The notes below the pieces were generated by a model. It was not told the origin of the DNA. It saw nothing but the letters and a program-made list of their open reading frames with translations, and ran no database searches. Of a stretch of DNA of 64,000 nucleotides, positions 1-64,000 are shown piece after piece; positions within the stretch are counted from its first letter, which is position 1, and every line of letters begins with the position of its first letter. The stretch comes from Mobula birostris (lineage: Eukaryota), in the NCBI RefSeq assembly GCF_030028105.1, contig NC_092402.1:35262843-35326842 (forward strand). The letters are read 5' to 3'. A program made the position numbers and the translations under genes.

Positions 1-2110
1 ACTGACTGGATGACATGGAGCACGTGCTCAAAGAAAATATCTTCCTCATAATAAACTAGATAAAAATGAGCTCAAGTACTTCAGCTAGTTCAACTCTTAA
101 AGCATTTCATCAGGTTTGCAATAACACCTCATTTAACATGTTAAATGAGGATTTTTGTTTTGTAGGGTCAAAGCTAAGGCAACTAATAGTGCTAAGTAAG
201 AAAGTGGACTTGGGCAGAGGATCATTTGTGATCTTAGGTAATGGAGCAGAACCCAGCCTCTTCCTGTTGTCTCTTAATTGAAACAGATGACAAAATGAGA
301 GATGTTACAGTAATGAGTCAGCTTGGAGATGTTAAAGTAAGTTTAATCCATTATGGTATTGTTACAGTTGATTCTGTACATGTAGTTTCAGTAAGACAAA
401 CAATTTTAATTGAGGCTTGGTTTTATGGAAGTTAAAATTTAATAGTTTGGGTTGCAGATATTATTTGAATATTGTATCAAAAATGTAAGCTAAATCTAAG
501 CATTTTTGAGCAATTTTCAATTGTTTTGTTTCCTCTTTTGTGTCCCTTGATGTACAAAAGTCATGTTTTCAAAAATGACCAAGAAGTTTCATTCCCTTCA
601 ACAAGATTCAGCTGCCAATCTTAAGTATTGCACACATGTGAGATATGGCAGGAACTTACTGGTGAAGATCATTTAACTGAGTTTGTTTTGCCTTAATAGA
701 CCTTTATTAATGCTAATAACATTAATTTCAATAGTAACAGTCTTATTTAAGTTGGAGGATCTAAGACTTGATCTTCCTTTCTTTACTACAGTTCAGGATA
801 AGATTTCAATGCAATGATGAACAATTGCCACAGTGTCAGAGATGAAACCTTTTGGTTCAAGGATAATACATCCTTGTAAGAGTAAGACTTGGGTTTGATG
901 CTATTAATTCTGTGAAAAGAGCATAGCCAAATGAGAACATTTGTAGATTGCAAAATTAAATGCTATTTTGGGGTGGTGTTGATTAGAAATTTAATGCAAA
1001 TGAATTGATCTTAAAATCTTGAAGCATGGGTTTCAGAATTTTCAAAGATGTGTATAGTTATTGTTGGGAAAATAATTGTCAGAATAAATCAAAAATACTA
1101 GTAAATTCCTGATTTATTTATTTTTAGTATGGAAGATATGAATTAGTACTATTCACATATTCCTGAGAATAGATGAACTAACTAATGTTTTGGTCACAGG
1201 ACCTGCTGAGAGACTGAAATTAAATTATCCCAATCTAGACTGAACTGAACATATTAATGTGATGTTTCCAAAGGCTTAAAGTTCCAGCAGTTCAAACAGC
1301 CATCTGATAAAGCTGATGACAACTGCATTTTAGAATGCATATGATTTTATATCTTGGTTCAGTGTGCAGCTTCCGGTACCCCACCAATGTGATTCACTTG
1401 CATGTCCTTTTCAATGGCCAGATATCACCGTATTTAGTGGTAGGAAGCAAATGTCAGTGTTGCCAATAATGCAACATTGAGAGCGCATCTTTTTTTAAAA
1501 AAAACCATCAAATATGCCTTTGGCACCTATGCAAAAGAGACAACAATTAACAATTAGTATCCATGAATGGTTTAAGTGTGGCATTGTAGTAACTTGACTA
1601 TAGAAAGGGTTTCTCAATATAAGGTGTAGTAACACTGGTTATTGATTATGTCAGTGTGAATTCTCCACTTGTCTTGCTCATCATACTTTTCTATTGTTTA
1701 GTACCAATTAATGGGTCTGAGAAGTTCAGCTTCAGTTATGGAGGAATGAGCCTTTTTCACTGTGTTCTTGCAGCCGGAAGTTCAACTTTGTAAATAGTTT
1801 TCAACAATGAATCACAAATTAACTATGCCACATGCACTACAATGTGCCCTTGTAATCTTTGTTTCATGTATTTCATCATGAATATCCATTATTTTTGACT
1901 CTGTACTGAACATCTGCTCAGTCACTAATGCTTTACATACAGTATAATCTCATGAATTTTGTTCATTGAATATCCTGCTATTTCATTTAGCTTGACATCG
2001 GCTTCTATTTTTGACATGCCACTACTTATTACTCCAAGATTGCGTATAGATGTAACAAATTCCATCATCTATTCATGTGCCTCATTCTTCACAGCCTAAT
2101 TTAATCCTTT

Positions 2111-2267
2111 TGTCACGTACCCCGTGATGGGAATAAAGAACCAGAGATGGAAAACACTTTGGAGTCCAGTATTACTATAAACTAATAACATTTATTAGTA
2201 ACTATGCAATACAGTAATATAAATGTAGATAAACAGGTTAGCAATGATTTATATATATATGTGTGTG

Positions 2268-2308
<41 letters not shown>

Positions 2309-3066
2309 GAAAAGCCAAGCTTCTTTAAGTCTAGGGGTAAAAAGATAGTCTTACGATGATGAGTAAAGCTCAGATCAGTTCGTGGTATTGAGTTGAAAAG
2401 TGAGTCTTTGAGTCTGGAGGTGAGCTGACGCTGTCGAGTCTCCTCGTTGTCTTCTAAACTCCTTTAAAAGTCACCGACTGTGACCACAAACAAGGGGACT
2501 GGTTTTCTGTGGTGGAGCTATCACCCAGGCAAGGGTGAACACACGGACAACTCCCCACCAGTCAACCCCTTTCCTTTTCACTGCAAGAGTGACTGAGCGA
2601 TCTGCCTGATTGATCCTCCAAAACCCCACTTTTCCTGCGGGCACAACAAAGCTCATTCAGTGTCCAAAACATGTGTCTGAGGTCTACCATCTGACCTCCT
2701 ATTTTATCTTCTGACACTCAAATAACTCCTACTTCCTTTGTCTGTGTAAGAAATGTACAAGCATGCCACGTCCTTGGGAAGTATCAACACGCTGCCGAAA
2801 ATCATAACATCGAGTGTCCATCAAATAACACCGCCTTCGGTCACCACAGCAACTTACAGGCTGCTCGGTGCCATCTCTCTCTCCAACTCAGCAGAAATCC
2901 AAAAGTTACTTCCAGTGCCTTAAAGTGACGGTCCAACAGTTAGTCTTCGTCTCTCTCTCTTCAAAACAAGATATCGATGTTAAATAACTCTCTCTCTCTT
3001 TTCAAAAACACAGTTAATAGGGGTAAACGAGCACAGTTCATAAGGGTAATTCAGGATCCCGTCACA
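2111..3066 (-). mobile_element. Solo LTR, diverged relative of the Gmr1-like LTR at 37224-38171
   Basis: Its reverse complement begins TGTGACGGGATCC and ends GGGGTACGTGACA, like the LTRs at 27072/37224/41747. Flanked by 4-bp TSD CTTT (2107-2110, 3067-3070). Internal TA/TG microsatellite at ~2250-2308. Confidence 0.9.
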
Positions 3067-4279
3067 CTTTATTTATGCTTTTTAGGTTACTACTTATTGG
3101 TTTGGTTTACATTTTCTCTCAGTATAGTCCATTCTGCAACATACACAGAACCACTGAAACTGCTATATAAATGCAAGGTTTGCCTTTTTTTTGGGCCTGG
3201 ATTAGATGTGGTATTGATGTAAGAAATTCAGCAATATCAATGATATGTTAGGGTAGGTATACTAATCTATTTTTCACAGTAAGGAATATTGTGATGCCCT
3301 GAGGGATGCAATATGAATTTGTGACACACTGAGGTATGCAGTATGCTAACATGTCTATATTGTTCAGACTTTGCAATTTGAGATTTAGTTCAATGACACA
3401 TTGAATTTCCAAATCTTGCTTCCCTAGCTACCTTAGATACACGGTGCAGCCTTTTAGTTAATGAGTAGGGTGTTCAAAGAAAATCTCATGAACTTTTGTT
3501 CTCTACCCCCTATATCCATACATGATTTGGATTACGTACAGCAGGCACCTCAAGGCAATGAAATGTAACATCAATGTCGTCCTTGCAAACTCATCCAACT
3601 TCCCCAAAAGGATAAGTGAAATAATGTACACTCACAAGCTAACTGCCTTAGAATTGATCCCTAGGTATTCATGGTCCACTACAGTACGTTAGTTACCCCA
3701 TATCCCTCATGCGTCAGATGCCAGATTCCTAAAATTGACGAGCTCTGTTCTGGGATGAGATTACCAAGAGAGCAAGAAAAATAGATTTGAGGATGTGCTC
3801 ACTTCCACTTGAAGTGCAATATTCCCGCTCTTCCTTGGCAACTTCTAGTTTGGAACTAACCTAAGTGGTTAAGGAGCATTCTGGATTATGCTGTGAATCT
3901 CAAACTATGGACAAGCAGCCCATAGGAACATGGAGTAAATGGTGGATTGTGTGAACCACCTAAAAAGCTAATTATCTACCAGCTGCTGCCGCTGCCTCAT
4001 CTGTGGAATAATATTCATTTCTGACATCAAACTCATAGCCACCACTGAGCCTGTCAAACCAGAGTGGAACAAATTATCATCGATCAGAGAACTGCTCAGG
4101 ACAGCTTTCATCTACCCATAACAGTCCCAATGCTGGAGGAGATTAACCACAATGTAATACATGTATGCCCATTTCTAACAGGAACCTAGGAATTTATAAG
4201 AGGAAAATAAATGTGAAATATTTAAATAATAAATTCTTCCTGAATAATGTGGAAGCTTCAGATTAATTGACAGACTGTG

Positions 4280-4560
4280 GAATTAAAACTAGGGATAAGG
4301 CTGTCCCAAAATAAGAATGGGCAGACAATTTAGGTCTGAAATTGAGACATTTCTTCACTCAGAAGATGGTGACATTTTGCAATATTTTACCCAGGAGCAT
4401 TGTGAAGGTTCCGTCCTTTATTGTATTCAAAATACAGCAATAGATGCTAAATATTAAAGGAAACAAGGGATATGGCGATAGAATAAAAGAAAAGTAATAG
4501 GTAAATCAGCTATGAATTTAAATAGAACACACTTGAGATGCCAATTGGATGACCTGCTCC
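4280..4560 (+). mobile_element. Old, degenerate CR1 LINE 3' fragment
   Basis: Resembles the 3' end of the CR1 copies at 25700-25970 (TTCTTCACTCAGAAGATGGTG...AAGGGATATGG). Boundaries approximate. Confidence 0.55.
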
Positions 4561-5183
4561 TTTTTTTATATATATATATGTTCAATCAAACTTGACATTA
4601 AATATCATGAAATTAAATTCTACCTTGTATTTACTTAATATAGTTCTGACTTGTACAATATTGATTTTATTGGTTATTATCAAACCAATGTGTTCTTGGG
4701 TGCAGTAAACAATCAATAAATCATCACACATAAGAGAACATTTCTGTGAAGGGATGGGGAGTTTCTTCTTTCATGTAGCTTCATTCTGCTGCTTTCCAGC
4801 TTCTCGGCTTAGCTTCCTCAGTGTCATATGGCCCCTTTACCATGTTTTGCCTTGAATGAATCAATGAGGGTCTCTACAAGCCTAAAGAAGTTCTGTGACA
4901 TTTTTTTTGTCTATTTGAAAATATCTGTTCATTTATTCCCCCATAATGTGCATGCTGTTTGAGAATGTTTTTATTAAGAAATTAATAACAATTATATTTT
5001 AAAAATAACATTAAAGCTTTAATCTGAATGTTCTAAGATTTTTATGGAAAATATAAGTTACCGGAAAAGGAAGTGACTGAGCTAATAAAGCAACTTTAAA
5101 ATGATTTATAGTAATCTAATTGTGAAAATTGTGCCTTTCTAAATCTGTTCATTCTTTTTAGATCCTTCATTAATTTCTTGCTT

Positions 5184-5456
5184 CGAGCTACAGCATGGAA
5201 CAGGCCTTTCCAGCCTAACGAGCTGCACCACCCAGCAACCTACCTATTTAACACTAGCTTAATCACACAACAATTTACAATGACCAACTAATCTACTAAC
5301 TGGTAAGTCTTTAGACTGTGTGAAGAAACTGGTGCACCTGGAGGAAACCTGCATGCTCACAGGGAGAATGTACAAACTCCTTACAGAGGCACGGAATTGA
5401 ACTCTGAAACATCTTGAGGTATAAGAGTGTTGTGCTAACCACTATGCTACCGTGGC
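5184..5456 (-). mobile_element. tRNA-derived HE1/V-SINE-type SINE
   Basis: Minus strand shows an A-box-like TAGCATAGTGG, a B-box-like GAGTTCAATTC, a V-domain-like GGTTTCCTCCAGGTGCACCAGTTTCTTCACACAGTCTAAAGAC, and a CR1-like tail GGAAAGGCCTGTTCC. Confidence 0.75.
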
Positions 5457-6321
5457 TCACTTTACTACTGGATAAGCTCTATTTCTATACTGGTGACTGG
5501 TTTAAGTGTCACCTCCCTTAATCTAAGGGGATTTGTATAATTACATGATACACCACTGACAAAGATTATAGAAAGCACTGAAATCATTAAGCATTTTCAG
5601 TATTGCAAATATTCTGTGACCTTTTTTGGAAATGCATTTTGTGATCTTATAGAGATCCTAATATTGCTGATCATACCTCTTGCTCACTCTGTTAAATAGC
5701 TTTACCACTTTATATAATTTGAAAGACCTGTGCTAAATTCAAAACTGAAGAATGTGAGATCAAAAATACCATTTTATAGATCTTTAATTTCCAAAGAAAC
5801 CTCAGGTTATTTGATGGATCTAAATGACATGTAATTCCACCTCCTGGACAAAGTCAAATATTTATTACTCGAGTTCAACAGGCCTGTAGTAAAAAAGGGA
5901 TTCTACACTGGATAAGGAAGAATGTCCAGAATCCAATCCAAGTCCAAATGAAGGCTTTCAGCCTGAAGTGTCAACTGTCTATCTTTTTCTCCCATGTCTG
6001 CTGTCTATTTCCCTTGTAGGTGCTGTCTGGCCTGCTGAGTTCCTTCAGCGTTTTGTTTTATGCATGTATAAGTCATAATTAGCCACATACTCTGGTTGTT
6101 AGGTCATCACAGATAGGTCTGCCTTTTCCATGTAACCCAATGCAAATTGTCCTTTGAATATAATCATGGACTAAAAGCTTCCTTAAATTAGGTCTGAAAG
6201 TATGATTCATTATCAGAAATAATGTTGGGAAAGGAAAAGGGTTGATACCAAATTGACTATATTTATATGCAAATTATTCTGCAAGGACCATCAGTATATT
6301 TCACCATAGCGCCTATTTTTA

Positions 6322-7060
6322 CCAGGACTGGAAAGGAAGGGGGAAGAAGCCAAAATAACGTGGTGGGGGGAGGGGAAGGAGTACAGGCTAGAAGGTGATG
6401 GGTTAAGCCTGGTGGGTGGGGGAAGGGGATAAAATATGAAGCTGGGAGATAAACTTAAAGGGCTGGAGAAGAAGGAATCTAATAAGCGAGGAGAGTGGAC
6501 CATGGGAGAAAGGGAAGAGGGGGCACTGGGGAAGGTGATGGGCAGTTGAGGTCATTTTCCATCCCCCCCCCCACCACCACCACTCTGGCTCCCCTCTTAC
6601 CTCCTCTTCTCCTCACCTGCCTATCACTTCCTGGTGCACCCCACCTCTTTCCCTTTCTCCCATGGTTCACTCTTCTCTCCTATCAGATTCCTCCTTCTTC
6701 AGCCCTTTACCTTTTCCGTCTATCACCTCCCAGCTTACTTCATTCCCACCCCACCCCCATCTAACTGGCTTCACCTATCGCCTTCTAACTTGTACTCCTT
6801 GCCCTCCCCCATCTCCTTACTCTGGCTGCTTCCCCTTCCCTTCCAGTCCTGACAAAGGGCCTTGGCTCCAAATGTCAATTGTATATTCCTTATCATAAAT
6901 GCTGCCTGACCTGCTGAGTTCCTCCAGCATTTTACATAGTTCTTGATTCTGCCACTCTGGAGGTGGGGGAGGGAAGACACCTGGTCTTGGCCTGAAACGT
7001 TGACTGTTTATTCATTTCCATAGATGCTGCCTGACCTGAGTTCCTCCAGCATTTTGTGTG
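6322..7060. mobile_element. Penelope-derived element with inverted terminal segments
   Basis: Purine-rich 6322-6550 is an imperfect inverted copy of pyrimidine-rich 6600-6850. It ends in the GCTGCCTGACCTGCTGAGTTCCTCCAGCATTT terminal motif seen on the Penelope copies at 21121 and 23683. Confidence 0.65.
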
Positions 7061-7064
7061 TGTC

Positions 7065-7370
7065 ACCCTATCCATGCCCCTCATGATTTTATACACCGCT
7101 AAGATTGCCTCTCAGTTTCTCACACCCCAGTTTGTCAAAACTCACCCTACAATTCAGTCCCTCAATCCCTGGCAATACCCTTGCCAATCTTTTCTGCACC
7201 TTTTCCAGTTTAATAACGTCTTTCCTATAGGAGGGTGACCAAAACTGAATGCAGTACACCAAGTGCTGACTCACCAAAGTCTTGTGGAACTGTGCTATAA
7301 TCTCCCAACTTCTATAGTTAGCTCCCTAACTGATGGCCAGTGTACCAGAGACCTCCATCACCGCTCTGTC
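7065..7370 (-). mobile_element. CR1 LINE ORF2 C-terminal fragment
   Basis: Minus-strand translation YCIQFWSPSYRKDVIKLEKVQKR is typical of the CR1 ORF2 C-terminus. Confidence 0.75.
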
Positions 7371-7452
7371 CACCCGTTACTACAGTACAGCGTTTGCTTC
7401 AATAAAGAATGTTGGCAAGTTTTAATGAGCTACAATAGATTTGTATTCATAA

Positions 7453-7840
7453 TGTAGGAGCCATGTATCTACTTTTTGTCTGTACTGTATTTTGTATTGT
7501 GCGTTTATTATGAGCTTCGGTAATTTGTCACGTGGGTTGGGGCGTGGTAGAAGCAAAGAAATATTGTTACGTATTCACTCTTTGTTTTACTTTAGTTGAG
7601 AGGGACTGAGCCGGGGGTGCTATTTTTTCTTTGTTGACCGCTTAATTACACTAATTTGAATGCTAATTGCTTATTTTGCTATATTGCTAATTTAGTTTAG
7701 TTAATTTCTAATGTCGCTATAAAATCATTCGTCTTTGCTGGTTTCGTAATAAAGGATTGAACGTACTTTTTTTCGACTTGGAACTCAGTTATTTGGAAGT
7801 GCCAATTCCAGTACTTAGTCTGTCAGCCTTTTTGGTTACA
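7453..7840 (+). mobile_element. Possible short solo LTR
   Basis: TGTA...TACA termini, AATAAA near 7748, and more CpG than the flanks. The TSD is ambiguous (TAAT off by one base), so confidence is low. Confidence 0.35.
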
Positions 7841-9744
7841 TAATATGCTCTGTATAAAGCACATTAAGACATTGTTACTATCTGAAAATGCCATAATTGT
7901 AACTGTTCTATGTATTTTATATAAAATTATTTTAGTGTTGTAAATGTGCCTACAGCATGTAATTCTCAAACATTCTTTTCACGGTTAAAATATAAAACAT
8001 ATAATACTTGTGCTTTGATTTTTTTTCATGAAATTTAAACTGCTCTTCATTTCAAAATCTGACTCTTACAATGCTCTTTGTCTCATTCATTCAACTCATT
8101 GCATCATCCAGCTGTAGTGGGGTAGAGGTCAGGTGCAGATTTAAAATCTGCAAACTAGATTTTATTTCTGGTCTCTTGCAATCAGAATCTTGAAGTATAC
8201 TATTAATTCAGTATTGCAAGACTGTTTGCTAACTTCACAAGCATCTAGGCTAATTTATTCTTATTTATTTTTGACTAATAAGACTATTCTGGAATAAATA
8301 TTCATCCATGAACCTAATAAACACAGGTGTCATTACTCAGTTTTATCTCTCAGCCATGAATAATCAATTTTTAATTGAATGTTGCACAGGTTTTGATCAT
8401 GTATGATGGTTGAAAGTAATAGATACTTAAATGACATAAAGTAACATTAATAATAGACAATTCTCATGTTCAAATTTATTCATGATGGAAAGTTCCTCAA
8501 TTTATTATTAAACTTAAATCTTTTTTCTGGTTTGCAGCAGTATGTGGTCTAGTGTCAGGACTAAGATGACTAGTTTCTGAGAGATTAGAAATATTCTCAA
8601 ATTCTTAGTTGATCTGAACTGCTCCCTCCTATTAATAATTTACTTGGCAGATGAATTTCGATCTGGAGATTCCCCCATCTCCATGCAAGCACTAATTTAA
8701 TCCATTTATCTAGAACTTCAGCTATGGCAATGCTGTTGTACAGATTTTTGAAAAATATGTGCTGGGTGCTTGGTAACCTCATCAGACACTCTATAGCTCC
8801 CTGAAAGTGGCAACACCAGTATGGGATTGAGTGTTAAGAAGATGTATGGGGCACCAAATATAAAAGTCAGGAAATCATCTTGCATTTGCATAAAAGGAGA
8901 TTTATAGAATCCTTGAACATTACAGCACAGAAACAGGCCTTTTGGTCCTCCTTGGCTGTGCCAAACCATTTTTCTGCCTAGTCCCACTGATCTGCAAGTA
9001 TTTGAGGCAAGTATTTTTTTTTACATAGTGGTAGTTGTCTGAAGCACATTGCCAGGGGAAATGCTGGAAACATATGATAGGAATGTTTAAGGTGCTTTTA
9101 GGCAGGCAAGTGAATGGAAGGATATTGGCCATGTTGTGGAAGATGAGCAGTTTAAATTGGTATCATGGTCAGCACAAATGTTGTGGGCCAAAGGGCCTGT
9201 TCCTGTGCTGTTCTAGTAGGCCCTTTCTTGTTAATATTTATTTAACAAGAAAACAATGCCATGCTAAAATAACTTGCTGAAATTCCTTATTAAGATAAAT
9301 ATTTTGTCAAATTCCTAGTTAAACATTAGAAAGGAAGTATTCCCTGCTGTTCCAGATATCAACAAGAGCTGTTTTAAAAAAAATACTTGTCCATCTCCAT
9401 TAAATCCCTTTTAAAACTCCTTCCTCTCAGCTGAAATGAATCCTTTTGTTTTTGATACCCCTTAACATTCCCCATCTACCCTATCTATGTTTACCTCTTT
9501 CAGCCCTTTCATCTTCAAGTACAGTCTAACCAGTGTTTTGTAAATTTGCAACATAAATATCCCAACTTTCACATTTTATCTCATAACCTATGAAGGCAGG
9601 TATGCCATACAGCCCATCTACCTGCATTGCCACTAACTGTAAACCATGGACTTAAACCCTAAGGTTCCTCTTCATCAACATTCCTCAGTATGCTTCCATT
9701 TACTGAATATATCCTAACCCTATATGACTTCAAAATGCATTGCC

Positions 9745-10160
9745 TGGATTGGAGGGTCTGAGTTATGAGTTTGGATTGTTTTCCCTGGAGAAAGAAGGCT
9801 GAGTGGTGATTTTATAGATGTCTATAAAATTATGAGTCGTAGTAGTAGGATATATAGTCTTTTTTTTAACCCCCCCCCCACCCAGCATTGGGGAATGTAA
9901 AACTCAAGAGCATAAGTTTAAGGTGAGAGGAGCAAGTTTTTCACCCAGATGTGGTGGGTGAATGGAGTGAGCTGCCACATGAAGATGTAGAGGTGGGTGA
10001 AATTAAAATACTTAAAAATATGTTTAGACAGTACATGGATAGAAAGCTTCAGAGGAATATGGTCTAAGTGCAGGCAAATTGGACTAGCTTAGATGGGGCA
10101 TCTTGGTTTGCATGAATGGTTGGGTCAAAGGGATTATTTCTGTGCTGTAATACTCTGACT
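9745..10160 (+). mobile_element. CR1 LINE 3' fragment
   Basis: Degenerate CR1 3' end (GAGCATAAGTTTAAGGTGAGAGG...GGGTCAAAGGG...TGTGCTGTA). Confidence 0.6.
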
Positions 10161-10359
10161 CTTTTACACTCTATTCCTCAAGAGACTCAGTCCCAGTGAC
10201 TTATGCCTGCTATATGTTCATTTTTTCTTCCTCATCAGATCTTTAATACCCTTTGTCACCCAAGGTTCCCTAATCTTTCTATTTTTGCCATTCTCACTTA
10301 TTGGAATATGCTCACCCTGAATTCTTACCAAGTCTCTTTTGATATGTAGAATCCTTGTT

Positions 10360-10895
10360 AGGAAAGCCTCCACGAGGCTTTAAAAGGCATTGTTCAGACT
10401 ATATTTGTTGTATTGTGAGCAGTTTTGACTCCATATCTAAGAAAGGGTCCAGAGGAGGTTTATGAGAATGTTCCCAGGACTGAAAGGGTTAACATAGGAG
10501 CCTTTGGTAGCTCAGGGCCTGTACTCGCTGACATTTTGAAGAGTGAGGGTAATCTCATTGAAACTTAATATTGAAAGGCTGAGATAGTGGATGTGGAGAG
10601 GATGTTTCCTATAGTAGGAGAGTCTAGGCTGTCCCCTTAGAACAGAGATGAGGAAGAATTTCATGAGCGAAAGGCTGGTGAATCTGCGGAGTCCATTGCT
10701 ACAGATGGCCGTGGAGGCCAAGTCATCGGGTATATCTAAAACAGAGGTTGATAGGTTCTTGATTAGTAAGGGTGTCAAATGCTACGGGGGAAAGTAGGAG
10801 AATGGGATTGAGAGGGAAAATAAATCAGCCATGATGGAATAGTGATGCAGACAATGGGCCAAATGACCTAATTCTGCTCCTGTGCCTTATGGTCT
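10360..10895 (+). mobile_element. CR1 LINE 3' fragment
   Basis: Similar to 25350-25970; ends GGGCCAAATGACCTAATTCTGCTCCT...TTATGGTCTT. Confidence 0.7.
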
Positions 10896-11148
10896 TAAAA
10901 GACTTCCTCTTGTCATTGGTTGATTTATCCATGAGCATCTGCTCCCAATCTACTTTCACCAGACAACCTCTTACACTATTGGAATCAGACAGTGCCTAAT
11001 TAAAAACCTTTCCCCTTTCCCTAATGACTTTGAAACTTAAATAATTATGGTTACTGTTTCCAAATTGCTCCCCTGCCTAACACTTTCATTACCTGCCCAG
11101 TTTCATTTCCCAAGATGTGGTCGACTACTGCCCTGTCCCTAGTTGGAC

Positions 11149-11150
<2 letters not shown>

Positions 11151-11220
<70 letters not shown>
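11151..11220. repeat. (TG)35 microsatellite
   Basis: Perfect TG dinucleotide run. Confidence 0.97.
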
Positions 11221-11223
<3 letters not shown>

Positions 11224-11629
11224 AAACAGAATGTATGCATGTATTTTTTCCTCTCAAAAAACTTTATTGAATGCACTTAGAGAAAGAATTTAAGTCCCTT
11301 ACATGAAGGCAATCCCAGTCAATACTGGAAAATGCATAATCTTCTACTGCAATATACTTAATGGGTTCCATCAACTTGGGTCCTGATTAGATGGACAAGG
11401 TAACAGTATATTGGTAGATCTTGTTAAAATTGCAAAGCAATCTGCTTTGCTAGGTCATTGACAAAGATCAAGGTTGCCTGCAGGCTATAAGCCTTCAGCA
11501 GCATGATGACATAATTTATTTCTTATAACATGATGTGTCTGGAATTGCTGAAAAATAATTGCTTTTCCAATTATTAATAAGCAGAAGTTGAGTAATTTGT
11601 GAAAAAGAGATAATATAAGTTCCAGAGTA

Positions 11630-11830
11630 ACAGATACAAAATGCTAGAGGAATTTAACAGGTCAGGTAGCATCTATAGAAATGAGAACAGTTGATATTTC
11701 AGGCTGAGATCCTTCATCATGACCTTAGTGATGAAGAACCTTGGCCCAAACTATTCTCATTTTCCGTAGATTCTAACTGACATATTGAGTTCCTCCAGCA
11801 TTTTGTATTATTCTTGATTTCCAGAAATAT
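11630..11830. mobile_element. Old Penelope-derived fold-back element
   Basis: Inverted arms ACAAAATGCTAGAGGAA... / ...TTCCTCCAGCATTTTGT. Same layout as 58415-58666 but more decayed. Confidence 0.6.
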
Positions 11831-13809
11831 TCTTTATTTCTTACATTTAAAATATAATTTCCATTTCTCCACATTTTGCTTCATGTCGTCATTAGTTTTG
11901 ATAAAAGACAGGAAGACTAACTGTGCCATCAGGTCCTAACTGGAATTGATTATGTATCATGAAATTTATAGCTTGCACAGTATTTGAGACTTAAATCTCA
12001 TCACCATTTAAGGTTGGTATATCTCATTGCATGGGTACTGCTAATGAAATGATTTATGGTCCCGACATTAAAGAAAACAAGTGAAACTGGGGGGGGGGGT
12101 CTAATTCCAGCTGATAGAGATTGTTTTTGGATAATACTTTTAAAGAGTTTTTATATTCTCCATAATATTTATGTGCCACTTTTGCAAAAATAATTTCTGC
12201 TATTTGACATTTAGAAATGCAAAGTAAATGGACTTCTTTTAGAAAATAACTTGCAGTGTTGGATATAAGTAAGAATATTTGAATATATATCTTGCTCATA
12301 ATAAACTTCCCAGGGATCAACAAATCAGCACTACACCTGGCTTATCATATACTCTTATTCTGCATATACATCACTTTTTGTTATAAACTTTTTGTCTATT
12401 CTTAATCTCCATCTTATTGCACTTTGTTCCTTTCCCTTCTCTATTTATTTGTCTACACTTAATTTTACACCAATCCACACATTCCCTTCACCAACATTTG
12501 CCCTGTTCTGTAAACTTGGTTGGTAGAGGAGAAAGGCCATTGAGCACAAAGTTGATGAATCCCAGATGTCATCTTGTGCTTTACTGGAAACCTGGATTTC
12601 TAGCAATTTTGCTGCATAAATAAAGTAGGGTTTTTCAGATGGAAGGGGGGTTGTTAAATTCATCATACTTTTGTTACAATAAAATTGTAAAGTTTATCCG
12701 CTTTTTACCACAAAGTCTGACAGCATAATTAAGTAGATTTTTTTTAGTAGTATCAACGCAATTTCTATACACAACATTGGGAAATAATTATTCAAGTAAG
12801 TATTTTGGAGGGAGCATTGATCTTTCAAATTTAAGTACATTAACACCATTGTTAAAGCCACCAAAGGGAACTTGATAAAGCGTAAGATGTTCTTAACATA
12901 ACATGGCCAACAGTAAATTTGGAATGGTTCATCAAAAATGCTTGGAATATTTTGACTGGGAAAATACAGCATACAACTTTATTACTTTTTATGTGTTTTT
13001 AATTGATGCAATTTAAATTCAGAATCTAATTTCAGATGTCATTTGAGAAAATAGTCTCGGCTCACAATGCAATAAAGCACTCCTTAATTGTTTCATATTG
13101 AAACCCAGAGGATGAACACATTGGTTGGTATTAGCAGGGGTATATCCAGATTATGTTTCAATTTGATGGAAGTACAAAAGCAATCTGTTTATAGCTGTCT
13201 GGGGAAACCTTTGGGTCAGGCAGCAAAGTTGATTCAAATTTCCTGCTGTGATCATGTTCATGTGGTGTTTAGTTTCATCCCTCTACAGAACTTAAAAATA
13301 GACCAGTAGGACTGGAAATTTGCATTTATTTTTTGTTATTGACTGAGAATCAAGGTTAAAGATCTTACCAAAATACATATAATAAAATTATTAATACTTT
13401 GAAGTGGGTCCAATATATTTATTGTCCTTTCCAAGTATAATTGTACTTTCTTATCCCTGCTCTTTTTCTTAGTTATACTTAAGACTTATAAAAATCATTT
13501 TGGCATTGTTGGTATGGCTAGAAGTTATTTCCCATCCCTAACTGCTCTTGAGAAGGGGAGGATGAGCCATCTTTTTGAACAATTGAAGGTCCCCCCACTG
13601 TAATGTTGAATTGGAGGTCTAGAACTTAGACTTGGTGACAGTGAAGAAATGCTGAACTGTTTCCAAGATGGGATGGAGTGTGACTTGGAGAGAATCTGCA
13701 GGTGGTGGTGTTCCTATTCACCTGAAACCACTTGTTCCTTTCTGGTAGAGATCATGAGTTGGGTGAGGTGCTGTGGTAGTAGGCTAAGGGAATAATTGCA
13801 GTTTCTTTT

Positions 13810-14145
13810 ATAAGTTCAAAGTATAAAGCAAATTTATTATCAAAGTAGGTATAGCAAATACAAGATTGAGATTCATTTTCTTGCGGGCACCCACAGGAAA
13901 ATAAAGAAATACAATAGAATCCATGACAAAAAACCATACATAACAAAGTCTAATGAACATCCAATAGGCAAAAGAGGACAAATTGTGCAAATAATAAAAT
14001 AAGTAAATAAATAATACTGAGAACATGATCAGCAGAGTCCCCAAAAATGAGTCCACAGGTTGTGGAGCCAGTTCAGTGTTGAGGTTAGTTGAACCCATCT
14101 AGGAGCTCAGTGGTTGTAGGGCAACAACTGTTCCTGAACCACAAT
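13810..14145 (-). mobile_element. Rex1/Babar-type LINE 3' tail fragment
   Basis: TCAAAGTA...TTTATTATCAAAGTA...GAGATTCATTTTCTTGCGGGCA, the same tail as 25976-26134. Confidence 0.6.
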
Positions 14146-14290
14146 GTAGTACTATAACTGCAACCGCAATGCATTGGTAATGAGGGGAATGAATACTTCA
14201 GGTGGCAGATTGTGTACCAGTCAACTGTGCACCCTTATTCTGGATTTTGTTGAGCTTCTTTGAATTTTGTTGGAGCTGCACTCATCCAAG

Positions 14291-14347
14291 CAGTGAAGAA
14301 TGCTCCTACAGCCATAACAGTGAAGAATGCTCCTACAGCCATAACAG
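14291..14347. repeat. 27-bp tandem duplication
   Basis: CAGTGAAGAATGCTCCTACAGCCATAA occurs twice in tandem. Confidence 0.9.
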
Positions 14348-16549
14348 GTTGCTGGATCAATTGAGTTTCAATGGTAAAGCCCAGGATGCTAATGATTATC
14401 ACTGAATGTCACAGATAGATGGTTAGCCTCTCTCTCTCGCTGGTGATGATCATTGTCTGGCATTCTATACTGTGAATATTATGCCACTTCTTCATCCATG
14501 TCTGAGTGTTGTCTAGATCTTGCTGCATGCTGACATGGAATGTTTTACTTCTCAAAAACTGAATTGAATTGAACATTTTGTTATCATGAGAAATACCTCT
14601 GACTTACTGATGAAAAGAAGGTCATTGATGAAGCAAATTAAAATATTTGCTCCTAGCACACTGCTATCCTGGGACTGGAATGCTTTATCCGTCTGCTTTT
14701 GTTCAAGGTATGGCTTTTGGAGTAGTTTCCCTTTGAGGTCCATCAGAACCCTGAGGCCTGATGCAGGGTTTCAATCTGAGACATCAACAATTCCTTCTCT
14801 CCCACCCCCTTGGGTGCTGCTCAACCATGTGGGTTTCTCCAGCAGATTATTTGTTGCTCAGGTAGGCTTATCCTTAATATTGGATCCAATTTGGCAGTTA
14901 CATTTGGCAGGACTTGACCAGCTCACACTGTGATTCTAACAAGCCATCTTGGAGATGGATATTGAAGTCCCCCATCCTGACTGGATTCTGTGCCCTTTCA
15001 GCTTTTAGTGCTTCTTTCAAATGTTCAACATTCATCAGCTGAGGAAGTTAAATGGGTGGTAACCAGGAGGGGCAAATGGCGGTCATGTTTTAATTTGTTG
15101 TAATTAAACCTGTTTCTTTAAGATAACATTTATGTAATATTTGAAAGTTTGAAAACAACAATACTAATGGAATCTATTGTTTCTATTGTCTCTTCAATAT
15201 TTGTTTCTGTAATTGTTACTCTAATCTATAATCTGTGAATTATAATTTTTCACCTTTTTAGGTTCCAGGGGACACAGAGGAGATTTGGCAAATTGTCACA
15301 TGCACATAATAAAGTTGCAACTAATCTCATTTTTTAATCAGCCACCAGCCCAGCCCTTCCACTTTTTAGACAGATACATTTGATCTCCTTTCATATTCTT
15401 TCTGTCATGGTCAATACAATTTTCAAATATACCATTCTGGGAAATCACTCTACATTTCACATTATTGTATCTAAATGAAGTGCAACATTTTACTACTCCA
15501 TAGTTTCTGGGGATCTTTTCCTAAGTAATTTCCTGATTATTGACTTTTGTCACATACACTCACATATGGACTAACCTATGTTCCAATAATGTGACAATAT
15601 GAGGGCACCAAATAAAACAAAAGTTTTTTTTAACAAAGAAGCTGATGTGTATAGAAAAGGCTAATTTATCATTTTATATCTGACTCTACCTTTTCAGAAG
15701 ATGGTTGACTGAAGAGCTTAAAACTGTTCCTCTATGCCTTGATCATTGTAACAAAAAGGCACAAACTGCCATGCACTACTGGGCCAGAGGGAAATTTTAA
15801 GAACAAACATGTCTATATTGTTACCCACCCTTGTTGCACTTTGAACTCCAATAAGAGTGAGAGGAAGTGGGGTGGAATATGGAGAAAGGAAAGAAGATAT
15901 TTTGGGCTATGATCAACCTCTGAGGGAAATTCACTGCTTCTCCTGTGTCCATTTGTCTACAGGATTTGCATACAGAAGACCAGATGCTTAAAGAATTGAG
16001 CCAGTACATGGAAATTAGTATTCAACCACTATTATTAATATTTTTATAACAACTATTATCGTTATTTAGTTTAATAGAGTGGAATTACAATTGCACATAA
16101 ACATCTATTTGAGTGCCTAATTATTTTCTATATTATCTCAATGTGCACTTGTGAATGTACAAATTAATATAGATTTACTCACAAAAATGGAAAAGGTTAT
16201 ATATGTAAAAAAAAGTTTGTGTATTACTTGTGAATACCTTATCCAAATAAAAATTAAATTAAAAGAAAAGAATTGAGCCAGAAACTCGATCTTCTATTTT
16301 TATTTTTTTTCTCTCTCTGCAACTGTGCATTAGTAAATGACAATCCTTCGAAGATACTTATTTTACTGCGACGGCAACTTTTAATCTTCATTAATGGTAG
16401 CTGTAAAGCAACTGACTTTTAAATAATTAATCTTGGTTGATGAGTGTAATCTTAATAAAATCTGAGCTGTCAATCTGTGGAGACAGAAGTTTCCAGTTAA
16501 AACATCTGTGGTTACTGCAGAAGGACATGTCAGAACAAAGTAAAAATTG

Positions 16550-16654
16550 ATTGGAAGCAGTTTCACATGTGACAGCCCCAGCTCTATAAAACCATCAGTA
16601 CAGAACCAAACCTTCAGACTGCAAGTACATTCCATCCTACAGAGAGGGGTAAGT
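16550..16654 (+). promoter_or_regulatory. Putative Pol II core promoter and 33-nt non-coding first exon, probably of the LRR gene
   Basis: Reverse CCAAT (ATTGG, 16550), TATAAAA 16585-16591, Inr consensus TCAGACT 16614-16620 (A at +31 from the TATA), and consensus donor GTAAGT 16649-16654. Candidate acceptor CAG at 18819-18821, just upstream of the LRR ATG. Confidence 0.6.
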
Positions 16655-18852
16655 GATATCATGTATATTGATATATTCAGATCTTGTTACCTACATGTTA
16701 TTAATCTAATCAATTGCTGCATTGATAAGCAAAGAGAAAATGTTTCATATACTATAAATATTAAATTCAGTAAATGCTGGAAAAACACAGTGGGTCAGCC
16801 ATAATTTGTGGAACTCACAGGCAACTTTTGTTTTACTGCAGGCACTGAAAAGTAAAATTGCTGTAACCATATTCTGAGGAATAGAAGAAATGGCTATATA
16901 ATGATTAATCTGCTGTGTGCTTCCAGTTTTTATTGGATTGGCTGACAACTTAAAAAAATTGGAATATACAGTAATTTATGGGTTGAAATGATATAGAATG
17001 GGGTGTTACATCATGTATAATATATATTTAAATGAGAGACAGCTGACACATTGGACACCTTCCTAAGGATTATAGAAGAAATTTCAATGGTGTGCATAAC
17101 ACCAGAAAAGATTTCATTTTCGTGACACCCTGCACTGAATTTACCTACAGGTGTTTTGAATCTTTCACAAATATTTGTAAAAGTAAAATTATGCTAACAC
17201 CATTTATGGAGTACATGCTGTTTTTGTATACACCAAAAAATTATTAATACCAGCTGCTGGAAAAACCATGGAGGAAAGGAGAAGTTTGATGTGAATTGTT
17301 TTATGATTTTATTTTGTTTCTACCTGACTGTCTTCTACTTAATTTGATGGTTTAAGTTTTCTTGCTGTGCAGTGTAGAATTAAATGATTTTTCATGTTAC
17401 ATGCATAAATTCACAAACAAAACATTAATAAATATAAAGGAATATCCAGAGTTGATTCAAAGCATAGGACACCATTGGGTCCATTATCACCACTCTAATC
17501 ACTTGACTGGGTTATTCACTTACACCCATCCACTGACACTGTTCACAACCCATTTTAAGTTATCCTTTCTCAAATATGTATCAACTTTACATTTTACATC
17601 ATGCTTATCCTTAAGTTTTCAAAGTAAATTTATTACCAAAGTACGTGCATATATGTTACCATATACCACCTTGACATTCATTTTTTTGCAGGCATTTACA
17701 GGAAAATAAAGAAATCCAATAGAATTTATGGAAAAACCATACATAAATAAAGACTGGCTACCAATGTGTAAAGGAAGGGAAATTATATCTGCAAAGTATT
17801 TGAAGTTACTAGATAATATAATTCAACAAACCACCTCCTTCCCTCTTTATCAGCTGTTACCCATCTCTGTCCTTAGGTTACAGAAGGTGATGAATGTAAA
17901 TGGGCTCTTTGCAATTTACTTTATCAATTTTGAATACCTTATCCAGATCTCATTAATGACCTTTGATTGATCTACAGGAGCCTGGTTTCTTTAATCAGCT
18001 CTTATTCCAGGTTCAGCTTACGTATAAGAACATAATAGATAGAAGCAGCTGCAGGCCATTCAGCCCTCAAGTCAGCGCTGTCATTCAACAAGGTCATGGG
18101 TAATCTTTTACCTTAGCCCCACTTTCGTGCACTAATGCCCTGTTGTTTGAAAATTTGTTGATCTGGGGAATGAATAGACTTGAGTGACCAAGTCTCCAGT
18201 CCTCTGGGATACAGAATTCCATGTACAGTATTCAACACAGTTTAAGTGAAGAAATCTTCCCTCTTCTTAGTGCAGAATAGTTGACTCCTAATCTTGAGGG
18301 TTCTAGAATAGTGGAGGCACCCAAGACAGGACACAATATTCACAAGTTTACTACATGTCATTTAATATATAATTGTCGGGAAAACTAATTTAACCCAGAC
18401 AAATATAAAGGTAATAAGGGATTAGAATGTATATTTGATGTGGATCATGGGAGAAAAGTTAGACATTATGTTAAGTAACATATGTTTTATTTACTGTTAC
18501 AGTGACGAGAAAGTAGTTGTAAATTTGGACGTTCTTGACAAAGAAGAAATCAAAAACAAAAACAAATGACAAGCGATGAGCCTGCAGTGACAAGGTGAAT
18601 ATTGTATGTCCAAAATTAAAGGAAAAAGTAGCTTTAGAAAGGTAATCAAGAGAACAATCCGTAAATGTAAGCAAAAGACACAAATGCTACGATATATGTT
18701 TTCAATAGTTAAACTATTTGCGAGAGGTTGTTAAAGTGACTCAGTTTAATGGAACTGGCATACATTTTGCATTCGCCAAATACTTGAAGGAATTTGTTTA
18801 TCCGTATCTCGAAAACCTCAGTTTCTGAAGCACTTTGAAAATTGCAAACGGT

Positions 18853-19920
18853 ATGAACCTAATTATTACCACTTGCCTCGGTGTCTTGGTGGGCATCCTG
18901 AAGACCGATGGATTCAAACTGTGCCCGCACCGTTGCTCCTGCGATGATTTTTCCCATTTCGTGGACTGTAAAAGGCGTTCCCTGACTTCCATCCCGAGGG
19001 ATATCCCACACGGCACATGGATGCTAGACATTAGATACAACAACCTGGCTGAGATTCCCTGCGGTTCCTTCAGCGGACTGTGGTCCACGCGGGTAGTCCT
19101 GTTGGCTCGCAACCGAATCAATCGCATCCATTCTGGAGCCTTCGAGTCCCTGAATTTTCTGGAAAGCCTAGATCTGGATCAAAATCGTATAAAGTTTCTA
19201 CCCGGGGATCTTTCTAATAGCCTGCAGCACTTGATAGAACTGAGACTGTCGAATAACCATGTTGAATACATACACGGCGACAGCATGCGGAATTTGGAAA
19301 GCCTGCAGAAGTTGGACCTGAGCGGCAATTTGATCACGTCCATGGAAAGCGGGGTTTTCAGAGGTCTGCTCAAACTCCGGACTCTGTTCCTGAAAAACAA
19401 CAGGCTGGTCGTCATTGAAAACGGATACTTCCTCATGCTACAAAGTCTGGAAGTTCTTCACTTGGAGAATAACAACATTTCAACCATCCAGGGAGAAGCG
19501 TTCGGCTCTCTGCGGAGCTTGAATCTCCTGTGTTTGAATGGAAATCGTTTGAATCACATCAACTTCAAAACGTTTCTGAACATTCAGACTCAAGGAACCC
19601 ACCTGCAGCTCGCTCGTAATCATTGGACGTGTGACTGCGATCTCCAGAGAGTGTTTGGGAAGATCGTCAGTGTTCGGCATCTGCATGTAGACGATTACAG
19701 CAACATCACGTGTTCAGCTCCTGGACACCTCCTGGGATATCCACTGGTAGCAGTGGATTCGCAGCTGTGCGTGGCCGAGACTGCCACCGTCTTGGTGATA
19801 ACTGGCACGGTGCTGGTCACTGTCATCGCCGCCATGGTTATGGCCGAAAGGAACCGGAAGAAAGCCGGGAACAAGAGTTGGAACGACAACGACGGGCCCT
19901 TTGACTCTCAGGAGAAATGA
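18853..19920 (+). CDS. Type-I transmembrane leucine-rich-repeat protein, single coding exon, 355 aa (copy 1)
   Basis: ATG at 18853. Signal peptide MNLIITTCLGVLVGILKTDG; LRRNT CPHRCSC..VDC; 8 LxxLxLxxN repeats; LRRCT NHWTCDCDL...C..P...C; TM segment TATVLVITGTVLVTVIAAMVMA; short cytoplasmic tail. Confidence 0.92.
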   Translation: MNLIITTCLGVLVGILKTDGFKLCPHRCSCDDFSHFVDCKRRSLTSIPRDIPHGTWMLDIRYNNLAEIPCGSFSGLWSTRVVLLARNRINRIHSGAFESLNFLESLDLDQNRIKFLPGDLSNSLQHLIELRLSNNHVEYIHGDSMRNLESLQKLDLSGNLITSMESGVFRGLLKLRTLFLKNNRLVVIENGYFLMLQSLEVLHLENNNISTIQGEAFGSLRSLNLLCLNGNRLNHINFKTFLNIQTQGTHLQLARNHWTCDCDLQRVFGKIVSVRHLHVDDYSNITCSAPGHLLGYPLVAVDSQLCVAETATVLVITGTVLVTVIAAMVMAERNRKKAGNKSWNDNDGPFDSQEK

Positions 19921-21120
19921 CGCTTTGCTGAAGAACTGTATTGAGATCAATGGTGTCGGTTTCCGCTGAGATACCAGGTTCAGAACATCTTATCATAAAC
20001 ATTATCTTTCAAGAAAATGTTCTTGATAAATTGTAATCAGTTTCTGAGAGCCCACGTTCTGAGAACCCACAAAAGTAAACCAACTTTCAGAGAAATTAAC
20101 ACAACCATTTGTTTGAACAGAAATTGTATACCGTTCTTTATATCTCCCGATCTGTCAGGATTATGTCAAACGATAAATCATTCATTGAGAGTTGTTCCGG
20201 TTGTTTTTCCCCCCTTGAGAATGCACACTTTCCCGGAATATTAACAACACTGAATCCCCGCCACCCCGTCTGCTATAGAATGTTTCTAATTCCCTTATAG
20301 TTTAACCATTTTTTTTTGTAGCTAACACGGACCATGAATATTGGCGAGACTTGGAAATATCCCAACTGTAGTTCGATCCAAGCAGACGGAGAATGCTCGG
20401 AGTGAATCGGTGATGTAAGGGACAGGAAGAATATGAGACGGCAGATCAGTGAAGTCATGTCTATATGTATATCTGTAATGCAAAAGTATCAGGGAACGGT
20501 TATATTGATTAGTGCTACTTAAGTCAAAGTGGAAGTGAATGCTCTTGAATTACTCTAGCTTTGAATTTCTCGATGAACAGGTAAAACTGAACATTTTGCA
20601 TAGAGAATTCTTTGTTCCGCGCGATCCACTGGCTACTGCATTCCTAAAGAATTCAACAGCATGTCAAGCTCACTAGTAGATTAACAAGTCGGCTCGCTGC
20701 TTTCTTAAAATGTTATAAACGAAGTTCAGTTTTGAAACTCTAGATGTTTTCTGAGCTTTTATAGCTACATCAGAGTAGCTTTCTTAAACCGTTACAAGCA
20801 CTGATACTGGAGCCATCATTACCTGGTAAAATGGCGCTTACATGCAGTATGCGAAAATGAACTGCTTTGTGTTACTGTTCATTTTGGTGAAAAGTTAAAC
20901 TGAAGTGTGTCCTTTTAAAATTAATATTAATTATTAGCTGTTTCATCAACCTTAACCGTCAACAGGGCTTTTTAAAAATAATAATATTTTAAAATTTGTT
21001 CCTTGCGTGCTGGAAATTATAACTACTGTACTGTATTTCGTTTGCATTTTATATAAAGACCTTTGGGGGATTTCATCAAAGTATAGTGAGCATTTGATTA
21101 ATGCCAATTTAGCCAATATA

Positions 21121-21274
21121 CAGCAACACTCACAAAATGCTGGGGGAACTCAGCAGGTGAGGCAGCATCTATGGAAAAGAGTAAACTGTCGACGTTTCCG
21201 GCCGAGACCCTTCATCGGGACAAGAAAAAAAGATGAGAAGTTAGAGCAAGAAGGTGGTGGTGGTGGTGGTGGTC

Positions 21275-21321
<47 letters not shown>

Positions 21322-23400
21322 ACACGCGTACGTACGCACAAGGTGGTAGGTGATAGGCAAAACCGGGAGGGGGGAGGGTGAGGTAAAGAGCCGGGGAACT
21401 GATAGGTTAAAGAGATGACGGGCTGGAGAAGGGCGGGGGGGGGGGGAGTGGGATCTGATAGGAGAGGGTAGAAGACCGTGGAGGAAAGGGAAGGAGGAGG
21501 AGCACCAGAGGGAGGTGATGGGCAGGTAAGGAGATAAGGTGAGAGAGGGAAACAGGAATGGGAATGGGGAAGGGGGCAATTACCGGAAGTTCGAGAAATC
21601 GATGCTTATACCATCTTGTAGGAGGTTACCCAGACGGAATATGTTTTGCTCCTCCAACCTGAGTGTGGCTTCATCGCGACAATAGAGGAGAGCATGGATG
21701 GACTTGTCGGAATGGGAATGGGGAGTGGAATTAAAATAGGTGGCTTCCGAGAGATCTGGCTGAAGGAGCGTAGGTGCTCGGGGAAGCGGTCTCCCAATCT
21801 ACGTCGGGTCTCACTCATATACGGGAGGCCACACCGAGAGCACCCGATTTAGTAGATGACCCCAACGGATTCACAGGTGAAGTGTCGCCTCAGCTGGAAG
21901 GACTGTTTGGGGCCCTGAATGGTAGTGAGGGAGAAGGTATAGGGGCGGGTGTAGCACTTGTTCCGTTGGCAAGGCTAAGTACCAGGTAGCTGTGAGAACC
22001 AGTGGGGTTACAAAAAGGATTATATAAAAAAATCAGTAGGCAAATGTCTCCAGAGATAGAGACAGAGAAATCGAGAAAGGGGAGAGGGTGTTGGAAATAG
22101 AGCAGGTAAATTTTGAGGGCAATGGAAGTTGGAGGAAAAGTTGATTAAGTCGACGAGCTCGAATACAGGAAGCAGCAACAATGCAGCCGTCGATGTAGCG
22201 TAGGAAAAGTGGGGGATGGTCACCAGTGTAGGCTTGAAACATAGACTGTTCCACATGGCCGACAAAAAGTCAGGCAAAGCTAGGACCCATTCGAGTGCTC
22301 ATGGCTACTTACACCTCTGGTTTGGAGGAAGCGGGAGGAGCCGAAGGAGAGATTAACAGCTAGGACCGGTTCCGCCAGACGGAAGAGAGTGGTAGTGGAA
22401 GGGAGCAGGTTAGACCTGTTATCTAGAAAGAAGCGGGGAGCTTTAAGGCCCTCCTGATGGGGAATGGAGGGTGGAGGTGTATAGGAACCCGACGTCCATG
22501 GTGAAAGTGAGATGATCGGGGCCAGGGAAGTTGAAAAAATCCGGAGCATGTGAAATGTCACGGATGTAGGTAGGAAGGGACTGAACCTGGGGGGATAAAA
22601 CAGAGTCGAGGTATGCAGATAGAAGTTCAGCGTGACAGGAACAAGCAGAAACAATGGGTCTACCTGGACTAACGGGTTTGTGGACAGGAGGTAGCAACGG
22701 GAAGTGCGGGGTAAGGGAACTATGAGGTTGCTGGCAGTGAATGGGATCCAGAATAAGGGGATCCATAATAAGGACAATGATGGTGCGGGTGACAATGGTT
22801 GGTTCTCCTCAGTGAGGTCCTGTTCGAGGGGTAAGTACGAGGAAGTGACTGAGAGTTGTTGCTTGTCCTCAGCAAGTTAGGAGTCAGTCCTCCAGACAAC
22901 TACAGCACCTCGCTGCAGGTTTGCTGGTGAGGTTAGGATTAGTGTGGAGAGAGCAGAGACCAATGCGTTCTGAAGGAGTGAGGTTTGAATTTGAGAGAGG
23001 AGTGGTAAGGTCGAGACGGTTGAAGACTCGTCGGCATTTAGTACTGAAAAGATCCAGAGCAGGCAGAAGACCAGGGCAGGGTGTCAAGGGAGATGAGGAG
23101 GGTTGAAGACGGGAGAAAGGGGGTCATCGGTGCGGGGTAGAGAAACAGGCACGGGGACGGATGCGACGGAAGAAGCGCTCAGCTTCAAGGCGGGCGCGTA
23201 ACTCACCGATGTGTGGGCTTAGGGGGACGAAAGTTAGGCCCTTACTAAGGACAGAACGTTCTGCCTCAGAGAGGGGAAGGTCACAGGGAATAGTGAAGAC
23301 CCGGCATAGACAGCTGGGATCAGAGAGGGGAATTAGGGGAGGTTGGGGTTTTCAGGGAAGGTGGATGGGAGGAAGATGGAGTCTCCGAGGACCCAAGAGC
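21121..23400 (-). mobile_element. Degenerate Penelope-like retroelement (RT and GIY-YIG remnants)
   Basis: Minus-strand peptides PGRPIVSACSC, FTMDV, FLRYIDGC and ETRRRLGDRFPEHLRS. Terminal repeat with a mutated hammerhead at 21186-21223. (GGT)n/(GT)n at 21253-21319. Confidence 0.85.
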
Positions 23401-23451
23401 TGACGGAGAGCTTAAAGCTCTCTGCTTCTTTCTAGATAATATCTCGACCTT

Positions 23452-23682
23452 GTTTCCACTCTCCCCCCTCCCCCCGCACCCGCCCCCGCCAAGTTCAGAC
23501 CATTCCCACCTACATCCGTGACATGTCATATGCTCTGGATCTTTTCAAGTTCCCTGGCCCCGATCGTCTCATTTTCACCTTGGACTTCCATTTCCTATAT
23601 ACTTCCATCCTCCACCTCCCCATCAGAAAGACCTTAAAATTCTCCGCTTCTTTATGGATAGCAGACCCAACCTGCCCCCTCC
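23452..23682 (+). mobile_element. Inverted Penelope RT fragment
   Basis: Plus-strand homolog of minus-strand 22400-22600 (PTYIRD.S.A.D.F.FPGPD.L.FT.D). Confidence 0.7.
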
Positions 23683-24410
23683 ACGCACAACACGCTGGAG
23701 GAACTCAGCAGGTCGAGCAGTATCCGTGGAAACTAACAGTCAACATTTCGGGCCGGAACCCTTCGTCAGAACTGAAGAGGGAAGGGGCAGAGGCCCTATA
23801 AAGAAGGTAGGGGGAGGGTGGGAACGAGACGGCTGGTAGGTTCCAGGTGAAAAACCAGTCGGGAAAGATAAAGGGGTGGGGGAGGGGAAGCAGGGAGGTG
23901 ATAGGCAGGAAAGGTGAAGAAAGAATAGGGGAAAACACAATGGGTAGTAGAAGGAGGTGGGACCATGAGGGAGGTGGTAGGTAGCTGGGGGAGGGGCAGG
24001 GTGAAATAGGGATAGGGGAAGGGAGGGGGAGGGAATTACCAGAAGTTGGAGAATTCAATGTTCATACTAAGGGGCTGGAGACTACCCAGACGGTATATGA
24101 GGTGTTGCTCCTCCAACCTGAGTTTAGCCTCATCATGGCAGTAGAGGAGGCCACGTATGGACATGTCTGAATGGGAATGTGAAGCAGAGTTGAAGTGGGT
24201 GGCTACTGGGAGATCCTGTCTGTTGTGGCGGACGGAGCGGAGGTGCTCGACGAAGTAGTCCCCCAATCTGCATCGGGTTTCACCGATGTAGAAGAGGTCA
24301 CACTGGGAGCACCGGATGCAATAGGTGACCCCAACAGACTCACAAGTGAAGTGTTGCCTCACCTGGAAGGACTGTTTGGGGCCCTGAATGGTGGTGAGAT
24401 AGGAGGTGTA
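23683..24410 (-). mobile_element. Penelope-like element 3' part: GIY-YIG endonuclease plus terminal repeat
   Basis: ORF 24036-24419 reads GVTYCIRCSQCDLFYIGETRCRLGDYFVEHLRSV...LEEQHLIYRLGSLQPLSMNIEF. Confidence 0.9.
23737..23774 (-). ncRNA. Minimal type-I hammerhead ribozyme motif (Penelope terminal repeat); duplicated at 33884-33921
   Basis: Minus strand reads CAGTT-CTGACGA-A-GGGTTCCGGCCC-GAAA-T-GTT-GACTG. Confidence 0.55.
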
Positions 24411-25973
24411 GGGACCCACTTGGTCTGCATCCCAGGGTACTTAAGGAGGTGGCTCTAGAAATCGTGGATGCATTGGTAATTATTTTCGAATGTTCTATAG
24501 ATTCAGGATCAGTTCCTGCGGATTGGAGGGTAGCTAATGTTATCCCACTTTTTAAGAAAGGAGGGAGAGAGAAAACAGGCAATTATAGACCAGTTAGTCT
24601 GACATCAGTTGTGGGGAAGATGCTGGAGTCAATTATAAAAGATGAAATAGCGGCATATTTGGATAGCAGTAGCAGGATAGGTCCGAGTCAGCATGGATTT
24701 ACGAAGAGAAAATCATGCTTGACTGTTCTTCTAGAATTTTTTGAGGATGTAACTATGAAAATGGACATGGGAAAGCCAGTGGATGTAGTGTACCTGGACT
24801 TTCAGAAGGCCTTTGATAAGGGCCCACATAGGAGATTAGTGGGCAAAATTAGAGCACATGGTATTGGGGGTAGGTACTGACATGGATAGAAAATTGGTTG
24901 GCAGACAGGAAACAAAGAGTCGGGATTAACGGGTCCTTTTCAGAATGGCAGGCAGTGACTAGTGGGGTACCGCAAGGCTCGGTGCTGGGACCGCAGCTAT
25001 TTACAATATACATTAATGATTTGGATGAAGGGATTAAAAGTAACATTAGCAAATTTGCCGATGACACAAAGCTGGGTGGCAGTGTGAAATGTGAGGAGGA
25101 TGTTATGAGAATGCAGACTTGGACAGGTTGGGTGAGTGGGCAGATGCATGGCAGATGCAGTTTAATGTGGATAAATGTGAGGTTATCCACTTTGGTGGCA
25201 AGAACAGGAAGGCAGATTACTATCTGAATGGTGTCAAGTAGGAAAAGGGGAAGTACAACGAGATCTGGGTGTCCTTGTTCATCAGTCACTGAAAGTAAGC
25301 ATACAGGTACAGCAGGCAGTGAAGAAAGCTAATGGCATGTTGGCCTTCATAACAAGGGGAATTGAGTATAGGAGCAAAGAGGTCCTTCTGCAGTTATACA
25401 AGGCCCTGGTGAGACCCCACCTGGAGTGTTGTGTGCAGTTTTGGTCTCCAAATTTGAGGAAGGACATTCTTGCTATGGAAGGAGTGCAGCGTAGTTTCAC
25501 TGGGTTAATTCCAGGGATGGCGGGACTGTCATATGTTGAAAGATTGGAATGACTGGGCTTGTATACACTGGAATTTAGAAGGATGAGAGGGGATCTGATT
25601 GAAACATATAAAATTATTAAGGGATTGGACACGCTAGAGGAAGGAAACATGTTCCTGATGTTGGGGGAGTCCAGAACCAGAGGCCACAGTTTAAGAATAA
25701 GGGGTAGACCATTTAGAACGGAGTTGAGGAAAAACTTTTTCACACAGAGGGTTGTGGATTTGTGGAATGCTCTGCCTCAGAAGGCAGTGGAGGCCAATTC
25801 TCTGGATGCTTTCAAGAAAGAGTTAGATAGAGCTCTTAAAGATAGTGGAGTCAAGGGATATGGGGAGAAGGCAGGAACAGGGTACTGATTGTGGATGATC
25901 AGCCATGATCACAGTGAATGGCGGTGCTGGCTCAAAGGGCCGAATGGCCTACTCCTGCACCTATTGTCTATTG
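24411..25973 (+). mobile_element. 5'-truncated CR1 LINE (RT, frameshifted)
   Basis: Peptides [33 protein letters not shown] and KFADDTKL; tail CTATTGTCTATTG. Confidence 0.93.
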
Positions 25974-25975
25974 AC

Positions 25976-26134
25976 TCAAAGATCAAAGTAAATTTTATTA
26001 TCAAAGTACATCTATGTCACCATACACAACACTGAGATTCATTTTCCTGTGGGCATACTCAGCAAATCTATAGAACAGTAACTATAGCAGGGTCAATAAA
26101 AGATCAATCAGAGTGCAGAGGACAACAAACTGTG
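25976..26134 (-). mobile_element. 3' tail of the host Rex1/Babar LINE (duplicated copy)
   Basis: Identical to 36123-36281, which continues at 42789. Confidence 0.7.
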
Positions 26135-27071
26135 TCAAATGCCATCTATAAATTTGCTGATGATTCAGCCATTACTGGTAGAATCCCAAATGGCAATGAG
26201 AGGGTGTACAGGAGCAAGATAGACCAGCTAGTTGAGTGGTGTTGCAGCAACAACCTGGCACTCAATGTCAGTAAGATGAAAGAGCTGATTGTGCACTTCA
26301 GGAAGGGGAGGACAAGGGAACATGAACCAATCCTCATAGAGGGATCAGAAGTGGTGAGAGTGAGCAACTTCAAGTTCCTGGGTGTCAAGATCACTGAGGA
26401 TCTAACCTGGTCTGAACATATCGATGCAGCTATAAAGAATGCAAGGCAGCAATTATACTTCATTAGGAGTTTGAAGGGATTTGGTTTGTCACCTAAAACA
26501 CTCAAAGACTTCTACAGATGTATCGGGGAGAACATTCTGACAGGCTGCATCCCTGTCTGGTATGCGGGGGGGGGGGCGGGTGGAACTACTGCACAGAAGC
26601 TACAGGAAGTTGCAAAATTAGTCAGCTTAATATTGGGTAACAGCCTCCATAGCATCCAAGACATCTTCAAGGAGCGGTGCCTCAGAAAGGCGGTGTCCAT
26701 TATTAAGGGCCCCCATCACCTAGGGGATGCCCTTTTCTCACTGTTACCATCGTAGAAAGTACAGAAGCCTGAAGGCACGCACTCAGCGATTCAGGAACAG
26801 CTTCTTCCCCTCTGTCATCCGATTCATAAACGGACATTGAACCCGTCAACACTACCTCACTACTTTTTTATTTATATTTTTGCATTACTTATTTAATTTA
26901 ACTATTTTATATAAACACTATAACGCATAAACACTATTTCACTTTTTAAAATATTATTTCTGTTTTGCACTATTTTTAAACTAACTATTTAATATACATA
27001 TATATACTTACTGTAATTGTTTTACTTATTTTTAAAATATTTTTTCTTTCTGTATTATCATGTATTGCATT
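26135..27071 (+). mobile_element. Rex1/Babar-type LINE 3' part (duplicated copy)
   Basis: Peptide KFADDSAITG...LALNVSKMKELIVHFRK...FKFLGVKI. AT-rich 3' UTR is interrupted by the LTR at 27072. Confidence 0.85.
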
Positions 27072-28340
27072 TGTGAGGGGATCCAGGAGTTCCCCTATTA
27101 TCTGTTTGAAGAGAGACAGAGAGTTATTTACCACCGATATGTTGTTTTTGAAAAGAGAGAGAGAGAGAGAGACGAAGATTAACAGTTGGACTGTCACTTT
27201 AAGGCATTGGAAGTAACTTTGGATTTTTACTGAGTTTGGAGTTGGAGACAGCACCGAGCAGCTCGTAAGTTGCTGTGGTAACCGAAGGCGGTGTTATTTA
27301 ATGGACACTCGATGTTATGGTTTTCAGCAGGTTGTTGATATTTCTTCAAGGACTTGTTGCCTGCTTGTGCATTTCTTCACAGACAAAGGAAGGAGGGACT
27401 CTTTGAATGACAGGTGATGCTCAGCCTGGTGAGATAAATGGGAGGCCAGATGATACAGACCTCAGACACATGATCTGGACACTGAATGAGCATTGTTGTG
27501 CCCACAGAGAAAGTGGGTTTTGGAGGATCGATCAGGCGGATCGATCCCAATTGCTATTCCAACAGTGAAGAAGGGGTTGACTGGTGGGGAGTTGTCTATG
27601 TGTCCACCCTCGCCTGGGTGATAACTCCACCACAGGAAAACAGGTTCCCCTGGTTAAAGTCACAGTCGGTGACTTGTGAAGGATTTCGGAGGACGACAAG
27701 AAGATCGACGGCATCAGCTCACCTGAAGACTCAACTCACTCTCTCTCTCCATCACTACTCAACTAAATACCATGAACTGAACTTTACTCAACATCGTAAA
27801 ACTGTATCTTTTTACCCCTAGACTTAAAGAAGCTTGGGTTTCATACCTATGTATTCCACACTTACTTCCATATGTAATCATTGCTAACCTGTGTGATTTA
27901 TTTACATTGATATTACTGTATTGTGTAGTTAATAAATATTAGTAGTTTATGGCAATACTGGACTCCAAAGTGGTTTCTATTTCTGCTGGTTCTTTATCCC
28001 CGTCACAGGGTACGTGACATAATTGGGGCCTGCGTCCGCGATATGAACAAATTGGTCGGGAGGCTGGTTTGAATTGATTGGGGAAAATCCCTTTTGATTT
28101 GGACTTTTGATTTGGTTGTGTGGAAAAACAGCAGAAATGGATGTTAGAGACTTTCTGAAATCACCAGACCTGGTGACTTTGAAGTTAGCTAAAAAGTATG
28201 AGTTGTGAGACATTGCTAAAGAATTGAGAATTGAGGTAAAGAAGGGTGTGAGTAAGGTAGAAATTCAAAGAAAAATAGTTGAATATTATATAGATAAGGG
28301 AACATTTGATGAGGAGGCATTAGAGTTGTTCGTGGAAGGT
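27072..28340 (+). mobile_element. Duplicated 5' LTR (27072-28019), PBS and truncated gag start of the Gmr1-like element
   Basis: TG...CA LTR, PBS at 28024-28042, gag ATG at 28137; cut at the duplication junction. Confidence 0.92.
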
Positions 28341-28999
28341 CTCCAGTCCTCTGGGATACAGAATTCCATGTACAGTATTCAACACAGTTTAAGTGAAGAA
28401 ATCTTCCCTCTTCTTAGTGCAGAATAGTTGACTCCTAATCTTGAGGGTTCTAGAATAGTGGAGGCACCCAAGACAGGACACAATATTCACAAGTTTACTA
28501 CATGTCATTTAATATATAATTGTCGGGAAAACTAATTTAACCCAGACAAATATAAAGGTAATAAGGGATTAGAATGTATATTTGATGTGGATCATGGGAG
28601 AAAAGTTAGACATTATGTTAAGTAACATATGTTTTATTTACTGTTACAGTGACGAGAAAGTAGTTGTAAATTTGGACGTTCTTGACAAAGAAGAAATCAA
28701 AAACAAAAACAAATGACAAGCGATGAGCCTGCAGTGACAAGGTGAATATTGTATGTCCAAAATTAAAGGAAAAAGTAGCTTTAGAAAGGTAATCAAGAGA
28801 ACAATCCGTAAATGTAAGCAAAAGACACAAATGCTACGATATATGTTTTCAATAGTTAAACTATTTGCGAGAGGTTGTTAAAGTGACTCAGTTTAATGGA
28901 ACTGGCATACATTTTGCATTCGCCAAATACTTGAAGGAATTTGTTTATCCGTATCTCGAAAACCTCAGTTTCTGAAGCACTTTGAAAATTGCAAACGGT

Positions 29000-30067
29000 A
29001 TGAACCTAATTATTACCACTTGCCTCGGTGTCTTGGTGGGCATCCTGAAGACCGATGGATTCAAACTGTGCCCGCACCGTTGCTCCTGCGATGATTTTTC
29101 CCATTTCGTGGACTGTAAAAGGCGTTCCCTGACTTCCATCCCGAGGGATATCCCACACGGCACATGGATGCTAGACATTAGATACAACAACCTGGCTGAG
29201 ATTCCCTGCGGTTCCTTCAGCGGACTGTGGTCCACGCGGGTAGTCCTGTTGGCTCGCAACCGAATCAATCGCATCCATTCTGGAGCCTTCGAGTCCCTGA
29301 ATTTTCTGGAAAGCCTAGATCTGGATCAAAATCGTATAAAGTTTCTACCCGGGGATCTTTCTAATAGCCTGCAGCACTTGATAGAACTGAGACTGTCGAA
29401 TAACCATGTTGAATACATACACGGCGACAGCATGCGGAATTTGGAAAGCCTGCAGAAGTTGGACCTGAGCGGCAATTTGATCACGTCCATGGAAAGCGGG
29501 GTTTTCAGAGGTCTGCTCAAACTCCGGACTCTGTTCCTGAAAAACAACAGGCTGGTCGTCATTGAAAACGGATACTTCCTCATGCTACAAAGTCTGGAAG
29601 TTCTTCACTTGGAGAATAACAACATTTCAACCATCCAGGGAGAAGCGTTCGGCTCTCTGCGGAGCTTGAATCTCCTGTGTTTGAATGGAAATCGTTTGAA
29701 TCACATCAACTTCAAAACGTTTCTGAACATTCAGACTCAAGGAACCCACCTGCAGCTCGCTCGTAATCATTGGACGTGTGACTGCGATCTCCAGAGAGTG
29801 TTTGGGAAGATCGTCAGTGTTCGGCATCTGCATGTAGACGATTACAGCAACATCACGTGTTCAGCTCCTGGACACCTCCTGGGATATCCACTGGTAGCAG
29901 TGGATTCGCAGCTGTGCGTGGCCGAGACTGCCACCGTCTTGGTGATAACTGGCACGGTGCTGGTCACTGTCATCGCCGCCATGGTTATGGCCGAAAGGAA
30001 CCGGAAGAAAGCCGGGAACAAGAGTTGGAACGACAACGACGGGCCCTTTGACTCTCAGGAGAAATGA
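29000..30067 (+). CDS. Type-I transmembrane LRR protein, 355 aa (copy 2, protein identical to copy 1)
   Basis: Translation identical to 18853-19920. The putative native promoter/exon 1 is not part of the duplicated unit. Confidence 0.85.
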   Translation: MNLIITTCLGVLVGILKTDGFKLCPHRCSCDDFSHFVDCKRRSLTSIPRDIPHGTWMLDIRYNNLAEIPCGSFSGLWSTRVVLLARNRINRIHSGAFESLNFLESLDLDQNRIKFLPGDLSNSLQHLIELRLSNNHVEYIHGDSMRNLESLQKLDLSGNLITSMESGVFRGLLKLRTLFLKNNRLVVIENGYFLMLQSLEVLHLENNNISTIQGEAFGSLRSLNLLCLNGNRLNHINFKTFLNIQTQGTHLQLARNHWTCDCDLQRVFGKIVSVRHLHVDDYSNITCSAPGHLLGYPLVAVDSQLCVAETATVLVITGTVLVTVIAAMVMAERNRKKAGNKSWNDNDGPFDSQEK

Positions 30068-31267
30068 CGCTTTGCTGAAGAACTGTATTGAGATCAATGG
30101 TGTCGGTTTCCGCTGAGATACCAGGTTCAGAACATCTTATCATAAACATTATCTTTCAAGAAAATGTTCTTGATAAATTGTAATCAGTTTCTGAGAGCCC
30201 ACGTTCTGAGAACCCACAAAAGTAAACCAACTTTCAGAGAAATTAACACAACCATTTGTTTGAACAGAAATTGTATACCGTTCTTTATATCTCCCGATCT
30301 GTCAGGATTATGTCAAACGATAAATCATTCATTGAGAGTTGTTCCGGTTGTTTTTCCCCCCTTGAGAATGCACACTTTCCCGGAATATTAACAACACTGA
30401 ATCCCCGCCACCCCGTCTGCTATAGAATGTTTCTAATTCCCTTATAGTTTAACCATTTTTTTTTGTAGCTAACACGGACCATGAATATTGGCGAGACTTG
30501 GAAATATCCCAACTGTAGTTCGATCCAAGCAGACGGAGAATGCTCGGAGTGAATCGGTGATGTAAGGGACAGGAAGAATATGAGACGGCAGATCAGTGAA
30601 GTCATGTCTATATGTATATCTGTAATGCAAAAGTATCAGGGAACGGTTATATTGATTAGTGCTACTTAAGTCAAAGTGGAAGTGAATGCTCTTGAATTAC
30701 TCTAGCTTTGAATTTCTCGATGAACAGGTAAAACTGAACATTTTGCATAGAGAATTCTTTGTTCCGCGCGATCCACTGGCTACTGCATTCCTAAAGAATT
30801 CAACAGCATGTCAAGCTCACTAGTAGATTAACAAGTCGGCTCGCTGCTTTCTTAAAATGTTATAAACGAAGTTCAGTTTTGAAACTCTAGATGTTTTCTG
30901 AGCTTTTATAGCTACATCAGAGTAGCTTTCTTAAACCGTTACAAGCACTGATACTGGAGCCATCATTACCTGGTAAAATGGCGCTTACATGCAGTATGCG
31001 AAAATGAACTGCTTTGTGTTACTGTTCATTTTGGTGAAAAGTTAAACTGAAGTGTGTCCTTTTAAAATTAATATTAATTATTAGCTGTTTCATCAACCTT
31101 AACCGTCAACAGGGCTTTTTAAAAATAATAATATTTTAAAATTTGTTCCTTGCGTGCTGGAAATTATAACTACTGTACTGTATTTCGTTTGCATTTTATA
31201 TAAAGACCTTTGGGGGATTTCATCAAAGTATAGTGAGCATTTGATTAATGCCAATTTAGCCAATATA

Positions 31268-31421
31268 CAGCAACACTCACAAAATGCTGGGGGAACTCAG
31301 CAGGTGAGGCAGCATCTATGGAAAAGAGTAAACTGTCGACGTTTCCGGCCGAGACCCTTCATCGGGACAAGAAAAAAAGATGAGAAGTTAGAGCAAGAAG
31401 GTGGTGGTGGTGGTGGTGGTC

Positions 31422-31468
<47 letters not shown>

Positions 31469-34400
31469 ACACGCGTACGTACGCACAAGGTGGTAGGTGA
31501 TAGGCAAAACCGGGAGGGGGGAGGGTGAGGTAAAGAGCCGGGGAACTGATAGGTTAAAGAGATGACGGGCTGGAGAAGGGCGGGGGGGGGGGGAGTGGGA
31601 TCTGATAGGAGAGGGTAGAAGACCGTGGAGGAAAGGGAAGGAGGAGGAGCACCAGAGGGAGGTGATGGGCAGGTAAGGAGATAAGGTGAGAGAGGGAAAC
31701 AGGAATGGGAATGGGGAAGGGGGCAATTACCGGAAGTTCGAGAAATCGATGCTTATACCATCTTGTAGGAGGTTACCCAGACGGAATATGTTTTGCTCCT
31801 CCAACCTGAGTGTGGCTTCATCGCGACAATAGAGGAGAGCATGGATGGACTTGTCGGAATGGGAATGGGGAGTGGAATTAAAATAGGTGGCTTCCGAGAG
31901 ATCTGGCTGAAGGAGCGTAGGTGCTCGGGGAAGCGGTCTCCCAATCTACGTCGGGTCTCACTCATATACGGGAGGCCACACCGAGAGCACCCGATTTAGT
32001 AGATGACCCCAACGGATTCACAGGTGAAGTGTCGCCTCAGCTGGAAGGACTGTTTGGGGCCCTGAATGGTAGTGAGGGAGAAGGTATAGGGGCGGGTGTA
32101 GCACTTGTTCCGTTGGCAAGGCTAAGTACCAGGTAGCTGTGAGAACCAGTGGGGTTACAAAAAGGATTATATAAAAAAATCAGTAGGCAAATGTCTCCAG
32201 AGATAGAGACAGAGAAATCGAGAAAGGGGAGAGGGTGTTGGAAATAGAGCAGGTAAATTTTGAGGGCAATGGAAGTTGGAGGAAAAGTTGATTAAGTCGA
32301 CGAGCTCGAATACAGGAAGCAGCAACAATGCAGCCGTCGATGTAGCGTAGGAAAAGTGGGGGATGGTCACCAGTGTAGGCTTGAAACATAGACTGTTCCA
32401 CATGGCCGACAAAAAGTCAGGCAAAGCTAGGACCCATTCGAGTGCTCATGGCTACTTACACCTCTGGTTTGGAGGAAGCGGGAGGAGCCGAAGGAGAGAT
32501 TAACAGCTAGGACCGGTTCCGCCAGACGGAAGAGAGTGGTAGTGGAAGGGAGCAGGTTAGACCTGTTATCTAGAAAGAAGCGGGGAGCTTTAAGGCCCTC
32601 CTGATGGGGAATGGAGGGTGGAGGTGTATAGGAACCCGACGTCCATGGTGAAAGTGAGATGATCGGGGCCAGGGAAGTTGAAAAAATCCGGAGCATGTGA
32701 AATGTCACGGATGTAGGTAGGAAGGGACTGAACCTGGGGGGATAAAACAGAGTCGAGGTATGCAGATAGAAGTTCAGCGTGACAGGAACAAGCAGAAACA
32801 ATGGGTCTACCTGGACTAACGGGTTTGTGGACAGGAGGTAGCAACGGGAAGTGCGGGGTAAGGGAACTATGAGGTTGCTGGCAGTGAATGGGATCCAGAA
32901 TAAGGGGATCCATAATAAGGACAATGATGGTGCGGGTGACAATGGTTGGTTCTCCTCAGTGAGGTCCTGTTCGAGGGGTAAGTACGAGGAAGTGACTGAG
33001 AGTTGTTGCTTGTCCTCAGCAAGTTAGGAGTCAGTCCTCCAGACAACTACAGCACCTCGCTGCAGGTTTGCTGGTGAGGTTAGGATTAGTGTGGAGAGAG
33101 CAGAGACCAATGCGTTCTGAAGGAGTGAGGTTTGAATTTGAGAGAGGAGTGGTAAGGTCGAGACGGTTGAAGACTCGTCGGCATTTAGTACTGAAAAGAT
33201 CCAGAGCAGGCAGAAGACCAGGGCAGGGTGTCAAGGGAGATGAGGAGGGTTGAAGACGGGAGAAAGGGGGTCATCGGTGCGGGGTAGAGAAACAGGCACG
33301 GGGACGGATGCGACGGAAGAAGCGCTCAGCTTCAAGGCGGGCGCGTAACTCACCGATGTGTGGGCTTAGGGGGACGAAAGTTAGGCCCTTACTAAGGACA
33401 GAACGTTCTGCCTCAGAGAGGGGAAGGTCACAGGGAATAGTGAAGACCCGGCATAGACAGCTGGGATCAGAGAGGGGAATTAGGGGAGGTTGGGGTTTTC
33501 AGGGAAGGTGGATGGGAGGAAGATGGAGTCTCCGAGGACCCAAGAGCTGACGGAGAGCTTAAAGCTCTCTGCTTCTTTCTAGATAATATCTCGACCTTGT
33601 TTCCACTCTCCCCCCTCCCCCCGCACCCGCCCCCGCCAAGTTCAGACCATTCCCACCTACATCCGTGACATGTCATATGCTCTGGATCTTTTCAAGTTCC
33701 CTGGCCCCGATCGTCTCATTTTCACCTTGGACTTCCATTTCCTATATACTTCCATCCTCCACCTCCCCATCAGAAAGACCTTAAAATTCTCCGCTTCTTT
33801 ATGGATAGCAGACCCAACCTGCCCCCTCCACGCACAACACGCTGGAGGAACTCAGCAGGTCGAGCAGTATCCGTGGAAACTAACAGTCAACATTTCGGGC
33901 CGGAACCCTTCGTCAGAACTGAAGAGGGAAGGGGCAGAGGCCCTATAAAGAAGGTAGGGGGAGGGTGGGAACGAGACGGCTGGTAGGTTCCAGGTGAAAA
34001 ACCAGTCGGGAAAGATAAAGGGGTGGGGGAGGGGAAGCAGGGAGGTGATAGGCAGGAAAGGTGAAGAAAGAATAGGGGAAAACACAATGGGTAGTAGAAG
34101 GAGGTGGGACCATGAGGGAGGTGGTAGGTAGCTGGGGGAGGGGCAGGGTGAAATAGGGATAGGGGAAGGGAGGGGGAGGGAATTACCAGAAGTTGGAGAA
34201 TTCAATGTTCATACTAAGGGGCTGGAGACTACCCAGACGGTATATGAGGTGTTGCTCCTCCAACCTGAGTTTAGCCTCATCATGGCAGTAGAGGAGGCCA
34301 CGTATGGACATGTCTGAATGGGAATGTGAAGCAGAGTTGAAGTGGGTGGCTACTGGGAGATCCTGTCTGTTGTGGCGGACGGAGCGGAGGTGCTCGACGA

Positions 34401-34557
34401 AGTAGTCCCCCAATCTGCATCGGGTTTCACCGATGTAGAAGAGGTCACACTGGGAGCACCGGATGCAATAGGTGACCCCAACAGACTCACAAGTGAAGTG
34501 TTGCCTCACCTGGAAGGACTGTTTGGGGCCCTGAATGGTGGTGAGATAGGAGGTGTA
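31268..34557 (-). mobile_element. Duplicated Penelope-like cluster
   Basis: Copy of 21121-24410. Confidence 0.85.
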
Positions 34558-36120
34558 GGGACCCACTTGGTCTGCATCCCAGGGTACTTAAGGAGGTGGC
34601 TCTAGAAATCGTGGATGCATTGGTAATTATTTTCGAATGTTCTATAGATTCAGGATCAGTTCCTGCGGATTGGAGGGTAGCTAATGTTATCCCACTTTTT
34701 AAGAAAGGAGGGAGAGAGAAAACAGGCAATTATAGACCAGTTAGTCTGACATCAGTTGTGGGGAAGATGCTGGAGTCAATTATAAAAGATGAAATAGCGG
34801 CATATTTGGATAGCAGTAGCAGGATAGGTCCGAGTCAGCATGGATTTACGAAGAGAAAATCATGCTTGACTGTTCTTCTAGAATTTTTTGAGGATGTAAC
34901 TATGAAAATGGACATGGGAAAGCCAGTGGATGTAGTGTACCTGGACTTTCAGAAGGCCTTTGATAAGGGCCCACATAGGAGATTAGTGGGCAAAATTAGA
35001 GCACATGGTATTGGGGGTAGGTACTGACATGGATAGAAAATTGGTTGGCAGACAGGAAACAAAGAGTCGGGATTAACGGGTCCTTTTCAGAATGGCAGGC
35101 AGTGACTAGTGGGGTACCGCAAGGCTCGGTGCTGGGACCGCAGCTATTTACAATATACATTAATGATTTGGATGAAGGGATTAAAAGTAACATTAGCAAA
35201 TTTGCCGATGACACAAAGCTGGGTGGCAGTGTGAAATGTGAGGAGGATGTTATGAGAATGCAGACTTGGACAGGTTGGGTGAGTGGGCAGATGCATGGCA
35301 GATGCAGTTTAATGTGGATAAATGTGAGGTTATCCACTTTGGTGGCAAGAACAGGAAGGCAGATTACTATCTGAATGGTGTCAAGTAGGAAAAGGGGAAG
35401 TACAACGAGATCTGGGTGTCCTTGTTCATCAGTCACTGAAAGTAAGCATACAGGTACAGCAGGCAGTGAAGAAAGCTAATGGCATGTTGGCCTTCATAAC
35501 AAGGGGAATTGAGTATAGGAGCAAAGAGGTCCTTCTGCAGTTATACAAGGCCCTGGTGAGACCCCACCTGGAGTGTTGTGTGCAGTTTTGGTCTCCAAAT
35601 TTGAGGAAGGACATTCTTGCTATGGAAGGAGTGCAGCGTAGTTTCACTGGGTTAATTCCAGGGATGGCGGGACTGTCATATGTTGAAAGATTGGAATGAC
35701 TGGGCTTGTATACACTGGAATTTAGAAGGATGAGAGGGGATCTGATTGAAACATATAAAATTATTAAGGGATTGGACACGCTAGAGGAAGGAAACATGTT
35801 CCTGATGTTGGGGGAGTCCAGAACCAGAGGCCACAGTTTAAGAATAAGGGGTAGACCATTTAGAACGGAGTTGAGGAAAAACTTTTTCACACAGAGGGTT
35901 GTGGATTTGTGGAATGCTCTGCCTCAGAAGGCAGTGGAGGCCAATTCTCTGGATGCTTTCAAGAAAGAGTTAGATAGAGCTCTTAAAGATAGTGGAGTCA
36001 AGGGATATGGGGAGAAGGCAGGAACAGGGTACTGATTGTGGATGATCAGCCATGATCACAGTGAATGGCGGTGCTGGCTCAAAGGGCCGAATGGCCTACT
36101 CCTGCACCTATTGTCTATTG
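34558..36120 (+). mobile_element. Duplicated 5'-truncated CR1 LINE
   Basis: Copy of 24411-25973. Confidence 0.93.
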
Positions 36121-38288
36121 ACTCAAAGATCAAAGTAAATTTTATTATCAAAGTACATCTATGTCACCATACACAACACTGAGATTCATTTTCCTGTGGG
36201 CATACTCAGCAAATCTATAGAACAGTAACTATAGCAGGGTCAATAAAAGATCAATCAGAGTGCAGAGGACAACAAACTGTGTCAAATGCCATCTATAAAT
36301 TTGCTGATGATTCAGCCATTACTGGTAGAATCCCAAATGGCAATGAGAGGGTGTACAGGAGCAAGATAGACCAGCTAGTTGAGTGGTGTTGCAGCAACAA
36401 CCTGGCACTCAATGTCAGTAAGATGAAAGAGCTGATTGTGCACTTCAGGAAGGGGAGGACAAGGGAACATGAACCAATCCTCATAGAGGGATCAGAAGTG
36501 GTGAGAGTGAGCAACTTCAAGTTCCTGGGTGTCAAGATCACTGAGGATCTAACCTGGTCTGAACATATCGATGCAGCTATAAAGAATGCAAGGCAGCAAT
36601 TATACTTCATTAGGAGTTTGAAGGGATTTGGTTTGTCACCTAAAACACTCAAAGACTTCTACAGATGTATCGGGGAGAACATTCTGACAGGCTGCATCCC
36701 TGTCTGGTATGCGGGGGGGGGGGGGGGGCGGGTGGAACTACTGCACAGAAGCTACAGGAAGTTGCAAAATTAGTCAGCTTAATATTGGGTAACAGCCTCC
36801 ATAGCATCCAAGACATCTTCAAGGAGCGGTGCCTCAGAAAGGCGGTGTCCATTATTAAGGGCCCCCATCACCTAGGGGATGCCCTTTTCTCACTGTTACC
36901 ATCGTAGAAAGTACAGAAGCCTGAAGGCACGCACTCAGCGATTCAGGAACAGCTTCTTCCCCTCTGTCATCCGATTCATAAACGGACATTGAACCCGTCA
37001 ACACTACCTCACTACTTTTTTATTTATATTTTTGCATTACTTATTTAATTTAACTATTTTATATAAACACTATAACGCATAAACACTATTTCACTTTTTA
37101 AAATATTATTTCTGTTTTGCACTATTTTTAAACTAACTATTTAATATACATATATATACTTACTGTAATTGTTTTACTTATTTTTAAAATATTTTTTCTT
37201 TCTGTATTATCATGTATTGCATTTGTGAGGGGATCCAGGAGTTCCCCTATTATCTGTTTGAAGAGAGACAGAGAGTTATTTACCACCGATATGTTGTTTT
37301 TGAAAAGAGAGAGAGAGAGAGAGACGAAGATTAACAGTTGGACTGTCACTTTAAGGCATTGGAAGTAACTTTGGATTTTTACTGAGTTTGGAGTTGGAGA
37401 CAGCACCGAGCAGCTCGTAAGTTGCTGTGGTAACCGAAGGCGGTGTTATTTAATGGACACTCGATGTTATGGTTTTCAGCAGGTTGTTGATATTTCTTCA
37501 AGGACTTGTTGCCTGCTTGTGCATTTCTTCACAGACAAAGGAAGGAGGGACTCTTTGAATGACAGGTGATGCTCAGCCTGGTGAAATAAATGGGAGGTCA
37601 GATGATACAGACCTCAGACACATGATCTGGACACTGAATGAGCATTGTTGTGCCCACAGAGAAAGTGGGTTTTGGAGGATCGATCAGGCGGATCGATCCC
37701 AATTGCTATTCCAACAGTGAAGAAGGGGTTGACTGGTGGGGAGTTGTCTATGTGTCCACCCTCGCCTGGGTGATAACTCCACCACAGGAAAACAGGTTCC
37801 CCTGGTTAAAGTCACAGTCGGTGACTTGTGAAGGATTTCGGAGGACGACAAGAAGATCGACGGCATCAGCTCACCTGAAGACTCAACTCACTCTCTCTCT
37901 CCATCACTACTCAACTAAATACCATGAACTGAACTTTACTCAACATCGTAAAACTGTATCTTTTTACCCCTAGACTTAAAGAAGCTTGGGTTTCATACCT
38001 ATGTATTCCACACTTACTTCCATATGTAATCATTGCTAACCTGTGTGATTTATTTACATTGATATTACTGTATTGTGTAGTTAATAAATATTAGTAGTTT
38101 ATGGCAATACTGGACTCCAAAGTGGTTTCTATTTCTGCTGGTTCTTTATCCCCGTCACAGGGTACGTGACATAATTGGGGCCTGCGTCCGCGATATGAAC
38201 AAATTGGTCGGGAGGCTGGTTTGAATTGATTGGGGAAAATCCCTTTTGATTTGGACTTTTGATTTGGTTGTGTGGAAAAACAGCAGAA

Positions 38289-38930
38289 ATGGATGTTAGA
38301 GACTTTCTGAAATCACCAGACCTGGTGACTTTGAAGTTAGCTAAAAAGTATGAGTTGTGAGACATTGCTAAAGAATTGAGAATTGAGGTAAAGAAGGGTG
38401 TGAGTAAGGTAGAAATTCAAAGAAAAATAGTTGAATATTATATAGATAAGGGAACATTTGATGAGGAGGCATTAGAGTTGTTCGTGGAAGGTGAACCTAC
38501 TGAGGATGAGCTTCAGCTTCTGTTGGAAATATTAAAGAGGGAGCATGAATTGAAATTAAAACTGCTCGAGAGAGAAGCTGTTGAAGCAGAAAAGCGAAGG
38601 GTCCATGAGGCTAGAAAGGCAGAGAAACAGAGAGCAGAAGCAGCAAAACAGAGAGAAGAGACAGAAAGACAGAGACAGCTCGAGAGGGAGAAATGGCAAC
38701 GTGAAGATCACGTGGCAGAAAGGCAGAGACAGTTTAAAAGGGAGTAGTTGCAGCAAAGAGGCTTAGTGTCGGACCCTGATGATTTTTACAGCTCAGAAGG
38801 GTTTGTTTCGTGTGATGAATTTAAAAGTTGTGTTCCTGATGAGGTAAGGGCATATCCTGTGGCAGAGGATGCCCCACCCTGAGGGGGTCTGTTGAGAAAG
38901 CAGACGAGGAAGTTTTAACCCATGAGGTTG
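38289..38930 (+). pseudogene. Defective gag with coiled coil and SCAN-like capsid remnant
   Basis: MDVRDFLKSPDLVTLKLAKKYEL*DIAKEL..., an E/R/K-rich coiled coil, then DEFKSCVPDEVRAY...ADEEVLTH. Confidence 0.7.
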
Positions 38931-39899
38931 AGTTAACTCCAGATGAGAGTTTGCCAGAGAATAGCCGGGAGGTTCGAGATGACCTTGAATTTGAAACTGG
39001 GACTAGTGATGACAGCCCAGAAGAGGCAGTTGTTCTGATTGCCTGTGTTCAGGTTGTTGAAGTACCTGTGGGTTCACAGGATTCTGAACATGATGTTGAG
39101 GCTCAGTTGAAGTCTGAGGTGCCTGACTTGGTTGGAAAGGAATGCAGTTTTTGTGTGTCAGATGATCTTGGTTCAGTGAATAAGGGTTAACCTTGGTACC
39201 AGTGGAATGTGAGGATTCTCAGTCATTTGTAGTAGACAGTGTTTTAAAAGCTGGTGAGGTCAATGTTGCTGGAAGTAATGGGAAAAGTGCTGTTCCTGGA
39301 CTTTTGGATAAAGTGCTGGGAAAGGTTGGATTGGTTGCACGCTCTTTGACCCTGCTTGCAGGACAAAGGCCCGCTGAGACAGGATGCGCTAGTTTGTTGG
39401 ACTTTGTTTGGACATTTAAGCACCTGCAAGGTCATGCTGTTATTCAGAGTAATATTATGGAGAGGAAGAACTGTTGTGATTTTGGAGTGGGAGTTGCTAT
39501 GGAAGCAAGTGGAAGTATAGGACGTAATCAGATGGGTAGTTTATTTGGTCTCTTCCATAATGTATACATGATTCTGATCAGCCTGATGATGGTACTGAGT
39601 TTAATAAACAATGGAGACATGTTGACAGCTCTCCAAGGTAAGAGTGTTTCAGCAATTCAGCTAATGAGCAAAGCTGCTGTTGAGGCCTATAGCAGGACCA
39701 AAGGTTTAAATTATGATATGTCACAGACTTTTCTACCTTCCAGATTTCAGCAGGACTTAGAGGGTAGTACAATTGATAAGGGTAAGGTGTATAAGAAAGA
39801 TTTGTCTTTATTGAGAAAGAAATGTATCGAGGAACAGAAGCGAGATTCTGGAATGGTGACTTTAAGGGAGATGGCTCTCACAGGAGAGGAGGTTCAGAG

Positions 39900-41648
39900 A
39901 GAGTCAGTGGGATGTTACCCTAAAGATGAGGTGTTGATGAGGAAGTGGAGACCAGCCACAGTGCCTGCAAGTCACGTGGTGGTTTTGAAAGGTTACAGGG
40001 CTGAAATTTTAAACATGCCTTAAGGTGGACGTCATTGTGTGAGAAATGAGGAAAATGGGAATGAGGGGGTTCCCCTCTTCTTATTTATTGTTGGAGATTC
40101 GATTCAGAAGGCGGTGAAGGGTAATTTGTTGGAACCTGTGTTCAGTTACAGGCCAAAAGGACCTTTGCCCCTACTCAGAGAACTCTGGAAGGGATTTAGT
40201 AAGCTTTGTGACTTTGCTAGGGAAAGTTTACAAAACGGGCGAGTCAAAATAAGACACTTGTTTACTGGAATTGCAACTGGGAGAATTGTTGTAGTACAAA
40301 ATGGAGTTGTGAAATCTGATAATGGAATGGAAAAATGTGTTTACTCATTGAATCTAGACTCACCCAAATGTCAGAATTCCATTGTTTTGGAAAATATTAC
40401 TGATAAGGTCCATCAATTGGACCCAAAACTGAAAAAAACAAGTAAAAGAACTAATTGGTGTTTTGAAATGGTGCACAGGTGCAGTGCATGACATCATTAT
40501 GAATTTAGCCCAGCTTATGAAATGGCATCTTCACAGAGTGAATTTTGAGAAAAGTAAAATGATTGAAGAAGAAATTAGAAACAGGAAAGAACAAAGAAAG
40601 AGAATGGATGACTGTATTGATAGAGTGGGGAAGGCTAAATACTTTATTAAGATTGACTTGTTAAAAGGGTGTTCCTTTAACAGAGAGGGTTAAAGAGATA
40701 TCAACATTTGTGACACCTTCTAGACTGCATGAATACAATGTTTTACACTTTGGGATGAAGAATGCTCCAGAAACATTTCAAAGAATAATCAATTCTGTGA
40801 TTGGAGGGTTAGGAAGCACAGGAGTTCATATCAATGACCTAGTGGTCTGGAATGACACGTGGGAAGAGCATATTGCAGCTGTAGAAAAACGGTTTGACAG
40901 ACTTTCTAAGGCTAATCTTATGGTGAACCTTGCTAAAAGTGAATTTGGCCATGCCCCAGTCATATATCTGGGTTATGTGGTGGGCCAAGGCCAGCTGGCT
41001 CCTGTACAGGCCAAGGTTCAAGCGATTGCTGAAGTTCCTGTTCCAACTGGCAAGAAAGCTTCGAGAAGGTTTTTAGGAATGGTTGGGTTTTATCATAAGT
41101 TATGTAAGAACTTGGCTGACATCGCTCTCCCCCTAACAAAGCTTCTGGGGAAGAGTGAAAGATTTGAATGGAGTGACCTTTGCCAGGAGGCATTTGAACA
41201 TCTGGAAACCATCCTGTGTTATCATCCTGTTTTCAAAGTACCTGACTTTTCAAAGCCATTTTCTATAACAGCTGGTGTTAGTGACGAAGCTGCTGGGGCA
41301 GTACTGTTACAGAAGGGAGTGGATGACATTGAACATTCAGTAGCTTATTTCTCAAAGAACTTTAATGTACACCAGAAAAATTATTCAACTGTTGAAAAGA
41401 GTTATTGGCACTTATTCTGGCTTTACAACATTTTGAGGCCTATGATCAGAGACCTCAAAACCTTTCTGTTGCTCAGAGAGCACTTGTGGTTTACATGGGT
41501 TATAATCTGTTGATGTTTCTAACTAAGATGAAGGATGAGAGTAGAAGGCTGTTAAATTGGAGACTAGTATTGCAGGAAGGTGACTTAAAAATCAAACATG
41601 TGAAAGTTACTGACAATGTTATAGCTGATTAGTTATCCCGATGTTAAG
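39900..41648 (+). pseudogene. Defective pol: integrase remnants upstream of RT-RNase H
   Basis: Integrase flanks VLMRKWRP...VVVLKGYRAEIL and GVPLFLF...KGPLPLLRELW; then RMDDCIDRVG..KIDLLKG, FGMKNAPETFQR, RFLGMVGFY, VAYFSKNF..HQKNYSTVEK, KIKHVK..DNVIAD. Confidence 0.85.
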
Positions 41649-43060
41649 TTGAAAACTGTACACATTTTTGCTTTGTCATCTGATGTTTTTCCCTGTATTG
41701 TTTAAAACCCTGTGATAGACAATTTTTTTTCCCTGAGGAAGGGGAGTGTGAGGGGATCCAGGAGTGCCCCTATTATCTGTTTGAAGAGAGACAGAGAGAG
41801 AGTTATTTACCACTGATATGTTGTTTTTGAAAAGAGAGAGAGAGAGAGAGAGACGAAGATTAACAGTTGGACTGTCACTTTAAGGCATTGGAAGTAACTT
41901 TGGATTTTTACTGAGTTTGGAGTTGGAGACAGCACCGAGCAGCTCGTAAGTTGCTGTGGTAACCGAAGGCGGTGTTATTTAATGGACACTCGATGTTATG
42001 GTTTTCAGCAGGTTGTTGATATTTCTTCAAGGACTTGTTGCCTGCTTGTGCATTTCTTCACAGACAAAGGAAGGAGGGACTCTTTGAATGACAGGTGATG
42101 CTCAGCCTGGTGAAATAAATGGGAGGTCAGATGATACAGACCTCAGACACATGATCTGGACACTGAATGAGCATTGTTGTGCCCACAGAGAAAGTGGGTT
42201 TTGGAGGATCGATCAGGTGGATTGATCCACATTGCTATTCCAACAGTGAAGAAGGGGTTGACTGGTGGGGAGTTGTCTATGTGTCCACCCTCGCCTGGGT
42301 GATAACTCCACCACAGGAAAACAGGTTCCCCTGGTTAAAGTCACAGTCGGTGACTTGTGAAGGATTTCGGAGGATGACGAGAAGATCAACGGCATCAGCT
42401 CACCTGAAGACTCAACTCACTCTCTCTCTCCATCACTACTCAACTAAATACCACGAACTGAACTGAACTGAACTTTACTCAACATCGTAAGACTGTATCT
42501 TTTTACCTCTAGACTTAGAGAAGCTTGGTTTTCATACATATATATTCCACACTTACTTTTATATGTAATCATTGCTAACCTGTGTGATTTATTTACATTG
42601 ATATTACTGTATTGTGTAGTTACTAATAAATATTAGTAGTTTATAGCAATACTGGACTCCAAAGTGGTTTCTATTTCTGCTGGTTCTTTATCCCCGTCAC
42701 GGGGTACGTGACACATTGTACTGCTGCTGCTAAGTTAACAATTTCACAACACATGCCGGTAATGATAAACCTGATTCTGATTCTGAATCTGTGCAAATGC
42801 AAATATAAAAAATAGCAATAATGAGAACATGAGACAATAGATAAAGAGTCCTTAAAGTCAGATCATTAGTTGTGGGAGCATTTCAATGATGGGGCAAGTG
42901 AGCATAGTTATCCCCTTTTATTCAAGAGCCTGGTGGCTGAGGAGTAGTAACTGTTCTTGAACCTGGTGGTGCGAGTCCTGAGGCTCTTGTACCTTCTATC
43001 TGAAGGCAGTACTGAGAACAGAGCATGACCTGGGTGGTGGCGAACCTGGCTAATAATGGA

Positions 43061-43126
43061 AAAACACACACAAAATGCTGGAGGAACTCAGCAGGCCACG
43101 CAGTATTTGCAGAATTTCGCATGTTT
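43061..43126. mobile_element. Very short Penelope terminal-repeat insertion
   Basis: CACAAAATGCTGGAGGAACTCAGCAGG motif between imperfect TSD copies CTAATAATGGA / CTAATGATGGA. Confidence 0.6.
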
Positions 43127-43211
43127 CTAATGATGGATGGTGCTTTCCTACGGCAGTGATTCATGTAGATGTGCTCAATGGTTTGGAGGGCTTTAGCTGT
43201 GATCTACTACC

Positions 43212-43909
43212 TGTGGCCCCCTGGTAAGCCTCAGGCTCGCTCAGCTCGCTTTCGTCTAAGGGGAGCAGCCTTCGGCCCCGCCAAACTGGGTAATCACGCT
43301 TGTGTAGATGCTGTGTGATGTACCCCACCCCGCCAAATAACAGACAGTACACCATATGTGATTAAATGATTACACTTCATAGATCTTACTGGAACTATGT
43401 AATTAATAGAGATAAAATATAAAAGGAAAGTAAAAGGCACCAAACTTATCAAAATTCAACCACTTCGTGCACAACAGTTGGAGCTCAATTAATGGAGTCT
43501 TTTTTCCACCATTTGATCCCCTCTGACCTCCTCGGCCCGCTGCCTGGGACCAACCACAGTGGTTGACCAGATGCTCCACACAAATCTGTCTTTGTCTCCT
43601 CTCCTAGCCGAAGATCCTGGGCCTCGGACTCCCACTCGGGGTCCGTCCCGCCACCCAGCTTACAGCATCGCGTCTCCTCTCTCTGTCCCCATTGTGCCTT
43701 CTCCCTCGAAGCCCACGCAAACAATAGCTTACAGACACACAAGAAAGAATAACATCCATCCCCATTGGTTAGCAAATGAATACAATTTTCTTATCAGTAA
43801 TTATAACTCAAACAAGCTGTGAGAGAGAAGCACTTTCTCAGCAGTTAACATAACAAAGAAGCCATTTTTATTAGCCTTAGCAGTAACATAAAAGAAGAAA
43901 CTCCTTACA
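43212..43909 (-). mobile_element. Solo LTR of a second LTR family (698 bp)
   Basis: TGT...ACA termini; TSD TACC (43208-43211, 43910-43913); interrupts the Rex1-type LINE. Strand is tentative. Confidence 0.85.
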
Positions 43910-45750
43910 TACCTTTCATGGGATTTTCCATTCGAAAGCATTGGTGTTTCCATGATACAGCCAGTCAATCTACTCTCCATTACACATCTATAGAAGTTTG
44001 TCAAAGTTTTAGATGTCATGCCGAATCTCTGCAGGCTCCTAAGGAGATAGAGGCGCTGTTGTGCCTTCTTCGCATTTGCACTTACGTGCTGGATCCAGGA
44101 CAGGTCCTCTGAAATAGTAACAGGCAGGAATTTAAAGTTGCTAACCCTCTCCACTTCTGATCCTCTGATGAGGACCGGCTCATGGACCTCTGGTTTTCCT
44201 CTCCCGAAGTCTACAATCAGTTCCTTGGTCTTGCTGTCATTGAGAGAGAGGTTCTTGTTGTTATTACACCACTCAGCCAAATTGTCAATCTCCCTCCTGT
44301 ATCCTGATTCATCACCACCTTTGATACGACCCACAACAGTGGTGTCATCAGCAAACTTGAATATGGTGTTGGAGCTGTACTTAGCCACACAGTCATGGGT
44401 GTAAAACAAGTACAGCAGGGGGCTAAGTACCTGTGGTGCATCTGTGCTGATGGAGATCGTGGAGAAAATGTTGCCAGTCTGAACTGGCTGGGGTCTACAA
44501 CTGAGGAAATCCAGGATCCAATTGCACTCGGAGGTATTGAGCCCAAGAACTTGGAGCTTATTGATTAGTTTTGAGGGGGTGATGGCATTGAATGCTGAGC
44601 TGTAATTGATAAATAACATCCTGATGTATGCATCTTTGCTGTCCAGATGTTCCAGGGTTGTGTGAAGAGCCAATGAAATGGCATCTGCTGTGAACCTGTT
44701 GCTCCAGAAGACAAATTGAAGCAGATTGAAGTCATTTCTCAGGCAGGAGCTGATAGCTTTCATCACCAACCTCTGAAAATGCTCCTTTACTGTGGATGTA
44801 AGTGTAACTGGGTGATAGTCATTGAGGTGAGTCACTACGCTCTGCCTGGGCACTGGTATAATTGAAGCCTGCGTGAAGCAGGTGGGTACCTCACACTGCT
44901 GAAGTGAGAGGTTAAAGATCTCAGTGAACACACCAGCCAGTCGATCAGCACAGGTCTTTAGTATTTGGCCAGGTATCCTCTCTGGGCCGGATGCTTTTCG
45001 TGGGTTCACCCTTCTGAAAGCTGCCCGCACGTCGGCATCAGAGACTGAAGTCATAGGATCATCGGGGATGTGTGAGTTTGTTATGGTTCCTCCATGTTGA
45101 CGGTGAAAGTGAGCACAGAGTTCATCTGGAAACAAAGCCCTGCTGTCCCCATGTCACTTAATTTAACTTTGTAAGAGGCGATAGTATTCAAGCCCTGCTG
45201 TAGCTATAAAGTATGCAAAGCCAATCATTCCAATTTATGACGGCTCAGCGACACAACCAGTACAGCTGCTTCCTCACAGCTCCAACGAGACTGGTCAGGT
45301 ACCCCATCTGGTCCAGATGCTTTCCATGTATTCACCCTTCTGAAGGCAGCCCGCACATCAGCCTCAGAGACTAAGATCATCGAGGGATGCGGGGGTTCGT
45401 GATAGTCCCTCCATCTTTTGATGGTCAAAGCGAGCATAGAAGGCATTGAGATCATGTGGAAGCAAAGTTCTGCTGTCTCCCATGTCACTTGACTTAATTT
45501 TGTCGGAGGTGATAGCAGTCAAGCCCTGTCACAGCTGTTGAACATCCCTTGTTGATTTAAGCTTTGGGTGGAATTCTCACTTCACCCATGAGATGGTGTT
45601 CCAGAGATCATACCTGCACCATTTGTAGCTTTCTTGGTCTCCAAACTTGAATGCCTCGGATCTGGCCCTCAGCAGCTTTTAGATCTCATGGTTCATCCAG
45701 AGCTTCTGGTTGGGAAAGACTCTGTTCGATTTGGTGTTTTAATAAAGTCT

Positions 45751-46796
45751 GTCCTAGCGGTGACTAGTGGGGTACCGCAAGGCTCAGTGCTGGGACCCCA
45801 GTTGTTTACAATATATATTAATGACTTGGATGAGGGAATTAAATGCAGCATCTCCAAGTTTGCGGATGACACGAAGCTGGGTGGCAGTGTTAGCTGTGAG
45901 GAGGATGCTAAGAGGATGCAGGGTGACTTGGATAGGTTGGGTGAGTGGGCAAATTCATGGCAGATGCAATTTAATGTGGATAAGTGTGAGGTTGTCCACT
46001 TTGGTGGCAAAAATAGGAAAACAGATTATTATCTGAATGGTGGCCGATTAGGAAAAGGGGAGGTGCAACGAGACCTGGGTGTCATTATACACCAGTCATT
46101 GAAAGTGGGCATGCAGGTACAGCAGGTGGTGAAAAAGGCGAATGGTATGCTGGCATTTATAGCGAGAGGATTCGAGTACAGGAGCAGGGAGGTACTACTG
46201 CAGTTGTACAAGGCCTTGGTGAGACCACACCTGGAGTATTGTGTGCAGTTTTGGTCCCCTAATCTGAGGAAAGACATCCTTGCCATAGAGGGAGTACAAA
46301 GAAGGTTCACCAGATTGATTCCTGGGATGGCAGGACTTTCATATGAAGAAAGACTGGATGAACTGGGCTTGTACTTGTTGGAATTTAGAAGATTGAGGGG
46401 GGATCTGATTGAAACGTATAAGATCCTAAAGGGATTGGACAGGCTAGATGCAGGAAGATTGTTCCCGATGTTGGGGAAGTCCAGAACGAGGGGCCACAGT
46501 TTGAGGATAGAGGGGAAGCCTTTCAGGACCGAGATTGGGAAAAACTTCTTCACACAGAGAGTGGTGAATCTGTGGAATTCTCTGCCACAGGAAACAGTTG
46601 AGGCCAGTTCATTGGCTATATTTAAGAGGGAGTTAGATATGGCCCTTGTGGCTATGGGGGTCAGGGGGTATGGAGGGAAGGCTGGGGCGGGGTTCTGAGT
46701 TGGATGATCAGCCATGATCATAATAAATGGCGGTGCAGGCTCGAAGGGCCGAATGGCCCACTCCTGCACCTATTTTCTATGTTTCTATGTTTCTAT
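45751..46796 (+). mobile_element. Young 5'-truncated CR1 LINE
   Basis: Uninterrupted ORF2 C-terminus from [10 protein letters not shown] to the stop at 46698; (TTTCTATG)n tail; TSD AATAAAGTCT / AATAATGTCT. Confidence 0.93.
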
Positions 46797-46884
46797 AATA
46801 ATGTCTCAGCACATGGTCCTGCTAGATTCTGTTGTGAGCATGTGCTTCAGCTGGAAGGTCAGCAACATCTGGGCAGACCAAAGT

Positions 46885-47290
46885 ATGTAGAAATGTACAG
46901 CACAGTAGAGGCCCTTTAGCCTAAAATGTTGTATCATACTTTTAACCTACTCCACAATCAATCTAATGCTTCCTTCCCATATATTCCTCCATGTCCTTCA
47001 TCCATGTGTTTACCTAAGAGTCTCTTAAATCTCCTTGATGTATCTGCCTCGAGCACCAGTGTGTTCCATTGTTCTCGGTGTTAAAAAAACCCTACCTCTG
47101 ACATCCCTCCATACTTTTCTCCAGTAATCTTAATATTATGCCCTCTCACATTTATTATTTTTATCCTGGGGAAAAAGGCGTTGATAGTCTGCTGTATCTA
47201 TGCCTCTTACTGTGTTATACACCTCTATTAAATCATCTCTTATTCTCCTTCACTTTAAACAGAAAAGCCCTAGTTTACTCAACCTATCCT
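46885..47290 (-). mobile_element. Degenerate CR1 3' fragment
   Basis: Reverse-orientation CR1 tail (ACAGCACAGTAGAGGCCCTTTAGCC...). Confidence 0.55.
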
Positions 47291-48924
47291 CATGAATTCA
47301 CCAAGTTGAAGATATTCCAGCAGCAGCTGACATTTGTTTTAGGATGCACCCCTGGAGCTCAGAGTCCAGTGTTACACAGCTGCTGAAGATAAACTTCAAC
47401 AAGAAATTTGCATCCCTTTCCAAACCATCATGACAAATACACAATGCAGGAGACAGATTGCAATCTCTTCCACATCACAGCCATCTGAATGGCAACACAA
47501 GATGGGGTTGAGACTCTGGCTGTGTGTGAAGGATCTGCTAGAGATGGCAATTCTCATCACCAGCCAAGCAAGGCTAATGGTCGGGAATTCTGGTGATGAA
47601 GGATTCTATGAAAAGACAAGATATTAATATTACAATTTGTTTTTAAATCTGTGGCTTTTTTTAGTGCAATTCAACACGTTGCAACTTTCTAGTTCATGGC
47701 AGAAGAATACAGATTTGGAATTTATTATTCATAGACAATCCTGAACTGTAATTATTCATCAAATGGCATCTGTTAGTTATGCATGAAAAACCATAGATTA
47801 AGAGGAAGAAATATTTCCAACCCATCATAACCATTTAAAATAACCTATGATGCCTGAATGTTTGTTGGTAATTAAGTGTTCAGTTCATTTATGAGAACTG
47901 CAGTTGAACTGTGGAGTGCAGAGGAAACTCTGTCACTTATCCAGCGAGTACTGTTGCTGGGACTGAGCTCAAAATCCTGAGTTATATCTTTGTCTGTCTA
48001 CACTGGTAATCAGATACAGATATGTTGGTAATTATGAATCAAGCCTTAAGGTGGAGAGTGGAGGAGGCGAGGGTCTGTGGAGCAGGGCTGCCTGTCAGAT
48101 GTAGGAGGTGGGGTCAGGATGGCATATCCAACAAGTGGCCAGACAGCTACTGCTGTAGGTGGATGTGTCAGAACATTGACTCTAAACCATCAGAACATCT
48201 GCAGAGCAATGCATGGACCATTCTAGTAATGGCTTTAGAGCTAATAGTAGCCCCAGATATTGTCACTTCTTGTTGATTCTAGTCACATCAGTGTCATGTT
48301 ATCTACTGATGAATCAGAAAGGTGCCAATGCTCTCTGTTCAAGAATAAAATTCATCTCCTTCTCCTTGGATGGAATGCAGTAAAGGAGGTAACATGAGCA
48401 TTGGTCTGGGGAGGGGTGGTTTATGGTATTAGGAGTGGGGATGGTAAGATTTACCAACAATATGGCCTTCCTGAGATACAGTGGGTCATTACTGTATCTA
48501 TATTACCTTGACAGTTCCACCTCAGGATATTAACTAAACTGAAACTACAAAGGATTTTAATCTTTATGTAACCATTTCCAGAAAACTTGATAATCAATTC
48601 TAGACATCCAGGGAACAAGTTGTTTATATTACATCAATCAACTCTTTCAACCACGACACTAGACTGATTTCTGCCTGTTTGAGGATAAGGACAAATACTT
48701 GTATGCCTGGATTCACATGCGAGAATCACGCAGCCACTTGCAATACCTGGGAATTCAATTAAATGTGCAGGATAATGATTTCTCTGTCTGGATCAGACCA
48801 GTCACTGCATCTACCTGAGACTCACTTTGGTTCCTCAAGCCTTTCTGTCATTTACACATCATATTAATATTATAAAGGAATGTATTGCACTGACCTAGAT
48901 TTTCTCTGCTTTCACAAGTTGTCC

Positions 48925-49555
48925 AAGGAGTTTGTGTAGATTCAGCATGCTATCCAAAAACTTTGACAAACTTCCATAGATGCACAGCGGAGAGTATCCT
49001 GACTGGTTGCATCATGGCTTTCTATGGAAACACCAATGCTCAGGAATGGAAAAGACTGTAGAATATGGTGGATACAGCCCAGTCCAACACAGGCAGAGTC
49101 CTCCGCACCATGAGTCCATTGAGTACATTTACATGGAGCGCTGTTGCAGGAAAGCAGCATCCATTATCAAAGACCCTGCCATCCAGGCCATGATCTCTTC
49201 TCACTACCATTATTGTGCAGGAGGTACAGACCTACACCACCAGGTTCAACCATCAGGCTCCTGAACCGGTGTGAATACCTTCATTCAGCACTACTCTGAT
49301 CTGATTCTACAACCTATAGACACACATTTAAGGATGCTTTATAATTCATGTTCTCAGTTTCATTTTTTATTTGCACAAGTTGTCTTCTTTTGCACATTGG
49401 TTGCTTGCCACACTTTATGTATATTTTTTGGTAAATTCTATTTTATTTCTTTATTTTCCTGTAAATGTCTGTAGGGAAATGAATCTGAAGGAAGTACTGT
49501 ATATGGCAACGTGCAGTATATGTACTTTGATAATAAATTTTACGAATTTTGAAGA
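48925..49555 (+). mobile_element. Rex1/Babar-type LINE 3' fragment
   Basis: KTLTNFHRC..ESILTGCI-like sequence followed by a tail ending GTACTTTGATAATAAATTT. Confidence 0.75.
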
Positions 49556-50209
49556 CTGAAGCTTAATTGTAATCCTTCAATCACCCTGAACATACTCTCC
49601 ATCCAGCACCAAAACAACATCGTTCCAGTGTGCACTACTTCCAAATTAAAAGCATGGCTTCATCTCACTAAGGTTCCATTCAGAAAACCTGCAATCTCTA
49701 CCACCTAGAAGGCTGAGGAGAAAATAACATGAAACTACCACCACCTGGTGCATGTAAGAAGCTGTTACAAGAATTAATAGATAGATTTTAACATAGGAAT
49801 CATACGAATATTTAATCTAATTTCAAGATATATGAAGGAATGTTCTATCAACATATACAACAACTTTGAAATTCATCAGGATTCTCCTGAACTCTTAGCC
49901 TGACTTAAGTGAGAAATTGCTAGAAACCCCATGTGGAAACGACTCTGCACTGAGTTTTTTTCCCAATCTATTCCACTGAACAATTAGAAAGTGTTACTAT
50001 CACTTCTTAACTAAAATAACCAATAAAATAAACTTAATGCAAGAGTAAAGATCAATAGTTTCCCATCAAAATGATGGGTGGGGCTAAAAAACATTTAATT
50101 GAATAGTTTCAAAGTGCCACATTTCAATTGTAAGTCTAGGATGGAAAACCTGGGATTTTTTTTCTTGAAACAAATACAGAAAAGCCTCCATATATACTAT
50201 AAAACTGTA

Positions 50210-50630
50210 AGACATGAGCAGAATTAGGCCATTTGGCCCATCGAGTCTGTTCTTCCAATCTATCATCGCTTATTTATTACCCCTTTCAACCCTATTCTCC
50301 TGCCTTCTGCCTGTAACACTTGACACCCTGAGTAATTAAAAAATCATCAACTTCTGCTTTAAATATATCCAATAGCTTGGACTCCACAGCTGTTCATGGC
50401 AATGAATTCCATAGATTCATCAATCTGGCTAAAGAAATTCCTCCTCTTCTGTTCTAAAGCAACATCCTTGTATTCTGAAGCTCTGCCCTCTGTCCTAGAC
50501 TCCCTCACTGTAGCAAACATCTTCTCCCATCCACTCTATCTAGGCCATTCAATATTTAATATTTTTCAATGAGATCCCTCATCATTCTTCTAAACTCCAT
50601 TGAGTACAGGCCTAGAGCCATCAAATGCCC
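50210..50630 (-). mobile_element. CR1 LINE 3' fragment
   Basis: GAGCAGAATTAGGCCATTTGGCCC...; inverse of the 10360-10895 family. Confidence 0.7.
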
Positions 50631-51507
50631 AAACAAAGATTTTGTAATCTGAACCAAAAATTGAGCTGTTCAACCAACAGGCGGTATCTGTAGAGGGAAC
50701 TGGGCAGTTTACATTTCAGGTTGAGTCCCTTCATCTGGACTAAAAGAGTTAAGGGGAGATAACCAGTATAAGAAGGTAAGGGAGAGTGAGGTAGGTTAAA
50801 TCTTCCAAACTAATGGGAGACTATTCAACTTGCATCAACTACACTCTGGAACCAAGGTCACAACTTCAGTGACTGAGTTGCGGTTAACAGATAAGTACTT
50901 GTCTAGTGTGAACTCCTGGGAGCCCCAATCTCTGTCTCACTGAGGGCGATGAGCTAGTTTTTATTCGGCACTGAGACAGCTATCTTTAATTATGAACAAA
51001 GTTAACTTAAGACTACACATGAATGAGAAACGATGAACTCCAGAATATAGTTACAATCATATTACAAATAGAAGTATCTACCTTAAACACAGTAAAACAA
51101 CATATAAACATTTAGATATCTCGATTACTAAAAAAATGGAATATTCCACCGTCAACATTCAAAAAGATTATATTGTTTTTTACTGTTCCCTTAAACTAAT
51201 GCTGTCCTGTAATATATGTGATCATTCAATTTATAATTTCAGTACAAAGGAAGTCGGTATCCGTATAACACAAAAACTTAAATGTTGCTAACGTGTCTGT
51301 AGTTACTTTAGTAAATGTGAAAGATAGCAGATTAGATAGATTTTATGTAAATAAATTAGTTAAAAACGAGTTTCTCAGTCACAAAGATATTCACGCTCAT
51401 AGGGGTGGCCCTGGTTGATAAATCTTCTGCTGGCGGAGGTGGGAACAAGCGCGCTGAGCCTGGGTTTCCGGCCGGACTTTAGTTGTGGACGGGCGGCGCG
51501 GTAAGTC

Positions 51508-51638
51508 ATGGCGCTGGATGCTCGCAGGCGGTTTTTTAAACTCCTCATGCGCCTCGGCGCCATCATCCTTACACGGTTCCCCTTTTGGAATTGCTTCAGC
51601 ATGTTGATGCTGTTTGCAGAACGAGCTGATCAGCGCAG
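51508..51638 (+). CDS. TMEM101: Transmembrane protein 101, coding exon 1
   Basis: MALDARRRFFKLLMRLGAIILTRFPFWNCFSMLMLFAERADQR; CpG-rich context; donor AG|GTGAGT; phase 2. Confidence 0.93.
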
Positions 51639-52214
51639 GTGAGTGTGACCCCGGGGGGCTGCGGTGCAGGAGTTGGATTTGGCGGAGGGAGGGAGAGGGT
51701 AGGTGATGCGACTGGGAAGGTGGAGTAAGGAGAGAATAGTGGAGTGGTAAGATTGGGAGGGATGAGTGGGAGTTGGTGAAGGATGCTGGGGTTTGAGGGG
51801 TAGAGAAGGATGGGGAACTTGGAGGGAGGAGGGGTGGAGAAGGTTGGAAAGTGGAGCAGTGTAAAATGGCGGAGGGAAGGAGGAAGGTTGTTGGGAAGGG
51901 TGGAGGTAAATGGGGATAGCAGTGGGGAGGAGAGTGGTGAGGAAAAGGGTGGGAGGATTTGTGGTGGTGGGAGGAGGAATCAAAATATAGAATCTTGAAC
52001 TGTTATTGAGGCACTTCCATGACAAATTAAGGAATTTCTTCTCTTTCCCTGGTTACTACAAACTATAATCTCTCTATTGCCCTTTTAATATGTATTTAAT
52101 TATGAGATCACATTGAAATGCCTATCTCCCTCCTACTGACAGCAGTGCAGATTCTCACATTATGATGTCATTTATTTGCCATTTAGTTTTGCATTTTGCA
52201 ATGATTTTCTTTTA

Positions 52215-54224
52215 CAGTGCCTTGAAAAAGTATTCAGCCCCCCACAACTAATTTCACATTTTACTGTCTCATTTTCTAAATTTAAAATATATTGAAGTAG
52301 AATTTTTGAGCTAATCTACAAAACATTGCATTGTGTCAAATCAAAAGAAAAATTCCAAAACTTGTCAAAAATTTCATAAAGATTAAAAACCAAAATTATG
52401 AGGCTGTAAAAGTATTCATCCCCTTTGTAATTACTATGTTAACTTTCTTTAGGTGCAGTACAGTATATTAACCATACCAACTCACCCAATTTGTTGATGT
52501 AGAAAATTAGAGGGTCATCTGAATAAATACCCCCTCTCTCTGTAAGGTCCAACAGTATGGCAGATTTTCATCAGACCAAACCAAAGTCAAAACAATAGAA
52601 TAGAATATTTTATTTCTTACATCCAAGGGAGTAAAAAACCTTGAAGTTGCATCTCTGTCGCAATGTACAAGCAATAAAGAGGGGAAATATGGGAGGATAT
52701 GGCTCAAAGACTAAAATTGTATACATAATTGTTTTATATACATGTATGTGCAGCCAGAGATGCAATCAAATCAATGCGTATTGATAAATCTGCTGGTCTG
52801 ATGAAAGAAGCTGCCCCAGAGCATGTTGGTTCTGGTTTTAATGCTGTGGTACCATTTGCCAGATGGTAGCAGCTGAAACAGTTTGTGGTTGGGGTGGCTG
52901 GAGTCTCTGATGACCCTTTGGGCCCTTTTTACGCACCTGCTGCTGTAAATGTTCTGAATAGAGGAAAGTTCACATCCACAGATATGCTGGGCTGTCCGCA
53001 CCACTCTCTGCAGTGTCCTGCGTTTGAGGTTAGTACAGTTTCCTTACCAGGTGATGACACAGCGAGTCAGGATGCTTTCGATGGTGCCCCTGTAAAGTCC
53101 TGAGGATTTGGGGACTCACGCTGAACTTCTGAGGTGAAAGAGATGCTGTTGTATTTTTTTCACCACACAGCCGGTATGTGCAGACCACGTGAAATCCTTG
53201 GAGATGTTTATGCTGAGGAACTTAAAGCTGTTTGCCCTGTCAACCCCAGATCCATTGATGTTTATAGGGATTAGCCTGTCTCTGTTTTTCCTGTAATCAA
53301 TGATCAACTCCTTCACTTTTCAATATTGAGGGAGAGGTTGTTTTCTTGGCACCACTGTGCCTTGACTTCTCCTCTGTAGGCTGTCTCATCATTGTTGGAA
53401 ATAAGGCCTATCAATGTCTTGTCATCTGCAAATTTGATCAGCAGATTGGAGCTATGTGTGGCTACACAGTTGTGTCTAGGGAGTAGAGGAGGGGGCTCAG
53501 GACACAGCCCTGGGGGGCTCCTGTGGGGGTCAGAGGTGAGGGAGCCTATCCTTACCACCTGCTGACGATCTGACATTTAGTCCAGGATCCAGTTACACAA
53601 GGCAGGGTGCAGGCCAATATCTCTGAGTTTCTTGTCGAGCCTGTGGGGAATTATGGTGTTGAATGCTGAGCTATAGTCCAAGAACAGCATTCTAATATAA
53701 GGATCCCTCTTCTCCAGGTGAGCATTCAATGTATGTCAGGGAAATGATAATAGAGAAGCACAAATCTGGGGAAGGGTACAGGACCATCTCAAAGGTACTG
53801 AACATACCTTGAGCTCAGTGCAGTCTATCTTGAAAAAGTGGAAAAAAATATAAAGCCACAGCCACATTGTCTAGGTCAGGTCGCCCTTCTAAACTTGGTC
53901 AAATGAGACTAAAGTGGAACTTTTTGGCCTCAGCACTATGTATGGCGTAAATCTAATATTGCACATCAGCCAGGTAACGTTATCCCTATTGTAAAGTATG
54001 GTGGAGGTAGCTTCTGTTATGGGGATGGAAATCTGGTCATGACTTATGAGAAGATGAGTTTTGCTAAATACAGAGAGATACTGGATCTGTAAGGGGCTGT
54101 ACTGTGAAAAAAGAGCACGTGATTCACAAATAAAAGTTCTCAGTTAAATTGATCAAAATCCCTGGTTAAAATACACATCTATGTGAACAAAGGGTTGGGG
54201 GTTGAATATATTTACATGGCCCTG
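52215..54224 (+). mobile_element. Decayed Tc1/mariner DNA transposon
   Basis: TA-CAGTGCCTTGAAAAAGTATTCAGCCCC left TIR and degenerate right TIR ...GGGGTTGAATATATTTACATGGCCCTG-TA. Inner direct repeat AAAAGTATTCATCCCC at ~52408. Transposase remnants IEKHKSGEGYRTISKVLNIP and ETKVELFG. Confidence 0.8.
52595..53720 (-). mobile_element. Rex1/Babar-type LINE inserted into the Tc1 element
   Basis: Minus-strand peptides IKFADDKTLIGLISNNDE and KELIIDYRK; (ATAGA)n tail at ~52595. Confidence 0.8.
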
Positions 54225-54859
54225 TAAACTTTCAGACTGCTAATACTTGGTGCAGTTTAAAACTTGAACAGAGGGTTTAATACTTATTTTCCTCAGTTGT
54301 TGTTGTTCCTATACATGGATGAGTTTATTGCTGCTTCCTACGCGCAGACAGAACTTAAATTTCTGCAGTGTTCCACCAGCATTTTGTGTGTGTTGCTTAA
54401 ATTTCAGTAATTTTGCAGCCAGTTTTCTCTGATGCCTATTTAACATGACCCATTTCTGGCTCTGTTTCCCCTGCTGGATTTTTCAGTCTGCATCTTGGGG
54501 GATAGGTTAGTGACCAGTATTGATTATGAACCCACAGGCCAGTACAGCTATCTTGACTTGTACTTCATCCTGCTTTCCATAAGGATTCACCCCATTCATT
54601 TAGCTCCTCTGTCTGTGTTATGTCTGCTTTGATGAAGAGATTTTCCATGATTCTGAGATGTCATCATGTCAACCATGATAGATGCTAGAGCCTCGACTGC
54701 TTCTCATTTATTGCCTGCACCTCTGCTCTTGGCTGGCCAGAGCAATAAAATGGTTCCTCTGATCCTCACTATTCATCGTCTCCCAGCCTAGCAGCATTTC
54801 AAATAACTGCTAACATTGCATTTGTACTTCCTTACTACAGACTCAACCTACAAATTAAC

Positions 54860-55490
54860 CTTCAGGGTATTTTACTTTAGAACTCTCAAGTCCCTTTGCA
54901 CCTCCAATTTCTGAATTCGCTCCTTGTTTAGAAAATAGTCTATGCCTCCATTCCATACACTTAGCTACACTGTATTCCATTTCTTTGCCTATTCCTCTTA
55001 ATCTGTCCAATTCCTTCTGCAGACTCCCTTCTTCCTCAACACACGTTACCCCTCCACCTACCTTTGTATCATCTGCAAACTTGGCCACTAAGCCATCAAT
55101 TTCATCATCCAGATCTTTAACACATAACGTAAAAAGTAGCAGACCCAACACTGACCCCTGCAGAATACCATCGGTCACTGACGGCCAACCAGGAAAGGTA
55201 CCCTTTATTGCCACTCTTTACCTTCTGCCAGTCAGTCAGTCTTCTGCCCATGCTAGTATTGTTCCTGTAATACCATCAGCTCTTATCTTGGTTAGCAGTC
55301 TCATGTGCAGCTGAAAATACAAGTAAACAACATCCACTAACTCTCTGTCTATTCTGTCTGCTGTTTCCTCAAATAATTTAAACAGATCTGTCAGGCTTCC
55401 AACTACCCCAAAACCTCATTCTTCATAGTGGACTAACATCTTGCCAATCACTGAAGTCAGGCTAACTGGCTTATAATTACCTGTCTTTTC
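54860..55490 (-). mobile_element. CR1 RT fragment
   Basis: GILQGSVLGLLLF...KFADDTKVGG. Confidence 0.8.
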
Positions 55491-55898
55491 CCGACTGGAC
55501 TGATGAGGAACTTCATTTTCAACATTTAGCTCACCCAAAGATGCTGATGCCCATTACTAGCTTTGTCTGAGAAGAGTTAATTGGCTGAGAAGAGCCAAAT
55601 CGGCAACTAAACCAGTACTTGCATTGATTTGCTAACTGTGGTAATCTGATAGGCACCAATTTGTCAAAAATTCTAGAATGTAGGCTGAGGTAGACTCTCT
55701 ATTAAAGAGAATTCGCGATAAATTTTAAATATTTCCAATCCCAGACTGTCACAGCTGAGGGCGTGAATTCTGGAACAGAATGACAATTTCACTTAATGTG
55801 AGCAATCAAACAGCTTTGAACAAAGCCAACTCCCATGCTGCCTGTGGCACGAGAGAGATGTAGTTTTAAGCTAATATTCGGTATTCCTATTAGTGACT

Positions 55899-56220
55899 GG
55901 GGCCACACAGTGGTTCAATTTATAAACTGCTGCCTCGTAGCTCCAGTGATTTTGATTCAATCCTGACCTCTACTGTCTATGTGAGACTTGCATGTTCTTC
56001 CTGTGGATTTTCCCTGGCTTACTTGAAGTCCCAAAGATGCATGGATTGGTAATTTAGTAAGCCACTGTAAATTTTCTCCTTATGTTGTGGAAAGGAGATG
56101 GTTGGAAAGAGTTGATGGGAATGTGGGAGAAGTTGCAGGGAAAATTAATGGGAAATGGGATTATTCCATGAACCAGTTCAGATGCAGTGTCTTGAAATGG
56201 TTTTCTTCCATGTCGTAAGG
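55899..56220 (+). mobile_element. Degenerate V-SINE-type SINE
   Basis: tRNA-like head (GATTCAATCC) and V-domain-like TTGCATGTTCTTCCTGTGG...CCCAAAGATG. Confidence 0.5.
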
Positions 56221-56361
56221 AAATTATAGATTTCATATCTTGTGAAATTTAGTCTGTAAATATCATTATGTTAAACTAATTGGTTTCTTTTGAAGGCTGT
56301 CAAGAATGTTTTGTAATTGCAGTTTAACTACTGTTCATGATTCCTCTATGACTTCTCTTAG

Positions 56362-56542
56362 GAAGCCAGATATTCCTGTGCCATACCTCTATTTTGATAT
56401 GGGTGCTGCAGTTATCTGTGCCAGTTTCATGTCCTTTGGTGTGAAGAGGCGATGGTTTGCTTTGGGAGCTGCCCTTCAATTGGCTATCAGCACATATGCA
56501 TCATACGTTGGAGAACAAGTGCACTATGGGGACTGGCTTAAG
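56362..56542 (+). CDS. TMEM101: TMEM101 coding exon 2
   Basis: (R)KPDIPVPYLYFDMGAAVICASFMSFGVKRRWFALGAALQLAISTYASYVGEQVHYGDWLK; TAG acceptor, GTAAGG donor. Confidence 0.96.
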
Positions 56543-57139
56543 GTAAGGAAACCAGATTGCACCAGAAAATCTCAAAGTCTAATTTAACCGGAGATGCCAT
56601 GAAGTAATTCCGTTTTATATGATTTTCATGCCATTTGTAATCTGTTGTTGACCTGAAATTTCCTGCTGTCATTTCAGTGTAACTCTACTCAAAGGAGGAA
56701 AACTGGAAGGGAGCTACTTATGACTATTCAGATTAAGTAAAACTGAATCAATCCTGAGATTGACATCATCCTCAGTTGACATGCTTGGATGGCAATGTTT
56801 CTTGGTGCTAGAATTGCTGATATATAATAATAACAGGGTAATTAATAATGCTGCACAAGTTTGAGTCTGGTTGTGATTTATTAGCACCATTATAGACATC
56901 ACTTTTGCAAAACAAATCAGTTTTAGTCAAGTTGTGGCCTGCGTTCATGTTATTTAATTTGCAGGTACAGGCAGACAAGAATCAGCATGAATTTGAGGAA
57001 TGGCTTACATTTATGTCATTTTTGTTTTTTCTATGTTCTAATATATATTTATTTCCTTCTCTTCATATGTGAACATCACATCTCATATGAATCTGAGATT
57101 ATAAAGGGCTGGTAGATAAGTGTGGCCCCAGGGAAATGG

Positions 57140-57545
57140 CACCCGTCATCCAGGTCATGCTCTCTTCTTGCTGCTGCCATCGGGAAGGAGGTACAGGACC
57201 CTTGGGTCCCACACCACTAGGTTCAGGAACAACTATCAGGCTGCTGAACCAGAGTGGATAACTTCACTCATCCCAACAGTTGAACTAATTCCATAACCAA
57301 TGGACTCACTTTCAAAGACTCAACAACTTATGTTCTCAATATTTATCATTTATTTGTTTATTATTATTTTTGTATTTGCACTATTTTTCTTTTGCAGACA
57401 ATTGTTTGAATGTTTTTACGTGCAGTTTTTCATTGATTCTATTATGTTTCTCTGTATTTACTGTGAATGCCTGCAAGAAGACGAATTGCAGGGTTCTATT
57501 TGGTGACCTATATGCACTTTAATAATAAATTTACTTTAAACTTTT
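57140..57545 (+). mobile_element. Rex1/Babar-type LINE 3' tail
   Basis: CATCCAGGTCATGCTCTCTTC...AATAATAAATTTACTTT, as at 49180-49555. Confidence 0.65.
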
Positions 57546-58136
57546 AGGTATCAATTTCTATGATCAGCTGAAATTAGTCAGCATGGAAGGGTACAATTAG
57601 GTACATTCAATGAGGCTTTTATTCTTGCTTGCCACTGATGTTCACTGATTTTGTTTGACCATATACTGCTGAAGCAGTTAACATTAAATTGTGATTTGAA
57701 AATGCCCGAATAATTCTTCAAAACTGAAAGGTTTCTGGGTTTGTATCCTTAGTCTATTCAAACAATATTTTTAGGTTGTCTTTTTGGCATCATTTATCTG
57801 CTTGTTTGTGCTGCAGAAAATAAATGTCTTTGTTCAGCACCATTAATCCTCCGAAAAATAAAACTTACAATGGATGAACAGAATTCAGTTGGACTCTTTT
57901 GTACTGTTTTGTACCTGTGAGCTGTTGCCAGATGTGCTGGGTGTATCAAAATCCAGTTTGTATTTTCTGGGCAGTGCTTGAATTCCTTTTTAAATATGGT
58001 GACATTTTATTACTGGATGGCGATCAGTGTTCAGATATAAAATACGATAGCATACATCATAAATTTGATTTGACTGATGCAGTTATAAAAAAACCATATA
58101 GATGAAGTATGTAAATAAGTATTTTGAATTCCACAG

Positions 58137-58283
58137 GTAAGAATGTATTCCAGGACTATAGCTGTAATTGGAGGATTTCTGATTTTGGCAAGTGGAGCTG
58201 GTGAGGTATATCGGCAGAAACCTCGTACAAGGTCACTACAGTCCACCGGGCAAGTGTTTCTTGGCATCCACCTTATTTGTGTG
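58137..58283 (+). CDS. TMEM101: TMEM101 coding exon 3
   Basis: VRMYSRTIAVIGGFLILASGAGEVYRQKPRTRSLQSTGQVFLGIHLICV; CAG acceptor, GTGAGT donor; 147 nt. Confidence 0.96.
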
Positions 58284-58414
58284 GTGAGTAATTAATATTT
58301 TTTTCACTAAAGGTATATTTTTGATAATGTTTTTCTATGCATTTTGTGAATACTTTTTTTCCTTTTTTTGGAGTAAAATAAATATTCGGACCTGTCCTAA
58401 CTTAACTTAATTCA

Positions 58415-58666
58415 AAGCAATACACACAAAATGCTGGAGGAACTCGGCAGGCCAGGCGGTATCTATGGGGGAAATGAGTAAACAGTCGACGTTTTGGGCC
58501 AAGGCCTTTCTTCAGGAGACCTTTGAGTCCTGAAGAAAGGTCTTGGCAAAACGCTGACTGTTTACTCTTTTCCATAGATGTCCACGGGCCTGCTAAGTTC
58601 CTCCGGTATTTTAGGTGTGCTGCTTAGGATTTCCAGCATCAGCAGATTTTCTTGTGTTTGTGATAC
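58415..58666. mobile_element. Penelope-derived fold-back mini-element in TMEM101 intron 3
   Basis: ~95-bp inverted arms at 58422-58516 / 58528-58619; 12-bp TSD TAACTTAATTCA (58403-58414, 58667-58678). Confidence 0.85.
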
Positions 58667-58860
58667 TAACTTAATTCACTTCAGTCTCTTAATTGCCTCC
58701 TCCCCAAAAGCCTTTCAGCAATGTAGAATTGCATTTCAGTTAGATTTTGGTTTGAGGTAGCAGAGATTGCAGAAGTGAAATGTTCTTTGGAACATGCAGT
58801 AGTTATAATAGATGGCAGGTTAAGTGCTGGTATTCTAATTCTATCGTATTTAATCTTTAG

Positions 58861-59169
58861 GCTTACTCCCTTCAGCACAGTAAGGAGGATCGCCTGGCCT
58901 ATCTGAATCACATCATAGGAGGTGAAATTACACTGCAGTTGTTGTTTGTACTTTATGCTGTGCTGGCTTTGTCTTTCCTCTCTGGATACTGTGTTCGGAC
59001 TGCAGCCCAGATGCTTTCTATTCTTATGCCTATTGTAGTTCTGTTTATTGATGGAAATGTGGGCTATTGGCACCATTCTCGTCGGGTTGAATTTTGGAAT
59101 CAAATGAAATTGCTTGGGCAGAATGTGGGCATTTTTGGTGCTGCCATCATTTTGGCCACAGATTGCTAA
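58861..59169 (+). CDS. TMEM101: TMEM101 coding exon 4
   Basis: AYSLQHSKEDRLAYLNH...VEFWNQMKLLGQNVGIFGAAIILATDC*. The four exons total 768 nt (255 aa plus stop). Confidence 0.96.
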   Translation, partial: AYSLQHSKEDRLAYLNHIIGGEITLQLLFVLYAVLALSFLSGYCVRTAAQMLSILMPIVVLFIDGNVGYWHHSRRVEFWNQMKLLGQNVGIFGAAIILATDC

Positions 59170-59240
59170 TGATTTTTAAAGGTGGAGTTTCTCATTGCGT
59201 GGCACTAATGAAACCACTGCCTTGTACTGCTATTTATTTG

Positions 59241-59247
<7 letters not shown>

Positions 59248-59286
<39 letters not shown>
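59248..59286 (+). repeat. A39 homopolymer in the TMEM101 3' UTR
   Basis: Direct observation. Confidence 0.95.
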
Positions 59287-59289
<3 letters not shown>

Positions 59290-60926
59290 TACAGGTTCTT
59301 GAATATATTTTCAGTATGGTTGATATTCTTACACAATTCTAAAGATAAACAGCTGTGTGAGCAATAGCTTAGATTCTAGTGAACTTACATACTAACTGAG
59401 GGCAACATCCTGAAATTTTGCTCCTGGCAGTCTCACTTTTTAGGACCGTTTTGAGTGCTTTCACACTACGTGTGTGTATCTGGAAAATTGACTCACTGTG
59501 TTCATTTATAATCCTCACACTAAATTCCATGCACTGTCATAAGTAAGCTCTATAATTTGTACAACATTGTCTTGTGATTTATATAACTTTTGATTCCTAG
59601 TAGTATAGTACAACACATTTCTATTATTATGATGAGTATATTTCTCCCTTAAAGCTGCAATTTTTTCAATTTATCTGAGCAAACAGATGAACAACACCTA
59701 TGCAGCTAGTGTATTGGTTGATCTAACTGATAACCTGAAGAACTCCTTAATTCTTGAGTTAGTGGATCAGTTACAATCCACATGTGGGACATGTTTTTGA
59801 ATAATGTTTTAGTTTGGACTCTGATGCCACTGACAAAACTTTTATCCAGTTGTATTTGTTAGCACAATAGTGAATTCATCCATCAGCAGTCTCTAGTTTT
59901 AACTATCGGTTTCTGAAGGATTACTCCTCTAGAATTTCTCATCTACCTCTGTAGCAGGAAGAGTAGGTAAACTAGAAGGTAACTAAGCCAGAATACATGA
60001 TGAATTAGCACTGTGGTCCAAGTGAGTATTGTTGATCACAGCAGTGTACATGTTGGTATGAAGCCATAGCATCAATCCATTTGAGTGAAATGGTTGTTTT
60101 AAACATGTTGGTTATGTTGATATTTTTCACAAAGTAAGCGATTTATCTAACTTTTCAACAGATGTTTTTTGGTTTTTTTTGTCTCAATTCTGCATCTCTG
60201 CTTAGAGTTGATTTTTTTTTTGGCGGGCTGTGGTTATTGGTGGTGAATCTCTCTTTTAGTAGCTCAAGGTACAATGAGTGGTTGCATTTGGATGTATGTC
60301 AAGTCATAGTTTAAAAAATTTTCTTTTTATAATCTAGAGGTTGCTTTTCAGGCTGCATTAATGTAGCTCTCTGTTTTCAAAAAGTGAAACAGAGATAGAG
60401 CTTTTAGGAATGTCTTAGAGTACGTTGACTAATTAATAGTTTCAGATTTACTGTGTTTTCTTTTTCTTTCCCAATCTTTTCATTTAATCCGACGACTGAA
60501 CAAAATTTTACTAAAGCATTACAGTCCCTCAAACAATTGTGCTGATTTGGAAAACAGAATTTAAAAAGTAGAATCAGGATTTCAAAAATGTATTGTTTTT
60601 GTGAAGAAATGGAGGATCTCTTGTTTCCCATCATTTTATAAAAAGTTCAGTAAGTGCATCCTCTCTGATTGAAGCCATAGATTGTGATGAAATTATGGAT
60701 TATTTATCAAGGTCTCTTTAAAATAGTTAAGTTACATTATTCTAACTTTTTCATTGTGATTTCACTTAAGTGCAAAGGACTTCCATTTCTGTAAGCAAAT
60801 ATCCAGAAATGCATTTCAATTTTAAGCAAGTAGACATTTAATTAAAACAAAGAGACCAATGTCTACCGTATTTGAATATTTGGAATTTCTAAATTTTTAT
60901 GTTGTATTTGTGAATACTTATGCAGG

Positions 60927-60932
60927 AATAAA
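60927..60932 (+). terminator. Candidate TMEM101 polyadenylation signal
   Basis: AATAAA preceded by U-rich/TGTA sequence, ~1.75 kb after the stop codon. Confidence 0.45.
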
Positions 60933-61189
60933 ATGCTCATAAAATGAGCATTTTAAGGAGAGCATAAAAAACATGATTTCGCCATAGAACATGCTATATG
61001 TTGAAGTGATTTGGCTTGTCAATTGAAGTGCTTGTGAACTGTAGCACCTGGATAATTTACTTGAAAAAATGGGATCAATATTGTACAAGGTAAAACTGTA
61101 GCAGCCTTGTAACTCATGTTCTTGAAAATAACTAAGTCTAATTATATTTTGGTCAGATTGAAGCCTTTTGTTACATACACCTGTTAGGG

Positions 61190-62036
61190 TGCATTTTCCA
61201 GATACCTTAAGGTAACCGTAGCCTTCAGCCAGGAGCAGATGTCATCAGGTGGTTCCCAACCTTCACTGAGTGTTTCGACCCTTAACCACGATACTCTCCA
61301 GTTGGTGGGCCGGCAGTGGTGGTCAAATCACTGCCTGTCTGCTCCTGGCTTTCAGCTCCCCTCCTCTCGCCTACTCCAAATCCAACAAGAGGTTTGTTCT
61401 GTCTCTTCCCTCATCCTATGAGCTGCTTGTTTTTTTGCTCCTTTCGTCCAGACCCAGAGCTGACAACAACCGCCATGCTGATTTGGCTGGGAAACCTCTG
61501 CAGCCGACCTCCACAGGGAACAACCATGCCTGCCATCCCTTGTCTTTACACTCCTGCAGTAAGGGCTGGTACTTCAAGGCCTTTCTCTGGTGGGCCTCTT
61601 CCCATCCCTCCTCCCACGGCACAGTCAGCTCAACCAGAATTATTTTCCTGTCTTCAGTTGACCACGATACAATGTCTGGGCGTAGGGTTGTGTGGACCAC
61701 ATCTGGGAACTGCAGCCTCCTTCCCACATCGACCCTCATCTCCCAGGACCTGGCCATTAGCAGCAGATTGAACTTTGATTGTTTGGTTACAAAAGGCCTA
61801 GCTCCCTCTTTGATGAAGTTGATGGCCTTCCTCAAATCTGTGCCAGCCGTCCTCTTCTTGCATCTCTCTCGCTCTAGTGTGTCAGCAAGAGCCAGAAGCA
61901 CCTTATCATGGCACCACCTATACTGTCTTTGAGTTAGGGCTGTTTTACACCCGGACAGTATATGAGCCAGTGTCCCCTTTTGACCACAGACCACAGTTCG
62001 GGTCCTCTCTCATCCCCCATATGTACCAATGTAATG
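61190..62036 (-). mobile_element. 3' fragment of an R2-group (HERO-like) non-LTR retrotransposon
   Basis: Zinc knuckle CGQKGTLAHILSGC, YRW.HDKVL, and restriction-like endonuclease RPDIV...ILVELTVPWEE...RKALKY. Confidence 0.85.
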
Positions 62037-63078
62037 GTAAAGGAAAGGTGTCTAGAGTTTCTGTGCTGAAATTGCTGAAGAATATAAAACAAAAGTTAAT
62101 GTATCCTTGACAATATTATCATTGTTACTTTTCTCCATGAATAGTATGTTTAGATTAAGTGGGTGGTGGTAATTTTTGCATCAGTTGGATCCAATCCACT
62201 CACTTCTGTTTCTTGTAGGTTGATCAATATTGTGTAAGTGTTTGTTTCAAATTGTGAGTGTATAGATTGGGAGTAAAATTTTCACTATAAATATAATAAA
62301 TGACAAAATGGCTTTCATTAAGCCTAAGGAGCTGTTCAAATGAAGTTAACTACAGAATGATTTGAATGCTCTTTTGTTCAAATCACTAAATGTTTGGTAA
62401 ATTTCCATGGTTAACTTTTATGCACATATTCTATTTTCAATCTGATGTATATTTAAAAAAAAAACTGAATAGGTTACCAGTCAACCCAAGTGTGCCCCAA
62501 GCTGTAATTAGTTTGTATTCATTAAAAAGCTTGTTATTTTAACTTATTTATTAAAATTGAGTTACTTTATTCATAGCTTGCATTCACTGGGAAGGACGTC
62601 TTGCTTTCTCTTGAGTGAGGAGTGGGTGATGCCTCTGTGTGACTTCTTTAAAATTGGGAATAATGTAACATGCCAATTGCCTTAAGATCTTGTCAGCATG
62701 ATATCTTGGTCCAAAGGCAGACTCTGCTGCATAGACTTAACATGTGACAATGCGTAAGTGCCTATAACCATTGGATGTGCACACACATGCATTTTGCCAG
62801 CACAAATAGATACACATATCCTTATCCACGCCCACTTCCTTACCTCCCAGCATCACTGCTAAAGCCTACTCCATTGCCCCTTTTTCTTTTTCCCCCTCCC
62901 AGACCAGCTTGCTTTATGCAGTTAGTAGAATTTGATCCAAGTATAAAGTTTAAAATGCAATGGCAATAATAGCACTAACATAGTTGTAATTCAAACATTT
63001 ACAGTTTCTTGGCTGATTTGACATTGTACATGAATTATTTGGATTTAAGTACTTCTAAACTTGTTCAAGGTGGATGTT

Positions 63079-63522
63079 TAAAAACGCAAACACGAGGAAA
63101 TCTGCAGAAGCTGGAATTTCAAGCAACACACATCAAAGTTGCTGGTGAACGCAGCAGTCCAGGCAGCATCTCTAGGAAGAGGTACAGTTGATGTTTCAGG
63201 CCCAGACCCTTCATCAGGACTAACTGAAGGAAGAGCTAGTAAGAGATTTGAGAGGGGGAGGGATGGAGCCAAGAGCTGGACAGTTGATTGGCAAAAGGGA
63301 TATGAGAGGACCTAGGGAGAAAGAAAAGGGGAAGGTGGGGGAAGCCCTGAGGATGGGCTCCATCCCTCCCCCTCCTGTCTTCTCCTATCATTTTGGATCT
63401 TCCCCCCCACCCACTTTCAAATCTCTTACTATCTCTTCCTTCAGTTAGTCCTGACGAAGGGTCTGGGCCTGAAACGTCGACTGTACCTCTTCCTAGAGAT
63501 GCTGCCTGGCCTGCTACATTCA
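63079..63522. mobile_element. Penelope-derived fold-back element with two opposed hammerhead motifs
   Basis: ~105-bp inverted arms at 63146-63251 / 63417-63523; perfect 13-bp TSD CAAGGTGGATGTT (63066-63078, 63523-63535). Confidence 0.9.
63446..63483 (+). ncRNA. Minimal type-I hammerhead ribozyme motif
   Basis: TAGTC (stem I), CTGACGA, AGGGTCTGGGCCT (stem II), GAAAC, GTC (predicted cleavage after 63478), GACTG (stem I'). Confidence 0.65.
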
Positions 63523-64000
63523 CAAGGTGGATGTTGCTAATTTAATCATTTCAAGGAAAATCTGTTGAAATCCAATTTGGTATGAAATCTTCTTTACTTA
63601 TACCATACCAAAGTGCAAATTTTATTTTTCCTTGTGAAAGATAATGATTTTGTAGCTTCTTGAGCCAAATTTCATCATTACATCATCCCTCATTATTTAT
63701 GTAGCTTTCTGATGTGAGAAAGTACTTGGTATTTACTGCAGCTTTAACCAAAATACAATATTTGTTTGGTGAATATTCCCTGAGGATTCTTTTTATATGA
63801 AATGTGCAGTAATTCTGGAAAATAGATGTGAAATCTAATTTTTCAATTTTTCACTTTTGTCAGTCACTTGAATGAGGGGAAATTGTAACAGAACTAGTTT
63901 AAAACTTCAAAAGCAAACTTGTATTGTAATGAAGTGGTCGAGTCTTACCATGTTGGTCAAATTCCAAAAAAAACAATCAAAAATCATCATTACCAGATGT

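Follow-up and report, generated by a model that had tools for sequence, protein, structure and literature searches.

Tandem promoter swaps and LTR exaptation are both already well described. In the human ASIP/ITCH case, a tandem duplication sets a coding sequence that lacks its own first exon behind a foreign 5′ region (PMC9771800). The tandem duplications described in Drosophila yakuba are young, ignore gene boundaries and have the potential for new expression (PMC5460883), and among the TE promoters reported from zebrafish, DNA-X-9_DR at srl and LTR-10_DR at add1 are cases in which a TE upstream of host exon 2 could replace exon 1 (PMC9341505). Adjacent near-identical copies with an apparent gene gain are also produced by false assembly duplications, which are mostly gap-separated (PMC9516828).

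A locus in Mobula birostris has a comparable layout. Self-BLAST of a 64-kb stretch of DNA (hereafter the window) revealed a head-to-tail repeat, 18192-28340 versus 28339-38492, with 99.93% identity over 10,154 columns. The repeat contains a complete LRR ORF and ends inside a Gypsy element. The following features are found in and around it:

18192-28338, + strand: tandem unit 1, 10,147 bp; its left breakpoint coincides with one edge of a decayed intron 1 repeat fragment
28339-38490, + strand: tandem unit 2, 10,152 bp
28339-28340, + strand: junction between gag and intron, gapless, with a 2-bp overlap and one occurrence in the assembly
18853-19920, + strand: LRR ORF copy 1, 355 aa, with LRRNT, LRRs and a short tail
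29000-30067, + strand: LRR ORF copy 2, letter-identical to copy 1, with an acceptor AG ending at 28968
27072-28019, + strand: duplicated 5′ LTR, 948 bp with TG...CA ends, a copy of the 5′ LTR of the Gypsy element
28020-28338, + strand: PBS-like tract, leader and gag stub, with an ATG at 28137 and a stop after 23 codons
37224-42713, + strand: complete but decayed Gypsy element with domains in Gmr1-type order, gag and pol being broken

An earlier, sequence-only reading of this DNA had reported most of this arrangement, and all of its coordinates were correct on recomputation. Unit 1 begins, as claimed, downstream of a TATA/Inr/donor module and upstream of the acceptor and ATG; the second ORF (ATG 29000, acceptor ~28968) is intact and identical to the first; and copy 2 does stand without its likely exon 1 behind a co-oriented LTR. 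The full LTR, PBS and gag stub described in front of copy 2 are present with one correction, namely that LTR and stub (27072-28338) are a copy of the 5′ end of the element at 37224-42713 and belong to the duplicated unit.

In the 355-codon protein, which contains LRRNT and LRR domains, inspection shows a signal-like N-terminus and a single hydrophobic, TM-like stretch. It is 67-81% identical to cartilaginous-fish orthologs, 59% identical to coelacanth P0012 and 53% identical over 92% to zebrafish si:ch211-237i5.4 (P0071), and it has the equal length and C-terminal TM motif of that zebrafish family. On these matches the ORF is classed as a member of the si:ch211-237i5.4 LRR-TM family. No bird or mammal names occur among the best 120 of its 238 matches, and a literature search found no publications naming ch211-237i5.4. 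The family is without known function; of the earlier label "LRR receptor", the first part stands and the second is a guess. A paralogous LRR-TM gene on C7 (L003, 140,153,972-140,157,982) is 46% identical to the present one. Its 5′UTR has a short intron, and a CpG island lies 350-1000 bp ahead of the ATG, in contrast to the TATA-type exon of the present gene; the two may differ in promoter type. Downstream of the LRR stop codon no canonical AATAAA is found within 1.8 kb (19921-21730); the poly(A) signals there are all variants, at 20074, 20714 and 21052, with an ATTAAA at 21730.

The gene order at the locus is a bHLH exon, LSM12, the LRR gene, TMEM101 and, on the opposite strand, NAGS (neighbourhood loci L042:67-630 on the minus strand, L047:2748-3074 and L052-L054). 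We take the LSM12/TMEM101/NAGS order to resemble that of human 17q21.

51529-59166, + strand: TMEM101, the downstream neighbour, with four coding exons and a single copy in the assembly

AD-domain exons of LSM12 lie 15-17 kb upstream of the window; its last exon was not located in a scan of 148 of 514 unmasked ORFs. With TMEM101 exon 1 at 51529 and the LSM12 exons at that distance, nesting of the LRR gene in a neighbour's intron is unsupported. Two further transposon remnants lie on the minus strand of the window. The first (2111-3066), a solo LTR flanked by a 4-bp target-site duplication, belongs to a related subfamily: it shares 77% identity with the LTR at 27072 and still has a TATA-like run at the family position. 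The second (61270-62009) is what remains of an ORF similar to the restriction-like endonuclease end of a non-LTR retrotransposon; its endonuclease motif is presumably of HERO/NeSL type, and a Pfam search returned no match for it.

The two units differ in total by two substitutions and one G-run. Both substitutions are transitions within the LTR (27433/37585 and 27446/37598), 13 bp apart, and the G-run at 26566 has 11 G in one unit and 16 G in the other; 8,374 bp of the units are without a single difference. The run lies in the repeat immediately upstream of the LTR:

26036-27071, + strand: LINE-like RT remnant with 3′ tail, the target of the Gypsy insertion, carrying the G-run at 26566

Unit-to-unit divergence is 2.0e-4 (2/10,147; 95% range 2.4e-5 to 7.1e-4), and the two adjacent substitutions could equally reflect age, a single event or an error in the consensus. 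The C at 27446 is private: of 30 LTR copies aligned, just 1 has it, and a 22-mer spanning both substitutions is found a single time in the 4.0-Gb assembly. This private base and the 5-nt difference in the G-run together argue for two templates. We rejected gene conversion as the source of both LTR substitutions, as no donor copy was found among the 40 of 5,299 candidates scored or in the exact genome-wide search for the 22-mer.

At the junction, the 2-bp overlap is as large as random breakpoints give (P=0.17), so microhomology is ruled out as a signature of the mechanism. Non-allelic homologous recombination (NAHR) between repeats is likewise rejected, since the breakpoints share no homology beyond chance words. 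The gag sequence at one breakpoint is multi-copy, with at least 38 other matches. We found no N letters in the 64-kb window, no other repeats reaching 99% identity over 300 bp or more in the 264 kb searched, and no second haplotig of the ORF, the intron or TMEM101 in the assembly. Words of 27900-30100 occur in at least 20 sequencing runs from 7 studies, none of them recorded as RNA; DNA runs of one organism contain 0.87-0.90 of these words, those of a second 0.69-0.75, and runs presumed to be RNA up to 0.59, shares that do not bear on the junction and carry no weight here.

The Gypsy element consists of a 5′ LTR (37224-38171) and a 3′ LTR (41747-42713) enclosing the internal region, with an identical 4-bp target-site duplication on both sides. 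Its two LTRs are 96% identical and differ at 19 of 948 sites (2.0e-2); set against the unit-to-unit value of 2.0e-4, this makes the duplication about 100 times younger than the element. Both units have the gag stop after 23 codons, and none of the 6 other family copies spanning this position does; the element was therefore already dead by the time of the duplication. At a mutation rate of 7e-10 per base per generation, as given for the epaulette shark (PMC10587355), a hand calculation puts the age of the duplication at roughly 1.4e5 generations, a figure that is lower if both adjacent substitutions are one event, or are allelic. Against the LTR-plus-stub query, further copies of the family show 82-93% identity, and the family therefore looks old.

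In the window copy of the element, RT and RNase H alone score in the Pfam search. A relative, L063 (86-89% identical), encodes Integrase_H2C2 and rve followed by RVT_1 and RNase H, the two integrase matches falling just below the Pfam cut-off. An integrase placed before RT-RNase H is the order described for Gmr1 elements (PMC8220671), and the TG...CA LTR ends and 4-bp target-site duplication of Gmr1-clade Gypsy elements (PMC8220671, PMC11117352) are common to the present one. The reference elements of that clade differ from the present copy, which is decayed, internally deleted and typed by domain order; judged by the domain order of its relative, it is probably a Gmr1-type Gypsy element. A search for an empty pre-insertion site gave 0 matches among the fetched loci. 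Elsewhere in the family, three LTRs lie about 4.9 kb apart at C7:186,071,569-186,082,202 (L014, L017), which suggests a tandem LTR-internal-LTR-internal-LTR array. Another copy contains a GIY-YIG-bearing insert (L064:2140-2943) that we take to be Penelope-like.

Upstream of the duplicated unit lies a module that resembles a promoter.

16550-16654, + strand: likely core promoter and non-coding exon 1, by motifs; outside the duplicated unit

It comprises ATTGG at 16550, TATAAAA at 16585, an Inr-like sequence at 16614-16620 and a donor GT at 16649. Across the 528,000 strand-bases examined around the locus, this is the single match to a strict TATA+Inr+donor rule, which was defined after the 16585 site had been noticed; relaxing the rule gives 2. 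In the C7 paralog (L003, donor 876), one coding exon likewise appears to be preceded by a non-coding exon 1 and an intron. From these motifs and their placement we infer that 16585 is the promoter of the LRR gene. If it is the sole promoter, copy 2 would be a coding exon without a promoter of its own.

CpG content points the other way. The region 16400-16900 has 0 CpG observed versus 15 expected, and CpGs are retained inside the unit instead:

18500-21100, no strand: CpG-retaining domain covering the coding exon and ~350 bp upstream; duplicated at about 28650-31250

Observed/expected (o/e) ratios are 0.97 at 18500-18852, 0.82 in the ORF and 0.79 at 19921-21100, versus 0.14-0.16 upstream; the TMEM101 promoter region has 1.07. 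That the retaining zone lies within the unit and not at 16585 is a point against reading 16585 as the promoter. The domain is AT-rich, and the only other such 500-bp bins of the window are 7501 and the TMEM101 promoter. It may mark a germline-unmethylated, Polycomb-type gene. Motifs within it also outline an additional exon:

18503-18594, + strand: candidate extra 5′UTR exon, with an acceptor AG ending at 18502 and an 8/9 donor GT at 18595; motif only

This candidate is repeated at about 28650-28741. Together, the CpG-retaining zone and the internal acceptor and donor (18502/18595) make an internal start possible, which would be common to both copies. By eye, and ambiguously, ortholog P0003 has an N-terminal extension that may be colinear with the DNA upstream of the copy 1 acceptor, whose AG ends at 18821; the ambiguity led us to drop the extensions of P0003, P0122 and P0123 as guides to exon 1.

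We then compared the LTR with its family. Among the other aligned copies (L013-L040), 25 of 28 carry a TATAWAW motif ~60 nt before the LTR AATAAA (positions 27860-27881), the exceptions being L015, L018 (the element's own 3′ LTR) and L029. No TATAWAW is present anywhere in the 948 bp of the LTR at 27072, where the family site (about 27866-27877) is eroded, nor in the LTR at 37224. The AATAAA at 27931, common to 26 of the 28 other copies, is intact. Based on its position and conservation, we infer that the family motif is the TATA box of an LTR with a long U3 and a short R. LTRs can initiate transcription without a TATA box, and the CpG o/e of this one, 0.43, indicates partial depletion. What an LTR promoter calls for is present as far as a co-oriented LTR before an acceptor and ORF; an intact core promoter, with the motif taken as TATA from its position, is absent. 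Loss of TATAWAW and retention of AATAAA suggest that the LTR is a terminator between the copies rather than a promoter, and we consider a poly(A) trap or terminator its more likely role. Both the AATAAA at 26095 and that at 27931 lie between the LRR copies. The earlier step from "Gypsy LTRs carry promoters" to an LTR that drives copy 2 is thus unsupported here, given an eroded TATA-like site, a dead element and an intact poly(A) signal.

The donor-like sites claimed for the gag stub, GTGAGT at ~28248 in particular, do exist, but they are neither strong nor denser than background. GTGAGT at 28248 matches 6 of 9 donor positions, none of them exonic; the stub donors (28173-28257) score 6-7/9 and none reaches 8/9, whereas the apparent TMEM101 donors score 7-9/9. 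The 318-bp stub has 6 sites of at least 6/9, and 26 are found in each of the 2,152-bp intron and a 1,900-bp control. Splicing at 28248 would leave 5 ATGs in a leader started in the LTR, among them the strong-context gag ATG, which opens a 23-codon uORF; an unspliced leader would contain 20. A gag-LRR fusion protein is impossible, since the gag stop precedes both the junction and the donors from 28236 on.

We propose that 10.15 kb were very recently duplicated in tandem by a non-homologous event, with one breakpoint in intron 1 of an LRR-TM gene of two exons and the other within the gag of an old, dead Gmr1-type Gypsy element downstream. Copy 1 would retain its TATA-type promoter and exon 1 and function as before, and copy 2 would be an intact ORF without exon 1. 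The TATA-like site of the LTR would have been lost before the duplication and its poly(A) signal retained, so that the LTR would end read-through transcripts from copy 1 more often than it starts new ones. With no exon 1 and an LTR that terminates rather than initiates, copy 2 would be mostly silent, a neutral copy-number variant. We have moderate confidence in this reading as a whole, in which the tandem copy-number variant is real and very recent and its second ORF has essentially no promoter; that the duplication is real we consider likely. Rather than having gained expression, the additional copy is probably either silent or a product of misassembly.

An assembly error would mean that the animal has one copy and that one 10-kb region was written twice, a chimeric read or the closing of a gap having linked two alleles or two read consensuses. 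This is possible, though on balance unlikely. The extreme identity and the long stretch free of differences are what such an error would leave, as are a breakpoint in multi-copy gag and a junction overlap at chance level, and same-scaffold false duplications do occur even in curated long-read assemblies, some of them N-free across read-depth gaps (PMC9516828). According to the same source, however, heterotype false duplications favour heterozygous regions, yet the present units are nearly identical. The window is also gap-free, no comparable repeat occurs in the 264 kb, and the private substitution and G-run difference imply two templates.

The other alternatives accept the duplication and differ in where transcription of copy 2 would begin. 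A real or secondary promoter inside the unit, at ~18360-18850, would be carried by both copies and make this a plain dosage duplication, which we consider improbable. The o/e of the 350 bp before the ORF resembles that of the TMEM101 promoter and differs from the CpG-free surroundings of 16585; in 7 of 7 other LRR loci the 350 bp before the guessed first ATG have an o/e of 0-0.53, the CpG island of the paralog lies just 350-1000 bp before its ATG, and a TATATAA is found at 18366. Against these stand the extent of the CpG zone, which spans the whole ORF and 3′ flank in the manner of a gene-body unmethylated domain, 7 ATGs within 18503-18852, and the rarity and good placement of the 16585 module. 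Very unlikely, in our view, is a start in the LTR, with splicing from gag stub or LTR to 28650 or 28969, so that the intact LRR protein would be made in a new pattern, gonad being one example. The co-oriented LTR does lie 0.95 kb before an intact acceptor and ORF and is only partly CpG-depleted, zebrafish testis commonly uses TE-derived alternative promoters (PMC9341505), and tandem duplications often yield new expression through chimeric structures (PMC5460883). Such a transcript would, however, have to arise from an old and dead element at an eroded TATA-like site, bypass an intact poly(A) signal, use a stub donor of at most 7/9, and carry the strong-context gag ATG with its uORF and 4 further upstream ATGs, all on a duplication that itself may not exist. 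We least expect exon 1 (donor 16649) to be spliced at times to the copy 2 acceptor after 12 kb of read-through. The missing canonical AATAAA within 1.8 kb of the copy 1 stop and the identity of the two acceptors would permit it, but the proximal acceptor must be skipped and the AATAAA at 26095 and 27931 passed; the mRNA would be identical to the normal one, with the protein unaffected and no new function. We retain a recent tandem variant with a mostly silent second copy as the best explanation.

If copy 2 is silent or artefactual, the locus is an annotation issue only, and the two LRR ORFs are not to be counted as two functional genes. An LTR-driven copy 2 would instead combine a tandem promoter swap with LTR exaptation and offer a clean natural experiment, identical ORFs under different promoters in a dated young event, with a possible handle on an uncharacterised LRR-TM family. 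It is a long shot that the duplication is both real and segregating and that the eroded LTR still initiates transcripts, for example in gonad, that are spliced to copy 2. A single event would in that case have added a second, retrotransposon-controlled expression domain to an unchanged, conserved vertebrate LRR-TM protein, and promoter exaptation would be seen at its very start, in a cartilaginous fish.

Measured against the described systems, the locus differs in what lies upstream of the coding sequence and in the kind of evidence. The foreign promoter of ASIP/ITCH is an active housekeeping promoter with demonstrated ectopic expression (PMC9771800), whereas here it is the LTR of a dead element with an eroded TATA-like site, known from sequence alone. 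The Drosophila yakuba duplications were confirmed by population RNA-seq (PMC5460883), and the ray case comes from an assembly. TE starts in zebrafish have RNA-seq and nanoCAGE support and arose by insertion (PMC9341505), whereas the LTR here reached its position by duplication with its core motif eroded. False assembly duplications resemble the locus in their adjacent, near-identical copies (PMC9516828), which here are joined without a gap. The likeness to the ASIP/ITCH, Drosophila and zebrafish cases is one of layout only.
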